The notes under the pieces are model-generated. The model did not search any database. It was not told the origin of the DNA and saw nothing but the letters and a program-made list of their open reading frames with translations. From assembly GCA_963796685.1 (NCBI GenBank), contig CAWCMR010000025.1, positions 896,001 to 960,000 of the forward strand: a stretch of 64,000 bases of DNA. The letters run 5' to 3'. The DNA is from an uncultured delta proteobacterium (lineage in GTDB: Bacteria; Myxococcota_A; Polyangia; Fen-1088). The position numbers and the translations under genes are program-made. Of the stretch, positions 1 through 64,000 are shown in pieces; within the stretch, counting starts at the first letter, position 1; every line of letters begins with the position of its first letter.

Positions 1-1655
1 AGCACGCGGTCGGCCAGGGCGATGGCGGCGGAGATGCCGGTCGAGTAGGTGTAGACGTAGAAGGCGCGGTAGAAGTGCGGAATGCGTAGCCCTTCGAGAT
101 CGCTGACCGCCTCCAGCTTCACGCCGGGGCCGAAGAAGCATTCGAGCAGCTTGCGGTATTCCGCGCGCAGGACGTCCACGGTCAGCGGCGTGCCGGATTC
201 CACCAGGGCGTGCGTCTTGGCCTCGAACTCGGCGAACATCGTCTGGCGAAAGAGCGAGCCGATGATGGAGTCGACTTCTTTGTTGACGAGGTAGGCGCGG
301 ACCTCGTTCGAGGCGGCCTTGCCCGCAAGGTAGCGGCCGAGGAGCTGTTCGTTGAAGGTGCTCGCGACCTCCGCCTCGAAGGTCGTGTAGTGCCAGTGCA
401 AGAAGGCGTTGCTGCGCGCGCTGTAGTACGAGTGCATCGAATGGCCCGCCTCGTGCGCCAGCGTGAAGACGTCGTCGAGCAGCTCTTCCTTGAAGTTCAT
501 CAGGATGTACGGCTCGGCGCCGTAACTGCCGTAGGAAAAGGCGCCCGAGGCCTTGCCCTTGTTCTCGTAGCGATCGACCCAGCCGCTGCGCAAGCCTCGG
601 CCGAGCTCGGCGCCGTACTCCCTGCCGAGAGGCGCGAGGGCTTCTTGCACCACATCGACCGCCTGGTCGTAGGTGTGCCGCCAAGTCGCGGTGGGCACCA
701 GCGGAACGCGAACATCGTAGTGGCAAAGTGTGTCGAGCTTGAGCGCCTTTCGGCGTAGCTCGTAGTAGCGGTGCAGGGCGGGCAGTCCCGCGTGCACCGT
801 CGCCACCAGATTGTCGTAGACCGACTCGGGCATGGCGTCTGGGAACAGGGCCATGGCCCGCGACGAAGCGTGGTTACGTACCCTCGCGGCGTAGCGGTCG
901 AGCTGCACCGATCCTTCGTAGAGCACACCCAGCGTCGTCTTGTGCTGGTCGTACTGCGCGTAGTAGCGCTCGTAGGCCAGGCGGCGGAGCTCGCGATCCT
1001 GGCTTTGCTGGTAGCTCGAAAACGTCGAATGGCTGAGCGGCCTTTTGCCGTCCTTGGTGTCGAGGGTTCCGAAATCGAAATCCACGTCGGTCAGCACGCT
1101 GAACGCATTCGACACCGCCTGGTTGGCCTCGATCTGCATGGCCAGCAGACGTTCTTCCTTCTCGCTCAGCACATGGGGCTTGAAGCGCAAGAGCTTGCGC
1201 AGCCAGATCGCGAATTCGGCCAGGGCCGGATGCGCCAGGTAGCCGGCCATGCGGTCGTCGGGAATGGCGTGGATCTCGGGGTCGAAGTAGCTCCACGCGG
1301 TCTGCGCCTCGGCCTGGCTCATCATGAAGCGCGCGGTGCGATCGCGCGAGGCCGACAGCCCCTGATCCTCCGATTCGCGCAGGGCCGCGTAGCAAGCCAG
1401 GCGCTCTTCGAGAAGGCCGAGGTCGCGCAGAAAAACCAACGCCGCCGCGAGCGCTTCGGGTCCTCCCCCCAGCGTACCCTTGAAGATGGGGATCGTGGCC
1501 GCCAGGGCACGGTAGCGTTCGAGCTCCTTGTCCCAGGCCGCTTCGTCGGCGTAGAGCTTGGTCAGATCCCATTGGTCCGCGGCGGGAACGTCCTTGCGCG
1601 GCCGGAGGGTCGGTCGAGAATCCTGTTCGTGGGCGAAAAGCGGGAAGCTGGGCAT
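1..1655 (-). CDS. pepF: Oligoendopeptidase F (M3B peptidase); 3' end runs off the window
   Basis: Hand translation from ATG at 1655: 'RKDVPAADQWDLTKLY', 'WVDRYENKGKASGAFSYG', zinc motif 'TLAHEAGHSMHS', 'EVASTFNEQLL'. Absent from the ORF track because it is open at the window edge. Confidence 0.93.
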   Translation of the reverse strand, partial: MPSFPLFAHEQDSRPTLRPRKDVPAADQWDLTKLYADEAAWDKELERYRALAATIPIFKGTLGGGPEALAAALVFLRDLGLLEERLACYAALRESEDQGLSASRDRTARFMMSQAEAQTAWSYFDPEIHAIPDDRMAGYLAHPALAEFAIWLRKLLRFKPHVLSEKEERLLAMQIEANQAVSNAFSVLTDVDFDFGTLDTKDGKRPLSHSTFSSYQQSQDRELRRLAYERYYAQYDQHKTTLGVLYEGSVQLDRYAARVRNHASSRAMALFPDAMPESVYDNLVATVHAGLPALHRYYELRRKALKLDTLCHYDVRVPLVPTATWRHTYDQAVDVVQEALAPLGREYGAELGRGLRSGWVDRYENKGKASGAFSYGSYGAEPYILMNFKEELLDDVFTLAHEAGHSMHSYYSARSNAFLHWHYTTFEAEVASTFNEQLLGRYLAGKAASNEVRAYLVNKEVDSIIGSLFRQTMFAEFEAKTHALVESGTPLTVDVLRAEYRKLLECFFGPGVKLEAVSDLEGLRIPHFYRAFYVYTYSTGISAAIALADRV

Positions 1656-1706
1656 AGGGGAAGGTTTCCCGGCAAACCCCGTCTCGTCAACTACCTGAAG
1701 AAATTA

Positions 1707-1816
1707 ACCACAGAGGACACGGAGAACACGGAGACGGAGGAGAGGGAAGGAGTTTGGACCTGAGATCCGGAAACCCCTTCCCTTCCGGCCTCTGTGTCCT
1801 CTGTGCTCTCTGTGGT
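1707..1816. repeat. ~110-bp palindromic intergenic element (ACCACAGAG...CTCTGTGGT), copy 1
   Basis: Inverted ends with internal CAC(A/G)GAG units; related copies at 6196 and 39912. Confidence 0.85.
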
Positions 1817-1827
1817 GAAAAATCCGG

Positions 1828-2913
1828 CTAGGATGCCTTGGGATCGTCCCCTCGTAGCGCTTCGGCCTGGAAGTGGGCGCGCAGGCTGCTGATGATGTCT
1901 TCCAGATCGCCGTCCATGATCGCCGGCAGGTTGTGCGTGGTGTAGCCGATGCGGTGATCGGTCAGGCGATCCTGGGGAAAGTTGTAGGTGCGGATCTTCT
2001 CCGAGCGGTCGCCGCTGCCGATCTGGCTGCGCCGCTGCTCGCGCTCGGCCGTCTCCTGCTTTTCCAGCTCGATTTCGTACAGCTTCGAACGCAGAATCTT
2101 CATGGCCATGGCCTTGTTCTTGTGCTGGCTCTTTTCCTGCTGGCAGTGAACGTAAAGGCCGGTGGGGATGTGGTGGATGCGCACGGCGGAATCGGTGGTG
2201 TTCACCGACTGTCCGCCCGGGCCGCCCGAGCGCATGACCTCGATCTTGAGATCCTTGGGGTCGATGTTGATGTCCACGTCCTCGAGCTCGGGCATGATGG
2301 CCACCGTTGCCGTGGACGTGTGGATGCGGCCCTGGGCCTCGGTGGTGGGCACGCGCTGCACGCGGTGCACGCCCGATTCGTACTTGAGGTGCGCATAGGC
2401 GCCCTTGCCCTCGACCGCAGCCACCACTTCCTTCAGACCGCCCGCCGAGGCGCTGGACATGGACAAGATCTCGACCTTCCAGCGCCGGCGCTCCGCGAAC
2501 CGCGTGTACATGCGAAACAGGTCGGAGGCAAAGAGCGCGGCCTCCTCGCCACCCGTGCCGCCGCGAATCTCGAGCAGGATGTTCTTGTCGTCGTTGGGAT
2601 CCTTGGGCAGCAGCAGAAACTTCAGCCGCTCTTCCAAGCGCAGCTGCTCGGCACAAAGCTCGGTTTCCTCTTGCCGTGCCAGATCCCGCATCTCGGGATC
2701 CTTTTGCATTTCGCGCGCTTCCTCGATGTGCGCCAGGGTCTGCCGATGGACGCGCAGGGTGTCAACCAGCTCGCGGATGTCCGCGTGCTCCTTGGCCAGC
2801 TTCTGCATGACTGGCGGGCGCGAAAGGATCTCCGGGTCCGACAGCTTGGCGGATAGCTCCTCGGAACGGCTCTCTACGGCGGCAAGCTTGCCGAGCAGCA
2901 GATCGTCGAGCAT
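1828..2913 (-). CDS. prfA: Peptide chain release factor 1
   Basis: GGQ motif ('GGPGGQSVN'), RF1-type PxT ('RVPTTE'), '[16 protein letters not shown]'. Confidence 0.97.
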
Positions 2914-2955
2914 GGAGAGACCAGGCGCGCGGGCACTGCCGCGCTGCCGATTCCT

Positions 2956-3180
2956 TTACGTCTCGGTCGGCGGCGTGGAGGGACGGCCGTACTTCTTGTT
3001 GAAACGCTCGATGCGGCCGCCGGTGTCCAAGAATTTCTGCTTGCCCGTGTAGAACGGGTGGCAGTTCGAGCAGATGTCCACCATGAACGACGCGCGTGTC
3101 GAATAGGTCTCGACCTTGTGCCCGCAGGCACATGAGATCGTGGTGGGCTTGTAGGCTGGATGAATCCCCTTCTTGGGCAT
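2956..3180 (-). CDS. rpmE: 50S ribosomal protein L31 (Zn-binding type)
   Basis: '[10 protein letters not shown]...CACG...[30 protein letters not shown]'; true start is the ATG at 3180 inside the longer ORF. Confidence 0.96.
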
Positions 3181-3335
3181 GACGCGAAACCTCGTGTGAA
3201 GAGGGGTTTTATAATCGGACTTGGGCCGAAGGGCAAGCGGCAGTGCGCGAATTTTTGATTTGGCTGCGCTTGATGCACGAGGCTGGCACGTCTCAGCCCG
3301 CGCTTCGCCGACTCTTATTGTATAGTGCGGCGCCA

Positions 3336-5258
3336 ATGGCCGACCAATCCAATTCGAATAGCGGAATTCGCCGCTCGGCCGTGTACAGCTATCTGCGTCC
3401 GCTGCTCGACGGGCGGCGCGTACTCGAGGTCGGCTGTGGCACGGGCGAGGCCACCTCGCACCTGGTTCGTTTGGGCGCCAGAAGCGCCGTCGGTGCGGGC
3501 AGTGCGCGCGAGGTCGCCGAGGCACGCGCACGCCAGCGCGTGGGTGCCCTGGGCTTCGTGACCATGACCGCCGGCGCGATCGACTCGGCCGGGGCCTTCG
3601 ACCTGGTGCTCGTGCCCGACGCCGCGGAGATCCTGCGTGGACACGGCCCAATCCAGCTCTCCACGCTGCTGGCCCTGATCGCTCCTGGAGGGCGCCTGGC
3701 TTGCATCGTCGCCAACGGCGATCTCGGCGAGGGCCTTGCCTACTACGACGTGGTGGACGCCCTGACTCCGCACTTCCCCAAGGTGCGCATGTTCGGCCAA
3801 ACCCCGTTTCTGGCCTACGGCATCGCGGAATTCGACGAGGCCGCGGTGGACCTGCGCGTGGACGCGGACCTTGCCGAGCGCGAATCCGAGGAGCCCACCC
3901 ACTACATCGCCCTGGCGGGGCCCGACGAGCCCGTGAGCCTGGGCTACGCCCTGGTGCAAATTCCTTCCAACGAATGGGATGCTCGCACGCAGGGCGAGCG
4001 CGCACCCGCCGGCACGGGCATCAAGGCGCCCGACACGGCCCTCGGCGAGCTTCGCCAAAGGCTTACGGAAAGCGAAGGCAAGAGCGAGGGTCTCTTGCGC
4101 GTGTCGCGCGCCCAGAGCGAGGAGATCGAAGAGCTGCGTGCGCGCTTGCGCCGCACCGCCGAGGCACGCGCGGAGCTCGACGAGGAGGTGCGCCGCTTGC
4201 GCCGGTCGCTCATGGAGGCCGACGAATCGGTGGTCAGCCTCACGCGCAAGACCACCGAGGAATTGACCGCGCTGGCCCAGCGCCTGACCGCGGGGCTGCG
4301 CACCGACCAGCCTGCGCCCGGTCCGGTGTCCGGCGAGGAGCTGCAACGACGCGAGCAAGAGCTTGCAGAGCGCGAGTCGGCCCTGTCGGAGCGCGACGAT
4401 CGCATCGCCGCGCTCGAGGCCGCCAAGCAAGAAGCCGCGTGGCGCGCCGATGCCGCCGACGATGAGCTCGGGCGCGCGCGCGCCGAGCTGGCCAGCCTGC
4501 GCGACGAACGCGATCGCGCGCTGGCGCGTGCACCCGAACCCGACCTGCAGGCAACGCTGCGTGCGCAAGAGGCGACCATCGAGGACTTCCGTCGGGCCGC
4601 GACCGCGCACCTCGAAGAGGTGAACCGTCTACGCGATGCCGCCAACGAGCAGGCCAGCCTGGTGACCGAGCTCGAGGAAGCCTTGGCCGAGAGCGAGAAG
4701 CAACTGGCCGGCCACACCGCCGAAATCGCTCGTTTGCAGCGGGCGCTGTCGGAAATCGAAGACGCCGATCGTGTGCGCCGCTCCCGCCTGGCCGAGCTGG
4801 AAGGGTTGATGCTGCGGGCAGAGCACGACTCCGCCCGACAGAACGAATCGCGAAAGCGGGATTTGGCCGAGCTCGAGAGCCTGCGCGCCCGTGCGGCCGC
4901 AAGCCAGGGCGAGATCGAAGCCCTGCGTGCGCGTTTGGTCCAAGCGGAAGAGGCCCTGATGGTGGCCAGGACGGCCGCAACCGGCGCTGATGCCGGGCGG
5001 ATGGCCGAGCTGGAGGTGCGGGTGCGCGAAGGCGAGGAGCGCGAGCGCCGGCTGGTCGAGCTGGAAGCTCGGGTGCGCGAGAACGAAAATCGCGAACGCC
5101 GGCTGGCCGAGCTGCGCGCAGAGGCCCCGGATCCCGAGGAAGTCTACGAGCGCCTCTTCGACCTCGAAACGCAGTACCAGGCCGCGACCATGGCGGCGGC
5201 GCGGGTGCCGTCGCTGGAAGCCAAGCTGGCGGAGCTGGAAGCGCAGCGCGCGCAGTAA
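3336..5258 (+). CDS. Class I SAM methyltransferase-like N-terminal domain fused to a long coiled coil
   Basis: '[10 protein letters not shown]' SAM-binding motif I, followed by about 400 aa of E/R/A/L-rich heptads. Confidence 0.75.
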
Positions 5259-5387
5259 CCACCGGACGCGCAAGAATACACCCAAGCCGGATCTTGCGCC
5301 CGGCCATTCCTCTCGGTTTAGTGTGAAACCTTGCCGCGAGAAAGCCCGTGCCGGGGCCGTGGGCGGTGGTATCTTTCCATTCGACAC

Positions 5388-6131
5388 ATGCGTGGTTCGG
5401 CTGATCTCTTGCTGTTCGCACATCTCCTCGCGAGGACGGACGACAAGCTGGAAGTGGAACACCTGGCCCTGCTGCTGGCGGAGCCGGAGCATCCCGGACT
5501 CGACATCCAAGCCTACCTCAACAAGCTGAACGTGATGGGCGAGCTGGCCCGCATCAAGCTTCGAGGCTGTCGCGGCTTGGCGCCGGCGGATCGCATCGTC
5601 CCCATCCTGCGCTTGTTGTTCGGCGAGCTCGGGTATCGCGGCAACGTCGTGGATTTCTACGATCCGCAGAACAGCTTTCTCAACCACGTCATCGATCGTC
5701 GCACGGGCAACCCGCTTTCGCTGGCGGTGGTCCTGCTGGCGGTGTGCCGCCGCGCGGGGGTTGCCGCCGAGGGCGTGTCGTTTCCCGGCCACTTTCTCGT
5801 GCGCGCGGCCAAGACCTCTGGCGAAATGGCCACCATCGATCCCTTCGACGGCCGCATGATCTCGCCTTCGGTTTTGCGCTCGATCTACGAATCGGCCACC
5901 GGGGATCCCGGCGACATCGACGAGCAGTTCCTCGCGCCCGCTTCGCACCGCCAGATCGTCCTGCGCATGCTCAACAACCTGCGCGCCATCTACGAACTGC
6001 GCGGCGACCAAGACCGACTGCGCTTCGTCCTCGAACGCATGGCCCTGCTCAACCCGTCCGAGGAAGTGCAGCGCCGTCTCGATTCGGTGGTCCACGCCGT
6101 GGCCCTGGCCCCGCGCCTCAGCATCAATTAG
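5388..6131 (+). CDS. SirB1 / transglutaminase-like (Transglut_core2) protein
   Basis: 'FYDPQNSFLNHVIDRRTGNPLSL...GVSFPGHFLVR', 'RMLNNLRAIY'. Confidence 0.85.
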   Translation: MRGSADLLLFAHLLARTDDKLEVEHLALLLAEPEHPGLDIQAYLNKLNVMGELARIKLRGCRGLAPADRIVPILRLLFGELGYRGNVVDFYDPQNSFLNHVIDRRTGNPLSLAVVLLAVCRRAGVAAEGVSFPGHFLVRAAKTSGEMATIDPFDGRMISPSVLRSIYESATGDPGDIDEQFLAPASHRQIVLRMLNNLRAIYELRGDQDRLRFVLERMALLNPSEEVQRRLDSVVHAVALAPRLSIN

Positions 6132-6195
6132 CGGCTGGGCGCAGGCCAATTCGCCAAGAGTGGAGAACCACGTGGCGAGCGGCGAAAAGAGGCTA

Positions 6196-6297
6196 ACCAC
6201 AGAGGCACGGAGAGCACAGAGGGCACAAAGGCAGAAGGGTTCGGATCCAAAATCCGGAAAACCCCATCCGTCTCCGTGCTCTCTGTGTCTCTGTGGT
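6196..6297. repeat. Palindromic intergenic element, copy 2
   Basis: ACCACAGAGGCACGGAGAGCACAGAG ... CTCCGTGCTCTCTGTGTCTCTGTGGT. Confidence 0.85.
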
Positions 6298-6353
6298 GAA
6301 TATCCGTATCCGTTTCGCGGTTGGGGAAATCACCGCTAGAATCGCAAGGGTCC

Positions 6354-7820
6354 ATGCGCCTAGCCCTTGCTTTCATCGTGCTCACGGTTGGCAGCCCAGC
6401 GCTTGCGGCCGGTGACGAACCGTCAACCGCCGCGGCACCGGGGGACACAGCGGACGCGCAGGCGCTACCGGAATTTCCACGCGATCCGACCTTCGAGCCC
6501 AGCTATGTCCTGGAGGGCGTCGAGGTACGCGGCAACCGCAAAACGCAGACCGCGCTCATCTTGCGCGAGGTCGGCCTGCACGCCGGCGATGTGGTCAGCG
6601 CCAACGACGCGCGCGTGGGCCTGGCCCGGCTCCGCTTGCTCGCGCTCGGTTTCTTTCTCGACGTGCACCTGTCCCTGGTCAAGGGCACCAAGCGCGGCCA
6701 CGCCAGCCTGGTGGTCGAGGTCGAGGAGCGCGGGACCATCATCCTCGACGCGCTTTACCTCGGCACGAGCCAAGCCACGGCGGTGTGGGGCGGGCTGGCG
6801 GTCACCGAACGCAATCTGCTCGGACGCGGTCTCGCACTCGGGGGCGGTTTCGTCGGCTCCACCCGCCCAAGGGTCGAGGGCGCCGAGCCCGGCTTCGCCG
6901 GAGCGCTGCACGTGGCCGGACCGCCGGCCTTCTTTTCCGGCCGACTGGCCTTGCAAGCCAGTTTCAATGTCTCGCGCGGCAGCGAGTTCATGCGCACCGG
7001 CGGGGACGCGTCCAGCGCCGATCCCGCGAACTTCATCGCCGCCAACGTGCGGCGCACCGGCGGGACCTTCGGCGCCGGACGCGCGCTTTCGCGCACCTTC
7101 TTCCTGACCGGCGAGGCGCGGTTCGAATCCATCCGCGCGGAGGTGCCCTTGCTGAAACTGCCGGCCGGGACGACGCCACCCATCCCGCTCGCCATCCACG
7201 ACGGTGATAGCCATCTCGGCTCGCTCAGCCTGATCCTCGACATCGACTCGCGCACCGATCCGATCCTGCCCAGGGGCGGCCATCACGTTTCGTTTTCCGT
7301 CGAGGCGACCACCACCGCCCTCGCGTCGAGCTACGGCTTCGTCAAGGGCGTGGTCCAGGCTTCCAACTACTTTCCCTTGCGCTGGGGACACGTCCTTGGC
7401 ATCCACGGCTACCTCGGCGGCATCTGGGGCGATGCCCCCTACTTCGACCGTTTCTTCATCGGCGACCTGAATCAACTGCTGCCACCGCGCGCCCTCGGCC
7501 TCAATTTCTCGACCCAGCCGTCGCGGGATTTTCTCGGTACCGGCATCGCAGCCCATCGCTACGACAATCTCGCCGGCCGCGCCCTCGTCGAATACGCCAT
7601 TCCGATCTGGAGCCGACACGGTCTGCTGTACCGGGGCGATGCCTTCGCGGCGTTCGGCGTGCTGGCGGTTTCGAATCCGGACGATCTGAGGCGTGGCGCT
7701 CTGCCCCTGTCACGCGCCATCGCCAGCGATCTCACCGCCGACCTCGGCATCCGTCTCGACACCACCATCGGCATCTTCACGCTTTCGGTGGCCAACGCCA
7801 TCGGCCGGATCCCGTTCTGA
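6354..7820 (+). CDS. Omp85 (BamA/TamA-like) outer-membrane protein with a POTRA domain
   Basis: Signal peptide, POTRA 'VEVRGNRKTQ...LVVEVEER', 'ERNLLGRG', barrel strands, C-terminal Phe. Confidence 0.8.
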   Translation: MRLALAFIVLTVGSPALAAGDEPSTAAAPGDTADAQALPEFPRDPTFEPSYVLEGVEVRGNRKTQTALILREVGLHAGDVVSANDARVGLARLRLLALGFFLDVHLSLVKGTKRGHASLVVEVEERGTIILDALYLGTSQATAVWGGLAVTERNLLGRGLALGGGFVGSTRPRVEGAEPGFAGALHVAGPPAFFSGRLALQASFNVSRGSEFMRTGGDASSADPANFIAANVRRTGGTFGAGRALSRTFFLTGEARFESIRAEVPLLKLPAGTTPPIPLAIHDGDSHLGSLSLILDIDSRTDPILPRGGHHVSFSVEATTTALASSYGFVKGVVQASNYFPLRWGHVLGIHGYLGGIWGDAPYFDRFFIGDLNQLLPPRALGLNFSTQPSRDFLGTGIAAHRYDNLAGRALVEYAIPIWSRHGLLYRGDAFAAFGVLAVSNPDDLRRGALPLSRAIASDLTADLGIRLDTTIGIFTLSVANAIGRIPF

Positions 7821-8479
7821 TGACCCGCGGGGCGCGCATCTTCGGCTTGGGTCTCGTCGCGCTGCTCGGCGCGACGCCGGCGCAGGCCGAGCCCACAGCG
7901 GTTCGCACCGTCGGAATCGCGCGCCAGGCGGACAGGCTGGTGGTCAGCGTCGGGTTGCAAGATCTCTTCGGAGCGCGCGACGTCGAGCGTCTGCTGTCCG
8001 GATTCTCCACCCGTGTGCTGATTCGCGTGGCCCTACTGCGCGAAGGCGGCGACGAACCGGTGGCGCAGGCCATGCGTCTGGCGGAGATCGTCTACGATCT
8101 GTGGGACGAGAAGCTGAGGGTGCGCATCTCGACCGGCAAGCCCGGCGCGACCGAAACCCAGGTGGTGGCCACGCCCAAGGCCGCCGCAGACCTGGCCACC
8201 TCGCTGGTGGCGTTTCCCGTGGCCGAGATCGGCCGGCTGGACCCCAGGGCGACCTACCACGTAAGCCTGCGCGCGGATCTCAATCCGATCTCCGAGGAAT
8301 TGGTCGGCAATGTGCGTCGCTGGCTGTCGCACCCGAGTGGCCGCGGTCGCTCCGGATCGGGCGACAGCTTCTTCGGCTCCTTCGTCAGCGTCTTCGTCAA
8401 TCCGCGGATCGACGACAGCGAGCGCCTGCTGCAGGTCGTGTCGCAGTCCTTCGTCCCGCCCGGGGAGCCAAGGCCATGA
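7820..8479 (+). CDS. Exported protein, DUF4390-like
   Basis: Signal peptide and 'IVYDLWDEK' motif; sits directly upstream of an NtrY-like kinase, the usual DUF4390 context. Confidence 0.6.
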   Translation: MTRGARIFGLGLVALLGATPAQAEPTAVRTVGIARQADRLVVSVGLQDLFGARDVERLLSGFSTRVLIRVALLREGGDEPVAQAMRLAEIVYDLWDEKLRVRISTGKPGATETQVVATPKAAADLATSLVAFPVAEIGRLDPRATYHVSLRADLNPISEELVGNVRRWLSHPSGRGRSGSGDSFFGSFVSVFVNPRIDDSERLLQVVSQSFVPPGEPRP

Positions 8480-9948
8480 GGTGGCCGGGCCGCTTCGCGC
8501 TCAAGATGCTCGCCGAGATGCTCCTGGTGGCGCTGCTGTCGGCGCTGCTGTCGGCCTACGCGTTCTATTTCGTCGTACACCGCTTCGCCGATTTCTCCAT
8601 CGCGCAGTCGGGGCGCGTCGCCATGGCGTCGCAACGAGCGGCAGAGGTCTTTCGCTCCTACTTCGCCGACCGCAAGGAGGAATTCCGGCGCCGCGCCCAC
8701 GTCATCGCGGCGGCCGGCGTCACCGACATGGCCAGCCTGGCGGGGACCGAGAGCCTGCTGCGCGCCCGCCTGCTCGACGGCGACGAGGAAATCGACGCTT
8801 GGGAAGCCGACGGCGCGACGTTGGCGCACTCGCGCGAGGCCCCGCCCATCGTCGTGGCCGTGCCCGCGAAGAACAGCAACGAGGGCACGCGGGTGCTGGA
8901 GCTGACGTTCGGAATTCCCCTCGACATGTACGAGAACTTCCTATCGCTGCGCGATGCCATCGACAAGGAGCAGCAGCTCGACCGCGTGTACGACCTCATC
9001 ATTCCGCGCTTCTTGCGCCAGTACGTCTTGATGGTGTTGGTCATGCTGGCCGCGGCGCCACTCATCGGTTGGCTGTTCGCCCGCCAGGTCACCCGCCGGG
9101 TGGCGCGCTTGCACGATGCCGCCCGGCGCGTGGGCGCCGGCGATCTTCATGTGCGCGTCGCCCCCAAGGGCAAGGACGAGCTGGACGAGCTCGGCCGCGC
9201 CTTCGACGGCATGGTGGCCGAGCTCGGCCAGGCCCGTTCCCGCCTCGAGTATTTGCAGAAGGTGTCGGCCTGGCAGGAAGTCGCGCGCCGGCTGGCCCAC
9301 GAGATCAAGAACCCGCTCACACCCATCCAATTGGCCGTGCAAGAGCTGGCCAGCAAGTACCACGGGGACGACGCCTCCTATCGCAGCTTGCTCGATACCG
9401 CCAGCGAGATCCTGCGCGAGGAGATCACCGGGCTGCGCCGCCTGGTCGACGATTTCTCGGCCTTTGCCAAGCTACCCAAGGTCGAGCCGGCGGCCATCGA
9501 TCTCAATCTGCTCTTGGCGGAGATCTTGCGCTCGCAGCCCGAGTGGCAGACCGCCGTACACGTGATCGCGAGCCCTGCCCCGGTGTACGCCATGTGCGAC
9601 CGCACGCTGTTTCGTCGGGTGATGGCCAATCTGGTCGAAAATGCCATGCAAGCCACGCAGGGCGCCGGCCGCGCGCCCGAGATCCTCATTCGGGCCGAGC
9701 CACGCGGCGAGCGCGCCGCCATCCTGGTCGACGACAACGGGGCGGGCGTGCCGGAGAGCCACCGACAGCACATCTTCGACCCCTATGTGACCCACCGCGA
9801 AGGCGGCACCGGACTGGGTCTGGCCATCGTACGCAAGATCGTCATCGACCACGGTGGGGACGTCACCGTGGGCCAGTCGCCCCTGGGCGGCGCCCGCTTC
9901 ACCGTGGAGCTGCCGTCCGGCGGTGCCGTGCCCAATCCTTACGCCTAG
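8476..9948 (+). CDS. HAMP sensor histidine kinase (NtrY-like)
   Basis: 2 TM helices, HAMP, H-box 'WQEVARRLAHEIKNPLTPIQL', N/G boxes 'NLVENA', 'DDNGAG', 'GTGLGLAIV'. Confidence 0.92.
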   Translation: MRWPGRFALKMLAEMLLVALLSALLSAYAFYFVVHRFADFSIAQSGRVAMASQRAAEVFRSYFADRKEEFRRRAHVIAAAGVTDMASLAGTESLLRARLLDGDEEIDAWEADGATLAHSREAPPIVVAVPAKNSNEGTRVLELTFGIPLDMYENFLSLRDAIDKEQQLDRVYDLIIPRFLRQYVLMVLVMLAAAPLIGWLFARQVTRRVARLHDAARRVGAGDLHVRVAPKGKDELDELGRAFDGMVAELGQARSRLEYLQKVSAWQEVARRLAHEIKNPLTPIQLAVQELASKYHGDDASYRSLLDTASEILREEITGLRRLVDDFSAFAKLPKVEPAAIDLNLLLAEILRSQPEWQTAVHVIASPAPVYAMCDRTLFRRVMANLVENAMQATQGAGRAPEILIRAEPRGERAAILVDDNGAGVPESHRQHIFDPYVTHREGGTGLGLAIVRKIVIDHGGDVTVGQSPLGGARFTVELPSGGAVPNPYA

Positions 9949-10027
9949 AACGACGGAGCCCGAAAGCAAATCGGATTTCCGCGGTTCTATTTAGGACTCG
10001 TCCGTCCGCAATTCTTCCACGTTGGCC

Positions 10028-10056
10028 TTGAGACAATCGGCCGTGCGTACTATATT
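10028..10056 (+). promoter_or_regulatory. Putative sigma70 promoter of the cytochrome operon
   Basis: TTGAGA (10028-33), 17-nt spacer, TATATT (10051-56), about 35 nt upstream of the ATG at 10091. Confidence 0.5.
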
Positions 10057-10090
10057 CCGCCGAGTTCATTGACCGACGGCGCTGTCGACC

Positions 10091-11359
10091 ATGGGAATCA
10101 GCGGTAGGAAAATTCCGACTCGAATGGGCATCATTTTGGTGCCGTTGTTCTTCACGGCAGCCGCGCGGGCCGATGCGCCCACGCCCCCGGACGCCGCCGC
10201 GGAACCGTCACCGTCCAACGACGAGTGCCTGGGTTGCCACAACAGCGAGGTCGATCGCAGCAAGGGGCGCCCCATTCCGCCGATCGGCGATGCCTTCGCC
10301 GAGTCGATCCACGGTCAGATGAACCTGGCCTGCGTCGACTGCCACGTCGATCTGCAGGGCAAGGATCTTCCCCACCCCGACAAGCTGGCCAGACCGGTCT
10401 GTTCGCAATGTCACGAGGATGCCGTCAAGGCCTACGACGAGAGCGTCCATGCCAGCTCGCGGCGCCAGTCCAGCACCAGCCTGGCCGCGTGGTGCACCGA
10501 CTGCCACGGCGTCCATGACATCCGCAGCTCGACCGATCCGAAATCGAGAACCTACTATTTCAACATCCTCGCCACGTGCAGCCGTTGCCACGCCAACGAA
10601 ACCGTCATCGTCAAGGCGCACATCGGGGCGGGCAACGTCCCGGCCCGCTTCGAGGACAGCATTCATGGGCGGGCCTTGATCAAGAGCGGCCTCGTCGTGG
10701 CGCCCACCTGTGCCACCTGCCACGGCCACCACGACATCCGCCGCGCCTCCGACGAGAAGAGCCGGGTCAACCGCTACAACATCCCCAAGACCTGCGGGTC
10801 CTGCCACGAAGGCATCAAGACCGTCTACGAGACCAGCGTGCACGCCGCGGCCTTGCGCCAGGGCAATCCGCGGTCGGCGGTGTGCAGCGACTGCCACACC
10901 GCCCACGAAACCCAAGAGGTGAGCCCCGCCTGGAAGGTCGGGCTGGTCAAGGAATGCGGCACTTGCCACAAGGAATCCATCCGAACCTTCCGCGACACCT
11001 TCCACGGCAAGGTGACTGCGCTTGGCTTCACGCGCGCCGCAACCTGCTCGGATTGTCACGGCACCCACGCGATCCTGGCCCCAAGCGATCCCCGCTCCAC
11101 GGTTTCCGATGCCCGGCGCCTCCAGACCTGCCGCAAGTGCCATGCCGGAGCCAGCGAGAAGTTTTCGCGTTACGATCCCCACGCCGATGCGCACAGCCGG
11201 AAACGCAACCCGGTGCTGTACTTCATCACCTTGGGGATGAAGCTGCTGCTCATCAGCGTCTTCGCCTTCTTCGGGCTTCACACGATCCTGTGGCTGGGAC
11301 GCTCGCTCGTGCTGGTCCGCAAGCTGCAAGCCGAGGGAAAGATCGATGACGAAAAGTGA
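10091..11359 (+). CDS. Multiheme c-type cytochrome (11 CxxCH) with C-terminal TM helix
   Basis: CLGCH, CVDCH, CSQCH, CTDCH, CSRCH, CATCH, CGSCH, CSDCH, CGTCH, CSDCH, CRKCH; signal peptide. Confidence 0.95.
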   Translation: MGISGRKIPTRMGIILVPLFFTAAARADAPTPPDAAAEPSPSNDECLGCHNSEVDRSKGRPIPPIGDAFAESIHGQMNLACVDCHVDLQGKDLPHPDKLARPVCSQCHEDAVKAYDESVHASSRRQSSTSLAAWCTDCHGVHDIRSSTDPKSRTYYFNILATCSRCHANETVIVKAHIGAGNVPARFEDSIHGRALIKSGLVVAPTCATCHGHHDIRRASDEKSRVNRYNIPKTCGSCHEGIKTVYETSVHAAALRQGNPRSAVCSDCHTAHETQEVSPAWKVGLVKECGTCHKESIRTFRDTFHGKVTALGFTRAATCSDCHGTHAILAPSDPRSTVSDARRLQTCRKCHAGASEKFSRYDPHADAHSRKRNPVLYFITLGMKLLLISVFAFFGLHTILWLGRSLVLVRKLQAEGKIDDEK

Positions 11360-12224
11360 TCCGGGTCCGGCGGACGCGCCCCCGCCGCCAGCAGCGCCCC
11401 CGCCGTCCGCGAGCGCGGGTTTCGTTCTGCGCTTCCACCGCTACGACCGCATGCTGCACGGCTTCTTGATGGCCAGCTTCCTGACCCTCGCGCTGACGGG
11501 CATGCCCCTGCTCTTCCCGCTGGCACCCTGGGCGACATCCTTGGCCAATCTGCTTGGCGGCTACGGTGTGACGGGTGTCCTTCATCGCATCGCGGCCGTC
11601 ACCCTGATGACGGTCTTCACGACCCATCTCGTCCGGCTCGCGCACCGCCTGTTCGTGCGCAAGGACTACGGCATGCTGTGGGGCCCGCGCTCCCTCGTGC
11701 CCCAACCCATCGACTTGATTCAGCTCCTGCAGCATTTCCGCTGGTTCGTCGGCCTCGGGCCGCGCCCGCGTTTCGATCGCTACTCGTATTGGGAGAAATT
11801 CGACTACTGGGCGGTCTTCTGGGGCATGGGGATCATTGGAACTTCGGGGCTCATGTTGTGGTTCCCGGCCTTCTTCGCGCGCTTTGTGCCGGGCGGGGTC
11901 TTCAACATCGCGCTCGTCGTCCACGGCGAAGAGGCGCTCATGGCCATGGTCTTCATCTTCACCGTGCACTTCTTCAACGGCCATCTACGCCCCGACAAGT
12001 TCCCCATGGACATGGTCATCTTCACCGGCCGCGTCTCGGTCGAAGAGCTCAAGCACGAGCGTCCCGCCGAATACGATCGTCTGGTGACCGAGGATGCCTT
12101 GGCGAAGGTGATGACCAGTCCTCCCTCGCGGCGTCTGACCACCGCGGGACGCATCATCGGCACCACCGCCGTGTGCATCGGACTGACGGTCGCCGGCCTC
12201 GCCATCTATGCCTTGTTGCGCTGA
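11346..12224 (+). CDS. Di-heme cytochrome b membrane subunit (FdnI/HydC-like)
   Basis: TM His ligands ('RMLHG', 'LHRIAA', 'VHGEEA', 'VHFFN') and 'FDRYSYWEKFDYWAVFWG'. Confidence 0.88.
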   Translation: MTKSDPGPADAPPPPAAPPPSASAGFVLRFHRYDRMLHGFLMASFLTLALTGMPLLFPLAPWATSLANLLGGYGVTGVLHRIAAVTLMTVFTTHLVRLAHRLFVRKDYGMLWGPRSLVPQPIDLIQLLQHFRWFVGLGPRPRFDRYSYWEKFDYWAVFWGMGIIGTSGLMLWFPAFFARFVPGGVFNIALVVHGEEALMAMVFIFTVHFFNGHLRPDKFPMDMVIFTGRVSVEELKHERPAEYDRLVTEDALAKVMTSPPSRRLTTAGRIIGTTAVCIGLTVAGLAIYALLR

Positions 12225-12270
12225 CTTGCTTGCCAAGGGAACCGCGCGGTCGGCGGCGTCGGGGACACCA

Positions 12271-12651
12271 TCATTCACGCGGCTCATCCGGCTTGTCGGC
12301 GTGGGTCTTGGCCGGCTTCTTCTCACCTTCTTTACCGGCGAAGTAGGCTTCGCCCGGGCGCCACGTCGGCGTCACGACGAAGAGGAGTCCGCGGGCCCCG
12401 CGTCGCGCACCCGATACCATGAGACGGCCGAGGTGTTGGAAGACCAAGGCGAAGCCGATGAACGGCATGAACACCACGAAGAGCCCCCCCAGCATGGGTG
12501 CCAGCAGCAGCATGGCCAGGACGGGAACGCGCAAGTAGCGCTGCCCGTCAACGCCTGGCAGCGTCCCTTCCTTCCCGCTCACCGTGACGAGATCCAGCTT
12601 GTCGCGATTGAAATAGAAACCACCTTTGACCCTTGTTCCTGCAGTCAGCAT
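12271..12651 (-). CDS. Small hypothetical membrane protein
   Basis: 'MLTAGTRVKGGFYFN...VPVLAMLLLAPMLGGLFVVFMPFIGFALVF'; purine-rich RBS-like sequence upstream of the ATG at 12651. Confidence 0.7.
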   Translation of the reverse strand: MLTAGTRVKGGFYFNRDKLDLVTVSGKEGTLPGVDGQRYLRVPVLAMLLLAPMLGGLFVVFMPFIGFALVFQHLGRLMVSGARRGARGLLFVVTPTWRPGEAYFAGKEGEKKPAKTHADKPDEPRE

Positions 12652-12964
12652 GACGAGCTCCTTTCCAGTCCTGAATTCCGTTATTGCGTCCTGAATACAG
12701 GCTAAGCCAGGAAGGCAGGTTCGCCAATGCGGGAGATCCCCGGTTTCCTTGGGGAAAAGTCCGGAGACGACTAGGGAAAACGCCCTAGAGCGGACGCGAA
12801 GGGGGCGTAAAACCGACCCAATCGTGACAAAAGGGACGATGGGCATCCCTTTTTGACCGGAACGACGGTCTTGGGTGCAAATAAGACTACCGTGCCGGCG
12901 GCAAGGCGGGATAATTTCCACCGGCAGTTTTTGTGACGATCCGACGATAAACGGGATGGTTTCG

Positions 12965-14035
12965 ATGTATGTGCGCCCAACCAAGCCGACCTTCGCGCTG
13001 AGTCTCGTCCTGCTCTCGCTGTCCTGGGTCCTGCCCGCGGCCGCCCAGGAAACGGCCGCCGACGCAAACGAGGAATGCCTGACCTGCCACGGCGACGAGA
13101 GCCTGAGCATGACGCTGGAAAGCGGCGAAGAGGCGTCTCTTTTCATGAAGCGCGAGCTTCTCGAGGGTTCGGTGCACAAGAATCTGCGCTGTACGGACTG
13201 TCACGCCGGTCTCGACCAGGTGCCGCACCCCGAGCGCCACTACAAGAACCTGCAGCAATTTCGCACGAGCTTCGGCGAGGCCTGCAAGAACTGCCATTTC
13301 GAGAACTACACCAAGACCTTGGACAGCGTTCACTATCGCTTGCAGGCGCGTGGTGACGTGTTTGCCCCGACCTGCGTGAAGTGCCACGGCTCGCACGACA
13401 TCACCCATCCAGCCCAGCCCCGTTCGCGCATCTCGCAGACCTGCGCCACCTGCCATCGAACCATCTCGGAGGCCTATGCCAAGAGCGTGCACGGTCGGGC
13501 TTTGTTCGAGGAGCAGAACAAGGATGTCCCGGTCTGTACCGACTGCCATCGTTCGCACGACATCACCGGCCCCGAAGACCGCGCCTGGCTCATGAACACA
13601 CCCCTCTTGTGCGGCAAGTGCCACGCCAACGCGAAATTGATGAACAAATACGGACTGTCCACCGCCGTCCTCTCGACCTATCTGTCCGACTTTCACGGCA
13701 CCACAGCCGCCTTCGGGGCCAAGGACGACAAGACGCCTGACGGACCCGTGGTCGCCTTGTGCACGGACTGCCATGGCATTCACGACATCGGCAAGGTCAC
13801 AGGAAAGAGCGCGTCCGCTTTCCGCGCCAACCTGGTCAAGACCTGCCGGAAGTGCCACGCGGGCGCCTCCGCCAACTTTCCCGCCGCGTGGCTCTCGCAC
13901 TACGAGCCATCGCTCAAGCACGCGCCGCTCGTGTACATGGTCAAGCTCTTCTACAAGATCATCATTCCCTTCATCGTGGGAGGACTCTTGCTGCAAATTC
14001 TTCTGCACCTGTGGCGAACCGTGGTGAATCGATGA
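12965..14035 (+). CDS. Multiheme c-type cytochrome (9 CxxCH) with C-terminal TM helix
   Basis: CLTCH, CTDCH, CKNCH, CVKCH, CATCH, CTDCH, CGKCH, CTDCH, CRKCH; signal peptide. Start could be 12956 or 12965. Confidence 0.95.
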   Translation: MYVRPTKPTFALSLVLLSLSWVLPAAAQETAADANEECLTCHGDESLSMTLESGEEASLFMKRELLEGSVHKNLRCTDCHAGLDQVPHPERHYKNLQQFRTSFGEACKNCHFENYTKTLDSVHYRLQARGDVFAPTCVKCHGSHDITHPAQPRSRISQTCATCHRTISEAYAKSVHGRALFEEQNKDVPVCTDCHRSHDITGPEDRAWLMNTPLLCGKCHANAKLMNKYGLSTAVLSTYLSDFHGTTAAFGAKDDKTPDGPVVALCTDCHGIHDIGKVTGKSASAFRANLVKTCRKCHAGASANFPAAWLSHYEPSLKHAPLVYMVKLFYKIIIPFIVGGLLLQILLHLWRTVVNR

Positions 14036-14799
14036 GCCGCAAGGCCGACGACGAGGTCGTCCGCTTCGGGCCGCGTGATCGCATCGAGCACACTATCGTC
14101 CTGGTGCTCTTCTTCGCCCTGGCCCTGACCGGTCTGCCGCAGAAATTCCACGACGCCGCGCTCTCGAAGACCATCGTCCATGCCTTGGGGGGAATCGCGC
14201 AGGTCCGCTACATTCACCGCGCGTCCGGCGTGCTCTTCGCGGTCATGACCCTTGTCCACTTGGTCAGCGTCCTGGCGGCGGTCGTCGCGGGTCGCTCCTC
14301 TCTGTCCATGGTTCCCGGCGTCAAGGACTTTCGCGACGTGGTGACGACCCTGCGCTACTACCTGCGCATTTCCGACGTACGGGCGCAATTCGATCGCTTC
14401 GACTACAAAGAGAAGTTCGAGTACTGGGGCATCCTGTTCGGCGGGCTCATCATGATCACCACGGGCTTCGCCTTGCTCTTTCCGGTCGAGGCCACCCGCT
14501 TCCTTCCCGGCGAGATCATCCCCGCCGCCAAGGTCGCGCACGGCAACGAGGGCCTGATGGCCTTCCTGGTGGTCATCCTCTGGCACATCTACAACGTGGT
14601 CTTCGCGCCCGAGGTCTTCCCCGGCAGCAAGACCATCTTCACCGGCAAGATCTCGCGCGAGCGCATGCGCCACGAGCACCCGCTCGAGTACGCGCGCATG
14701 TTTCCGGAAGAGGCCGACGCGGTGCTCGGTCAAGACCATCCCGCGCAAGAGCACGTGGCGGAGCCGACGCACGAGCCGGCACAGAAAAAGGATGGGTAG
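14032..14799 (+). CDS. Di-heme cytochrome b membrane subunit (FdnI/HydC-like)
   Basis: 'RIEH', 'IHRASG', 'FDRFDYKEKFEYWG', 'AHGNEG', 'WHIYN', 'HEHPLEY'; paralog of 11346-12224. Confidence 0.88.
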   Translation: MSRKADDEVVRFGPRDRIEHTIVLVLFFALALTGLPQKFHDAALSKTIVHALGGIAQVRYIHRASGVLFAVMTLVHLVSVLAAVVAGRSSLSMVPGVKDFRDVVTTLRYYLRISDVRAQFDRFDYKEKFEYWGILFGGLIMITTGFALLFPVEATRFLPGEIIPAAKVAHGNEGLMAFLVVILWHIYNVVFAPEVFPGSKTIFTGKISRERMRHEHPLEYARMFPEEADAVLGQDHPAQEHVAEPTHEPAQKKDG

Positions 14800-15745
14800 C
14801 CGAGCGGCCGAGTGCATCCTCCACGGCATCGTGGCCGCCCTCGTGGTCGCGGTGCTCCTGCGCACGCAGCGTATCCGCGCGCCCGACACCCGCCTTCGTT
14901 ACTGGTGGCTCGCCGCCGGTCTCCCGGCGATCGCGACCCCGCTTTTCTGGTGGCTCGCGCCCTGGCGCCACGGAGAGCGCTTTCGCGATGCGTGGTCGCT
15001 GTTTTCGGCCAGCCACCTTTCGCCATGGACCTTCCATGGCGTGGCCCTGACCAGCGCCGTCGGCCTGGTGCTGGGGCTGGCCGGTACGGCGCTCTTTCTG
15101 CGCGACGCGATCCCCTTCGGCCTGGATCTGGTACGCGGTCGAGCGACGACCCGCGAGGGCATCGCCCCCCCCTCGCTCTTGGTCGACGCCGCGAATCGCA
15201 CGGCCGCCGCCCTGGGCATCGCCGTTCCCGGGCTGACGGTGCTGCCTTCGCAGCAGCCCCTCCTGATGTGCCGAGGCTTGCGCAGGCCGGTCATCGTCGT
15301 ATCCGTCGGACTCTGCCAGGGCCTCGCGCCCGAGGAGCTCGAGGCATCCATCGCGCACGAGATGGCACACGCGAAGCACCACGATCCCGTGCTTGGCTGG
15401 GGCCTCATGGCCATACGCGGGCTGTGCTTCTTCAATCCGGCCGTGCAACTGGCCGCGCGAGCCGCCGCCCTGGAGATCGAGCGCAGGGCCGACCTTTCCG
15501 CGGCCCGCATCGCGGCCAGCGCGGACGCCGTCGTGCGAAGCCTGCGCAAGCTGACCGGCATCGACGGGGCTCGCCCACTGCCAACCGAGGCGCGCACCTG
15601 GCGAAGGTATCGTCTGGCGGCCATCGAAGCGCGCTGCCAGGCGCTGCTCCACGCGGAGCGAGCGCCCAGCGACACGCAGCCGGCCTGGATCCTTCCAGCC
15701 ACGGCCATCGGGCTCGGTGTCATACTCTTTCTGACCGTCGCGTGA
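14792..15745 (+). CDS. M56/M48-type membrane zinc metallopeptidase (BlaR1-like)
   Basis: TM segments, 'IAHEMAHAKHHD', 'FFNP', 'EIERRAD'. Confidence 0.85.
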   Translation: MGSRAAECILHGIVAALVVAVLLRTQRIRAPDTRLRYWWLAAGLPAIATPLFWWLAPWRHGERFRDAWSLFSASHLSPWTFHGVALTSAVGLVLGLAGTALFLRDAIPFGLDLVRGRATTREGIAPPSLLVDAANRTAAALGIAVPGLTVLPSQQPLLMCRGLRRPVIVVSVGLCQGLAPEELEASIAHEMAHAKHHDPVLGWGLMAIRGLCFFNPAVQLAARAAALEIERRADLSAARIAASADAVVRSLRKLTGIDGARPLPTEARTWRRYRLAAIEARCQALLHAERAPSDTQPAWILPATAIGLGVILFLTVA

Positions 15746-15751
15746 GCACCC

Positions 15752-16315
15752 ATGGCGCCTCCTCTTCCCCAGAAACCATCGTCCAAGAAGACCACGCGCG
15801 CAGCCTTGACGACCTTGGCGGTGCTCGCGGGGACGGCGCTTGCCCTGCGGGCCGGGGACGCGGCGGCGACGTGGATCGCCGGCGTACCACGCGGGGTCCA
15901 TCTGTGCGCCAGCGTGCACGAGGCCGAGACACGCACCGGACTCGACGTGCGCGCCGTTCGCCGCATTCTCGGCGGCTACCCGATCGCCGCAGACGGCATC
16001 CGTGTCACGGCAAGGCCCGTCCCGGCGCTCGCGATCGCCATGCACGGTGATGAAGGTGCGAACGATCTCACGCTTTTCCGCAGCCGTGGCGCCATTCCGG
16101 CCACGTTGCGCGCGCCCCTGGGGGCGTTTCACGAGATCACGGTTCCCCTCGCGCCCGGCCGCGCGGGTTTGCTCAAGGCCGAAAGGCAATCCGACGGCTC
16201 GGTCTGGCAGGACTTGGAGTGGTCCGATGACACGGGGAGGACCGCCCTGCGGTTCGACGGCCACACCGTGGAGTTGCTCCGGGTGGCGCGACTTCTCGCC
16301 GAGGATGGGCGATGA
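15752..16315 (+). CDS. Hypothetical membrane-anchored protein
   Basis: N-terminal hydrophobic segment; its stop overlaps the next start (ATGA). Confidence 0.6.
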   Translation: MAPPLPQKPSSKKTTRAALTTLAVLAGTALALRAGDAAATWIAGVPRGVHLCASVHEAETRTGLDVRAVRRILGGYPIAADGIRVTARPVPALAIAMHGDEGANDLTLFRSRGAIPATLRAPLGAFHEITVPLAPGRAGLLKAERQSDGSVWQDLEWSDDTGRTALRFDGHTVELLRVARLLAEDGR

Positions 16316-18027
16316 TTTCGAGAAAGGATCGCGCCCACAGCATTCGCCGCCGCGTGGCCTTGCTCGTGGGTGTCGGCGTGCTCGCACCCACGCTGCTTGC
16401 GCTGTGGACCCTGCATTCGGCCTTCGAAGAAGCTTCGCAACACCTCGTCGCGCAATATCAGGTCTTGGCCCGCAGTCTGGCCCTGCACTTCGATTACGAG
16501 CTGCGCGATCGCCTGGCCAGTCTCTCGGCGGCGACCGGCACACCCGAGGATTGGCTGACCGGCAATGCCCAACGCTCGCTGCACACCGCCCTTTTGCGTT
16601 CGTCCGTGCTCGATGCCATCGTGGTCGTCGGCAAGGAGCCGGACGGCGGCAAGAAGGTGTTGTGGCAGGAGCTGCGCCACCAGGGGCTGGCCCGCGCCAC
16701 GTTGCTGGCCCTGCCCGAGCTGGACGCGACGCTCGCTCTCGGCCGCGAAAGCGTCGCACACCTTCTCGAGCCGCAGCGAAGCCGACTGGTGTTCCTCGTC
16801 CCCGTGCGCGACTGGAACGGACAGGTGACCAGCGCGGTGTGCGCGGTGGCCAACCCGTCTTCGCCGACATGGCAGGCCATGCTCAGGCAGGGCGCGATCG
16901 GCAGTGGCAGCGCGAGTCTCGTGGACGACCAGGGGCGCGTGGTAGCCAGCGTCGGCCCGGCCGCGCCGCCGCAGGGCAAGGAAGACTTCACCGCCACGGG
17001 TACCTTGTCCGTCGCCCCCTGGCAGATTGTCCTGCGTCAGGTTCGCGACGAGGCGCTCGGCCCCTTCTTGGTTCAGCGCAGCCGCGTCCTGGTCCTCTCG
17101 CCGCTTCTGCTGGTGCTGGCCCTGCTCTTCTCGTGGGGCGCCACCCACAGCGTGACCGAGCCGCTCAAAGCCCTCAACGTGGCCGCGGGACGCATCGCCG
17201 AGGGCAACCTCGAAACCGCCGTGCCCGCGCAGGCCGACGACGAGGTCGGCCAGCTCGGCCAATCGCTGGAGGCGATGCGCGTGGCGCTCAAGAAGTCGCT
17301 CGACGACCTCACCGCGAGCCACGATGTCCTCGAACAGCGCGTGCAAGCGCGCACGCAAGAGCTGCGGCAGCTCCTCACCAAGATCGTCTCGGTCCAGGAG
17401 GACGAGCGCCGGCGAATCGCGCGCGAGCTGCACGACGAGACCTGCCAGACCCTGGCCGCGCTCGGCATGAAGCTCGACGCCGCCCTCTCGGCGCCCACGC
17501 CGGAAATCGTGCGCGAACGTCTGACCGAGGCGCGAGCCTTCGCGGGACGGACCTTGGCCGACATCCATGCCCTCATCTACGAGCTGCGTCCGTCGGTGCT
17601 CGACGACCTCGGCCTGTATCCGGCCATTCGCTGGCTGGCCGAGCACAACCTCGCCCCGGCGGGCATCGCCTACCGCTGCGAAGTGGCGCTGCCCGATCGC
17701 ACCCTCAGCTCGGAGCGCGAGACCACCTTGTTCCGGGCCGTCCAGGAAGCCGTCCGCAACGTGGCCCGCCACTCCGGAGCCACCCAGGTGCTCATCCAGG
17801 TCGAGGAGCAAAAGAACGATCTGCTGGTCGAGATCGAGGACGACGGCCATGGTTTCGATCCCGCGAGCGTGGCGGTGCCCGGACCGTCGGGGCGAGGTCT
17901 GGGGCTGCTCGGCATGCGCGAACGCCTGTCCATGGTGGGCGGGACGGTGGAGGTGATCTCGTCGGCCGACGCCGGCACGCGTGTCATCCTGCGCGTGCCC
18001 TTCGAGGAGGAAAATCACCATGGCTAA
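16312..18027 (+). CDS. HAMP + HisKA_3 sensor histidine kinase
   Basis: 'QEDERRRIARELHDETCQ', 'QEAVRNVARHS', 'DDGHGF', 'GLGLLGMRER'. Confidence 0.93.
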   Translation: MISRKDRAHSIRRRVALLVGVGVLAPTLLALWTLHSAFEEASQHLVAQYQVLARSLALHFDYELRDRLASLSAATGTPEDWLTGNAQRSLHTALLRSSVLDAIVVVGKEPDGGKKVLWQELRHQGLARATLLALPELDATLALGRESVAHLLEPQRSRLVFLVPVRDWNGQVTSAVCAVANPSSPTWQAMLRQGAIGSGSASLVDDQGRVVASVGPAAPPQGKEDFTATGTLSVAPWQIVLRQVRDEALGPFLVQRSRVLVLSPLLLVLALLFSWGATHSVTEPLKALNVAAGRIAEGNLETAVPAQADDEVGQLGQSLEAMRVALKKSLDDLTASHDVLEQRVQARTQELRQLLTKIVSVQEDERRRIARELHDETCQTLAALGMKLDAALSAPTPEIVRERLTEARAFAGRTLADIHALIYELRPSVLDDLGLYPAIRWLAEHNLAPAGIAYRCEVALPDRTLSSERETTLFRAVQEAVRNVARHSGATQVLIQVEEQKNDLLVEIEDDGHGFDPASVAVPGPSGRGLGLLGMRERLSMVGGTVEVISSADAGTRVILRVPFEEENHHG

Positions 18028-18673
18028 GATCCGCATTCTCATCGCCGACGATCACGCCCTGGTTCGCGAAGGGATCCGCGCCCTGCTCTCCCTGTGCGAC
18101 GATCTCGAGGTCGTGGGCGAGGCCGCCGACGGCAGCGAAGCCATCGCGGCGGCGCAGAAGCTCGACCCGGACGTGGTCTTGATGGACATCAACATGCCCG
18201 GCCTGGGCGGCCTGGAAGCGACGCCCGCGATAAGGCGCAACAATCCGCGCGCGAAGATCCTGGTGCTGACCCAGTACGACGACCGCGAATACGTGACCCG
18301 CTTCCTCAAGAACGGCGCCTCGGGCTACGTGCTCAAACGGGCGGCGGGCTCGGAGCTGGCCTCCGCAGTGCGCGCGGTCCACCGCGGCGGCCTGGTGCTC
18401 GATCCATCGCTGGCGCGCGAGGCCCTCATGCCCGCAACCCAACCTGCCGGCCGCGGCGAAGGGGAAGAGCGCTATCTCAGTCTCACTGACCGCGAGAAAC
18501 AGGTACTGAAGCTCGTCGCCGAGGGCAATTCCAACAAGGAAGTGGCCCAGCTCCTCGGCATCAGCGTCAAGACCGCCATGTCCCACCGCGAACGGGTGAT
18601 GCAAAAGCTCGACATCCACAACCGCACCGAGCTCGTGAAATTCGCGCTCAGGCAAGGTGTGATCAAGCTGTAA
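18020..18673 (+). CDS. NarL/LuxR-family response regulator
   Basis: REC domain 'IADDH...LMDINMP' and HTH 'LTDREKQVLKLVAEGNSNKEVA'. Confidence 0.95.
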   Translation: MAKIRILIADDHALVREGIRALLSLCDDLEVVGEAADGSEAIAAAQKLDPDVVLMDINMPGLGGLEATPAIRRNNPRAKILVLTQYDDREYVTRFLKNGASGYVLKRAAGSELASAVRAVHRGGLVLDPSLAREALMPATQPAGRGEGEERYLSLTDREKQVLKLVAEGNSNKEVAQLLGISVKTAMSHRERVMQKLDIHNRTELVKFALRQGVIKL

Positions 18674-18754
18674 GGGGAGAGCCAATCAAAGCCGCGACGG
18701 CTCGCCTCCCGCTTGCAGGTGCACGGAAGCCGGTTTCACGCTACGGTGATCGTG

Positions 18755-21894
<3,140 letters not shown>

Positions 21895-21906
21895 GAGTTT
21901 TGTGAC

Positions 21907-22722
21907 GTGCAGAGTGACTTCGACATCGAGCTGCGGTTGCTGATGGAGGCCATCTATGCCAGGTACCAGCATGACTTCCGCCATTACTCGATGGCGTCGC
22001 TCAAACGCCGACTCGGGCAGGCCATTGCGCACTTCGGGGTGCGAACACTCTCGGGGCTTCAGGAGCGGGTTTTGCGGGAGCCCGAGGTCTTTCGCGACTT
22101 GCTTCCCTACCTCACGGTCCAGGTGAGCGAGATGTTCCGGGACCCGGCGTTTTTCCGCACGCTGCGTGCGCAGCTCATTCCGACGCTGCAGACGTATCCC
22201 TCGGTAAAGGTCTGGGTGGCCGGGTGCAGTACGGGCGAGGAGGTGTACTCGCTCGCCATCGTCTTCCGGGAAGAGGGGCTGCTCGACAAGACCCTCATCT
22301 ACGCCACCGACATCAATGCCACCGCGCTCGAAGCCGCCGAGCTGGGCATCTACCCGCAAGACCGCATCGCGGGCTTCAGCAAGGCGTACCACGCGGCGGG
22401 TGGCAAGGGCTCGCTGTCCGACTACTACACGCTCGCGTACGGCTCGGCGAAGTTCGACAAGACGCTCGCACGCGAGGTCCTCTTCTCGGACCACAGCCTC
22501 GCGACCGACAACGTCTTCAGCGAGGTGCAGCTCGTGACCTGTCGCAACGTGCTCATCTACTTCGACCCGGAGCTGCAGGACCGTGCCGTCGGCCTCTTCA
22601 AGGATTCCCTCACGCGCAAGGGCTTCCTCGGGCTGGGGGCGAAGGAAACCCTACGATTCACCACGCATGCGGGTGCTTTCACCGAGCTTGTGCGCGGGCA
22701 AAGGATCTACCAGAAGCAATGA
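21907..22722 (+). CDS. cheR: CheR-type protein-glutamate O-methyltransferase
   Basis: 'VSEMFRDP', 'WVAGCSTGEEVYS', 'ATDIN', 'CRNVLIYF'. Confidence 0.93.
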   Translation: MQSDFDIELRLLMEAIYARYQHDFRHYSMASLKRRLGQAIAHFGVRTLSGLQERVLREPEVFRDLLPYLTVQVSEMFRDPAFFRTLRAQLIPTLQTYPSVKVWVAGCSTGEEVYSLAIVFREEGLLDKTLIYATDINATALEAAELGIYPQDRIAGFSKAYHAAGGKGSLSDYYTLAYGSAKFDKTLAREVLFSDHSLATDNVFSEVQLVTCRNVLIYFDPELQDRAVGLFKDSLTRKGFLGLGAKETLRFTTHAGAFTELVRGQRIYQKQ

Positions 22723-23330
22723 CTGCCGAGGCACCTCAAGCGGATCGAATGCTCGACCTCGGTGCCGTGGTCATCGGCGGCTCCGCGGGCGCCCTCGACG
22801 CGCTCCTGAGCCTTCTCGAGCGGCTCCCGCAGCACTTTGCGCCGCCTATCGCGGTCGTCCTGCACACGCCGAAGGAGCTTCCGAGTGTATTGGTCACGGC
22901 GCTTTCTCACCGCTGCCCGCTTCCGGTACGCGAGCCGGAGGACAAGGAACCGCTTCAGGCTGGGACCGTCTTCGTCGCGGCTCCCGGTTACCATCTACTC
23001 GTCGAGCCCGGGCCTTGCTTCGGCTTCTCGGTTGACGCCCCCGAGAACTACTCGCGTCCATCGATTGACGTCCTCTTCGACTCGGCCGTGGACGTCTACG
23101 GGGATCGCCTGGTTGGCGTAATCCTCTCCGGCGCGAACAACGATGGCGCGAACGGGCTCGCCTCCGTCTGCAAGGCCGGCGGGCTCGCCCTCGTGCAGGC
23201 GCCGGCCGAAGCGGCCAGCCCCGAGATGCCGAGTGCGGCGCTGGCAGCTTGTCCGGCCGCGCAGGTTCTGCCGGCGGCTCGCATCGCCGAGCGGCTCATC
23301 TCCGTTTCCCAAGCTAGGGCCCTGAAATGA
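22719..23330 (+). CDS. cheB: Stand-alone CheB methylesterase
   Basis: 'IGGSAG', 'VLH', 'SRPSIDVLF', 'LSGANNDGA'; no REC domain. Confidence 0.9.
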   Translation: MTAEAPQADRMLDLGAVVIGGSAGALDALLSLLERLPQHFAPPIAVVLHTPKELPSVLVTALSHRCPLPVREPEDKEPLQAGTVFVAAPGYHLLVEPGPCFGFSVDAPENYSRPSIDVLFDSAVDVYGDRLVGVILSGANNDGANGLASVCKAGGLALVQAPAEAASPEMPSAALAACPAAQVLPAARIAERLISVSQARALK

Positions 23331-23337
23331 GGACCGC

Positions 23338-25633
23338 ATGAGCGCACAACCCAAGGTTCTGTTGGTCGACGATCGTCCGGACAACTTGCTCGCGATCGAG
23401 GCGCAGCTTCGCCCGCTCGACGCCCAGTTCCTCAAGGCTGGCTCGGGGCGGGAGGCGCTCGATCTTCTTCTCGAGCACGAGGTGGCGGTGGCCATCGTGG
23501 ACGTCCAGATGCCGGAGATGGACGGGTTCGAGCTGGCGGAGCTCATGCGCGGCTCGCTGCGAACGAGGAGGATCCCGATCATTTTCGTCACCGCGGGAAT
23601 CCACAATCTGTCCCGGGTCTTCAAGGGATACGAGGCTGGCGCCGTCGATTTCCTCGTCAAGCCCATCGAGACCCGCGTGCTCGTCAACAAGGTTGGCATC
23701 TTCCTCGAGCTCGAGCAGCAGCGTCGCTCCCTCGCCCTGCGCATCGAACAGCTCGAGGCCGCGGAGATGGCGAAGCACGACAGCGAACACCGCTTCCAGA
23801 CGATGGCCGACAACATCGCGCCGCTCGCCTGGATGGCGCGACCCGATGGCGACGTCTTCTGGTACAACCGCCGGTGGTACGAGTACACAGGCACGACCCC
23901 CGCGCAGATGAAGGGCTGGGGTTGGAAATCCGTCCACGACCCCGACCTCCTTCCCGAAGTCGTGAAACGCTGGACCGCGGCCATCGCCGCAGGTCGCGAG
24001 TTCGAGATGGAGTTCCCGCTGCGCAGCGCCGACGGCAAGTATCGGCGTTTCCTGACGCGTGCATTTCCGCGCAAGGGCGAGGACGGACAGGTGCTCGAGT
24101 GGTTTGGCACCAACACGGACGTGACCTCCCTGCTCGAGACGCAACGAGCGCTGCGCGATAGCGAGCAGCGTTTCCGCGAGCTGGCCGAGACCCTTCCGCA
24201 GATGGTATTCGAGCTTCCGCTCTGACGAGCCCGGAGGCTACTTCAACCACCGCTGGATGGAGTACACGGGGCAACCGTTGGGCGATTTCTCGACGAGGCT
24301 GGAGCTTGTCCATCCGGAAGACCGCGAGCGCACGCAGGCAACGTGGGCCGAAGCCCTCGCGACCGGCACGCCGTACGAATGCGAGTACCGTTTCCGACGG
24401 CACGACGGCCAGTACCGCTGGGTCCTGTCGCGAGCGCTCCCCTTCGCGGACGAGAGCGGCGCGGTCAAACGCTGGTTCGGCACCGCGACGGACGTCCACG
24501 ACTTGAAGGCCGCGCAAGAGGCCCTGGGTGAGGCCGATCGGCGCAAGACCGAGTTCCTGGCCGTCCTCTCGCACGAGCTGCGCAACCCGCTCGCGCCGAT
24601 CAAGAACAGTCTCTACATCCTCGATCGCGCCGCTCCGGGGGGCGAGCAGGCGACCCGCGCCAAGGAGACCATCAGCCGGCAGGTCGACCAACTCACCAAT
24701 CTGGTGAACGATCTCCTCGACGTCACCCGCATCACGCGGAACAAGGTTCGGCTACAAAAGGAGCCCCTCGAGCTCAATGAGATTGTCCGCCGGACCGCCG
24801 AGGACAACCGCTCGCTCTTCGAGAAGAACCGGGTCGAGCTGCAGGTCGAGCTCACTTCGATCCCCATCGCGATCAGCGCCGACCGCACCCGACTCGCCCA
24901 GCTCATCAGCAATCTGCTGCAGAACGCGGCGAAGTTCACGCCGGCGGGGGGAACCACGCGCATCTCCGTGGAAGCCACTGGTGGCACAGCGACCGTGCAC
25001 GTCGCCGACAATGGCGTCGGAATGGCGGCGCCAACGCTGCAAAGGCTATTCCAGCCGTTCGCGCAGGCGGCCCAGTCCATCGACCGCAGCGGCGGTGGGC
25101 TCGGCCTTGGCCTGGCCTTGGTGAAGGGATTGGCCGAGCTGCATGGCGGGCGAATCACCGCGCGCAGCGACGGGCTGGACAAGGGCTCGGAATTCGTCCT
25201 CGAGCTTCCCTGCGAGGCGGCGATGAGCGAGCGGCCCGTGCCCGCTTTCGCCCAGGTCGACCGCGCGCCCCGGCGCATCCTCATCATCGAGGATAACCTG
25301 GACGCGGCGGAGAGTCTGCGCGAGGTCCTTGAGCTTCAGGAGCATGAGGTCGCCGTGGCCCACAACGGTACGCAGGGACTCCGGCGAGCGCTGGAGTTCC
25401 GGCCGGACGTGATCCTGTGCGACATCGGTCTACCAGGCATGGACGGTTACGAGGTCGCGCGCGCTTTACGAGCGGACGAGCGGATGCGATCGGTCCACCT
25501 GGTGGCGCTGAGCGGGTATGCGCTGCCCGAGGATGTGATTCGGGCAAAGGAGGCCGGGTTCGAGGAGCACCTTGCCAAGCCGCCCAGCATCGAACGGCTG
25601 ACCGAGATTCTGTCTCATACTTTTGCGCGGTGA
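23338..25633 (+). CDS. Hybrid histidine kinase REC-PAS-PAS-HisKA-HATPase-REC, with an apparent frameshift at ~24215
   Basis: The two ORFs 23338-24225 and 24257-25633 split the second PAS domain; 'LSHELRNPLAP', 'LCDIGLPGMDG'. Confidence 0.88.
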
Positions 25634-25727
25634 TGTAACCAGCAGGCCGCACCGGCGCGAGCGTTGCTCGGTCGTGTAGCAGCGTCGCCTTGGCCTCGAT
25701 TTGCCATGCCGACCGCTCCTATGCCCC

Positions 25728-26156
25728 TCACACCCCGGCTCCCAGTACCGCCAGAAACGCTCGTGGTTGCATGATGCGAATCCCCTCATAGTCGCCCAGG
25801 GTTAAGAGATGCTTGTCGCCACTCACGATGACCGACGCGCGGCCGGATACGGCGGCGTAGAGGTATTTGTCGTCGTCGGGATCTTGCGAGACTTGGGATG
25901 AGAACACGCCATCCTCGACGAGATCTGCAAGCAGGAGGATGCTGTCGAGCCACTGGATGGCATCAATGGGAGCGCGCAAGCATCTGCGCACCGCCGGGTA
26001 GGCAAGCGCGGTCGCGATTTCGGTGACCATCGCGGGGGACATGACCAACTCGAACGCCTCATCGCGTAGGAAGAGACGCAGGATCTGGCCGGGAGGCCCC
26101 TCCGGGCGAATCGCCGCACTGACGAATACGTTTGCGTCGACAACCGCGCGAAGCAC
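25728..26156 (-). CDS. PIN-domain putative toxin
   Basis: 'VVDANVFVS', 'DPDDDKYL', 'IVSGDKHLL'. Confidence 0.88.
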   Translation of the reverse strand: MLRAVVDANVFVSAAIRPEGPPGQILRLFLRDEAFELVMSPAMVTEIATALAYPAVRRCLRAPIDAIQWLDSILLLADLVEDGVFSSQVSQDPDDDKYLYAAVSGRASVIVSGDKHLLTLGDYEGIRIMQPRAFLAVLGAGV

Positions 26157-26352
26157 GGGTCACTTTCGCGGGGGTTTGACTGGATCTTGGTGGAGACGCA
26201 AATCTGCCACTGTGGGACGGCACGCGGCCCGACTACGACTGGGCGGTGGCGGCGTTGTTTCAAGCCTCCACGCGCTGACAGGCCTTTGGCGTCACGGAAG
26301 TCCCTGCATTTTCCAGTGGCCCTGCGCCTTCCCACGGCACTATCTTTTGCCC

Positions 26353-27276
26353 ATGTCCATGATGAAGGCCGATCCGCGGCGGCGTCGCCAACTTCCGGTG
26401 AAGGGACCGTTGGTCTTCTGGCGGTTAGGCCAGGATGGCATTTCGCACGTGGGTTTGGTGGTGGTGGTCAATGCCTGTGTGAACCCGGGTTGTCCCTGCC
26501 GCGAGGTCACCTTGATGGTGCACAGGGTGGAGGACCAGATTGTCGGCGTCGAACTGAAGGGCAGCACGATCCGGTTCTTCTTCCACAAGGACGATGGGAT
26601 TGGTGGAAGCGAATTCGAAAGTGCCCGCGTCCTGCTTGCGGATCTGGATCTTGATGCAGGTCACGTGGAGATCGGCAAGAATGCCGCCGCAGACGCGCGC
26701 GACGAATCCGCGCTGGCCTGGCTGCGCGAGGAATTGGACGGCCCGGTTCTCGACCATATTGCCAATCAGGCGCTGCGCCTCAAGGGGCTTCGCCCGCTCG
26801 CTCGCGTGGAGGTCATGAGCTTCAAGCGGAATGTGCTCGTGGCATTCGGCGAGGCCTATCTGCACGGGCGCGTCGATGTCTATGTCATCGACGGCTTTCG
26901 TGTCGAGGTCTTGGATGTCTATTGCGTGGAGCCCGGCTGTTCTTGCACGGAAATGCGCTTCATCGTGGGTGGTGGTGACCGCGATATGGGATCCATCATC
27001 GTGGATCTGGGCAAGCCGGAACGACCACGATTCGACGGCCATCCTGTGCTGCCTCGACTGTGGCAAGCCATCCGGGGGCGTTACCCGAGCATGGATGTAT
27101 TTCAAAAGCGCGCTGTCAAGATGAAGGAGGCTGGGCCCGACATCATCGCCCAGGCCCAAGCGCGACACCGTGCTGCAAAACCGGCCATCAGTCGCAACCA
27201 GCCCTGCCCTTGCGGCTCGGGCAAGAAGTACAAGCGCTGCTGCATCCGCAAAACCGTGGCGCCCCCCGCAATTTGA
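26353..27276 (+). CDS. SEC-C motif protein with two CxxPxCxC repeats
   Basis: C-terminal 'RNQPCPCGSGKKYKRCC'; internal 'CVNPGCPC' and 'CVEPGCSC'. Confidence 0.8.
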   Translation: MSMMKADPRRRRQLPVKGPLVFWRLGQDGISHVGLVVVVNACVNPGCPCREVTLMVHRVEDQIVGVELKGSTIRFFFHKDDGIGGSEFESARVLLADLDLDAGHVEIGKNAAADARDESALAWLREELDGPVLDHIANQALRLKGLRPLARVEVMSFKRNVLVAFGEAYLHGRVDVYVIDGFRVEVLDVYCVEPGCSCTEMRFIVGGGDRDMGSIIVDLGKPERPRFDGHPVLPRLWQAIRGRYPSMDVFQKRAVKMKEAGPDIIAQAQARHRAAKPAISRNQPCPCGSGKKYKRCCIRKTVAPPAI

Positions 27277-27397
27277 TCTTCGTGTGACAGTCCCTGTCAA
27301 CATGGCGGTCGTACCTTGGCAGCATGGGCCAGACCATGTCTCTGCTTGTCTATGAATCCCAAGGATTGCCTGACGCTGCCGAGGCCGCTGTGGTGCT

Positions 27398-28901
27398 CTA
27401 CTGATCGGTCTTGGGTGCTTCGGCCGGCGGTTGCAGCAGCGTCAGCTTGCTCAGATCCGGCTCGGTCGGACTGCCGTCGATGAGAATGTCGTGGCAGGTA
27501 TCGCAGTCGTTGGGGATGACCTCGCCGCTCTTGGCGTTCTTCATGTTGCCGTCGTGGCAGCGAAAGCAGCCGGGAAAATCGTCGTGTCCGATGTTGTTCG
27601 GATGGGTCTTGGAGTTGGTGTTCATCTCCGGGAACACCGTACGGTCGTAAATCTGCGCGGCCTCCTCGGAGCCGCGCGCGACCAGGGCGCCCTGCTTGGC
27701 CACGATCTCGGGATAGGTGGTCGCGTAGAACTGGGCCATGGCGTTGCGTACGCCCGCGACGCCCAGCTCGTGGGTGGGATAGGAGGCCGAGACCGCTTTC
27801 ACCACCTCGCGCTTGTAGAAGGGTAGCGCGCGCAGGTCGGCCTGCCGCTGCAAGACCGCATCCGTTGCCTTGGGCGGGGTTTCGAAGAGGTGGGTCGGGC
27901 GGTTGTGGCAATCGATGCAGTCCATCAGCCGGGCGCCGGACGCAATGCGATCCGCGGTGGGTGGCTGCGTGTCCTCGCGCACGAACTCTTTGCGCTTGCC
28001 GTCCGGCGTGGTGAGCTTCGACCCACGCCATCTCCTGCCGGCGCTTGTCGGTGGCGAGGTAACGAATCTTGTTGTCGGCGTAGATGTGCCACCAGTGGAT
28101 ACCACCGTGCTGCTGGTTGGCGTTCGCCGCGCCGCCGCCGGTCTTGAGCAGCAGAGCGGTGAAGCTGGGGGTGTTCTTCTCGTCGTCGGCGAACCGGCCG
28201 ATGAGCTTGAGCTTGTCGCCGTAGTGCTTGGCCGGCCAGTGGCAGCCTTCGCACGTGTCGCGCGCCGGGCGCAGGGTGTGCACCGGCGAGGCGATGGGGT
28301 GCGCGTAGGTACCGGTCAAGACTTTGTAGACCTGGCGCAGGCCATCGAACTTGGAACGAACCATGAACGACGCGCCCGGGCCGATGTGGCACTGGACGCA
28401 CCGGACCCGCGAGTGTGGCGAGTTCTGGTAGGCGGTGTATTCGGGCTGCATGACCTTGTGGCAAACCGCGCCGCAGAACTTCGGGGTGTCCATGAAGTTG
28501 ACCGCGACCGCCGTGCTGGTGGCGAGCAAGATCCCGTTGACCACCGTCAGCCCGACGACGAGAAAGGTCGCGCGCCGGACGTGCGCGTCGTTGAAATCCA
28601 GGCGGGGATAGGACGGAACCTCTCCGGGCAAGTCGCCCTGCCTTCTCAGCTTGCGCCGGCGGAGCACGATGCCGACGGGCATGGCGACGAGGCCGGTGAC
28701 GAAGACGGCGGGAAGGAATGCCAAGCCCACGAGGCCAAGGTAGGGGTTCTCGATCACGCCGGAGGCCTCGAGGATCAAGAATGCGAGCAGGGTAATGCCC
28801 GACATGGTGGTGAGGCCGAACCCGAGCAAGGTCAGGGTGTTCTTCGCGTAGGTGGCCAGACGGGCCAGCGAAGGAGAAGGCGACTTGGACGAGCTCGTCA
28901 T
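27398..28901 (-). CDS. NapC/NirT-family membrane-anchored multiheme cytochrome c, with an apparent frameshift at ~28020
   Basis: 3 TM helices; CGAVCH (CX3CH), CVQCH, CEGCH, then in another frame CIDCH, CFRCH, CDTCH. Confidence 0.88.
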
Positions 28902-29114
28902 GGTCGAGTATCCGATCGTTTTGCGACCACGGGTCGGGACCAGTTTCCCGAAGCGGGCCGGGGTTTGGAGGGTTGTAGGTGGGGGGCAGTACCGGCCGCA
29001 TGCGCCAGGCAATAAAGGAATTAAGGAGTCCTTTAGTCTTGATTATTGATAGCACAAGCACCGCATACGGCAACCCACGATCTGCACCCGACCTTCCCGG
29101 CCGGAAAAGAGGCG

Positions 29115-29864
29115 CTACGGTCGCGCGGCCAGAGCCGCCGCGGTGCGCTTGTAGATGTCTTCCGGCGAGCCTTCGGCCGGAATGGACACGAGCAGACCGC
29201 GCTGGCGATAGTAGTCGGCCAGCGGCGCGGTGCTCTTTTCGTAGGCTTCCATGCGCACGCGGATGGCCTCGGGTCGGTCGTCCTCGCGCAGCATGAGCTG
29301 CCCGCCGCACAGGTCGCACACGTCCGCCACCTTGGGCGGCTTGGTGGTCACGTGGTACACGGCCTTACAACCCGAGCAGGTCCGGCGGCCCGAAAGCCTC
29401 GACACGATCTGGTCGATGGGGAGATCGTAGCTGAGCACGGCGTCCAGCTTCATGGCGAGCACGCCCAGGATGGAGGCCAGGGCCTCGGCCTGGTGCACGG
29501 TGCGCGGGAAACCGTCGAGCAGGAAACCGCCGGGGCAGCGCAGACAGTTCGGCCGCTCACGCACGATGCCGATGACCGTCTCGTCGGGAACCAGCTCGCC
29601 CCGCTTCATGTACTCGAGCGCTTGGTTCAGCGCGGGTGTGCGCTCGCTCGGGTCCAAGGTCTTGGCGGCGCGAAAGACATCGCCCGTCGACAAGTGGCAG
29701 GGTCCGAGCCGTTCGCTGATGAGCTCGGCCTGGGTTCCCTTGCCCACCCCCGGTGCGCCCAGCAATACCAAGCGGTACGCGCGAGCGCCGGGGGCCAGCG
29801 TCACCTGGCAATTGGCGATTCCACCTTTGAACCATGCAGTACGGTCGTGCTTTGTTGCAGTCAT
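29115..29864 (-). CDS. adk: Adenylate kinase with Zn-binding LID and an N-terminal extension
   Basis: 'LLGAPGVGKGTQA', 'LSTGDVFR', 'LLDGFPRT', LID 'CSGC...CDLC'. Confidence 0.95.
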   Translation of the reverse strand: MTATKHDRTAWFKGGIANCQVTLAPGARAYRLVLLGAPGVGKGTQAELISERLGPCHLSTGDVFRAAKTLDPSERTPALNQALEYMKRGELVPDETVIGIVRERPNCLRCPGGFLLDGFPRTVHQAEALASILGVLAMKLDAVLSYDLPIDQIVSRLSGRRTCSGCKAVYHVTTKPPKVADVCDLCGGQLMLREDDRPEAIRVRMEAYEKSTAPLADYYRQRGLLVSIPAEGSPEDIYKRTAAALAARP

Positions 29865-30105
29865 CTTGGCCGCGCAGCTTAGCAGCATCCGATGGTTGAG
29901 CGTGCTGTTTTCCGAGCTCGGAGAACCCGCGAATCCCGCTTCTGATGAGCCGCTTGGGATGAGAGAATCGGGCCGCTTCTTCTCGGACCCGCTCATCGAC
30001 ACCGCTCGCCTCGCGACCGAGGACAAGCTGACGATCTTCTACCCGCAGAAGAGCTCGGCCAACATTTACGTTCTCGATGAGTCGATCGAGTAGGCGGCGA
30101 AGAAG

Positions 30106-30606
30106 TTACGCGGCCTTCTGAAATTTGCCGCCAGCCAAGCCGCAGACGGGGCATTTGTCGGGTGCGGCCCCGAGCTCCAGGTGGCCGCACACCGGGCACA
30201 CGTAGATTTCCATGGCCGAGAGATCCTGGCCGGCTTGCAAGGCTTGCAGGGCCTGCTGATACAGATCGGCGTGCACCTTCTCGACGGCGTTTGCCCACTT
30301 GAGCATGGTCTTGCCGCGATGGCCTTCCTGCTCGGCCTGCGCGACCATGGGCGGGTACATGGTGGTGAACTCGTGGGTCTCGCCCGCGATAGCGTCCTTC
30401 AAGTTGTCCAGCGTCGAGCCCACGCCGCCCAGGTTTTGCAGGTGGGCAAGGGCGTGGATGGTCTCGGCCTCGGCGGCGGCACGAAAGAGCTTGCCGATTT
30501 GCGGGTAACCTTCCTTCTCGGCCTTGCTCGCATAGGCTAGGTACTTGCGGTTGGCCTGGCTTTCGCCGGCAAAGGCGGTCTTGAGGTTTTCGGCGGTGGT
30601 CGGCAT
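30106..30606 (-). CDS. rbr: Rubrerythrin
   Basis: 'AFAGESQA', 'ETIHA', 'EKVH', C-terminal 'CPVC...CPVC'. Confidence 0.95.
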   Translation of the reverse strand: MPTTAENLKTAFAGESQANRKYLAYASKAEKEGYPQIGKLFRAAAEAETIHALAHLQNLGGVGSTLDNLKDAIAGETHEFTTMYPPMVAQAEQEGHRGKTMLKWANAVEKVHADLYQQALQALQAGQDLSAMEIYVCPVCGHLELGAAPDKCPVCGLAGGKFQKAA

Positions 30607-30700
30607 GGTTGCTCCTTGGCGTAAGGTGGAGCGAAGGAGCTTCGACGCGTAGGAGGCGACAAGCAAGATTCAAAGGTATCGACTATGATGAGAGCCTGCG

Positions 30701-31984
30701 ATGAGACTCGACGCCTATCCCCTTGAAGCGCTCGCGGCCCGCGTGGGCACGCCATTCTACCTCTACGACGCCGGCATCCTGCGCGCGGCCCTGCGACGCC
30801 TGACCGCCATGGCCAGCGGCCCGAACCTGGTCGTACGCTACGCGATGAAGGCGAACTCGGCGCGCGCCGTGCTGCACATCGTGCGCGAGGCGGGCCTGTG
30901 GATCGACGCCGTCAGCGGCAACGAGGTGCTGCGCGCGGCCCGCGCCGGCTTTCCCCTCGGCGCCAACCCGCCGGTCATCATGCTGACCTCGGATGTCTAC
31001 CGCGACAACTCGCTCGACGTCATTCTTCGCGAAGGCGTGCTGCCCAATGTGGGTTCCCCCGGCCAAATCGGGCAACTGGTGGCGGCCGGGTACCGCGGCC
31101 CCATCGCCATGCGTGCCAACCCCGGCTTCGGCCATGGCCACGTGCAATCGTGCGACACCGGCGGCCCGTCGTCCAAGCACGGCATCTGGTATGAGGATCC
31201 GATCTTCTCCGATGCGCGCAAACAGGCCGCCGCGGCGGGGCTCAAGATCGTGGCCTTGCACACCCACATCGGCACCGGGCCCAACCCGCGGGAATTCGAT
31301 CGCAATGCGCGCAAGCTGGTGGATTTCTTCGCCGGCATCTTGCCCAGCTTTCCCGACGTCGAGGCCGTCAACTTCGGCGGCGGCATCCCGCACCCCTATC
31401 GCCCGGGTCAGAAGCCCTACGATCTCGACTGGCTGGGGCCCGTGCTCACCGATGCGGTCGCCCGTTTCGCGGCGGTACGCGGACGGCCGGTGCGGGTCGA
31501 GATCGAGCCCGGCCGCTATCCCGTCGCGGGCATGGGGCTCCTCGTGTGCCGCGTGCACGACGTGAAGAGCACGCACGACAACGACAAGGGGAAGGGCCAT
31601 CGCTTCGTCATGGTCGACGGCGGCTTCTGCGACCTCGTGCGGCCCGCCATGTACGGCGCCTACCACCACATCTCGATCCTGGGCAAGGGCGAGAGCCGCG
31701 CCCCGGAGCCGCTGGTGGTGGCCGGCCCCCTGTGCGAGAGCGGGGACGTGTTCACGCGTGACGAGCACGAGCTGCTCGACCCGCGGCTTTTGCCGCGTCC
31801 CGAGCCGGGCGACCTGCTCGTGCTCCACGACGCCGGCGCGTACGGCGCGGCCATGAGCTCCAACTACGTTTCCCAAGGGCGGGTTCCGCAAATCCTGTGG
31901 GACGAGGGGCGGGCGACCCTCATCGCGCGCCGGGAAACCGTCGAGGATTTGGTCCGCACCGAATGTGAGGAGCGTCTGCTTTAG
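30701..31984 (+). CDS. lysA: Diaminopimelate decarboxylase
   Basis: 'YAMKAN', 'HTHIG', 'FGGG', 'EPGRY', 'GPLCESGD', 'GAYGAAMSSNY'. Confidence 0.92.
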   Translation: MRLDAYPLEALAARVGTPFYLYDAGILRAALRRLTAMASGPNLVVRYAMKANSARAVLHIVREAGLWIDAVSGNEVLRAARAGFPLGANPPVIMLTSDVYRDNSLDVILREGVLPNVGSPGQIGQLVAAGYRGPIAMRANPGFGHGHVQSCDTGGPSSKHGIWYEDPIFSDARKQAAAAGLKIVALHTHIGTGPNPREFDRNARKLVDFFAGILPSFPDVEAVNFGGGIPHPYRPGQKPYDLDWLGPVLTDAVARFAAVRGRPVRVEIEPGRYPVAGMGLLVCRVHDVKSTHDNDKGKGHRFVMVDGGFCDLVRPAMYGAYHHISILGKGESRAPEPLVVAGPLCESGDVFTRDEHELLDPRLLPRPEPGDLLVLHDAGAYGAAMSSNYVSQGRVPQILWDEGRATLIARRETVEDLVRTECEERLL

Positions 31985-32008
31985 GGTCCAATCCCAGGGG
32001 AGGCTTGC

Positions 32009-32851
32009 GTGCTCGACCTTCATCAACTCATCGCCAAGGCCCACGACCTCGAACCCATCCCGATGAGCGGGACCAAGCTGGCGAACCTCGTCGTCGATCC
32101 CGAGTCGACCCTGGAGAGCATCACCGAGGTGGTCAGCCTGGACCAGGCCCTGACTGGCCGGGCCCTGCGCGCCGCCAACTCCGCCGCCAGCGCCGCGCGT
32201 TCGACCATCACCACGGTCAAAGACGCCGTCGTTCGCCTCGGGCGCAGCACCATGCTCACCCTCGCCTTTGGAACCAAAGTCCGCCAGCAACTACAGCAGG
32301 CCATCCCCGAATTCGGGCTGGCCGAAAACATGCTATGGCGCCACTCCGTCGCTGCGGCGCTTGCCGCCGAAGCCATGGGGTCGCTGTGCCAGGTGCCAAT
32401 TCCTCCTGAGTCCTATGCGGCGGCGCTGTTGCACGACATCGGCAAGCTGGTGCTCGCGCGCTTCCTCGACCCCGAGTTGCTCTCGTACCTCGAGCGCGCG
32501 CAGCGCGAAGGTCGCGACAGCCCCCTCGAAGCCGAGATGGAGATCCTGGAGGTCAACCACGCCGAGCTCGGCGGGCTGATCGCGCGCCACTGGGGTCTGC
32601 CGAGCACCATCGCACTCGGCATCCAATACCATCACACGCCCACCGACGATCACCCGCTGGTCTGCCACGTGGTCTGCGTCGCCAACGTGCTGGCCAAGAC
32701 CATCGTGCCCGAGACCGAGGCGCCACCGCCCTACCCCGAAGATCATACGGCTTCGTTCCGCAAGCTCGGCATCGATGGCGAGCTCGAAAAGCGCATCTGC
32801 CAGGCCGTCGGCGCCCGCTTCGCCAAAGTCCTCGAGCTCTTCGGCCTGTGA
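32009..32851 (+). CDS. HDOD domain protein
   Basis: 'DQALTGRALRAANS', 'WRHS', 'LLHDIGKL', 'HWGLP', 'YHH'. Confidence 0.9.
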   Translation: MLDLHQLIAKAHDLEPIPMSGTKLANLVVDPESTLESITEVVSLDQALTGRALRAANSAASAARSTITTVKDAVVRLGRSTMLTLAFGTKVRQQLQQAIPEFGLAENMLWRHSVAAALAAEAMGSLCQVPIPPESYAAALLHDIGKLVLARFLDPELLSYLERAQREGRDSPLEAEMEILEVNHAELGGLIARHWGLPSTIALGIQYHHTPTDDHPLVCHVVCVANVLAKTIVPETEAPPPYPEDHTASFRKLGIDGELEKRICQAVGARFAKVLELFGL

Positions 32852-32883
32852 AGGCTCGGCCCCTCACAGAACCTCCGAGGCTT

Positions 32884-33561
32884 CCCATGATCGCGTTGGC
32901 GTAGCCGGGCTTTGCCCGGCGAAGCCAGAGCGCGGGAAGGAATGGAAACCCTTCGAGGGTTTCCATATCAGTCGCGTTGGCGTAGCCGGGCTTTGCCCGG
33001 CGAAGCCAGAGCGCGGGAAGGAATGGAAACCCTTCGAGGGTTTCCATATCAGTCGCGTTGGCGTAGCCGGGCTTTGCCCACCGACTGCGTCGGTGCTTCG
33101 GGACCTCCACCTCCCCGCCCTCCCCCTCGCGTCCTTCGGACGCACCCCTCGCGGCTTCGCCAGAGCGCGGGAAGGAATGGAAAACCTTCGAGGGTTTCCA
33201 TATCAGTCGCGTTGGCGTAGCCGGGCTTTGCCCACCGACTGCGTCGGTGCTTCGGGACCTCCACCTCCCCGCCCTCCCCCTCGCGTCCTTCGGACGCACC
33301 CCTCGCGGCTCCGCCAGAGCGCGGGAGGGTTTGGGAACCCTCCAGTACCGCCGCCGGGCCCAAGGCCCGGATCCTTCGGTCATGACACGTGGCAGCCCCT
33401 CACCCTCCTCGCTTGCGCTCGGCGACCTCTCCCCGCTCCGCTCCGCTGCGCGGGGCGAGGTGGTTTCAGGTCAGGGTTCCCATGATCGCGTTGGCGTAGC
33501 CGGGCTTTGCCCGGCGAAGCCAGAGCGCGGGAGGGTTTGGGAACCCTCCCAGGGTTCCCAT
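32884..33561. repeat. Nested tandem array of palindromic modules (BIME-like) between convergent genes
   Basis: 27-nt anchor TCGCGTTGGCGTAGCCGGGCTTTGCCC at 32891, 32972, 33053, 33207 and 33486; hairpin ATGGAAACCCTTCGAGGGTTTCCAT. Confidence 0.92.
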
Positions 33562-34359
33562 TTAACTAGTACAGAGATTCTTGTCCCGGGCGATCTTCTG
33601 GATGGCGCGCAAGCGCTCCCTGACCTGATGCGCGCGCGGCGACTTGGGATAGCGTCTTGCCAGATCCTCGTACATGGCCTTGGCGTCGCTGCAGAACTTG
33701 AGCACCACGAACGACTCGGCGAGCTGCCACATGGCCTCGGGCACCTCGGACGCGCGGGGGAATCGCTGGATGAGGTTGGAAAACTCGGCCGCGGCGTTGC
33801 TGTACTTGAGCTCCTGGACGAAGGAGATGCCGACCTGAAGCTGGGCCTGCGGGGCACGCGGGTCGTCGGGAAAACGCTGGACAAAGGAACGCAGGAAGCG
33901 CCGGGCCTCTTCACGCTGGCCATCGCTCAGGCGTTTTTGCGCTTCCTTCCACAACGCCTCCTTGTCCTCGGGCATGGTGGGCGCCACGCGCTCCACGATG
34001 CGCTGCTGGTTCGACTGGAGCTGCTGTTGGGTCTGCTCGACGGCGGCCACCTTGGTGGTGAGCTGCGCGACCATGTACTTGGCCTCTTCGATCTTCCCGC
34101 TCACGGCCGCGATGTCGGTTTCGTTCTTGGCCACCCGGGCGCCGAGGTCGGCCGAATTGCGCCCGAGCAGATCGGTGGCCTGGTCGAGCACGGTACGGAG
34201 CTTGGCGACCTTCTCGTTGATGTCGCGATCGCGCACGTCGAGGACGTCCAGCCGCTGGCGCAGCTGGGCGATGTCGGCGTTCATCTTGTCACCCTGGCCG
34301 GTCGTTACACAACCGACCAGGGCAAATCCGAGCAGTGCGCATGCTAAGCCGGAGCGCAC
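33562..34359 (-). CDS. CpoB/YbgF-like coiled-coil + TPR lipoprotein
   Basis: Lipobox-like 'ALVGC', coiled coil, TPRs ('FVQRFPDDPRAPQA', 'RYPKS'); downstream of a pal-like gene. Confidence 0.8.
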   Translation of the reverse strand: MRSGLACALLGFALVGCVTTGQGDKMNADIAQLRQRLDVLDVRDRDINEKVAKLRTVLDQATDLLGRNSADLGARVAKNETDIAAVSGKIEEAKYMVAQLTTKVAAVEQTQQQLQSNQQRIVERVAPTMPEDKEALWKEAQKRLSDGQREEARRFLRSFVQRFPDDPRAPQAQLQVGISFVQELKYSNAAAEFSNLIQRFPRASEVPEAMWQLAESFVVLKFCSDAKAMYEDLARRYPKSPRAHQVRERLRAIQKIARDKNLCTS

Positions 34360-34394
34360 GGTGAGTTCCCTTCTGAATCGAAGCAGCGAGGCGC

Positions 34395-35153
34395 CTACTT
34401 CCATTCCGAATCGACGCGACGATCCTTGGCCCAGCTGGCTTCATCGGTGCCGGTGGCATCGAGATTGCCGCGCGGAACGGGCTTGAGGCGCGAGCTTTCG
34501 ATCCCGGCCTGGCGCAGGTAGTCCCGCACCGCCTGGGCGCGACGATCCGACAGGGCCATGTTGTACTCGGTGGTGCCGCGCGGATCGGCGTGGCCGATGA
34601 GGTCGACGCTGCGCCCGGTCTTCTTGAGGCAAGACGCGTTCTTGGACAACGTGCTCCGCGCATCTTGGGTCAGCGAGGACACGTTGAAGCCGAAGTACAC
34701 GGTATCGAGCGGGCAAGGTGGCCCCTCGACGGCCTTGGTCTTCCCGCCCACGCAGCGGCCGCGCTGGCAGTCCATGTCCTGCGGGCAGTCGTCTTCCTTC
34801 ATGCACTGGGCCTTGCCGCACAGGCCGCCGTTGCAGATCGACCCGGCGGGACACTGCATGTCCGACTGGCACGGGCCGCAGCGATTGGCCGAGCAGACTT
34901 GACCTGCGGGACACTGCGAGTTGTCCTTGCAGAACCCGGCGATGAGGTTGCACTTGCCGTTGTTGCACTCGCGTCCCTCGCCGCAATCATTGCTGTTGCG
35001 GCACTGCTGGCACTTGCGGGCAACGCAGAATTCCTTGGACTTGCAATCCTTGTCGGTGTCGCAAGCCGGGTACTCGGGCTTGCATGCCGTCGAGGCCACG
35101 AGGAGGGTGGCCACAATAAATCCTAGCTTCCATTGGTAGTTTTTCATGTGCAT
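34395..35153 (-). CDS. Pal/OmpA-family lipoprotein with an N-terminal Cys-rich repeat domain
   Basis: 'STAC' lipobox, repeated CxxDxxC...C...GxC units, OmpA domain 'GHADPRGTTEYNMALSDRRA...DRRVD'. Confidence 0.88.
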   Translation of the reverse strand: MHMKNYQWKLGFIVATLLVASTACKPEYPACDTDKDCKSKEFCVARKCQQCRNSNDCGEGRECNNGKCNLIAGFCKDNSQCPAGQVCSANRCGPCQSDMQCPAGSICNGGLCGKAQCMKEDDCPQDMDCQRGRCVGGKTKAVEGPPCPLDTVYFGFNVSSLTQDARSTLSKNASCLKKTGRSVDLIGHADPRGTTEYNMALSDRRAQAVRDYLRQAGIESSRLKPVPRGNLDATGTDEASWAKDRRVDSEWK

Positions 35154-35280
35154 GGCTCTCTGAGGGGCTTCTAAAGCGTCCTTGACTCGCTGTCAACGTC
35201 GAGTCGCGGGGCGGAGAATATCACGTGATCTCCTCGCGCGACCTGAATCCGTGCTATGGGATTCGCCACAAGTCGGTCCG

Positions 35281-35895
35281 ATGGAGTGGCTGCTCAGTCA
35301 ACTTACCTCCCATGTATACGCCAAGTTGGCGGGAATTTTGCTGCTCTGTGGCCTTGGTATACCCATTCCCGAGGACATTTCGCTCATCTCCGCGGGGTAC
35401 CTTGCGCACCTGGGAACCGTCGACCTTCACGCCGTATTCCTGGTCTGCTTTGCCGCGGTGCTCGGCGGCGACTCCCTGGCCTTCGTCATGGGCCGCACCT
35501 TCGGCACGAAGATCCTGGCCAGCCGGTTCGGCCATCGCTACTTCAACCCCAAACGGCAACGCCGCGTGCGCGCCTACTTCCGCACCTACGGCAGCAAGGT
35601 CGTCTTCATCGCGAGGTTCTTGCCCGGGCTGCGCTTCTCGATCTTTCTGTCGGCGGGCATGCTGCACGTCCGTCCCTACGTGTTCATCGTCTACGACGCG
35701 CTGGCCGCCCTGCTTTCGGTCCCGTTCCTGGTCTACACGTCCTACTACTTCGGTGACAAGATCGACCACGTCGTCAAGTGGGCCCGGCGCTCGGAGTACG
35801 GCATCCTGGTACTGGTCGGCGTGGCCGGCTTGTTCGTCGCCTTCAAGGTGATCCGCAAGCGTCGCGCCCGCCCCGCCATCGCCGAACAGCCGTAG
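35281..35895 (+). CDS. dedA: DedA family membrane protein
   Basis: 'GLGIPIPED', 'GAVLGGD'-like 'AAVLGGD', 'ARFLPGLR'. Confidence 0.9.
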   Translation: MEWLLSQLTSHVYAKLAGILLLCGLGIPIPEDISLISAGYLAHLGTVDLHAVFLVCFAAVLGGDSLAFVMGRTFGTKILASRFGHRYFNPKRQRRVRAYFRTYGSKVVFIARFLPGLRFSIFLSAGMLHVRPYVFIVYDALAALLSVPFLVYTSYYFGDKIDHVVKWARRSEYGILVLVGVAGLFVAFKVIRKRRARPAIAEQP

Positions 35896-35924
35896 CACCT
35901 CGCGTGTCGTTCCCAGATGGATCC

Positions 35925-35950
35925 GTAGGGGCGGTTTTCAAACCCGCCCT
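35925..35950. repeat. GTAG-type REP-like palindrome
   Basis: GTAGGGGCGGTTTTCAAACCCGCCCT between convergent genes; single copy in this window. Confidence 0.55.
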
Positions 35951-35980
35951 CGGGTGGCTGGATGCCCTCGAAACCAATCC

Positions 35981-36760
35981 TTATGGGAACCTGATCTGCG
36001 CGCCCAGCCCGACATCGAGATCGATGCGGAACCAGCGTGCGAACCCGATGGTTTCGCCGAACTGGACAAAGAATCCCGCGTTGCGGATGGGGTCGTACAT
36101 CAGCCCGTTGGCGTTGCGCATGCCATAGTCGCTGCTGCTGATGCCCTCGCGGCTCGCCGAAAAGTCGGTGTAGTCGTACATGAATTGCAGGGTGGTGTAG
36201 AATTTGAGCGCGACATCTTCATCCAGCCAGAAGCGAACGCCGGGCGCTAACGCAAGCTGATGACTGCCGGCAATAGCCGGATCGCTCTGCAGGCCGAAGC
36301 GGATGTCGGCGATGATGTCCGCGCGCGCGGCCACGCCGAAGGAAAGCTGGAAATCGAGGAAGAAGGGAACGCTGTGCGCACACACCCGCTTGCTCTGGAT
36401 GCCCGATGAGTCACCGCAGTATTGGCCGTCCTTATAGGGCACGACCAGGCGATAGCCCGAGCCCGGCATGATGGACAGGCCGGTCTGGTACTTGTGGTTC
36501 GACTGGGCGGGCCCGCCGAAGAACTTGGGCGGCTCCGCGGCCTCCTCGGGGGCCGCCTGCTGGACGGGCTTGGCCTTGTGCTTGGGCCTTGGAGCCTGCT
36601 CCTCGGCCCCGGTGACGGGCGCCGTCTCGGGCGCGGAGCTCGCGGTATCTTGCCCCGCGGCCGGCGCGCTGCTCGGGCTATCCTCGGCGTTCGCCGAGTT
36701 GGGCGAGACAGCGGGAACGACTACCATCATACTCAGGGCAATGACCCACAGGTTCCTCAT
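35981..36760 (-). CDS. Hypothetical exported / outer-membrane beta-barrel protein
   Basis: Signal peptide, Pro/Ala linker, amphipathic strands, C-terminal 'GAQIRFP'. Confidence 0.7.
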   Translation of the reverse strand: MRNLWVIALSMMVVVPAVSPNSANAEDSPSSAPAAGQDTASSAPETAPVTGAEEQAPRPKHKAKPVQQAAPEEAAEPPKFFGGPAQSNHKYQTGLSIMPGSGYRLVVPYKDGQYCGDSSGIQSKRVCAHSVPFFLDFQLSFGVAARADIIADIRFGLQSDPAIAGSHQLALAPGVRFWLDEDVALKFYTTLQFMYDYTDFSASREGISSSDYGMRNANGLMYDPIRNAGFFVQFGETIGFARWFRIDLDVGLGAQIRFP

Positions 36761-36844
36761 GGCGGGCGCTAGTATCGAATGAGTGGGCGTGGTTTGCCAG
36801 AGCCGCGATCGCTCGAGGAACGTTCGCAGTCGTCCGGGTGCGCC

Positions 36845-37609
36845 ATGACCGGCTTGTCCCGGCGACGGTTCCTGGCCGGCCTGACTGCCGCCGGCCTGCT
36901 TCTTTCCGGACGCGGGGCCCGCGCCCTCGGGGATCTGTCCAAGCTCCGCTTCCTGCGCCTGCGCTTCCCGGATTTGCCCGATCCGCGGCCGAGCGCCCTT
37001 CGCCGCCTGGCCTGGGAGCTGGAGCGACGAACCAGCCTGGTGACGATCCCCGACCCCATCGAGCTGCCCCTGTCCAGCCCCGAGCTCTTCCGCTACCCCC
37101 TGTGCGTGCTTTCCGGCGACCGCGCGTTCGCCATGCCGTCCGACGGCGACATCGTTCGCCTGCGCCGCTATCTGACCTTCGGCGGCTGCATGCTCGTCGA
37201 TTCGGCCGAGGACCACGCGGGCGGCGTCTTCGACCAATCCGTGCGCAAGCTGCTGGCGCGCGCGCTGCCGGGGGATCTGCCCAAGCCGGTTCCCGACGAC
37301 CACGTGCTGTGGAAGTCCTTCTACATCCTGCACGGGGTTCCCGGGCGCGTGCTGGCCTCGCCCATCGTGGAGGCGATCGAGCGCGACCGCCGCCTGGCCG
37401 TCATCTACACCCAGAACGACCTCGGCGGAGCCATGGCGCGCGACGGCTTCGGGCGCTGGGAGCACGACGTGGTCCCGGGTGGCGACGATCAGCGCGAGCG
37501 CACGTTCCGCTTTGCCGTGAACGTGGTCATGTACGCGCTTTGCCTGGACTACAAGACCGAGCAGGCGCACATCGACTTCATCATGCGTACGCGGAGAGCC
37601 CGCCCGTGA
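36845..37609 (+). CDS. DUF4159 domain protein with Tat-like signal
   Basis: 'SRRRFL' twin-arginine motif; 'LRRYLTFGG', 'NDLGGA', 'YALCLDYK'. Confidence 0.8.
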   Translation: MTGLSRRRFLAGLTAAGLLLSGRGARALGDLSKLRFLRLRFPDLPDPRPSALRRLAWELERRTSLVTIPDPIELPLSSPELFRYPLCVLSGDRAFAMPSDGDIVRLRRYLTFGGCMLVDSAEDHAGGVFDQSVRKLLARALPGDLPKPVPDDHVLWKSFYILHGVPGRVLASPIVEAIERDRRLAVIYTQNDLGGAMARDGFGRWEHDVVPGGDDQRERTFRFAVNVVMYALCLDYKTEQAHIDFIMRTRRARP

Positions 37610-39904
37610 ACCGCCTCGGGCTCATCGCCGACTGGCGGCTGACCTTCGGCACCCAGCTTGCGCGCGGCACCCTGGTCTTGCTCATGGTGGCCGCCGCGCT
37701 CACGGTGGCCATCTCGGCCCTCTCGCTGTGGCGCGAGCGCCGTCGCGGGAGGAACCTCATCGTGTTCACCCTGCGCCTGTTGGCCGTGGCCATCTGTTTG
37801 CTGGTCTGCATGCAACCGCGGCTCGAGTTCGGTCAAGTGAGCGTGGTGCCCAATACCATCGCCGTGTTGGTGGACGCCTCGCGCTCGATGAGCGTCGCGC
37901 CGCCCGATCGCGGTCCCACGCGTTCGGAGCGCGTGGCCGGCATCTTGGCCAGCGCCGCGCCCACCTTCTCCGCGTGGGAGAAGAGCGGCCACAAGATCGA
38001 GGTGTACGGCTTCGGCGAAGGCCTCACACCTGCATCGCTGCTCTCGCTGCCCGCGCCCAAGGCCGAGGCCACGCGCATCGGTGAAGCCCTGTCCGAGCTG
38101 CGCACGCGCTTGGCGGGCCGCGATCTCGGCGCCGTGGTGCTGCATTTCCGACGGCATCGACACCGGCCGCATCGGCCGCGGCCCGCTCGACGCCGACACG
38201 CGCAAGACCTTGGAGGCGCTGGCCGCGCCGGTGCACACGGTCTTCATCGGGGAGAAAGAGCTGCGCGACCTGTCGGTGGCAGCCGTGTTGGCCGACGACT
38301 TCGCCTTCGTACGCACGCCGGTGAAGCTGGAGGCGGTGCTTCGCCACAGCGGGCTGGGCGGGCGCATGGTCGAGGTGTCGCTGCTGCGCGACGGACGCTT
38401 GATCGACGCCAAGGCGGTGGTCCTGCGCAAGGATGCGCCGGAAGCGCGCGTGGTCTTCGATTACACCCCCGACCAGCCGGGCAACCACGTGTTCGAGATC
38501 AAAACGCCCGTGCTGGCCGGCGAGGCGCTGGACAGCAACAACAGCCAGGCCTTCACCCTCAAGGTCATCCGCGACCGCATCCGCATCCTGCACGTATGCG
38601 GCCGGCCGTCATGGAACGAACGTTTTCTGCGCTCGATGTTGCGCCTCGACCCCAACGTCGATCTGGTTTCGTTCTTCATCCTGCGCACCGACAACGACGA
38701 CATGACCATGGGTCCGGACGAGATGTCCCTCATCCCGTTTCCCTACAAGGAGATCTTCGACGAGCAGCTCAAGTCGTTCGACCTGCTCATCTTCGACAAT
38801 TTCAACTTCAAGCCCTATTGGGTCGAGCCCTACTTGCCCGGCGTGCGCGCCTACATCGAGGCGGGTGGCGCCTTGGCCATGGTGGGCGGCGATCTTTCCT
38901 TTGCCAGCGGAGGGTATGGCGACAGCGCCCTTCACGATGTTCTGCCCGTGGAGCTTGCCGGCATTCCCCGCGACGGCCCCCTGTCCTTTACGACCGACAC
39001 CTTCCGACCGCGCCTGACCCCGGAGGGTCGCACCCATCCGGTGACCTCGCTCAACCTCGACGAGAAAATCAACGAATCGCGCTGGGCGGCCTTGCCCCCT
39101 CTCGTGGGCATCAACCGCGTCGCCGGGCTGCGGCCGGGGGCGCGCGCGCTGCTGGTCCATCCCTCGCAAAAGAGCGGCGACGGCAAACCGGCCCCGGTGC
39201 TCGCCGTCGCCGAGGTCGGCAAGGGGCGCACCCTGGCGCTCATGACCGACAGCGCTTGGGGCTGGGGATTCCAGGCCGCCGGCGCGGGCGACGATGGACG
39301 CGCCTTCCAGCGCTTCTGGGAGGGCGCCATCCGATGGCTGGTGCGCGACCCGGCGCTGACCCATTTGCGCATCGACCTCGACAAGGTCGAATACCGGCGC
39401 GGCCAGACGGTGTCCTTGCGCGTGCGCGCCTTGCGCGCCGACTACAGTCCCGCCGCCAACGTCGATGTCGCGCTGGAATTGCGGCCGGCCACGGCGGGCG
39501 ATACCGTCGTCCCGCTGCGCACCCTCAAGGTCACCACCAGCGGCGACGAGGGCGAGGCCGAGGTCGAGCTCGACGCGCTCGACCCGGGGGCCTACCGACT
39601 GGTCGGCAGAGCGGTCATCGATGGACGATCCGTGGAGGAACAGACCACCTTCGTCATTCGCCCCGAGGGCCACGAGCTGGACGACGTCATCGCGCGCGAT
39701 TCCGTGCTGCGCGAGATCGCCGAGGCCAGCGGGGGCGAGCTCTACGACGGCACCCTCGGCGATCCCAGCGTGCGCCCGCCACGCAAGGTGCGCGTGGGCA
39801 GCCTGCGCACCGTCGAGGTCTGGTCGAATCCGCTGCTGCTCCTGCTGGCCATCGGCCTGCTGGTGGCCGAATGGACCCTCCGAAGACGCACGGGACACGC
39901 GTGA
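37606..39904 (+). CDS. Membrane protein with vWA-like and GATase1-like domains, apparent frameshift at ~38145
   Basis: 'LVDASRSM' MIDAS-like motif, 'ISDG', 'DPNVDLVSFFILR', C-terminal 'EWTLRRRTG'. Confidence 0.78.
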
Positions 39905-39911
39905 CGGAGTC

Positions 39912-40011
39912 ACCACAGAGACGCAGAGAGCACAGAGCCGGAGGGGAAGGCATGCGATCCGGACAAGCCCTTCTTTCCTATCCGCCTCCGAGCTCTCCGT
40001 GCCTCTGTGGT
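39912..40011. repeat. Palindromic intergenic element, copy 3
   Basis: ACCACAGAGACGCAGAGAGCACAGAG ... CTCCGAGCTCTCCGTGCCTCTGTGGT. Confidence 0.85.
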
Positions 40012-40034
40012 GAAAAACTCCCAGGTGGTAGTAG

Positions 40035-41936
40035 TTGCGTCTGATGTCGCTCGCCGTCGTCGTGCTGGCCATCGCCTTGCGGGTCGCGTGGGTGCTGGCC
40101 GTGCCCAGCAAGCCCGTGGGCGATTTCGCCATGTATGTCGAGTCGGCCGCGCACCTGGTCGAGCACGGCGGCTTCGACTCCGAATACGTGTTCATGCCGG
40201 GCTACATTTTTCTGATTGCGCCGGTGCAAGCCCTAGGTGGGGGCTGGCTGGCCACCAAGCTCTTGGGCGCGGTGCTGGGCGGGCTGGGCGCCGGGGCGGT
40301 GCTGGGCCTCGCGCGCAGAATGGCGGGCGGATCCGCGCGGGTGGCCCTGATGGCGGGCCTGCTCTACGCCTGCTGGCCGGCCGGGATCGCCATGGCCAGC
40401 GTGACCGGAACCGACATGCCCGCCGCGGTGCTGCTGATCGTCGCCGCGTATTTCCTCGTGCGCTTCGCCGACAGCCGGCCGACCGCGGCCGCCATCTTGT
40501 TCGGCGTGTTCACGGGATTCGCCGCCACCATTCGCGCCATCGTCGTGCCCCTGGCCGCGCTGGCGGTGCTGGTCTTCCGCGCGCAGGGAAAATCCTGGCG
40601 TACTTCGGTCGAGTCTACGGCCATCGCGTGCCTGGTCGCGTTCCTGATGCTGGTCCCGTGGGCCGTGCGCAATCGCCTGCGCTATGGTGAAACCTTCTTC
40701 ACCGACAGCCACGGCGGCCTGACCGCGCTGGTAGGAGCCAACCCCGACACCGACGGCTGCTACTCGCGCTCGCTCAATCGCATGTTCCACGACGTGACCG
40801 GGTTCGCACTTTTGGCCGAGCCCCATCGCGCTGCCGATCGCGCCGCCATGGCCATCGCCGAAGACTGGACCCGATTCGATCCGCTGTTTACCCTCGGGCT
40901 GCTGGCCGACAAGGCCGAGCGTCTGCTCGTGCACGAACGCGCCCTGCTCTACTGGCCGCTCTTTCGTGCCGGCGTGTTGCCGCCCGCTTACCAAGCCTTC
41001 TTCGCGCTCCACCGCAGCACGCTCGAGGCCGTTGCCGACGACTTCTGGCTGGCGGTGCTGGCGCTTGCTCTCATGGGTTGCGCGGTGGCCTATGCGCGCA
41101 AGCAATGGCTCGCGCTTTCGCTGCTGCCCCAGGCGATCGCCCTGGCCCTGCTCTACACCGCCATCTTCGCCGAGCCGAGGTACCGCCTGCCCATCTTCAT
41201 GTTGCTGCTTCCTCTATCCGCCCTCGCCCTCGACTGGCTATGGCAAACGGGACGCGGCCTCGTCCGTCGCTCCGCGCCGCCGGCATGGAAACGCGAGGCC
41301 GCACTGGCCGTCGGCCTGGCCACGCTGGTCTTTGCCCTCGCGCCTGCGCTGGCCTGGGCCGGCGGCAAACTGCGCGAGCACCACCGCTGGGCCGTGGACG
41401 AGTGCGCACTGGCGGGAAAGCCGCGGTTCTGCAAGTGGCGCATGCTCGGCAGCGAAGGCGAGCTACGATGGACGTCCGACCATCAAGGGCGTGTGGAACG
41501 GGGTCGGCCTCGCGCTGCCCGAAGCGACGCCGGGCGCGACGCCGGAAAAGAAGGCCTCGATCACGGCGGAATCCGAATTGGCTTTGGCCCCTGGCGACTA
41601 CACCCTCTCCGTGGCCCTCGACCTGGCGCCGCGGGTTCGGTATCCGCGGCGCAAGACACGAGCGGTTCGGTCCTGTTTTCCAGCGACGGACAGGCGCTCT
41701 CGCCCATGGTTCCGCTCGCCGAGGTGGCCCGCGCCTCACGCGAAGGCCGCACCCTCACGTGGCGTTCGCCCCTTCACCACGCCGGGGGACCGCTGCGTCT
41801 GACGGTGCGGGCCGAGGTGCCGCACGCGCCGGAGCGCCCCTCGCCCACCCGCCTCTGGTTAGGCGAGCTGCGCGTCGAGCAAGGGCTCAACGCGCCTTAT
41901 GGCCCCGATGCTTCGTCGCCGGGCCCGACTCGCTGA
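40035..41936 (+). CDS. GT-C fold polytopic membrane glycosyltransferase (ArnT/PMT-like)
   Basis: Many TM helices, 'GDFAMY', 'PGY', 'PWAVRN', 'PRYRLP'; probable compensating frameshifts at ~41465 and ~41635. Confidence 0.72.
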   Translation: MRLMSLAVVVLAIALRVAWVLAVPSKPVGDFAMYVESAAHLVEHGGFDSEYVFMPGYIFLIAPVQALGGGWLATKLLGAVLGGLGAGAVLGLARRMAGGSARVALMAGLLYACWPAGIAMASVTGTDMPAAVLLIVAAYFLVRFADSRPTAAAILFGVFTGFAATIRAIVVPLAALAVLVFRAQGKSWRTSVESTAIACLVAFLMLVPWAVRNRLRYGETFFTDSHGGLTALVGANPDTDGCYSRSLNRMFHDVTGFALLAEPHRAADRAAMAIAEDWTRFDPLFTLGLLADKAERLLVHERALLYWPLFRAGVLPPAYQAFFALHRSTLEAVADDFWLAVLALALMGCAVAYARKQWLALSLLPQAIALALLYTAIFAEPRYRLPIFMLLLPLSALALDWLWQTGRGLVRRSAPPAWKREAALAVGLATLVFALAPALAWAGGKLREHHRWAVDECALAGKPRFCKWRMLGSEGELRWTSDHQGRVERGRPRAARSDAGRDAGKEGLDHGGIRIGFGPWRLHPLRGPRPGAAGSVSAAQDTSGSVLFSSDGQALSPMVPLAEVARASREGRTLTWRSPLHHAGGPLRLTVRAEVPHAPERPSPTRLWLGELRVEQGLNAPYGPDASSPGPTR

Positions 41937-42873
41937 TTTCTGGACGAATCTTTGCGCCCCCCTTGCCGGCGGCAGCGTGTTTCTTGCCTTTGCCCTTGTC
42001 CGACTCGTGCTGGAGCTTGAGCGCCGCCTTCGAGATCCGTTTGGGCGCCAGCGCCGGCGTGAGCAGGAGCTCGATGCGACGGTTCTTGGCCCGCCCCGCC
42101 GCGGTCCGGTTGTTGGCAATGGGCTGGTATTCGCCATAGCCGCTGGCCACCAGGCGATCGGGGGGCACACCGGCCTTTTCCTGTAGAAAACGCACGACGT
42201 TGGTGGCGCGCGCCACCGACAGCTCCCAGTTGGTGGGGTACAGTTGCCTGAGCTTGTCGGAGATGGGCGTGTTGTCCGTATGGCCGGAGACCTGGATCTG
42301 TCGGTCGTCGATATTGGCCAGCACCGCGCCCAAGCGCGCCAGCACGCCTTCCCCGCGTTTGGAAATCGACGCCTCCCCAGAATCGAACAGGATCTTGTCG
42401 ACCAAGCCAACCCGCAGCTTGCCTCCGCTTTCGGTCAGTTGGATGTCGCCCTTGGCGATCTCGTCCTTCATCTTGTCGCGCAGCTCGTCGGTCGTGCCCT
42501 TCAGGGTGGCCAGCTCGCTCGACTTTTCCTCCACGCTCTTGGCCAGATAGTCCCGCGCGGTGATGAGCGCCTCCTTGTCGCTCTCCAGCGCGTCCTTCAC
42601 CCCCTGCAAGGTCGCTAGCTGACGGTGCATGGACTCACCGGCCGCCTCGGCCTCGTGCACCTTCCCCTCGGCAGCCTCGGCCTTGGCCTTCCACTTTGCC
42701 CGTTCGCCAAAGCCCCAGTAGGCGCCGTACCCGGCCGCGGCCATCATCGCGACGGCCACCACCCACGGCATGCGCGACGGCGTGCGAAAACTGATGGGCG
42801 GGGGCGGCGGAAACGGCGGGGGCTGGTTTGGCTGCGGGAGAGTCGGATCTCCTGGGTACGGTGGGTACGGCAT
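41887..42873 (-). CDS. OmpA/MotB-family protein (TM, coiled coil, peptidoglycan-binding domain)
   Basis: 'ILFDSG', 'GHTDNTPI', 'NWELSVARA', 'KNRRIE'. Confidence 0.88.
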   Translation of the reverse strand: MPYPPYPGDPTLPQPNQPPPFPPPPPISFRTPSRMPWVVAVAMMAAAGYGAYWGFGERAKWKAKAEAAEGKVHEAEAAGESMHRQLATLQGVKDALESDKEALITARDYLAKSVEEKSSELATLKGTTDELRDKMKDEIAKGDIQLTESGGKLRVGLVDKILFDSGEASISKRGEGVLARLGAVLANIDDRQIQVSGHTDNTPISDKLRQLYPTNWELSVARATNVVRFLQEKAGVPPDRLVASGYGEYQPIANNRTAAGRAKNRRIELLLTPALAPKRISKAALKLQHESDKGKGKKHAAAGKGGAKIRPEISESGPATKHRGHKAR

Positions 42874-43013
42874 GCGATCTCCTTCCAGGTGCGGTAGCCG
42901 CACGCAGTCTACCTCATCTCGCCGGGACACACCGACGCCCTTGTTCCCATCCCCCGGCCGTGTTATCAGCGTGGATTCGATTCCTCCCCATGCGGGGCTC
43001 TGAAAGGGCGACC

Positions 43014-44081
43014 ATGAAATCGTACAACATCGCGCTGATTCCTGGAGACGGCACCGGACCCGAGGTTCTTGCCGAGGGCGTGAAGGTCATCGACGCGGCT
43101 TGCGCCAAGCACGGCGTGAAGCTGAATTACACCAGCTTCGATTTCGGCGGCGAGCGCTACAAGCGTACCGGCGAGATCCTGCCCGACAGCGCGCTCGAAG
43201 AGTTCAAGAAGTTCGATGCCATGTTCCTCGGCGCCATCGGTCACCCCGACGTCAAGCCCGGCATCCTCGAGGTCGGCATCCTGCTCAAGACCCGCTTCGC
43301 CCTCGACCAGTACATCAACCTGCGCCCGGTCAAGCTGTACCCCAACGTCGAGACGCCCCTCAAGGACAAGGGCCCCGAGCACATCGACTTCGTGGTCGTG
43401 CGCGAAAACACCGGCGGCATCTACACCGGCATCGGCGGCGTCACCCACAAGGGCACCCCGCTGGAGAACACCGTCCAGGTCATGACCTACTCGCGCCCCG
43501 TGGTCGAGCGCTGCGTGAAGTACGCCTACGAGCTGACCCGCAAGCGCAACAGCAAGAAGAAGATGCTGACCCTCGTCCACAAGTGCAACGTCCTGACCCA
43601 CGCCGGCGACTTGTGGGTGCGCGTGCACAAGGAGATCGGCGACAAGCTCTATCCCGAGATCAAGCAGGACTACAACCACGTCGACGCCTGCACCATGTGG
43701 TTCGTCAAGCAGCCCGAGTACTACGACGTCATCGTCACCGAAAACCTCTTCGGCGACATCATCACCGACCTCGCCGCCATCATCCAAGGCGGCCTCGGCA
43801 TCGCCGCCGGCGGCAACATCAATCCCGAGGGCGTCTCCATGTTCGAGCCCATGGGCGGCAGCGCCCCCAAGTACACCGGCAAGAACGTCATCAACCCGCT
43901 CGCCACCATCTGCGCCGGCGGCATGATGATGGACACCCTCGGCGAGCCCGCCATCGCCAAGGCCGTCGACCAAGCCGTCCACGACGCCCTGGCCTCGGGC
44001 AAGATCAAGAGCCTCTCCGCCGGCAAGATGGGCATGGGCACCCGCGAGGTCGGGGATTTCATCGCCAAGCTGGTGAGCTAG
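43014..44081 (+). CDS. leuB: 3-isopropylmalate dehydrogenase
   Basis: 'PGDGTGPEV', 'NLRPVK', 'VRENT', 'NLFGDIITD', 'MFEPMGGSAP'. Substrate specificity within the ICDH/IPMDH family is inferred. Confidence 0.88.
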   Translation: MKSYNIALIPGDGTGPEVLAEGVKVIDAACAKHGVKLNYTSFDFGGERYKRTGEILPDSALEEFKKFDAMFLGAIGHPDVKPGILEVGILLKTRFALDQYINLRPVKLYPNVETPLKDKGPEHIDFVVVRENTGGIYTGIGGVTHKGTPLENTVQVMTYSRPVVERCVKYAYELTRKRNSKKKMLTLVHKCNVLTHAGDLWVRVHKEIGDKLYPEIKQDYNHVDACTMWFVKQPEYYDVIVTENLFGDIITDLAAIIQGGLGIAAGGNINPEGVSMFEPMGGSAPKYTGKNVINPLATICAGGMMMDTLGEPAIAKAVDQAVHDALASGKIKSLSAGKMGMGTREVGDFIAKLVS

Positions 44082-44214
44082 CAGGCCAAGCAACTTTCCT
44101 GAGCCGCGTGCCGACAACGCCACCATGTGGAGGCAGCAGCACCCGCACAGCCCGCAAGACGGCCAGCGAATTCCACGCTGCTCTCAAACAGAAGGCCAAG
44201 CGGCGTGGGCTGGT

Positions 44215-46485
44215 TCAGAACGCAAGCCGGACTCTGTTCTTCACCTGCAGGTCTTGTGTTAGCCAGCCGGACGTTTGCATCTGGGTCACGATTTCGTCGT
44301 AGACGGGTGCGGTTCCCTCTGGGTCAGCGATCGTGATAATGAGCGCCATCCGCTGCGGATTCCTGGTCTGGAAGCCACTTCGATGCTGCAGGGAAATATG
44401 GAGCCTCCACGTGTCGCCTTGGATCCCTCTCTTGATCGATCTCCGGTAGACCTTTACGGGCGACCACTTGAATCCGTGCTCGAGTAAGTGATGTTCAAAG
44501 AGCATGTTCACGTCTTCCGGCTCCGGCGGTATCTGCCGCTTATGGTGGCGCTTGCCATCCTTACCGAGATCGTAGGTCCCGAGCGAGACCTCGACATTGG
44601 ACCGACAGTATTCAGCGCCGGCAGCACCTTCGCAGGGTGGGTCATACGCGAGGGTCATCGAGAACTCTCCGCGAACCTTGCCCTTCTTGTCCCGCAGGCT
44701 CGCCGGAATGGGAAACCCTACCTTCTCGAACTCAAGACCTGAAAGCAGGTCGGGTTCGAAGATGAGGGTGGCGGCGGATCTCACGCACGAGAGGACTTCG
44801 GCGACGCCACCAGGCACGCCGAAACCGCGATACTTCATGTCGACCGCAGTCAGCGTACCCTTGGACACCAGTGCGGAATGGATCAGGAGCGCCTTGACCA
44901 GATTCGGCGAAGGTGCGGCTCTTCCGGTTAGTTCGGCGTCGACGGTCGCGTACAGGGACGTCACCAGCGGCGTTGCGAAGCTTGTCCCGATGCTCTCGGC
45001 TACATCGCCGTTCGCATCGAGTGAGAGAACGCCGGTCTGCACACAGCCGAGTCCCGCATCGCAATTCCCGCCATAGTGGGACAGATCCGGTTTTGGCAGG
45101 TACACCGGACCTGGGCCGCGGCGGGAAAAGGGAGACGGTTCCCCGGATCGTACCTTGGAATTCGGGCGGTCGATGTGTGCGACCGAAGCAACGGTGATGG
45201 CGTGAACCGAATCGGCGGGAGCGCAAATGCGGTCGGCCTCTCCGAGATCCTCCGCAGGCCACCCTCGGAGGGGCGGGGTCACATAGTTTCCCGCGGAGAC
45301 GACAAATCGCACGCCATGCTTCGACTGGATCTCGTCGAGCGCCATCGCGAAGTCCGAAAAGGAGTCGTTCTGGCACAACCCCGCCACGCTGTTCACGGAC
45401 AGGTTCCAAACCCGCACCTGCGGGTACTTCGGCACGACCTCTTCTATGATCGTCAGGAGCTGGTCTTCCGAAATGCCGCCCTTCGGAACGGCCACCACGT
45501 CGACGATCCGACAAGATCCGTCGGGGAAGCCTGGGTCACTCTGATTCAGCAGACGACCATGCACGAGCAGCCCAGCAACGAAACTTCCGTGCTCGAGATC
45601 CTGCTCGGATGGATGCACCTCGATCTCATGCGACACAATCCAAGGTGCAAGGAGAGGATCGTGAGCGTTCACCCCGCTGTCAATCAGCCCAACGACCGGA
45701 TAGTCTCTTCCCGGCTCGGGGGCGGGGAAGTCGGATGTGCGAGCAGCGCGGACCCGAGTAGCCGAAGTACGAACCGATTTGTAGATCGGAAATGTGGAGA
45801 CGCTTTGCGTGCCTACGAACCGGGCAAGCCTTCGGATGGCGTCAGGTCCCGCTGGGCCGATGCGGTAGATACGCAGCCCCTCTGCGTAGCGGACCGGTTC
45901 AGGCGAGGCGAGCTGGAGATCCTCCACTTCGGCAAGGAACGCCTTTTCGATTCTTTCGTCGATAGCAGGACTGCTATGCCGAAAGAGCCTCAGCTTGAGA
46001 GGCGAGGGGGTGCGGACCACACGAGCGGTAAGCTCGTCGACGGTTTCGGGCGCCGTGGCCGTGTCCGCTTCATGAGGCAAGATTTGCGCGATTGTGGAGA
46101 TGTCTGCCTGACCCGCCTTCGTGCTGTCCGCACCTATCCTCGCAATCAGTTCATCGATCCGACCGGGACGAAGGCTGATGAGCAACTCCCCGAGATGACC
46201 AACTCCTATGACTGGGCAGGTGTTGTGGAAAAGCTTGGCGGGACGATGGGATTTCGCCAGCGCCTCCCGTTTGAGGACCACCCGACCGACGGCGGGCAGA
46301 CTTGTCTTGTCGGCTACGTGCAATCGGCTGGCAGCATCAGCCAGTTGTCCCGATAGCCTTGCTCGAACTTCTGAAGTGACGGGTCCGAACATCTTGCGTC
46401 CGCCACCGCCTCCCTCGGGACGGAACCAGTCTTCGTTCCTACTCAGGACGACTTTGATGGGTAGTCTCCGTTCGGTCGTAGGCAT
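44215..46485 (-). CDS. S8 subtilisin-like serine protease, IetS-like
   Basis: Catalytic triad motifs 'LIDSG', 'EHGSFVAG', 'GTSFATP'; oxyanion 'SAGN'; no signal peptide; 3 nt downstream of an AAA ATPase. Confidence 0.9.
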   Translation of the reverse strand: MPTTERRLPIKVVLSRNEDWFRPEGGGGGRKMFGPVTSEVRARLSGQLADAASRLHVADKTSLPAVGRVVLKREALAKSHRPAKLFHNTCPVIGVGHLGELLISLRPGRIDELIARIGADSTKAGQADISTIAQILPHEADTATAPETVDELTARVVRTPSPLKLRLFRHSSPAIDERIEKAFLAEVEDLQLASPEPVRYAEGLRIYRIGPAGPDAIRRLARFVGTQSVSTFPIYKSVRTSATRVRAARTSDFPAPEPGRDYPVVGLIDSGVNAHDPLLAPWIVSHEIEVHPSEQDLEHGSFVAGLLVHGRLLNQSDPGFPDGSCRIVDVVAVPKGGISEDQLLTIIEEVVPKYPQVRVWNLSVNSVAGLCQNDSFSDFAMALDEIQSKHGVRFVVSAGNYVTPPLRGWPAEDLGEADRICAPADSVHAITVASVAHIDRPNSKVRSGEPSPFSRRGPGPVYLPKPDLSHYGGNCDAGLGCVQTGVLSLDANGDVAESIGTSFATPLVTSLYATVDAELTGRAAPSPNLVKALLIHSALVSKGTLTAVDMKYRGFGVPGGVAEVLSCVRSAATLIFEPDLLSGLEFEKVGFPIPASLRDKKGKVRGEFSMTLAYDPPCEGAAGAEYCRSNVEVSLGTYDLGKDGKRHHKRQIPPEPEDVNMLFEHHLLEHGFKWSPVKVYRRSIKRGIQGDTWRLHISLQHRSGFQTRNPQRMALIITIADPEGTAPVYDEIVTQMQTSGWLTQDLQVKNRVRLAF

Positions 46486-46488
46486 TCT

Positions 46489-47625
46489 CTATTCCTCCCG
46501 CAGAAGCTTTGATAGCCGACCCAGGGAAACGCCGAAAACCTCCGATAGACGGCGGTAGGTGAAGAAGTCGGGCGCGAGGCGCCTGGCGGCGGCGACTCTT
46601 GCCTCAAGCGAAACCGAATCCTTCATAAGATCTGGCAATCGATGATTCAAGATCCGGCGAAGCACTTCGGCGGTATCGACGCGAGTCAAGTCGGACAAGA
46701 TCGCACGACGTTTGCTGTCTTCGGCGACCTGTCGGATGTCAGATCCGCTCAGCGTCTCGGAGACGGCCGCAAAGACTCGAATCTCATCGTCCTGTGCGAA
46801 GTCTCCGCAGAAGCGCTGGAACATTGCACGCCGAGCTTCCGGCCCCGGAAGACCGATCTGCAGGCGGAAAGCGAATCTGCGCCAGATCGCCGGATCCAAG
46901 AGGTGTTCGTGGTTGGTGGCCGCCAGAAGAACGGTTTTCGATTCGAGCGCATCGATATTCTGAAGAAGGCTGACCACGACCCGTTTCAGCTCCCCCAACT
47001 CGTTCTTGTCGTCGCGCGCCTTCGCCAGCGCATCGAACTCATCGAGGAACAGTACGCACGGCCGCGCGGTTGCGTGATCGAAAAGAGTGCGGAGGTTCTT
47101 GGCGGTGCTGCCCAGGAAGGAAGAAATCAGTGAGTCCGACCGTGCCGTAAGCAGCGGCAAACCCAGTTGCGACGCCACGTACTTTGCTAGTTCGGTCTTG
47201 CCACAGCCGGGCGGGCCGAAGAGAAGCATCGAAGGTGACACGCCGACACCCTGGCTAACCAGGCGATCGGCCCCGAGGACAAACCGAACGAACTCATGAA
47301 CGGCTGCCGTGACCTCCGGCGCTACGAATACCACCGCGTCTCCCGATGCGAAAAGTTGCTCATCCGCTAGCGCGAGCCGCGACTCCTGATCGACGGGGAT
47401 TCCCGGTGCTGCGATCGAACGGCTGAGCTCAAGCATTCTCGTCTTCGAGCTTTGGAGGGTCCTCTGAAGACGATCGGCGATGGTCTTGTGACCCTCGGCT
47501 GCGAGCTTGGAGGCCAGCAACTCCGTGTAAGATGCCACCTTCTCCCGATCGGCGTTGACCGCACCTTCAACGATCTTGAGCAGTTCGAGAACGTGAGGAA
47601 GCTCCTTATGAACAACTGAAGGCAT
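46489..47625 (-). CDS. AAA+ ATPase, IetA-like
   Basis: Walker A 'GPPGCGKT', Walker B 'LFLDEFD', 'GELKRVVVSLLQ', 'LDPAIWRRF'; start at 47625 is inferred. Confidence 0.9.
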   Translation of the reverse strand: MPSVVHKELPHVLELLKIVEGAVNADREKVASYTELLASKLAAEGHKTIADRLQRTLQSSKTRMLELSRSIAAPGIPVDQESRLALADEQLFASGDAVVFVAPEVTAAVHEFVRFVLGADRLVSQGVGVSPSMLLFGPPGCGKTELAKYVASQLGLPLLTARSDSLISSFLGSTAKNLRTLFDHATARPCVLFLDEFDALAKARDDKNELGELKRVVVSLLQNIDALESKTVLLAATNHEHLLDPAIWRRFAFRLQIGLPGPEARRAMFQRFCGDFAQDDEIRVFAAVSETLSGSDIRQVAEDSKRRAILSDLTRVDTAEVLRRILNHRLPDLMKDSVSLEARVAAARRLAPDFFTYRRLSEVFGVSLGRLSKLLREE

Positions 47626-47748
47626 GATGTGAACATTATGCCTATGTACGTGAACGCTATCAAGATATCGTGAACGAATGCCGCACAGCTGAGCCTCCAC
47701 GCGTCGTGAAAGTCGAGAACCCGAGCGCGTCGACCCTCGTCGTTCGAG

Positions 47749-47959
47749 GCCGATCCCTTCGGCCGGGGTGAGCGAGCGATTTGGTGACGCCGACCGATCC
47801 GTTCGCTCACCCTGACCGATAGGTTCGGTTGCATTTACCGATAGGTTCGTTCGTCCCGACCGATCGGTTCGCCCACCCCGACCGATCGGTTCGGTGCCGC
47901 TAACCGATGGTTTCGGTGGCGCCAACCGCTCGATTCGGTCCTGGGAACCTATCCTCAAG
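47749..47959. repeat. Iteron-like array with exact 22-bp period, core ACCGAT(C/A)GGTTCG
   Basis: Cores start at 47793, 47815, 47837, 47859, 47881, 47903 and 47925; degenerate in-phase units at 47749, 47771 and 47947. Confidence 0.85.
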
Positions 47960-48069
47960 GTCACCGTCACCGGTCCCAGTGCTTGCCCCACTCCGAAGGT
48001 CGACCCAGGGTGATCGATCCACATCGCCCTGGGGACCTCGTGCGAGGCACCTGCGGTTTGACTGTCCGG

Positions 48070-48552
48070 CTATCTCGCCGCAGCTGCCTGGGGCGCGGGG
48101 GCCGGGGCGGGGGGCCTCGGGCCGCGCGCGAAGAAGTCGAGCAGCGGCTTGAACATGACCAGGATTTCCGGGTCGTGCTTGCCCTGCGCCTTCACCTGAT
48201 CGTTGGTCTTGCGAATCTGTTCCCACGCCTCGGCGTCGAAGAGCAGATTGGCTTGCTTGAGCTTGTTCAAGACGACGTCGAGATCGAGGATCACCTGGTC
48301 GATACCCTCGGCGCGTTTCCCCAAGGCTCGCAGCGACGCCGGCGTTACGCCAGCCGCCGGTGCGAACCTTGCGCCCGACTTCTCGATCGCGTCGGCCGTC
48401 GCATCACAGATGAGCCCAATTCCCCGCGGCGTCTTGGCGATGCGACGAACCTCATCGGGGCTCATATTTCCAGCCTCGGGTGGCGGCGCGAATTCGTCCG
48501 CAATTGAAACCGTTACTGTTCCATGTCGAAGATCAACCATTGGTCCCTCCAT
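48070..48552 (-). CDS. Hypothetical helical protein (160 aa)
   Basis: Clean ORF with genome-like codon usage, divergent from the methyltransferase gene. Confidence 0.7.
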   Translation of the reverse strand: MEGPMVDLRHGTVTVSIADEFAPPPEAGNMSPDEVRRIAKTPRGIGLICDATADAIEKSGARFAPAAGVTPASLRALGKRAEGIDQVILDLDVVLNKLKQANLLFDAEAWEQIRKTNDQVKAQGKHDPEILVMFKPLLDFFARGPRPPAPAPAPQAAAAR

Positions 48553-48656
48553 CTATGTCCTGGTTTCGCTTGGTCCGCGGGCCACCACATCTCCCGGCGG
48601 GCGGCATGAACGCGAGGTCACACGACGCACCCGGTTCGGGTTATCCTGCGACGGCA

Positions 48657-51600
48657 ATGCCCGCCGAGGTTCGTCTGTCGCCAAAGGATCGCCGTACTGT
48701 CCTTGAGCAGCTTTCGCGAGAGCGCCTCGGCGAGCTGAGCACGCGCTTCGAGCTGGACGTCGCGGACCGTCGGTCGACCGACTCTCACATTGATGCGATC
48801 GTGCGCAAGCGCTCGCTGGACTTCCGCGCCGTCCTGGAAGTTCTGCGGCGCGAGGAGCTGCAGGCCGCCTGCGAGGCGCTGGGGCTTGACCGGGGCGGGC
48901 GGGAGAAGGCCGCGCTGATTGGGCGGATTCTCGGCGAAGGGGCCGCGCCAACGGAGGCGACGCCTTCCCCGTCGAGCAGCGAGCCTTCGCCAGTCAGCGC
49001 GCAGAACGAGCGAGGGTTGAAGTCGGCGCTGCGCCGGTTCGTGCTCGACCTGGCCGGTGGGCTGCGCGGGCGGGACGCTGCCACGACGTTCACCTCGCGC
49101 TTGCTTCGCTGCTTCGGCTGGCCCGAGGGGGCACCGCCCGAGGTCACCCTACCGACGTCGCTCGCGGTGGTGGAGAATGGACGGCGCTCGACGCGCGAGG
49201 TGGCGCTGTTCTGGAAGGACCGGCGCGTCCTGGTCGAGGTGGTCAAGCACGACGTGATGCTCGACTTTGCCTGGAAGGACTTGCTGCGCGTCTGCCTGCA
49301 GGTCGATCCGGTGCCCGCAGTATGTGGTGCTGACCAACCAGCGCGACCTCCAGCTCTATGACCTGGGCCGCGACCGCGAGGAGCCCAGGCTTTCGATCGC
49401 GCTCGAAGATCTGCCCAAGTACAGCGAGGCCTTTCCGTTCCTCTCGCCCACCTGGCACCCCGGAACCACGCCGAGGATCATCAACGTCTCGAAGGTGTCG
49501 CGCGAGGTCGCCGAGCTGGTCGCGCGCCTGTACCGCAGCCTGAAAGAGCAGCACCCCAAGCAAGAGCGCGAGGTCGTGCAGTTCACGCTCCAGTGCATCC
49601 TGACCATGTTCGCCGAGGACATTCGCCTGCTGCCCCAGGAGTACTTCACCTCGCTGCTTTACGATGGCGCGCGCAGCGGCGACGTCGAGAAGCGGTTGCG
49701 CGACCTGTTCCGGCTGATGGGCACGCGCGACGTGCCCGGCCAGCGCGCGGTGCCCTTCTTCAACGGGGGGCTGTTCACGCGTCCCGTGACCCTCCCGCTC
49801 GGCGAGGCGCAGCTGGCGGCGCTGATCAAGGCCTCGGAGGCCAACTGGACCTACGTCGACCCGCACATCTTCGGCAGCGTCTTCCAGGGCATCATGAGCG
49901 ACGCCGAACGCCACCAGAGCGGCGCGCACTACACCGCCCACGAGGACATCATGCGCGTGGTGGGGCCCACCATCGTCGAGCCGTGGCGCCAGCGCATTCG
50001 CGAGGCCAAGTCGCTCGAGCCGAGCTGCTGGAGGTGCGCACGGCTCTGCTCAAGTTTCGCGTGCTGGACCCCGCGTGCGGCAGCGGCAACTTCCTGTACG
50101 TTGCCTTCCGCGAGCTGTACCGCCTGGACACCGAGCTGCTGGCCCGCATCCGCGAGTTCCCGTCCACCCAGGCCGAGGGCCGGGCGAAGGTGACCTGGGG
50201 AGTGGGGATCCAGACCATCGAACTTCTTCGGCATCGACATCAACCCCTTCGCCGTCGAGCTGGCCAAGGTGACGCTGAACATCGCGAAGAAGATCGCCTT
50301 CGACGAGCGCAGCGAGCTGGCGGCGCGATCTCGTCGGCCAGATGGAGATGGACGTCGATCCGTCGCTGCCGCTCGACAACCTCGACAAGAACATCGTCTG
50401 CGCGGACGCGCTGTTCACGGACTGGCCGGAGGTGGAGGCGATTGTCGGCAATCCGCCGAATCCTGGGAGACCGTAAAATTCGTGGCGAGCTAGGCGCGGA
50501 CTACATTCGCCGGCTTCAGGAGACGTCGGGATTGGATGGCGTCGTCGATCTCTCTTGCTACTGGTTTCGCCGTGCGCACGATCGCCTGCCAGACGGGCGC
50601 CAGGGCGGGGCTCGTCGGCACCAGTGGAATCCGCGTAGGGAAGGCGCGCGAGGCCTCGCTCGACTACATCGTCGCAAACAGCGGTACCATCACGAATGCG
50701 GTGTCATCGCGCCCCTGGCCCGGTGAGGCCGCCCTCGACGTCTCGATGGTCAACTGGGTGAATGGATTCGCCGATGGTCCGCATCAGCTCATCATCGAGG
50801 ACGAGGTCTTCCTGGTCGCGCGCATTCCAACGCATCTTCAGCTCCACGCCGACGTCAGCGGGACCAGGGACCTTGCGGCCAATGTCACCGGTGCAATGGT
50901 CGGCATAACATTTGCGACCGATGAGTTCACGATCCCACCCACGTCGGATCTTCTTCGTAACGGGGACTTGAAAAGGCGTGGTGTGGTGAAGCCCCTCGCG
51001 ACGGGTGGTGGCATGCTCAAAGGCAGCCTCGCGGTCAACCCGGAATACGTCGTTTACCTTGGCGCTTGCAAGACACAGCCCGAAGCCGCGCAGGTCGGTG
51101 GCCCTGCATATGCCTATCTCGACAAACACCTGCGGCCACACGTGCTGTCAGTGGCTGGGCAGTATGAAGGATGGGATGCACGCTGGTGGCAGCCTTGGCG
51201 TCCACGCCCAGAATTCCTCAGCGTTGCGTCGAAGCTGAATCGGCTGATCATGTGTTCCAAGGTGCTTGGCCGCCCTGTCTTTGCTTTTCTGTCTTCCACG
51301 TTCGCGCCAAACGATACGATGCAAGTCTTTGCCTTCGACGACGACTACAGCTTCGGCATCGTTCAGTCATCGTTGCATTGGGAGTGGATCAAGGCTAAGG
51401 GCGGCAAGGTTCGGGCCGACAAGCGCTACACCAATGAGGTCTGGACTACCTTTCCCTGGCCACAGGAGCCAACCGAAGCCGAAGTCGCGGCCATCGCCAC
51501 CGCCGCGCGAAACCTTCGCCGGGCCCGCGACACGCTCATGAAGGAAAACTCCTGGTCACTGCGCGCGCTCTATCAAGCCGCCGAGATCCCTGGCCCGCAT

Positions 51601-51822
51601 CCGCTCAAGGACGCGCAAGCAGCTCTCGATGAAGCCGTTCAGCGGGCCTACGGGATGCCGGCAGACCAGGAGGCGACGGCGTTCCTGCTCGAGCTGAACC
51701 AGCTCGTGGCCGAGGACGAGGCGGAGGGCAGGAAGGTCCAAGGCCCCGGGGTGCCGAAGGGGCTCGATGCGCGCGACCCGCGCTGGACCAGCGACGATTG
51801 CATCGAGCCGCCCGGCTCGTGA
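48657..51822 (+). CDS. MmeI-like (Type IIL/IIG) DNA methyltransferase with TRD; several apparent frameshifts; nuclease motif degenerate
   Basis: 'PFFNGGLF', 'DPHIFGSVFQ', 'GAHYT', motif I 'VLDPACGSGNFL', 'FGIDINP', motif IV 'IVGNPP', C-terminal 'FGIVQSSLH...TFPWP'. Pieces lie in ORFs starting 48480, 49267, 49593, 50269 and 50536. Confidence 0.85.
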
Positions 51823-51832
51823 CGGGAGAAAC

Positions 51833-54800
51833 GTGGCCGAGTCAATCGATGTCCATCCGCTGCTGAGCAAGCTTTGGGACGACAAGAGGAACGGCGCCGC
51901 GGCGGCTGTCCAGGTGCGGAGCTTCCGCCCTGCGTGGTGGCGTTGCGAGCACGGGCATTCGTTCCAGCGCTCGCCGCGCAGCATGCTGAGCGACCCTGCA
52001 TGCCCGGGCTGCCAGCGCGGTCCGGGCACAAGCTCGATCGCCAAGGCGCGACCCGGCCTGGTGCCGCTGTGGCATGCCGAAAAGAACGGAAGCCTGTCGC
52101 CCAGCACCACCGATGTGGCATGCGCGCGGGGCCATCTGGTGGCGCTGCCCGCAGGGGCACGAGTTCCAGCGCTCGCCCCTGCTGATGTTGCGGGATGCAA
52201 GCTGCGCCGTCTGCACGGTCGCCACGACATCCCTGGCGGTGACCAACCCCGCCGTGGCGGCCGAGTGGCACCCGTCCCAGCAACGGCGAGGTCACGCCCG
52301 ACCAGGTTGCCCGCCGACCACGTCATGAACGCCTGGTGGCTGTGCCCCAAGGGCCACGAGTATCAGGCGACTGTCCGGTCGCGCGCCCGGGGCAACCGTA
52401 GCTGCCCGACCTGCTACGGCGGCTGGTCGCTTGAGAACCTCCGAGCCTTCGTCAAGTCGCTCGCTTTCGCATGCCGGCGCGTTCAACCCGAGCGAGCGAT
52501 TCGCCCTGGCGATGCAAGCGGGCGTGTTCGCGGACAAGGACTCGCGCCCCTTCGTCATGGCCATCTCCACGGGGCGCTTCCCGCGCGAGGAGCTGGAGAA
52601 GTTCGCCGAGGGCAAGCCGTCCCTGGTCGATGAATTTGCCGCTGACAAGGCGCTGACCCTCGAAATCGTCGACGGGCGGCAGCCCGCGAAAACCGCCACG
52701 CCGGTCGATCCCTACGCCCTGCCGGCAGCGCCCGAGCCCCTCGACGAAGGTGAGCGCGTCGATGTGGACGTCAGCCGCGAGGTTGACTCTGCGGCCGTCG
52801 CCACCGCCGCAGCGCGGCGCCGATGATGACATGCCGCTGGTCAAGACAGCGGACGCGCTCGGCGGCGCTCGACAGCGTCCTGGTGGCCAACGCCGATGCC
52901 GAGACGGTGAAGTTCCTGCTCGACAGCGCGAAGGCCAAGCTGTGGCGTCACGCCTACGTCGATGCCAAGGAGGCCCGCGAGCAAGCCGCTGGCTTCAAGG
53001 GCGACGTCTATTCGGGCCTCGTGCGCGACAGGTTTCTTGCCGAGTTCGACGAGGCCGACGCGCTGGCGCCGCCCGCGGGCTATGCCTTCCGTCCCACGCC
53101 CGACGCCCCGGTGACGCCACCGAATCTGATGCAGCGGCGGGTGGCGGTGTGCGTGCGCGCCGAACGCCGGTTCGGCAACTGGTCCGGGATGGGGGCGGGC
53201 AAGACCCTCAGCGCCATCATCGGCACGCGCGTCGTCGATGCCAGGCTGACGGTGATCTGCTGTCCCAATGCCGTGGTCGACAACTGGGAGCGCGAGATTG
53301 CGGGGGCATTTCCCGCCTCGGACGTGGCCAAGAAGACCTGGCACCCCGAGTGGAAGGATCCGCTCGGGACCACGCCGCGCTACCTGGTGCTCAACTACGA
53401 GCAGTTCCAGCAACCCAACTCAGAGGCGGAGCTGGTCGGGTTTCTCGATCGCAACGTCATCGACTTCGTCGTCGTCGACGAGATCCACTTCGCCAAGCAG
53501 CGCGAGGCCGGCGCGGAGATGTGCAAGCGCAAGCGACTGGTGCAGGGTCTTATCCTGGAGGCGGGCAAGAAGAACGGCGGATCTGTGCGTGCTCGGGATG
53601 TCGGGAACGCCGGTCATCAACACCCTGCAAGAGGGCAAGAGCCTGGTCGAGATGATCACCGGCCATCGCCACGACGATCTGGAAACGCGTGCCACGGTTC
53701 AGAACTGCATGCGGCTCTATCAGCGCCTGGTCACGCTCGGGACGCGCTGGAAGCCCGACTACAAGATCCAGCTCGACGGTCGACAAGAAGGAGATCGACT
53801 GCGAGCACGCCCTGGACGAGATCCGGGTCGTGGGTCGGGGGACGGTGCTTGAGCTAGAGCAGGTGCTGACCCGGCTGCGCCTACCGACCATCCTCGCGAA
53901 CCTTTCGCCCGGCGAGAAGGTCGTCATCTACACCCACTACGTGGACGGCATCGCGGGCACGCTGCGCGACGCGCATCCACACCGCAGGCTATCGTGTCGG
54001 GCATGCTGACCGGCGGGACCGACGACGTCGATCTCAAGGAGTTCCTGAAGCCCGACGGCAACATTGATGTCCTCATCGCCTCGAGTCGCATCGGCACGGG
54101 CGTCAACGGCCTGCAATACGTCTGCAACAAGCTGATCATCAACTCGCTGCCGTGGACGAACGCCGAGTACGAGCAGCTCATCGGGCGGCTGTACCGGCAG
54201 GGCAGCCGCTTTGACCAGGTGCGGGTCATCATCCCGGTGACCTTCGCGATGGTGAACGGTGAACGCTGGTCCTACTGCGAGTCGCAAGCTGCACCGGCTC
54301 GAGTACAAGAAATCGATCGCCGACGCCGCCGTCGACGGGGTCGTGCCCGAGGGCAACCTGCGCACGCCCGCGCAGGCGCAGCAGGACATCATGGATTGGC
54401 TGGCGCGGCTGGAGAGCGGCAAGATGAGCCGAGGTCGCAGCGGCCGGTCATCAAGATCCCGCTCTCGGGCGAGCCCAACGAAGTCGAGCGGCGGGTCGCG
54501 CGCTACGGCGACTTCTCGAAGATGAACAACCGTTGGTACGCGTCGGGCAGCGAGTCGACCCACGCCAGGCTGGCCAGCAACCCCGAGGAGTGGGCCCACT
54601 ACCACACGATGTACCGGCAGATTCGAGAGTCCTGGCCTGTGGTGCCCTACAAGGAGGAGATCCGCTGGCTGTCCGAGCGGGAGGGGCACGTCATCGGCGA
54701 CTTCGGGTGTGGCGAGGCGCTGATCGCGCGAAGCCGGCCAAAGACCGCCATCAGGTCCACAGCTTCGACCACGTGGCGGTGGGCGGCAGCGTGGTCGCCT

Positions 54801-55112
54801 GCGACATCGCGCACGTGCCGCTCGAAGACGAGCTCCCTGGACGTCGCGATCTTTTGCCTCTCGCTCATGGGCGCGAACTTCACGGACTACGTGCGCGAGG
54901 CGCATCGCTGCCTTCGCCTCGACGGCTGGCTACACATCTGGGAGCCTGCCAGCTACTTCGACGACGTCACGAAGTTCTGCTCGCAGCTCGGTCGCCTGGG
55001 CTTCGACGTGGTGGAACCGCAGACCGAGGGTGCCTTTGTCCGGATCTACGCTGCGCGGAATGCCAAGAAGGTGGATCCGACAATCGTCCTGCCATTCCGA
55101 GGGCATGGTTAG
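51833..55112 (+). CDS. Fusion of 3 Zn-ribbons (DUF4379-like), SF2/SNF2-type helicase and Rrp8/NML-like methyltransferase; about ten or more apparent frameshifts
   Basis: GTG at 51833 after GGGAG. Zn-ribbons WWRCEHGH..CPGC, WWRCPQGH..CAVC, WWLCPKGH..CPTC; helicase 'GMGAGKT', 'DEIH', 'SGT', 'QLIGRLYRQG'; MTase 'IGDFGCGEA', 'HSFDH', 'CDIAHVPLEDE', 'DVAIFCLSLMG'. Confidence 0.82.
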
Positions 55113-55309
55113 TTACCTCGCGCGGTCCGGTCTGCACTGCCTTCCACGCTGCCGTCCCGGAAGGTGCAAAGCGCGAACTGGATCGCATCTTGGATGCGAA
55201 GCTGGTGCTCCACGGCCCATCGCATGAGGGCCTCGAACAGCTTGCGATCGAGGTGCAGGCCGTCGAGCACGACGAAGCGGCCACACGAGGAGACCTTGGC
55301 GGGCATCAT
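55109..55309 (-). CDS. Small hypothetical protein
   Basis: 'MMPAKVSSCGRFVVLDGLHLDRKLFEALMRWAVEHQLRIQDAIQFAL'; convergent with the helicase gene, stop codons overlap. Confidence 0.4.
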   Translation of the reverse strand: MMPAKVSSCGRFVVLDGLHLDRKLFEALMRWAVEHQLRIQDAIQFALCTFRDGSVEGSADRTARGN

Positions 55310-55453
55310 GTCGGGATCTATCGGCAAAGCCCCTGCGATTGTTGCTTGGAATCGAAGATTGATGCCCGCCAGCCGCCCAGGTGATCACCTACTCGCGCCC
55401 CGTCATCGAATCGCGTGGGGAGCCGCCGAGCTTCGCTCGGCGCGTACCGTCGT

Positions 55454-55604
55454 GGGAAGGTTTGGAAACCCTCCCAGTTCCGCCACCGGGCCGAAGGCCC
55501 GGATCCTTCAGTCATGAAACGTGGCAGCCCCTCACCCGCCTCGCTGCGCTCGGCGACCTCTCCCCGCTTCGCGGGGCGAGGTGGTTTCAGGTCAGGGTTT
55601 CCAT
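55454..55604. repeat. ~150-bp palindromic module, second copy of 33323-33483
   Basis: Shared GG(G/A)TTTGG(G/A)AACCCTCC, CCGGGCC(C/G)AAGGCCCGGATCCTTC, GCCCCTCACC..CCTCTCCCCGC..GCGGGGCGAGGTGGTTTCAGGTCAGGGTT. Confidence 0.88.
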
Positions 55605-55613
55605 CTCCATGTC

Positions 55614-56182
55614 GCGTGAAGTACGCCTACGAGCTGACCCGCAAGCGCAACAGCAAGAAGAAGATGCTGACCCTCGTCCACAAGTGCAACGTCCTGACCC
55701 ACGCCGGCGACTTGTGGGTGCGCGTGCACAAGGAGATCGGCGACAAGCTCTATCCCGAGATCAAGCAGGACTACAACCACGTCGACGCCTGCACCATGTG
55801 GTTCGTCAAGCAGCCCGAGTACTACGACGTCATCGTCACCGAGAACCTCTTCGGCGACATCATCACCGACCTCGCCGCCATCATCCAAGGCGGCCTTGGC
55901 ATCGCCGCCGGCGGCAACATCAACCCCGAAGGCGTCTCCATGTTCGAGCCCATGGGCGGCAGCGCCCCCAAGTACACCGGCAAGAACGTCATCAACCCGC
56001 TCGCCACCATCTGCGCCGGCGGCATGATGATGGACACCCTCGGCGAGCCCGCCATCGCCAAGGCCGTCGACCAAGCCGTCCACGACGCCCTCGCCTCAGG
56101 CAAAATCAAGAGCCTCTCCGCCGGCAAGATGGGCATGGGCACCCGCGAGGTCGGGGACATGATCGCGAAGTTGGTGAGTTAG
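55614..56182 (+). pseudogene. leuB: Displaced 3' half of leuB (att-like direct repeat)
   Basis: 569 bp colinear with 43513-44081; about 13 substitutions, all synonymous except one F->M codon; no start codon. Confidence 0.95.
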
Positions 56183-56224
56183 CCTTTCGCCACGCTCCGC
56201 GCGGCCGCAGCAGCGGCCCAATTG

Positions 56225-56279
56225 CCTCGCCCCGCGAAGCGGGGAGAGCCCGACGCGCGAAGCGCGGCCGGTGAGGGGC
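56225..56279. repeat. REP-like palindrome, inverted relative to 55527-55581
   Basis: CCTCGCCCCGCGAAGCGGGGAGAG...GGTGAGGGGC matches the reverse complement of 55527-55581 at both ends. Confidence 0.8.
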
Positions 56280-56609
56280 AACTTGCACACACCGCCGACA
56301 CACAACCCGCGTTCACTGGGCCGGTCTGTTCGTGTCTGCCAGAAATGCAAGGCCCTGCTCCGCCTGATTGCGCTCATCAATCCGGTTGACGTCCCTCAGC
56401 TGCGCCCCGCGCGCCCACCGCCCCAGAAGGCGGGTGGCAGCGATGACTGGCTGAACTGAACGCGACCTTAGCGGGGCTGTGATGGGGCAGACTACGCCTT
56501 GTGGTCGAGACAGGCTCTTCGGCATGCGAATCGCGCGATCAAACCCGCTCCGTAGGGCACGCCAGGCACGCACGAGGGTTCGGCGGCACATGGAGGCATG
56601 GGTTCTCGG

Positions 56610-56789
56610 ACCGGAAATAGGGGCAGCCTCCTGCTGGACGCCGGCGTGTTCGCCGCTTCCGCGAACGCCGCCGCGAGGGTCAACCTCGCCGGGCCCGCCG
56701 CCACGGTCGCGGGCACGATGGTCACGCTGGACGCGGGCGGCAAGGTGGTGGTGAACGCGGGTGGCGTGGAGGCCACCGGCAACGGCTGA
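56610..56789 (+). pseudogene. Possible VgrG/gp5 C-terminal beta-spike remnant
   Basis: 'SLLLDAG...VNLAGPAATVAGTMVTLDAGGKVVVNAGGVEATG' repetitive beta pattern; no 5' part. Confidence 0.35.
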
Positions 56790-56809
56790 GGTGGATTGTC
56801 GACGGAACC

Positions 56810-57691
56810 CTAGGCGGTGGTCAGGCGCCACAGCTCGGCCAGGCGCTCGGGCGCGGTGGCCGCGCGGATGATCGCCGGGCCGCCCGTCATCTGGTACTCG
56901 CGCAGGTCGACGATGCGGGCGTAGTCCGAGTGGGCGTCCACCTGGAACTTGCGTTCGCGCAAGACTTGCTGTGCCTCGTGCGCGAGCGCGTGCCCGCAGC
57001 CGCCGTCACGGGCGAGGTAGAGGCAAGTCCATAACGCCATGCGGTTGGTCGTCCAGCCCATGGATTCCGGGTGGCGCCCCCACGAGACAAGCAAGATGCG
57101 CGACATGTCGTGCGGGTCGTAGAGCGCCCAGCAGACGTTGGCGATGAACGCGAGGTCCTCGCCGGTCGACAAGGAAAGCGTGCCGAGCAGTCGGCGCTGC
57201 AGATGGTCCTCCCACCAGCGCGACGCGAATCCTGTCGCCCCTCGCTTGAGGGTAAGCCCGAGCTGATGGGCCACCGCCACGAGCCCAGCATCGATGAGCC
57301 GGCGCTCGCGACGGAAGAAGCGGAAGACGAGGGCGACGAGACCGATGAAGCCGCCGACCTGCGCGATGAGGTTCCACGGCCGGTAATGCCGGGACAGCAT
57401 CCAATGGCTCCACGGCGATCGCTTGGGCCAGCTCAGCGCCCAATGTCCGCTGCTCACGCCGTAGGCGGTCCACTCCAGCCCCACCCAGAGCACGATGAAG
57501 ATGATGACGGCGTAGATGAACGCCGACTGGACCTCGAAGGCGCCCTCCACCACGCTGCCGACCGCCGACAGCCAGGACGGCATGCGCTTGACGGGATGGC
57601 GCCTGACGTGGACCACCCACGCGGTGAAGGCGATAGCGAAGCCCACCATGATGAGCACGCCGACAAGGAGCTGGATCTGGCTGCTGGTCAT
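56810..57691 (-). CDS. Hypothetical 3-TM membrane protein
   Basis: Hydrophobic segments; ATGA overlap with the upstream gene. Confidence 0.7.
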   Translation of the reverse strand: MTSSQIQLLVGVLIMVGFAIAFTAWVVHVRRHPVKRMPSWLSAVGSVVEGAFEVQSAFIYAVIIFIVLWVGLEWTAYGVSSGHWALSWPKRSPWSHWMLSRHYRPWNLIAQVGGFIGLVALVFRFFRRERRLIDAGLVAVAHQLGLTLKRGATGFASRWWEDHLQRRLLGTLSLSTGEDLAFIANVCWALYDPHDMSRILLVSWGRHPESMGWTTNRMALWTCLYLARDGGCGHALAHEAQQVLRERKFQVDAHSDYARIVDLREYQMTGGPAIIRAATAPERLAELWRLTTA

Positions 57692-58257
57692 GGGTCTTCG
57701 TTGGCGGGGGGAACCACGCCGTCCACCGCGAGACTCGCATCCCCGGTTTGGTCGCGTCGCGGAACCAGCGACGGCATGATGGTCGAGACGAGCTCGGCGG
57801 CCAGCTCGCGCTGCATCCAGGGCGGGACCTGGTCCGGGTTGTCGCAGTTGAGGCGAATCTGCTCGCCCATGAGACGTACCCGATCGTTGGCTTCGATCTT
57901 CACGTCACCGCTTCGCGCCTCGATGCTCGTCGCTGCGCCGACCAGGCGCACCTCCTCGGTGGCCTTGACCTCGAAGCTCTGACATTGCACGGCGAGCTGC
58001 TTGGGCGTGACGATCTGGATGTCGGCACTCTCGAACACCAGCTTGGGGCCGGCTTCGGTGAGAATGACGGTCAACTCCGCCTTCCCACTAGGGCTGACGA
58101 TGTCGATTCGCTCCTGACCCAGCGACAGGGAAAGCCGCACGGTCCGTCCGCTGCGGGGCGCGGTCAACGCCGAGCTGCTTGCGGCCATCGGCAGCGATCC
58201 CGTCGCGCTCACCGCCCTGCCCTTGTCATCTTCACCGTCTGCCAAGGCTCCTCCCAT
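57688..58257 (-). CDS. Hypothetical protein with VgrG/gp5-like beta repeats
   Basis: 'FEVKATEEVRLVG...IEARSGDVKIEANDRVRLMGEQIRLNC'; lies in the DUF2169 operon. Confidence 0.6.
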   Translation of the reverse strand: MGGALADGEDDKGRAVSATGSLPMAASSSALTAPRSGRTVRLSLSLGQERIDIVSPSGKAELTVILTEAGPKLVFESADIQIVTPKQLAVQCQSFEVKATEEVRLVGAATSIEARSGDVKIEANDRVRLMGEQIRLNCDNPDQVPPWMQRELAAELVSTIMPSLVPRRDQTGDASLAVDGVVPPANEDP

Positions 58258-58951
58258 CTATCCCGGCCACCGCACGGAATGCCGGACCTTCTCTTGCTGG
58301 GCTTCCGTCAGCGGACGGTCGGCCGCCCAGGTACCCGACCACAGCATGACCAGGCGGCTCTCGTCGGTGTTGACGAGGACGGTCTTGAGCGCCGGCTCGA
58401 GCTCCTTCGCGGCGCCGTAGGTTTTTGAGGAAGGGCACGAGCGGATCGGGATGGGTCTCTTCCGCCCAGATGTCCCGGCCGCCGTAGGCGCGATCGTAGG
58501 TCAGATCCATCGAGACGAACGGCTCGGGAGCGGTGAAACGAAGCTGCCCGTTGGCGAGGAGCTCGACCATGCGGTCGCCGATCACGCGGATCCGGCAAGC
58601 GCGCTTGCGCGCATCCTCGGCGGTGGTGATGGCGGTCAGGACCGCGACGCTGACCTCGGTCATGGGGCGCGGGCCGCCCGTCACGTAGGCCTTGCCCTGC
58701 ACGACGACGTCGGTGCCCGGCTTGCCGTTGCACATGAGGTCCGATTCGGCGCGCGGGGGCGCGCCGCCCCCCTGCCCCTTCTTGTCGTAGTAGAGCTCGT
58801 CGAACTGGAGCGGAACCTGCATCGACGCAATCTTGCAGTAGCCGGTGGGCAGGATGTCGTAGGTGCGCTTGGCCAGGATGTGAAGGACGTCGGCACCGGC
58901 GCCGTCATCGGTCCCGACCAGCATCGAAAGTAAGGGCTCTAGCTCGGCCAT
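58258..58951 (-). pseudogene. DUF2169 family protein, internally deleted and frameshifted
   Basis: 'AKRTYDI', 'ESDL...KPGTDVVVQGKAY', 'RVIGDR', 'YDRAYGG', then a jump at ~58422 to the C-terminal frame 'LKTVLVNTDESRLVMLWSG...RWPG*'. Confidence 0.72.
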
Positions 58952-58960
58952 CGTAGATTC

Positions 58961-60052
58961 CTACTCCGAACGAGACGCGCCGCCGCCACGGGGTGGGGTC
59001 GACCCGCTGCTGCCTCGTGGTTCGGCGTTCCCCTTTCCACCCTCCCCGCCCTCTCCTTCCCCGCCTTCACCCTCTTCACCTTCCTCGCCAAACTTCTCTT
59101 CGACCCAGTCGGTCCCCTTCTCGCCGCCCTCACCGGCCAGATCCACCGCCGGTTCCGTCAAGGGCGACGCCAGCTTCTCGATTCCCCGGTCGACGCCCTT
59201 GGCCGCAAGCCGCTCGACGCTCTTTTCGACCTGATGCTCGACGATGTCTTCCACCTTCTTCTCGACCTGCTTCGACATCTCCATCCCGACTTCGTTCGCC
59301 AGGCGATCCTCGACCGCATGGAGCGCCTTCTCCGTCAGTTTCTGCGTCAGACGACGGGTCAGCGGCTTGAGCGCCACACTGAGGATCTTCTCGGCGAGCT
59401 TCTCGAGCTTCTCCTTGGCCCACTTGAAACCGGGCACGTATTTGAAGAGGGACTCGAGCAGCTTGGACGCGACGGCATCGGCGATCGCGGCGACCAGGTT
59501 GCCGATGATGGCGGCGAACGTCATGCCCGCGAAGACCGTGCTCGGGACCTGGACGTTGAAGACGTTCGGCAGGATCTGAACACCCTTGACGTTCATCTTG
59601 GGCATGGGCTCGGAGCACATCGAGAAATTCGCGGCACCGACGCACATGCCTGGCGCGATGAAGAGGACCGCCGGGTTGGCGGCACCGTCCGGGAACTCCG
59701 CCTTGATCGAATACGGTCCCCAGACCGCCTTGGCTTGCCCGAATCCGATGACGATCGCCATCAGCCCGAGGTCGAGCGGCGGCGGCACCGCCGAGGGCAA
59801 GGGCGGCAGTCCCGTGGAAAGATGCGGGCGCAGGAACTTGCTGTCGTGGCCGCGCTTGATCAAGTTCCCGGTATGCGCGCTCACCGAAGGCGAGGGCTGG
59901 TCACCCAAGGGGATGTAGATGGGGCCGATCGAGATGCAGATCTCGTTGGGATTGGGCGCCGGCACTCCGAGGGGAGTCAGCCCGAGACAGATGTGCTTCT
60001 CCGTGCCCATGATCAGGCACAGTGGCTTCATCAACTGACATGGAATGGGCAT
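58961..60052 (-). CDS. Hypothetical protein, possible PAAR-like N-terminus plus helical and acidic C-terminus
   Basis: His/Cys/Pro-rich N-terminus ('EKHICLG', 'RGHDSKFLRPH'), amphipathic helices, E/G-rich tail; lies between two DUF2169 genes. Confidence 0.55.
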   Translation of the reverse strand: MPIPCQLMKPLCLIMGTEKHICLGLTPLGVPAPNPNEICISIGPIYIPLGDQPSPSVSAHTGNLIKRGHDSKFLRPHLSTGLPPLPSAVPPPLDLGLMAIVIGFGQAKAVWGPYSIKAEFPDGAANPAVLFIAPGMCVGAANFSMCSEPMPKMNVKGVQILPNVFNVQVPSTVFAGMTFAAIIGNLVAAIADAVASKLLESLFKYVPGFKWAKEKLEKLAEKILSVALKPLTRRLTQKLTEKALHAVEDRLANEVGMEMSKQVEKKVEDIVEHQVEKSVERLAAKGVDRGIEKLASPLTEPAVDLAGEGGEKGTDWVEEKFGEEGEEGEGGEGEGGEGGKGNAEPRGSSGSTPPRGGGASRSE

Positions 60053-60069
60053 GCTGAACGTCCTGGTCG

Positions 60070-61053
60070 TTACACGGCGGCAAGCTCGAGCACGGCCGAG
60101 CGCTTCTCCTTCGGCCGCAGTCCGTATTTGAAGCGTGCAATCCAAGTCATGACCACCAGCCGTTTGGGTACAATCACCCAGAGCCCGGCCACCTTCATCG
60201 GATACGTCCCACGACGACGGCCGACCTGGGTGCGGACGCTGGCCACGAGCGACGGCACCCGGAAGCGGAACGACTCGACGCCCAGGTCGATCTGCACCGG
60301 GTCGCCGGGCCTGATCTCCGGCAGCAGCAAGGGTGGCGGGGCGGCCGACTGGTGGACCTCGCGGCTCTTCTGACTGATCTCCTTCTCGTCGAGGGGCTGG
60401 CGCGAGCTGCGTGTCCGTTCGGCCACCCACTCGGCCAGTTGCCAGGCCTGGGCGTTGGTGACCGGGCCCCAGGTGGCGATGGGGGGCTGGTCGTTCCACT
60501 TGCGGATCAACCAGTCGGGCCGTTCCAGGTTGGGCAGCGGCTGCTCGGCGGCTTGCGCAGCCGAGAGATAGAAACCTTTGCCGGCGGGGTTCAAGGGATG
60601 CGGAAAGGCCATGCCCTCGTAGTCCGCGGTTCCCCCGAACGAGCGGGCAAGGCCGAGATCGAGCTCGCCGAGCAGCGCGGGTTGGCTGGCCACGAGCTCG
60701 TTGCCGCGCTTGACCCACCGACGGTCGCCGAAGACGAGCATGCGGTTCGTGAAGGATCCGACGGACAGCCTGACCTCGAGGTGGGGCACGGGCCGGCGGG
60801 ATTTCGCCGTTCCCACCACGACCAGCTCGGCCTGCGGGCGCAGTGGGTAGTCGTCCGCAGGAAACCGCCCCACCTCCGTCGTGAGGGCCTCGCCAAAGAC
60901 GGGCCATTGCTCCGCATGCAGCGGCAGCTCGCCCTGGTTCCCGTCGAGCAGAGCGTAAGTCTTGCGCGCCACCACCCACCCGCCGTTCAGGTCTTCGTGC
61001 AGGGCTCCGGTGAACAGCCGGGCCTGCAGGTCCGTATGGTTGGCAAGCTTCAT
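60070..61053 (-). CDS. DUF2169 family (T6SS adaptor) protein
   Basis: 'MKLANHT', 'VVARKTY', 'VFGDRRW', 'RSFGG', 'NPAGKGF', 'LPNLE', 'LVVMTW'. Confidence 0.85.
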   Translation of the reverse strand: MKLANHTDLQARLFTGALHEDLNGGWVVARKTYALLDGNQGELPLHAEQWPVFGEALTTEVGRFPADDYPLRPQAELVVVGTAKSRRPVPHLEVRLSVGSFTNRMLVFGDRRWVKRGNELVASQPALLGELDLGLARSFGGTADYEGMAFPHPLNPAGKGFYLSAAQAAEQPLPNLERPDWLIRKWNDQPPIATWGPVTNAQAWQLAEWVAERTRSSRQPLDEKEISQKSREVHQSAAPPPLLLPEIRPGDPVQIDLGVESFRFRVPSLVASVRTQVGRRRGTYPMKVAGLWVIVPKRLVVMTWIARFKYGLRPKEKRSAVLELAAV

Positions 61054-61254
61054 GCCGCCGTGCCTTTGCCGGCAGACGACCGCGTGGCACTCGGGAGGAG
61101 GGTTAGGACAGACTTCATCTTGGTGTTGCGCTAAGCGAGAAGGTTAGCCCGATGTTGCCGCAGCCTCGCTGCTTTGCCAAGGCGATTCCCCTGGAGCTGC
61201 CCGGCTTCCGTCCGGCCATGATCGCAGGTTGTGTCGCACCATGGTGGTGCTCGT

Positions 61255-61410
61255 CAGCGACCGTGCGCGCCGGACCGCACTTTCTACGGGCTCGCTGCTC
61301 GCTGCTCTACTCGGCCAGGTACGGTGCCCGAGCTGCATGGGCTCATGTCGTGCGGAATCTTGGGTCGAGGCTTCGCGCACCTTTTCTGTAAGACCTGCCG
61401 CGAGCACCAT
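61255..61410 (+). mobile_element. Remnant of an IS91-family transposase zinc-binding domain
   Basis: 'ELHGLMSCGILGRGFAHLFCKTCREHH' matches the IS91-type pattern E(F)xxYLxCGxLxxGFxxxxCxxC; truncated. Confidence 0.6.
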
Positions 61411-61511
61411 GCTCTGCTCAGACTCCGCCCCGGGACAGCACCTCTCCCTCGAGTCTCACCATCAACGTCGGCGCGGCCTTTACTACCGCCTTTACCACCC
61501 CGCGCAAACCG

Positions 61512-63005
61512 CTAGTAGTACAGCTTGAAGTTGCCACTCACATGCAGCAACGAGAGCATGTACAGAACTCCGTTCCAGTAATCGTGGCTCGGAACGTTTG
61601 CCGACCAGATCTTATCGACGAAGGCTTTGCCGTCAGAAGCAGGCAAACCAAAGCCCAGGGTGGCATCACAGTAGGATGAGGGTGGGCCCGCGTTCTTCTC
61701 GTGTGCGGCAAACTTTGGCGCGTAGGTTTGGCTTTGCCAGGTATCCGCCTTGAAGAAGTTCCAGTCCATCATGATGTTCACGACGCAGCGAACCGAGTCA
61801 GAGTTGGCCCCCGCTGTCTGCCCCCCAGTCCAATTAGCCTGGTAGGGACATACGCCGTTGCCGTCAACGTCCTTGGGAAAGAACGCGCGACCATCCGTCA
61901 CAGCGGTGTTCCAGAAAGCGGCATTGGCGGTGTCGAAACAAGCCCAAACCTGGTAGAACGCCGGCAAAACGTACGACGGATCAGTGACGCCGGAGTTCGA
62001 GCCAAACTTCACGATGTTCGGGCTCGTGTGAAAGTACTTGGTCCGGATCACGTCGAGCACCCATTGTGCTTCGGTGGCGTACTTGATTTTGCCGGTATCG
62101 CCCCAACGAGTGTGCGCGAAAATGAGGGCCGTGGCGAAGTATTCCTCGCCGTCTGGTGCACCGCCGTTGTTACAGTTCCCTGACGTCGGGCAAGACCAGG
62201 CGATTTCACCGGTGCATTTGTCGACTGTACAACCCTTGGCCATGTGATTCCTTACCCAAGTCCAGATGCGGTCGAACTCTGTTTGATGGCCGAGCTGTAC
62301 GGCGATCGTCATGCCGTACGACATGCCTTCGGTGCGCACGTCTCCATTGTAGATGTCCTTGACGTAAGACTCGTCCGAACCCGGGCCATCATAGTAGATA
62401 GTGCCCGAGCCCGACGGGTTGAAGAGGGTGGACCAGGCAGTGCTGACCTTCTGGTCGCTATCTGCCTGCGTGTGCCCGGAGACAGTGACGAAGAGGTTGG
62501 CATAGCTCGTGGGTGCCGCGCAGGTTCCGGCGGTGCCGCCGCCGCCGCCGTCAACCGGCGGATTGACGACCGAGCCGCCCGCTGCGCTGCCGCCCGAGCC
62601 GCCCGCTGCGCTGCCGCCCGTGGCAAGACCCGCGGTCCCGCCCGCGCCGCGATCCACACCGCCGTCGGTCGGGCGCCCGCCCGTGGCCTCACCCCCGTCT
62701 TCCTTCCCCGAGCCCCCGGTCCCGGGGGTCACCGTCGATCCGCCTTGGCCCGACGAGCCGCCAGAGCCGGCTCCACCAGTCCCGGCTTTCGTGCCACCGG
62801 TGCTCGTGCCACCGGTGCCAGTGCTACCGCCCGTTCCTGGGGTTGAGGTCGACGCGTCAGCCCCGCCTGAGCCTGTGTCGTGCGAGCTCTTTCCCCCCTG
62901 TCCTCCCGACCCGCTTGGGTTCTTGGTGCCCCCGTCGGTTGAGCTGCATGCGACCAGAAGGGCGGCCACCGAAAGAACGGACAGGTGAAATGAGATGTTG
63001 CGCAA
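61512..63005 (-). CDS. Glycoside hydrolase family 8 lipoprotein with Gly/Thr/Ser-rich linker
   Basis: Lipobox 'LLVAC'; 'VRTEGMSYGM', 'FDRIWTW', 'APDGEEY', 'TDPSY'. Confidence 0.88.
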   Translation of the reverse strand: MRNISFHLSVLSVAALLVACSSTDGGTKNPSGSGGQGGKSSHDTGSGGADASTSTPGTGGSTGTGGTSTGGTKAGTGGAGSGGSSGQGGSTVTPGTGGSGKEDGGEATGGRPTDGGVDRGAGGTAGLATGGSAAGGSGGSAAGGSVVNPPVDGGGGGTAGTCAAPTSYANLFVTVSGHTQADSDQKVSTAWSTLFNPSGSGTIYYDGPGSDESYVKDIYNGDVRTEGMSYGMTIAVQLGHQTEFDRIWTWVRNHMAKGCTVDKCTGEIAWSCPTSGNCNNGGAPDGEEYFATALIFAHTRWGDTGKIKYATEAQWVLDVIRTKYFHTSPNIVKFGSNSGVTDPSYVLPAFYQVWACFDTANAAFWNTAVTDGRAFFPKDVDGNGVCPYQANWTGGQTAGANSDSVRCVVNIMMDWNFFKADTWQSQTYAPKFAAHEKNAGPPSSYCDATLGFGLPASDGKAFVDKIWSANVPSHDYWNGVLYMLSLLHVSGNFKLYY

Positions 63006-63522
63006 GACGAACTCCTTTCAAGTACGACAGACTGCCTTGAACCTGTGCGGCTTGCTCATAGTTTGTTCTATTTCTGCATGCCAAGGCTAGGTGAAAACCG
63101 TGCTCGACGCGTCGCAAGACAGCGAAAGGGGCGCTGACGAGAGCAGGAAGGCAGGAAGAACCGGGTAGGTGCGGCGGTGTAAGCTTGTTAGCAGCGGAGC
63201 AACTGGGCGATGCGCTCGTCGATCCAGCGGACTATGGGCGGGTCTCATGGTGGGCGTGGGCCTCACAAAATCCTGAGCCGTTTTCGCGCGAACCAGGCAT
63301 AGGATCAAGATCCAGCACGTCGAACAATCGAAGGCTGCACCGATGCGTACAAGGCTCGTTTTTCTTATTCTGACAATGATGGCCGCGTGTCGGGGGACCA
63401 GGGGGCGGGTGCTCCGCCCGCAAGACGCCGGTGGCGCAGCCGGTCCTCGACAGCCACCTATGTGGCGAACGGCCTTCTGATCGGCAGCACGCTCAAGTAG
63501 AGCGTGGGGTGGACAACTGCCC

Positions 63523-63687
63523 CAAGGAGATCGGCGACAAGCTCTATCCCGAGATCAAGCAGGACTACAACCACGTCGATGCCTGCACCATGTGGTTCGT
63601 CAAGCAGCCCGAATACTACGACGTCATCGTCACCGAGAACCTCTTCGGCGACATCATCACCGACCTCGCCGCCATCATCCAGGGCGG
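63523..63687 (+). pseudogene. leuB: Third, internal 165-bp fragment of leuB
   Basis: Colinear with 43628-43792 ('[55 protein letters not shown]'); 4 synonymous differences. Confidence 0.93.
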
Positions 63688-63839
63688 TGTTGCAACGGCA
63701 CATGCACCAAGTGCATGGGCCCACCGCGCCTCATCGCGCTCTCTGGCTGTCCCTGAGGCGGCTGTGCGGCCGATCTCATTCCCTGCCCGAGGAGAAGCAC
63801 CTCGCCGGATCGTGGCGCGAGTCTACTGGTATCATACTG

Positions 63840-64000
63840 ATGATGCGCGTTGCGGTTGACTCTGTCTGGGTTCTGGCCCTGCTCTGCGGAGCGGGACTTG
63901 GTTGCGGGAGCAGTGCAGGTGGCTCCCTCGGGGATGCAGCTCAGCTCCTCGATGGCCCAACCTGGTCGGGCGGTTCTGGAGGCATGGGTGGCACGGGTGA
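63840..64000 (+). CDS. 5' end of a Gly-rich lipoprotein (runs off the window)
   Basis: '[28 protein letters not shown]...[10 protein letters not shown]'. Confidence 0.55.

Follow-up and report, generated by a model that had tools for sequence, protein, structure and literature searches.

A gene for a DNA methylase and a gene for a motor-methylase fusion constitute, as judged by sequence comparison, a conserved operon in soil myxobacteria. We found it in a stretch of 64,000 nucleotides (the window) from contig CAWCMR010000025.1 of an uncultured delta proteobacterium. We lean towards the view that the two genes form a restriction-modification-like module that is intact in the living cell, that its output would be methylation, and that the frameshifts seen in the deposited sequence are assembly errors. 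A putative defence role, policing foreign DNA, is plausible. MmeI homologs that have no nuclease and are partnered by a helicase have been on record since 2009 (PMC2731913), and how they work is still unexplained. In the clade described here, the place of the expected nuclease is taken by a second methyltransferase with a close resemblance to eukaryotic Rrp8. It provides a two-gene case for asking how a methylation-based system excludes DNA without cutting, a question common to BREX, and it brings to attention a large uncharacterised family coupling an Snf2 motor to an Rrp8-type methyltransferase.

Domain organization of gene 1

Gene 1 begins with ATG at 48657 and ends with TGA at 51820-51822; it comprises about 1053 codons read across 6 frameshifts. 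Its MmeI-family architecture, suggested by the original prediction, is borne out by Pfam, which identifies MmeI_N, MmeI_hel, MmeI_Mtase, MmeI_TRD, and MmeI_C, split among four reading-frame pieces (in the window pieces, MmeI_hel at 1e-12, MmeI_TRD at 4.4e-11, and MmeI_C at 8e-04, with the spacer, target-recognition domain, and C-domain in one polypeptide). A frameshift-aware alignment with P0122, the closest protein relative, which is intact and served as the reference for the gene 1 alignments, covers residues 1-1060 with zero stops. The closest DNA relative found was L121 (85.8% identity), in a metagenome scan whose results did not include P0122's own contig. The N-terminal SAP motif, which lies under the curated cut-off in the window, passes it in the intact ortholog L110 (1.2e-05).

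The same prediction held gene 1 to be apparently nuclease-dead, and the alignments agree. Relative to MmeI (PDB 5HR4), Asp70 is replaced by Ala and Lys82 by Val, with a Lys one residue on, and Glu80 is kept. The window sequence is identical to P0122 across this region, and the replacements run through the family, with Ala at the Asp70 position in 57/60 sequences and Val at the Lys82 position in 55/60. By this comparison, the whole subfamily is devoid of both catalytic residues of MmeI, and the PD-ExK cutting motif is lost. The N6-adenine methyltransferase domain and a fast-changing target-recognition domain appear to be kept. Motif IV reads NPPF in 56/60 family members, the consensus, and NPPI in 3/60, including P0122; because the window copy also has NPPI, methylation by this copy of gene 1 is less than certain. 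In the recognition domain, identity to P0122 is 32-60%, versus 84-98% in blocks of 50 residues across residues 1-700 and 82-90% in the C-terminal part; specificity-switching restriction-modification and BREX enzymes show comparable hypervariability in their recognition domains. The PADLOC model REase_MTase_IIG matches gene 1, and therefore standard tools would probably label this gene alone a complete type IIG restriction-modification enzyme, even though its cutting motif is gone.

Table 1. Positions of the genes, domains, and motifs in the window
Feature	Position	Strand	Basis
Gene 1, SAP + MmeI-family (type IIL/IIG-like) N6-adenine DNA methyltransferase with target-recognition domain	48657..51822	+	Pfam, PADLOC PDLC03599
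SAP-like DNA-binding motif, gene 1 N-terminus	48843..48929	+	Pfam SAP E 0.0062, under curated cut-off
Degenerate PD-ExK region, gene 1	49203..49253	+	phmmer alignment of P0122 with MmeI 5HR4
Methyltransferase motif I DPACGSGNF, gene 1	50067..50093	+	Invariant in 60/60 homologs
Methyltransferase motif IV NPP-I, gene 1	50444..50472	+	Broken by one-base insertion at 50458
Hypervariable target-recognition domain, gene 1, residues about 701-900	50760..51360	+	Identity to P0122; Pfam MmeI_TRD
Gene 2, three DUF4379 zinc ribbons + helical domain + Snf2-like ATPase + Rrp8-like (Methyltransf_8) methyltransferase	51833..55112	+	Pfam, alignment
Three DUF4379 treble-clef zinc ribbons, WW-x-C-x2-GH motifs at 51935, 52137, 52334	51935..52420	+	Pfam, alignment
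Snf2-like SF2 ATPase core, gene 2	53140..54290	+	Pfam, alignment, ortholog fold
Motif I GMGAGKT, gene 2	53186-53206	+	Alignment
Motif II VDEIH, gene 2	53474-53488	+	Alignment
Motif III MSGTP, gene 2	53598-53612	+	Alignment
Motif VI GRLYRQG, gene 2	54183-54203	+	Alignment
Rrp8-like class I methyltransferase domain, gene 2	54480..55112	+	Pfam Methyltransf_8 E 1.9e-31
Methyltransferase motifs, gene 2	DFGCGE 54699, SFDH 54761, FCLSLMG 54852	+	Sequence motifs
Full-length Iso_dh gene enclosing left repeat copy	42795-44078	+	Pfam Iso_dh positions 1-346 of 348
Island bounding repeat, left copy	43471..44078	+	Repeat search, families D1 + D5
Island bounding repeat, right copy, 3' fragment of Iso_dh	55373..56182	+	Repeat search; Pfam Iso_dh 167-348 of 348
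IetS, neighbour defence gene	44215-46485	-	PADLOC IetS E 4.6e-254, near full-length profile coverage
IetA, neighbour defence gene	46489-48024	-	PADLOC IetA E 3.7e-132, near full-length profile coverage

Domain organization of gene 2

The second gene, on the same strand, starts with GTG at 51833, 10 nt past the stop of gene 1 as the original prediction had it, and is preceded by a GGGAGA ribosome-binding site. It has about 1090 codons, read across 14-15 frameshifts, and is 83% identical to the intact L110 ortholog with zero stops in a frameshift-aware alignment. Pfam (DUF4379, ResIII/Helicase_C, and Methyltransf_8) and this alignment locate every element claimed for a protein of this length: three zinc ribbons, helicase motifs I, II, III, and VI, and a C-terminal methyltransferase. 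No PADLOC or NCBIfam model matches gene 2 above its cut-off. The motifs uphold the assignment to SF2 helicases, which the fold of the ortholog refines to Snf2-like. In a Foldseek search with its AF2 model (pLDDT 80.6), the top matches were all Snf2-family remodellers (E down to 3.6e-16; TMt 0.62-0.66 for the Ino80 ATPase); the Pfam SNF2-rel match of gene 2 has an E-value of 0.0076. Snf2 enzymes are double-stranded-DNA translocases, and the modelled fold points to such an activity for gene 2.

The methyltransferase domain of the ortholog scores 6.5e-46 with Methyltransf_8 and matches human RRP8 (2ZFU) with E 1.5e-33, TMt 0.84, and rmsd 2.5 A; the alignment extends across the whole Rrp8/nucleomethylin fold, and the SAM-site motifs are conserved. 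Rrp8 is a stand-alone eukaryotic rRNA m1A enzyme, whereas the bacterial domain is one part of a larger protein with an Snf2 motor and zinc ribbons. DUF4379 of gene 2 matches the mitoribosome assembly factor mt-SAF33. The only characterised relatives of two gene 2 domains (Rrp8 and mt-SAF33) thus act on ribosomal RNA, which favors RNA as the target even though the motor has the fold of a DNA enzyme.

Origin of the frameshifts

The deposited sequence truly has frameshifts, 6 in gene 1 (at about 49314, 50016-19, 50217, 50325, 50458, and 50592) and 14-15 in gene 2, which amounts to about 20 frame-breaking indels in 5.5 kb, 19/20 of them insertions. An automatic annotation of the assembly would label the two genes as pseudogenes, in all likelihood mistakenly: the pattern of changes indicates that the frame breaks very probably arose by local misassembly rather than by gene decay. 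Across about 2140 codons, the two genes contain no stop codon. At sites invariant in intact orthologs, gene 2 has 2/469 mismatches (intact orthologs, 1-23) and gene 1 has 2/341 (intact orthologs, 1-10); the total, 4/810, is at the low end of the intact-ortholog range. The window copy also has a short branch in the tree. Elsewhere in the genome, an unrelated type I hsdR gene has 9 frameshifts, all +1, and no stops, and aligns along its entire length with an intact protein at 94% identity; this protein came from a protein search, and the 120 other genomes searched within the class yielded zero hsdR relatives at E 1e-20 or better.

The frameshifts of the pair cluster within a narrowly bounded region. 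The adjoining 3.8 kb of IetAS have zero frameshifts, 10/10 genes in two other genome regions are whole, and 10 ORFs elsewhere in the window have complete domains except for one possible split. A first GC3 frame-switch density scan placed the pair region at the top of the genome; among the other high-ranking regions, those that were checked proved to be operons of short genes without breaks (T6SS, isc), and a refined scan led to hsdR. Dense frame-switch signals were also seen on contig C11, at about 228-233, 284-292, and 305-312 kb. Homopolymers were ruled out as the cause of the indels: the indels do not fall in long runs of one base, and the pair and IetAS have the same homopolymer content.

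The alternative is that both genes are genuine pseudogenes, the remnant of a decayed system inactivated by many small insertions. So many indels beside intact flanking genes, outside long homopolymers, would fit this reading. Three relatives (L112, L098, and L101) carry naturally broken or truncated versions of the pair; in L112, it is interrupted by two insertions of 1.3 and 1.6 kb and is truly disrupted, so natural decay does occur. Furthermore, hsdR, the site of the other dense cluster, is likewise a restriction gene, and selection against restriction activity could give such a pattern. On the other hand, bacterial mutation is biased towards deletions, and the bias here is the opposite, 19:1 in favor of insertions in the pair and 9:0 in hsdR. 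A single frameshift inactivates a gene; twenty more without accompanying substitutions, no stops, and no excess of changes at conserved sites are unlike neutral decay, and the closeness of hsdR to its intact counterpart and the short branch of the window copy speak against it as well. Thus, we regard decay as rather improbable.

Conservation of the gene pair

Among relatives of P0122 with at least 54% identity, the full fusion lies directly downstream of gene 1 in 9 of 12 informative genome loci; remnants are found in 2 and nothing in 1. In metagenomes, it is directly downstream in 5/5 loci. The spacer between the two genes is 4-24 nt in 12/15 rows, or in 11/14 distinct loci, because L053 and L104 are the same Sorangium locus. 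All paired fusions form a single clade in the tree (support 1.0). The predicted co-occurrence with MmeI-like genes therefore holds within this clade but not in the gene 2 family at large, where an MmeI-like neighbour is missing from 78/80 loci; the pairing is confined to one lineage, and the family does not require an MmeI partner. The family has no conserved neighbour, the largest neighbour cluster being present in 5/80 loci. With a threshold of E 1e-10, it numbers at least 1649 proteins, and its distribution is patchy: 176 matching stretches were found among 185,579 species genomes. Stand-alone zinc-ribbon/Snf2/Rrp8 proteins occur in more than ten phyla, with a core that is 50-65% identical across phyla.

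The flanks of the pair vary among 17 related loci, with resolvases accounting for 3/85 and recombinases for 2/85 neighbour ORFs. A conserved third gene was ruled out, the largest Pfam tally among the 85 neighbours being 3. Housekeeping genes, such as those for HSP70, GrpE, and HrcA, flank some pair loci, and in a single case, in Sorangium, an Ada-AlkA fusion lies downstream of the pair. A complex prediction with residues 1-430 of the gene 2 ortholog and residues 1-390 of the gene 1 ortholog, domains picked by guess, gave no verdict (score 0.00).

Genomic setting

The pair resides in a 12.1-kb island flanked by repeats of an isopropylmalate-dehydrogenase-like gene (43513-43812 versus 55614-55913, 99% identical, spacing 12101). 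The island contains IetAS, one 160-aa ORF, and the gene pair, and nothing more. Its description as a leuB-bounded island beside an IetAS-like pair is accurate: the Iso_dh repeats are present at both ends, and IetA (an AAA ATPase) and IetS (a subtilase-like protease) are adjacent (Pfam AAA and Peptidase_S8; PADLOC). The IetAS pair is intact; it is context for the gene pair and not a component of it. Taken together, a repeat-bounded island with intact IetAS and variable flanks with resolvases and recombinases indicate a mobile, defence-type setting. In a same-genus synteny comparison, the contigs of both relatives stop inside or near the Iso_dh gene.

Comparison with known systems

The closest known class is DnmA(YeeA)-YeeB-YeeC, and here a methyltransferase stands in the nuclease's place. 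That class (Morgan et al. 2009, PMC2731913; PMC9973331) and the pair share an MmeI-family methyltransferase/target-recognition protein without PD-ExK, an SF2 helicase gene immediately downstream (YeeB is likened by helicase type and position, not by sequence), and a conserved cluster in horizontally acquired regions. In contrast to that class, the helicase of our pair is fused to three DUF4379 zinc ribbons and an Rrp8-like methyltransferase, and gene 1 has an N-terminal SAP motif. No YeeC-type GIY-YIG/T5orf172 domain was found in the island ORFs, nor does one figure in the 25 Pfam families seen most often in the 85 related-pair neighbours. The claim of a new kind of system thus survives in part: the methyltransferase in the nuclease's place supports it, whereas MmeI homologs without the endonuclease motif beside a helicase and a GIY-YIG/T5orf172 protein were already a known class according to Morgan et al. 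2009 (PMC2731913). The claim that the pair is unnamed fares similarly. Literature searches turned up no description of it, and gene 2 has no model of its own, but gene 1 falls under the PADLOC type IIG model.

Other systems share single features with the pair. MmeI itself (type IIL, PDB 5HR4; E 3.7e-42) has the same order of N-domain, helical spacer, gamma-class N6A methyltransferase, target-recognition domain, and C-domain; gene 1 differs in its replaced catalytic residues, its extra SAP motif, and an obligate-looking partner. Conserved neighbours are lacking for those MmeI enzymes that retain the nuclease motif (PMC2731913). Class 1 DISARM (DrmMI + DrmD + DrmABC) also combines an adenine methyltransferase with an Snf2-like helicase, and partial PADLOC/NCBIfam matches were obtained to DrmMI (E 4.8e-44, over the target-recognition part) and DrmD (E 4e-06 to 7e-09, over the helicase C-lobe), all far under the family cut-offs (34.5 bits versus 610 for DrmD). 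DrmA, DrmB (DUF1998), and DrmC are absent from the island, so the DISARM class 1 gene set is incomplete, and DrmD, unlike gene 2, has no methyltransferase domain. PglX of BREX, an MmeI relative, is an N6A methyltransferase with site specificity and provides the self mark of a defence for which no nuclease is known; its matches here are weak (E 1e-06 to 7e-10, far under the cut-offs), and the island has no genes for PglZ, BrxC, or BrxL.

Working model and alternatives

In our working model, gene 2 would be translationally coupled to gene 1. Gene 1, as a member of the MmeI family, most likely has a short asymmetric DNA site as its target and marks those copies of the site that belong to the host. 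On meeting unmarked sites on incoming DNA, it may engage gene 2, which would then translocate along that DNA at the expense of ATP, and the output would be a methylation event rather than a cut. A more specific version, a restriction system without cutting in which m6A marks self, the Snf2 motor is loaded on unmarked DNA, and Rrp8-type methylation serves as the block, is doubtful. The Rrp8-type domain would write base-pair-blocking (m1A-type) methyl groups on invader DNA during unwinding or, alternatively, on ribosomal RNA as an abortive-infection switch. If this version were true, an enzyme would halt foreign DNA by damaging it chemically instead of cleaving it, and the stand-alone zinc-ribbon/Snf2/Rrp8 proteins would be single-gene versions of the same effector.

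The pair may instead be a DnmA-like epigenetic or chromosome-maintenance module, an orphan site-specific methyltransferase with an Snf2 remodeller and no immune role. The conservation of the gene 2 core across phyla is unusually high, which is atypical of fast-evolving defence genes, and some pair loci have housekeeping neighbours. In addition, PMC9973331 reports neither phage protection nor a transformation phenotype for dnmA-yeeB-yeeC in B. subtilis, where DnmA alters gene expression. We nevertheless consider this reading unlikely, given a recognition domain that is hypervariable between close relatives, the position of the pair at differing genomic places, in islands and beside recombinases, and the patchy distribution. 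Gene 2 could also be an RNA-directed rRNA/tRNA m1A methyltransferase whose helicase and zinc ribbons would bind RNA, acting in ribosome biogenesis or as an abortive-infection toxin, with gene 1 as a sensor or passenger. The RRP8 and mt-SAF33 matches and the mostly solitary occurrence of the family favor such a role; however, the ATPase fold matches the Snf2 family and not DEAD-box RNA helicases, the close operon linkage in 16 loci to an enzyme that recognises DNA sites favors a DNA-linked role in this clade, and the patchy, mobile distribution speaks against housekeeping. We consider an RNA-directed gene 2 quite improbable. Finally, DarB is a methyltransferase-helicase that protects the incoming DNA of mobile elements, and gene 2 could be a similar counter-defence or establishment factor. 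In the Atlas, the clusters closest in architecture consist of helicase + N6-methyltransferase fusions and include viral members, and the family is found on 3 IMG/VR contigs and 3 plasmids. These 3 plasmids, however, are out of 72,556, and none of 50,697 phage genomes had a match; the methyltransferase is of the Rrp8 type and not of the DNA N6-adenine type. Partnering with a self-marking MmeI-like enzyme suits defence better, and such a function is very unlikely.

Genomic setting and gene organization

The original prediction placed two co-oriented genes, 10 nt apart, in a leuB-bounded island next to an IetAS-like pair. This description proved right at every checked point, because the gene coordinates, the Pfam and PADLOC domains, the IetAS defence pair and the repeat of Iso_dh, an isopropylmalate-dehydrogenase-like (leuB-like) gene, all agree with it. 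The GTG start codon of gene 2 lies 10 nt 3' of the gene 1 stop and is preceded by GGGAGA. The setting is of a mobile, defence-type kind: a direct repeat, with copies 99% identical over 300 nt, brackets a 12.1-kb block that contains the pair and IetAS. The GC content of IetAS is approximately 60% and that of the pair 66-69%, and this difference suggests a mosaic origin of the island.

Features of the island and its flanking repeats (window positions)
Feature	Position	Strand	Remark
Gene 1, SAP/MmeI-family DNA methyltransferase	ATG 48657 to TGA 51820-51822	+
Gene 2, zinc-ribbon/Snf2-like ATPase/Rrp8-like methyltransferase fusion	GTG 51833 to stop ending 55112	+
IetS + IetA	upstream of the pair	opposite	intact (PADLOC)
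Iso_dh, full-length, left repeat copy	42795-44078		repeated stretch 43471-44078
Iso_dh 3' fragment, right repeat copy	55373-56182

No integrase was seen inside the island. IetA and gene 1 are separated by a 160-aa ORF (48070-48552, minus strand), which has no match in Pfam, NCBIfam or PADLOC and no relative among the loci compared. DUF2169-containing ORFs (56810-61143, minus strand) follow on the right side of the island, and elsewhere in the genome, on contig C15, there is a T6SS cluster (approximately 54-60 kb).

Domain composition and families of the two proteins

The predicted architectures of both proteins agree with Pfam. Gene 1 contains MmeI_N, MmeI_hel, MmeI_Mtase, MmeI_TRD and MmeI_C together with a weak SAP motif, and it matches the PADLOC type IIG model PDLC03599. 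In the alignment to MmeI (5HR4), Asp70 is replaced by Ala and Lys82 by Val, with Glu80 retained. According to Morgan et al., these residues are fully conserved in active enzymes, and mutating them kills cutting (PMC2731913). Loss of the cutting motif extends through the gene 1 family, where Ala occupies the Asp70 position in 57/60 members and Val the Lys82 position in 55/60. This supports the suggestion that gene 1 is an MmeI-like enzyme with an apparently dead nuclease. Methyltransferase motif I is invariant in the family, and motif IV reads NPPF in 56/60 members and NPPI in the window copy and in P0122, its intact closest protein relative. The specificity domain is variable: identity to P0122 is 84-98% in 50-residue blocks over residues 1-700, falls to 32-60% over the recognition domain and returns to 82-90% at the C-terminus, a profile characteristic of specificity turnover.

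Gene 2 contains DUF4379 zinc fingers, ResIII/Helicase_C and Methyltransf_8. The AF2 model of its intact ortholog from locus L110 (pLDDT 80.6) has, in order, three zinc ribbons, a helical domain, a disordered linker, two RecA lobes and a C-terminal methyltransferase. Its ATPase fold resembles Snf2-family remodellers (e.g., Ino80, TMt 0.62-0.66). The C-terminal methyltransferase matches human RRP8 both in structure (TMt 0.84, rmsd 2.5 A) and in sequence (E 1.5e-33, with the SAM-site motifs kept), and DUF4379 matches the mitoribosome assembly factor mt-SAF33. The gene 2 family comprises at least 1649 proteins (E 1e-10 or better, among 8000 scored candidates) and forms a cluster of 1498 members in the Atlas; identity across phyla is 50-65% in the core of the proteins, and their N-termini vary. 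The family was found on 3 of 72,556 plasmids, on three IMG/VR contigs and in none of 50,697 phage genomes.

Origin of the frameshifts in the window copy

Using a frameshift-aware protein-to-DNA alignment written for this analysis, we compared the window copy with intact relatives and found 6 frame changes in gene 1 against P0122 (1060 aa, aligned over residues 1-1060) and 15 in gene 2 against the L110 ortholog (83% identity); there is no stop codon on either alignment path. A DNA alignment to L121, the closest DNA relative available (85.8% identity), revealed a single deletion, of 5 bases, the other events being insertions of 2 bases in three cases and of one base in the rest; including the event at 49314, insertions account for 19 of 20 events. 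Long homopolymers were considered as indel sites and rejected, as the contexts of the events are not of this kind. The frameshifts cluster locally: there are none in IetAS, 3.8 kb away, ten genes tested from two other parts of the genome are all whole, and ten ORFs elsewhere in the window have complete domains, with the exception of one possible split (23326-24222 / 24125-25630). At 23326-25630, two overlapping ORFs, a response regulator-PAS followed by a PAS-HisKA-HATPase-receiver, could be one hybrid kinase with a single frameshift or two genes.

Frameshifts of this density could reflect either decay of the pair or a locally poor assembly consensus. Three lines of evidence disfavour decay: mismatches at invariant sites are few, differences at near-invariant columns are mostly shared with the clade, and the window copy sits on a short branch beside L121 in the tree. 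Where all the other paired orthologs are invariant, gene 2 of the window has 2/469 mismatches, and the same test gave 1-23 mismatches per 468-490 sites in 12 intact orthologs; gene 1 has 2/341, and 25 intact homologs have 1-10 per 340-349. Over 88 columns that hardly vary among 68 family members of other phyla, the window copy differs at 9, of which 8 are common to its clade, and intact clade members differ at 6-10. A refined genome scan for similar patches yielded one further characterised case, a type I hsdR gene on contig C15 (approximately 206-209 kb, more closely about 206,100-208,700; L133 6141-9375, minus strand). It carries nine frameshifts, all +1, and no stops, and along all 1106 residues it shares 94% identity with an intact protein from a metagenome; the adjoining YgjP-like gene is whole. 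Because the pair and hsdR are unrelated and yet share a nearly pure insertional signature with the coding sequence otherwise kept, the frameshifts of the pair very probably stem from a locally poor assembly consensus and not from decay. This poor consensus may come from a patch assembled out of noisy long reads.

In three regions of another contig of this genome, C11 (approximately 228-233, 284-292 and 305-312 kb), the GC3 frame signals of both strands are chaotic and long ORFs are scarce; each region may be another patch of low quality or a stretch of unusual sequence.

Conservation of the pair as a unit

Whether homologs of the fusion co-occur with MmeI-like genes, a check proposed with the original prediction, has different answers from the two sides of the pair. 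A search with P0122 returned 19 genome loci, 15 with relatives at 54% identity or more and four distant ones; among the 15, records naming a taxon are myxobacterial. Three of these loci end too near gene 1 to judge. An intact fusion (996-1136 aa, as stop-to-stop frames) lies directly downstream on the same strand in 8 of the 12 informative loci. In another (L112), the fusion is in two pieces beside a gene 1 broken by two insertions; the inserts in its MmeI-like gene (L112 7959-17872) are approximately 1.3 and 1.6 kb long, and here the pair has been disrupted naturally. Only remnants of the partner are left in two loci (L098 and L101), and in the last (L102) there is no partner within 2.3 kb. 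In L098 (11201-16303), the partner stops after its three zinc ribbons, and next come genes for ThiF (E1-like), JAB and a large serine recombinase; the arrangement looks as though another mobile cassette of defence type had inserted into the partner gene. No fusion adjoins any of the four distant MmeI-like genes (30-35% identity). On metagenome contigs, the fusion accompanies 5/5 relatives at 60-72% identity and none of seven distant ones; two further contigs end inside gene 1. The gene 1 stop and the gene 2 start are 4-24 nt apart in 12 of 15 rows, or 11 of 14 distinct loci, as L053 and L104 are one Sorangium locus counted twice. On the metagenome contig L119, the gene 1 homolog appears as two ORF pieces (2-916 and 920-2311); because they share one frame, an in-frame stop codon at 917-919 is implied by the sequence.

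From the gene 2 side, 80 loci from many phyla were retained out of 176 matches, and an MmeI-like neighbour was present in two (L052 and L053), leaving the fusion alone in 78/80. No other conserved neighbour was found; when the 1475 neighbour ORFs were clustered, the largest group was present in 5/80 loci. Since the family mostly lacks an MmeI neighbour and yet the MmeI-paired fusions form one clade in the tree (support 1.0), we conclude that a protein which is widespread and stands alone elsewhere joined a nuclease-less MmeI homolog in an operon on a single occasion. The operon is kept in at least 16 loci, including the window.

Relationship to known systems and possible function

The claim that the pair is not a named system is supported: full-text literature searches turned up no account of the pair, nor one linking the fusion family to defence, and gene 2 has no PADLOC or NCBIfam model above cut-off, with only weak PADLOC matches to DrmD and HmaA in the helicase C-lobe and no NCBIfam model near its cut-off. 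The pair shares with DISARM and BREX only the general idea and sub-threshold matches. The closest known class is DnmA(YeeA)-YeeB-YeeC, in which a nuclease-less MmeI homolog is likewise followed by a helicase (PMC2731913; PMC9973331). That class differs in that it has a separate GIY-YIG/T5orf172 protein, which the pair lacks, and is without the zinc ribbons and the Rrp8-like domain, both of which the pair has.

A defence role for the pair is plausible. By analogy with MmeI enzymes, gene 1 would recognise an asymmetric site and methylate host copies of it. Its altered N-domain could be a docking point for gene 2; Morgan et al. proposed such docking for the YeeA group (PMC2731913). Gene 2 would be an ATP-driven DNA translocase, and as its output the Rrp8-type domain would transfer methyl groups. 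These may go to DNA, given the modelled Snf2 fold, or to ribosomal RNA, given what the methyltransferase and zinc-ribbon domains are related to.

On a Sorangium chromosome, an Ada-AlkA fusion (alkylation-damage regulator plus glycosylase; L104 14627-16615) lies directly 3' of the pair. The arrangement was seen once and could be coincidental; it would be relevant only if the effector turns out to methylate DNA.

Follow-up and report, generated by a model that had tools for sequence, protein, structure and literature searches.

An Rrp8/nucleomethylin-type methyltransferase domain joined to a Snf2-type ATPase and encoded behind an MmeI-like gene in a bacterial conflict-system island

What is a methyltransferase domain of the Rrp8/nucleomethylin (NML) type, known from eukaryotes, doing in an island of a bacterial chromosome, and on which nucleic acid would it act? 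The question is raised by a gene in the window, the whole 64,000-nucleotide stretch of myxobacterial DNA analysed here (Table 1). The first-pass annotation, made from the sequence alone, had assigned the peptides encoded at 54500-55112 to the Rrp8/NML clade rather than to the generic class-I methyltransferases, and Pfam, phmmer and Foldseek all agree with this assignment. The translation of the open reading frame (ORF) 53994-55112 matches Pfam Methyltransf_8 with an E value of 1.4e-31 (110.5 bits, curated cut-off 27 bits; profile positions 13-202 of 219), and the out-of-frame middle piece alone matches profile positions 88-121 (E 2.5e-6); approximate limits of the encoded SAM methyltransferase domain are given in Table 1. 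For the intact homologue P0002, Methyltransf_8 scored 162.5 bits (E 1.8e-47) against 22 bits (E 2.6e-4) for Methyltransf_11, the generic family named in the annotation as the alternative, and Methyltransf_8 was matched in all 40 diverse relatives. Human NML (2zfu_A) was recovered by phmmer with the methyltransferase part (E 1e-32), and 2zfu is the only PDB sequence match found for the domain. The two are identical at 65 of 174 columns (~37%, a hand count of the phmmer alignment; the Foldseek value is 33%). The predicted structure, with pLDDT mostly 83-96 across this domain, matched the NML fold in the Foldseek comparison that the annotation had proposed as a check (2zfu_A/B, E ~1e-16, target TM 0.88-0.89, rmsd 1.9-2.0 A over 208-209 columns), and among Atlas clusters that lack a helicase, those of eukaryotic Rrp8 come nearest (0.97 and 0.95). 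An Rrp8/nucleomethylin-type methyltransferase domain in the window is therefore confirmed.

The motif set agrees as well. The domain has in common with Rrp8/NML the series YH..[FY]...WP..P, DFGCG, S/CFD, CD[IM]..VPL and FCLSLMG; motif I (D-x-G-C-G) and the aspartate of motif II are invariant in 40/40 and 65/65 relatives and are present in the window. In yeast Rrp8, mutation of G209 in motif I abolishes SAM binding (PMC3553958), and the motif I glycine found here may be its equivalent, judging from motif position only. The peptides quoted in the annotation do lie where it placed them, but the quoted string joins pieces of two frames: 'NPEEWAHYHTMYRQIRESWPVVP...VIGDFGCGEALIA' and 'SLDVAIFCLSLMGANFTDYVREAHRCLRLDGWLHIWE' are in the frame of ORF 53994-55112, and 'VHSFDHVA...VVACDIAHVPLEDE' is in that of ORF 54533-55384.

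Table 1 Features of the island and its borders in the window.
Feature	Position	Strand	Evidence or remark
Left 570-bp direct repeat	43513..44082	+	3' end of intact Iso_dh-family gene
ietS, S8 subtilase of the ietAS pair	44215..46485	-	PADLOC IetS E 4.6e-254, full length; Pfam Peptidase_S8 E 8.8e-26
ietA, AAA ATPase of the ietAS pair	46489..48024	-	PADLOC IetA E 3.7e-132; Pfam AAA E 2.9e-31
MmeI-family (Type IIG/IIL-like) methylase/target-recognition gene	48606..51822	+	Pfam and PADLOC
Zinc-ribbon/Snf2-type ATPase/Rrp8-like methyltransferase gene	51833..55112	+	Frame-following alignment to P0002
Three tandem DUF4379 treble-clef zinc-ribbon modules	51833..52460	+	Pfam DUF4379 match of the window piece, E 4.2e-22
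Snf2-type two-lobe ATPase core	53129..54243	+	Motifs in ORF translations, Foldseek
Methyltransferase domain	54507..55079	+	Pfam, phmmer 2zfu_A, fold match 2zfu
Right 570-bp direct repeat	55614..56183	+	Orphan 3' Iso_dh fragment; right end of the island

The domain forms the C-terminus of a product of ~1086 amino acids (aa), the gene of which begins with a GTG (51833) 10 bases past the TGA of the upstream partner gene, with GGGAGA ahead of it. When the reading frame is followed along P0002 (1086 aa), the window protein is identical to it at 989 of 1086 residues and contains no stops. The N-terminal region carries the DUF4379 zinc ribbons, of which P0002 has three stretches (E 1.3e-34 in Pfam), appearing in the predicted structure as paired beta hairpins at residues 34-46, 101-113 and 165-179; the only solved DUF4379 relative found is the mitoribosome assembly factor mt-SAF33 (E 1.8e-4). 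Between the ribbons and the methyltransferase lies a two-lobe ATPase, the motifs of which (GMGAGKT, DEIH, SGTPVINTL, TGVNGLQ and GRLYRQG) can be read in the translated ORFs of the window. The residues of Walker A, Walker B and motif VI (G-x-G-K, D-E, Q, R..R) are invariant in sets of 40 diverse and of 65 relatives. Leaving aside two NML chains, the Foldseek matches listed all belong to SWI2/SNF2 remodellers (PBAF, Mot1, Chd1, ISWI, INO80 and CSB), with E values down to 5e-18. By sequence, P0002 falls just under the cut-off of Pfam SNF2-rel_dom (23.4 bits, cut-off 24.9), and that family is matched at E <= 0.001 by 26 of the 40 diverse relatives, ResIII and DEAD by 31. Fusion of the domain to a helicase-like motor, which the annotation had mentioned for some giant viruses and scattered bacteria, is thus found in the window gene itself, the motor being of Snf2 type.

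Whether these genes are alive has to be considered, given that 20 frame breaks occur across the two cassette genes within 5.5 kb. Six fall in the partner gene (~49314, 50016-50018, 50217, 50326, 50459 and 50592) and 14 in the motor-methyltransferase gene (52127, 52281, 52309, 52463, 52815, 52861, 53573, 53778, 53974, 53999, 54285, 54440, 54736 and 54830), including two within the methyltransferase domain (~54729-54736 and ~54830). Such a number would be expected if both were true pseudogenes, frameshifted and encoding nothing functional; no other cluster of this kind was found on the 2.1-Mb contig, and insertions of kilobase size interrupt the MmeI-like gene in L044, a related metagenome-assembled genome (MAG), indicating that the cassette does decay in nature. 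Natural gene decay, however, also yields deletions and nonsense changes. Here, at least 21 indels at the 20 breaks are single-base insertions, one break is ambiguous and a deletion was demonstrated at none of them, and the frame-following alignments meet no in-frame stop in ~6.5 kb of both genes. The frame-followed protein gives no sign of relaxed constraint, having two unique changes at otherwise invariant columns, inside the range of 0-13 seen in 32 intact homologues. Similar runs of frame switches in other parts of the assembly disrupt housekeeping genes such as smpB and rph, and also an acyl-CoA dehydrogenase gene, a pattern that speaks for local errors of the consensus. A dead remnant is therefore regarded as distinctly unlikely; the breaks are most likely errors of the assembly consensus, and the organism itself probably carries an intact gene.

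The two genes lie in an 11.5-kb island (44083-55613) between the 570-bp direct repeats, which are 97.7% identical over 570 bases (blastn). The left Iso_dh-family gene, ending at 44081, matches Pfam Iso_dh at 43026-44057 (profile positions 1-346; G000:C25:939026-940057), whereas the right copy matches profile positions 167-348 only and encodes a protein 99.5% identical over 188 aa to the C-terminus of the left gene. The island contains ietS, ietA and the two cassette genes only, and the company of ietAS and of an MmeI-like gene bears out the earlier description of the locus as a conflict-system island.

The partner gene starts at one of two candidate ATG codons (48606 or 48657, as read from the DNA), and its pieces match Pfam MmeI_N, MmeI_hel, MmeI_Mtase, MmeI_TRD and MmeI_C, the same order of N-terminal domain, helical spacer, gamma-class N6-adenine methylase, target-recognition domain (TRD) and C-terminal domain as in MmeI and other Type IIL/IIG enzymes. 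PADLOC REase_MTase_IIG was matched by the window piece (E 2e-87) and by the intact homologue of locus L004 (E 1.7e-219), and comparison with 5hr4 gave an E value of 9e-43. The SAM motif and the N-P-P motif are invariant in 30/30 partner sequences. The PD-ExK nuclease residues of MmeI, which we take to be D70, E80 and K82 in a numbering that fits the printed alignment, fare differently: the D70 column holds A, P, S or T in 30/30 sequences, the K82 column A, V, T or I, and the E80 column E or D in most, with A, Q or H in three. Resting on a single pairwise alignment to MmeI and on this assumed identity of its catalytic residues, this pattern suggests a partner that has kept the N6-adenine methylase motifs and lost the nuclease residues of MmeI, and that is probably methylase-only, like PglX of BREX; PglZ, BrxC and BrxL are absent from the island. 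The partners further differ from MmeI in an N-terminal extension of 160-200 aa and in always being followed by the Snf2-methyltransferase gene. Their target-recognition (middle) part is 33-53% identical, compared with 62-88% in the N-terminal part.

An MmeI-like gene stands upstream in 40 of the 45 related loci that have enough flank, directly adjacent in 32 (gap -4 to 117 bases) and at 0.9-6 kb in 8; gaps of -4 to 28 bases separate the 27 adjacent pairs found by an ORF test. Some loci carry genes inserted between the pair (YhcG/DUF1016, RhuM, ABC-3C CTD10 with DUF2326, and HTH_66 with DUF433), and YhcG/DUF1016, RhuM and ABC-3C CTD10/DUF2326 genes typically lodge inside restriction-modification (RM) operons. 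In the myxobacterial lineage of the window, the family thus occurs as a two-gene operon behind an MmeI-family protein.

Several named systems resemble parts of this cassette. Besides Type IIG, the nearest named defence relatives are DrmMI for the partner, matched over the TRD and C-terminal part (E 1.1e-67), and, weakly, DrmD for the motor, matched at the second ATPase lobe (E 9e-8; 33.7 bits, with an NCBIfam cut-off of 610). Class 1 DISARM combines the Snf2-like helicase DrmD, which lacks a methyltransferase domain unlike the motor protein here, and the adenine methylase DrmMI with DrmA, DrmB and DrmC; given the partial matches, the DrmD score far under the cut-off and the absence of DrmA, DrmB and DrmC from the island, it was ruled out. 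DarB, presented by Iyer et al. 2017 (PMC5512222) as the archetype of a dyad of DNA adenine methylase and SWI2/SNF2 ATPase, likewise unites a SAM methyltransferase and a motor in one polypeptide, occurs in phages, plasmids and conflict islands, and shares the logic of motor-coupled methylation with the present family. The DarB-type dyad is described there with an EcoKI/TaqI-like N6-adenine methylase N-terminal to the ATPase and with LPD36, whereas the methylase here is of Rrp8 type and C-terminal, DUF4379 ribbons are present and P0002 has no N6_Mtase match in Pfam; the word 'Rrp8' has 0 occurrences in the main text of that article. In fungal Dnmt5, an SNF2 domain gates a DNA methyltransferase via ATP hydrolysis, independently of nucleosomes (bioRxiv 10.1101/2020.01.05.895227); this eukaryotic enzyme of epigenetic maintenance carries an unrelated C5-cytosine methyltransferase, and homology is claimed for the Snf2 core only.

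Relatives occur in several bacterial phyla, on plasmids, in jumbo phages and on giant-virus contigs, amounting to 1139 clusters at 50% identity (E <= 1e-10). Strong matches were obtained in 4 of 401 genomes sampled from the window's own phylum; among 301 genomes of Planctomycetota there was 1, the query genome itself. The best Atlas cluster has 1498 members, with Uroviricota (tailed phages) as the commonest known phylum, and N6_Mtase-SNF2 fusions form the next nearest clusters (0.85, leads only). About 25 IMG/VR contigs hold both helicase and methyltransferase matches; five large ones were tested, of which three carry a phage terminase and none carries NCLDV markers. Two giant-virus MAG contigs bear helicase fusions of the domain. 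What the annotation had put forward, namely helicase fusions in giant viruses and scattered bacteria, is thereby substantiated and extends to plasmids and jumbo-phage contigs. The spread is sporadic and linked to mobile elements. Many members stand alone without an MmeI-like partner, including three Planctomycete loci with housekeeping-looking neighbours, both plasmid copies inspected (Crinalium and Rhodococcus) and jumbo-phage contigs, and for these a counter-defence or other role fits equally well.

The suggestion in the annotation that eukaryotic Rrp8 was recruited from such a prokaryotic pool is a conjecture, for which pairwise distances were obtained. Human NML reaches 105-128 bits with the domains from bacteria and phages, and the giant-virus versions reach 61-95 bits with that same set. 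Among themselves, the clades of bacteria and phages range from 116 to 286 bits, with 116-145 bits between the most distant bacterial ones. Rrp8/NML (PDB 2zfu), the m1A methyltransferase of 25S/28S rRNA, shares the Pfam family, motif set and fold. It is nucleolar, has a non-catalytic N-terminus and is universal; the domain here is the C-terminal module of a sporadically occurring zinc-ribbon-Snf2 protein in a bacterial island. The fusion and the sporadic occurrence depart from the stand-alone architecture and near-universal vertical presence of an Rrp8 orthologue, and the window protein is best taken, from its sequence, as a member of the Rrp8/NML domain family rather than a shown orthologue.

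What, then, might the cassette do? Weighing these data, we favour, at slightly better than even confidence, an ATP-driven, DNA-directed methyltransferase partner in an RM- or DISARM-like cassette, and infer that it acts on DNA and not on RNA, that the two proteins cooperate and that they serve in defence. The MmeI-like protein would read a DNA motif and mark the host's own DNA, and the Snf2-methyltransferase protein would be the ATP-driven effector that, after loading, travels along the DNA or distorts it in the manner of Snf2-type double-stranded-DNA translocases and methylates bases exposed by the motor, the cassette being a nuclease-less RM/BREX/DISARM-like module. Motor-coupled DNA methylation has precedents in the DarB-type dyad (PMC5512222) and Dnmt5 (bioRxiv 10.1101/2020.01.05.895227), as described in those sources. 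Two points count against DNA as the substrate: relatives of known activity, represented by yeast Rrp8, which methylates N1 of adenine 645 (m1A645), act on rRNA and not on DNA (PMC3553958), and the match of DUF4379 to the mitoribosome assembly factor mt-SAF33 would fit RNA. No nuclease was recognised in either cassette protein, so the model leaves the arrest of foreign DNA unexplained.

These same two points would suit an RNA methyltransferase like Rrp8, in which motor and zinc ribbons remodel rRNA, tRNA or phage RNA and the domain installs m1A, whether as housekeeping or in abortive infection or takeover. The similarity to human NML, about as high as that between the most distant bacterial clades, and the neighbours of the Planctomycete copies agree with such an activity. 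The nearest folds of the motor among the matches listed are nevertheless all Snf2 double-stranded-DNA translocases and not DEAD/DEAH RNA helicases, the neighbouring gene of the operon encodes a DNA methylase that has a domain for recognising DNA targets, and the family is too sporadic for a housekeeping rRNA enzyme; moreover, m1A is described as normally absent from bacterial rRNA (PMC3553958). Action on RNA is accordingly judged improbable.

A DarB-like counter-restriction or protective function, in which the motor would move the methyltransferase over the DNA of the element that encodes it, so that broad methylation shields the island, plasmid or phage from host restriction, with the MmeI-like neighbour as an independent RM gene travelling with it, is unlikely for the window. 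It draws on the frequency of the family in mobile elements, as seen in the terminase-bearing IMG/VR contigs, the standalone Crinalium and Rhodococcus plasmid copies and the Atlas clusters rich in tailed phages and next to N6_Mtase-SNF2 fusions, and on the description of the DarB-type dyad as antirestriction in cis (PMC5512222). Set against this, the near-constant MmeI-like partner in the window's subfamily argues for a joint function, the window copy sits in a chromosomal island beside ietAS and not in a phage or plasmid leading region, and the methyltransferase is not EcoKI/TaqI-like and stands in reversed domain order. An m1A product, finally, would harm DNA rather than protect it.

That harm could itself be the purpose. 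In a speculative scheme of restriction by methylation instead of cleavage, to which as a whole we give little credence, the nuclease-less MmeI-like protein would flag unmarked foreign DNA and the Snf2 motor would drive the Rrp8-type domain along it, leaving methyl groups on the Watson-Crick face, e.g. N1-methyladenine, that block replication and transcription of the invader. Alkylation damage would be the weapon, which phage and plasmid copies would have turned on host DNA or to counter-defence, and the Rrp8/NML of eukaryotes, a protein that is also associated with the chromatin of rDNA, would descend from this motor-coupled enzyme pool of mobile elements.

The family is not named by the defence-library models (PADLOC) or the NCBI family models searched, and no description of a Snf2-Rrp8-type methyltransferase family was found in the literature searched. 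Motor-coupled methyltransferases recur in conflicts between genomes and their parasites, and those known so far rely on DNA adenine methylases of the classical kind, whereas the motor here carries the type of methyltransferase that eukaryotes use for m1A in rRNA. If it acts on DNA, the cassette would represent a new chemistry for restriction or anti-restriction and a nuclease-less two-gene system small enough to dissect. The helicase fusions of bacteria, phages and giant viruses also supply the outgroups required for a phylogeny of Rrp8, which makes the origin of a conserved enzyme of eukaryotic ribosome biogenesis testable.

The peptides that the first-pass annotation had quoted for an Rrp8/nucleomethylin-type methyltransferase are present in the window, and comparison of the two ORFs that carry them revealed that the quoted string spans two frame breaks (see the table below). 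The annotation had opposed such a specific assignment to that of a generic methylase. In P0002, an intact 1086-aa metagenomic homologue of the whole protein, Methyltransf_8 reached 162.5 bits vs 22 bits for Methyltransf_11, upholding the Rrp8-type assignment. The only solved structure matching the domain by sequence is 2zfu (E 1e-32; 65 of 174 columns identical, as counted from the printed alignment), which carries the deposition name 'Cerebral protein 1' and, in Foldseek, a title naming it the methyltransferase-like domain from nucleomethylin (NML). The structural comparison with NML that had been proposed as a check gave the same answer, as the AlphaFold2 model of P0002 (mean pLDDT 79.9) superposes on 2zfu with a target TM of 0.88-0.89 and an rmsd of 1.9-2.0 Å.

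A protein-to-DNA alignment permitting frame changes, with P0002 as the protein, covered positions 51833-55109; of the 1086 residues 989 are identical, and the path needed 14 frame changes and crossed no in-frame stop. The GTG start codon at 51833 is preceded by GGGAGA, and the TGA of the upstream gene lies 10 bases before. Pfam analysis of P0002 gave, in order, three DUF4379 treble-clef zinc ribbons, a helical region, an SF2 ATPase, in which Helicase_C scored above its cut-off and SNF2-rel_dom and ResIII slightly below theirs, and the Methyltransf_8 domain. Every fold match that Foldseek listed for the ATPase part is a double-stranded-DNA translocase of the Snf2 family (PBAF, Mot1, Chd1, SMARCAD1, ISWI, INO80 and CSB; E down to 5e-18), and the rest of the model showed no apparent nuclease-like fold. 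As read from its domains, the gene encodes an Rrp8-type methyltransferase joined to an Snf2-type motor, both catalytically intact-looking. One DUF4379 ribbon has a single solved relative, mt-SAF33 (E 1.8e-4), a trypanosome mitoribosome assembly factor, a relationship hinting that the module may be able to bind RNA.

Features of the window around the Snf2-methyltransferase gene
Feature	Position	Strand	Observation
Left direct repeat	43513-44082		3' end of intact Iso_dh-family gene
Island	44083-55613		11.5 kb
ietS	within 44215-48024	-	upstream of cassette, E 4.6e-254
ietA	within 44215-48024	-	upstream of cassette, E 3.7e-132
MmeI-like partner gene	48606/48657-51822	+	MmeI_N, MmeI_hel, MmeI_Mtase, MmeI_TRD, MmeI_C (Pfam)
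Snf2-methyltransferase gene	51833-55112	+	
DUF4379 ribbon	~52230-52420		P0002 residues 133-194
ORF, first frame	53994-55112	+	Methyltransf_8 E 1.4e-31, 110.5 bits (cut-off 27), profile positions 13-202 of 219
Methyltransf_8 domain	54507-55079		C-terminal part of Snf2-methyltransferase gene
ORF, second frame	54533-55384	+	Methyltransf_8 E 2.5e-6, profile positions 88-121
Right direct repeat	55614-56183		orphan duplicate of the same Iso_dh end
Region with long ORF	56810-61090	-	C-terminal part of ORF without Pfam match
DUF2169 protein	58232-58951	-	E 1e-21
Short Iso_dh fragment	63524-63697		E 1.3e-12, profile positions 202-259

GC3 phase tracing demonstrated that the coding frame switches repeatedly from 49.2 to 55.1 kb, and frame-following alignment of the MmeI-like partner gene located six further breaks, again without stops. 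In 17 of the 20 breaks a single base is added; the other three are two-base steps, of which two resolved as paired separate one-base insertions and the third lies at 54440, and no deletion was demonstrated among the 20. Contigs of the peat metagenome run X1 omit single bases at 50016, 50018, 50217, 50325 and 53574, and further at 53973, 54729, 54734 and 54831. Because this run derives from a relative and not from the same organism (word share 0.06; contigs mostly 85-95% alike), these contigs show extra bases with respect to that relative and cannot decide whether the breaks are real. The frame-followed Snf2-methyltransferase protein carries only two unique changes at positions that do not vary among 32 intact homologues, which themselves carry 0-13. 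A Viterbi scan for frame switches across contigs identified the island as the sole cluster on its 2.1-Mb contig. Dense same-strand patches, with up to 17 switches per 6 kb, were observed on other contigs of the same assembly (G000:C11:228000-238000, C11:284000-320000, C15:204000-214000 and C8:292000-298000). On C11, smpB is broken, rph reads through into the adjacent Ham1-family gene as a single open frame, and an acyl-CoA dehydrogenase gene is truncated; a polyketide synthase (PKS) was ruled out as the cause of this patch, given that no ketosynthase is found there. In the C15 patch lie genes for a Type I-like N6_Mtase and a YhcG nuclease. The assembly seems to carry local error-rich stretches. 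The insertion-only spectrum, the lack of nonsense codons and of relaxed constraint, and the occurrence of comparable patches in essential genes make local consensus errors the probable origin of the frame breaks, and real pseudogenisation of the cassette is improbable.

The intact homologue of the partner at L004, a related locus, matched the PADLOC Type IIG model with an E of 1.7e-219. A survey of one genome per species gave 60 loci, assigned by record name to Polyangiaceae, Polyangia, Kofleriaceae, Nannocystaceae, Sorangium, other Myxococcota and three Planctomycetes, of which 45 have 3.3 kb or more of sequence ahead of the match. Among these 45, an MmeI-like ORF ends -4 to 28 bases ahead of the helicase gene in 27, an MmeI-like gene is adjacent by tblastn in five more and lies 0.9-6 kb upstream in eight, and it is missing upstream in five (three Planctomycetes and two partial matches). 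The genes found between partner and helicase gene are YhcG/DUF1016 (L015), RhuM (L055), ABC-3C CTD10 with DUF2326 (L008 and L037) and HTH_66 with DUF433 (L001); YhcG/DUF1016, RhuM and ABC-3C are kinds of genes that settle inside RM operons. In one related MAG (L044:1415-7986), the partner gene is in four pieces with gaps of ~1.3 and 2 kb, which may reflect disruption by inserted elements.

The N-terminal part of the partner is 62-88% identical across loci and the stretch into the target-recognition region 33-53%, as would be expected of diversifying specificity. The partner aligns to MmeI (5hr4) with an E of 9e-43. In all 30 partners compared, the residue aligned with MmeI D70 is A, P, S or T and that aligned with K82 is A, V, T or I; the column of E80 varies. 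We take D70, E80 and K82 to be the catalytic residues of MmeI; the printed alignment has D...ExK at those positions. Combined with the invariant SAM motif and N-P-P, the loss of D70 and K82 suggests that the partner is a methylase-only protein, and it looks like PglX in this respect. In this lineage, the Snf2-methyltransferase gene is locked in an operon with an MmeI-type methylase/specificity protein predicted to be nuclease-less. A complex prediction pairing the first 430 residues of the Snf2 protein with residues 30-500 of the partner scored 0.31, with the mark at 0.32, and counts neither for nor against an interaction.

Upstream of the two genes, the ietAS pair is complete and both ORFs are unbroken, unlike the adjoining cassette genes; its G+C (~0.60) is below that of the surroundings (~0.65-0.68). 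The Snf2-methyltransferase/MmeI-like pair thus has a defence island as its setting. The island is flanked by 570-bp direct repeats, 97.7% identical, which look like the outcome of insertion into, or exchange at, the 3' end of the Iso_dh gene. No tRNA gene was found across the window, nor was an integrase seen in the four-gene island. A third, short Iso_dh fragment lies ~7 kb downstream of the island. The region between 56810 and 61090 includes a DUF2169 protein, a family commonly linked to type VI secretion.

A word-indexed search among longer proteins returned 948 matches; among the best 120, all but four are ~0.97-1.12 kaa with DUF4379, helicase and Methyltransf_8, and three (862-869 aa) have no DUF4379. 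Cluster representatives recovered by an exhaustive scan without a profile number 2342 at E <= 1e-3, falling to 1139 at <= 1e-10 and to 165 at <= 1e-30, and 99 of the best 150 measure at least 850 aa, up to 1802 aa. Pfam analysis of 40 representatives of at least 850 aa, spaced through this best-150 list, found Methyltransf_8 in 40 and Helicase_C in 39, together with DUF4379 in 15, INT_rpt in eight and Sigma70_r4 in three. The motor-methyltransferase core is thus the fixed part, and the variation lies in the nucleic-acid-binding modules at the N-terminus.

DNA would be the target of the Snf2-methyltransferase protein, given that duplex DNA is the track along which Snf2 motors translocate, that the partner is a reader of DNA, and that DNA-binding types make up the variable N-terminal modules. 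Counted against a DNA target is that Rrp8 is an rRNA enzyme, as described in PMC3553958. The two proteins may form an RM/BREX/DISARM-like module with the motor-methyltransferase protein as its effector. No means of halting foreign DNA is evident in the two-protein cassette, which counts against this reading, as do the many relatives found alone in phages and plasmids. For the latter, a protective, DarB-like role would fit better. Full-length copies occur on one Crinalium and two Rhodococcus plasmids, annotated merely as 'zinc-ribbon domain-containing protein', and no MmeI-like neighbour was found beside the two inspected (Crinalium and one Rhodococcus). Likewise, the ~25 IMG/VR contigs with helicase-plus-methyltransferase matches have no MmeI-like gene in their retrieved flanks. 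Three of five large contigs among these were read as tailed jumbo phages because they matched Terminase_6N; NCLDV capsid and VLTF3 were each found in none of the five, and the capsid search gave no match anywhere. One jumbo-phage copy, used as query, has no match among 50,697 GenBank phage records, and the neighbours at one such locus are, by PHROGs, just 'DNA helicase' and an HNH endonuclease.

The occurrence of helicase fusions in giant viruses and scattered bacteria, to which the first-pass annotation had pointed, was borne out. Members with a named source belong to Babeliales, Flavobacteriaceae and Planctomycetota; the Planctomycete versions, 1404-1802 aa long, lack an MmeI-like partner and stand alone. 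Two giant-virus MAG contigs (L099:3202-6576 and L096:3676-6624) encode proteins of 1124 and 982 aa, respectively, with an N-terminal SF2 helicase, helicase-associated-type tandem repeats of ~60-70 residues and a C-terminal Rrp8-like methyltransferase. A search with a giant-virus methyltransferase domain returned one protein. In the Atlas protein cluster resource, tailed phages are the commonest known phylum in a cluster of 1498 members, and a cluster of 89 members belongs to Nucleocytoviricota. Within cellular genomes the domain is rare: a strong full-length Methyltransf_8 occurs in 4 of the 401 genomes sampled from the window's phylum, where 243 further matches are weak partial cross-matches of generic methylases also seen in control genomes such as E. 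coli, and in 1 of 301 Planctomycetota genomes, which is the query genome itself.

Distances between domains were taken as phmmer bits over ~215 residues, with human NML standing for eukaryotes. Human NML scored 128 bits with the Planctomycete, 116 with the Polyangia, 105 with the jumbo-phage and 77 with the giant-virus version; bacterial and phage clades scored 116-286 bits among themselves and 61-95 bits with giant-virus versions. Thus, the distance from human NML to the bacterial fusions roughly equals that between the most remote bacterial clades, and it is smaller than the distance from those fusions to the giant-virus versions. Such bit-score distances fit a shared pool but give no direction to the recruitment of Rrp8 that the first-pass annotation had considered.

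PADLOC and NCBIfam hold no model for the motor-methyltransferase protein and gave weak partial DrmD, BrxH and DpdE matches to the second ATPase lobe alone. Literature searches on Methyltransf_8/Rrp8-like proteins with helicase or restriction-modification did not find the architecture (subscription journals and supplements lay outside the search, and an earlier mention is possible). Searches on DUF4379 gave, among the titles listed, none on a DUF4379-helicase-Methyltransf_8 architecture, those on MmeI with SNF2, helicase or defense no title on the MmeI-like/Snf2-methyltransferase pair, and those joining Rrp8/nucleomethylin with giant viruses none holding Rrp8. Motor-gated DNA methylation has precedents in the SWI2/SNF2-adenine methylase dyad with its archetype DarB (PMC5512222) and in Dnmt5 (bioRxiv 10.1101/2020.01.05.895227); Rrp8 is not mentioned in the main text of PMC5512222, which defines the methylase-helicase dyad. 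The cassette belongs with the motor-coupled methyltransferases of conflict systems, and the features of its own are the Rrp8-type catalytic domain and the MmeI-type partner.
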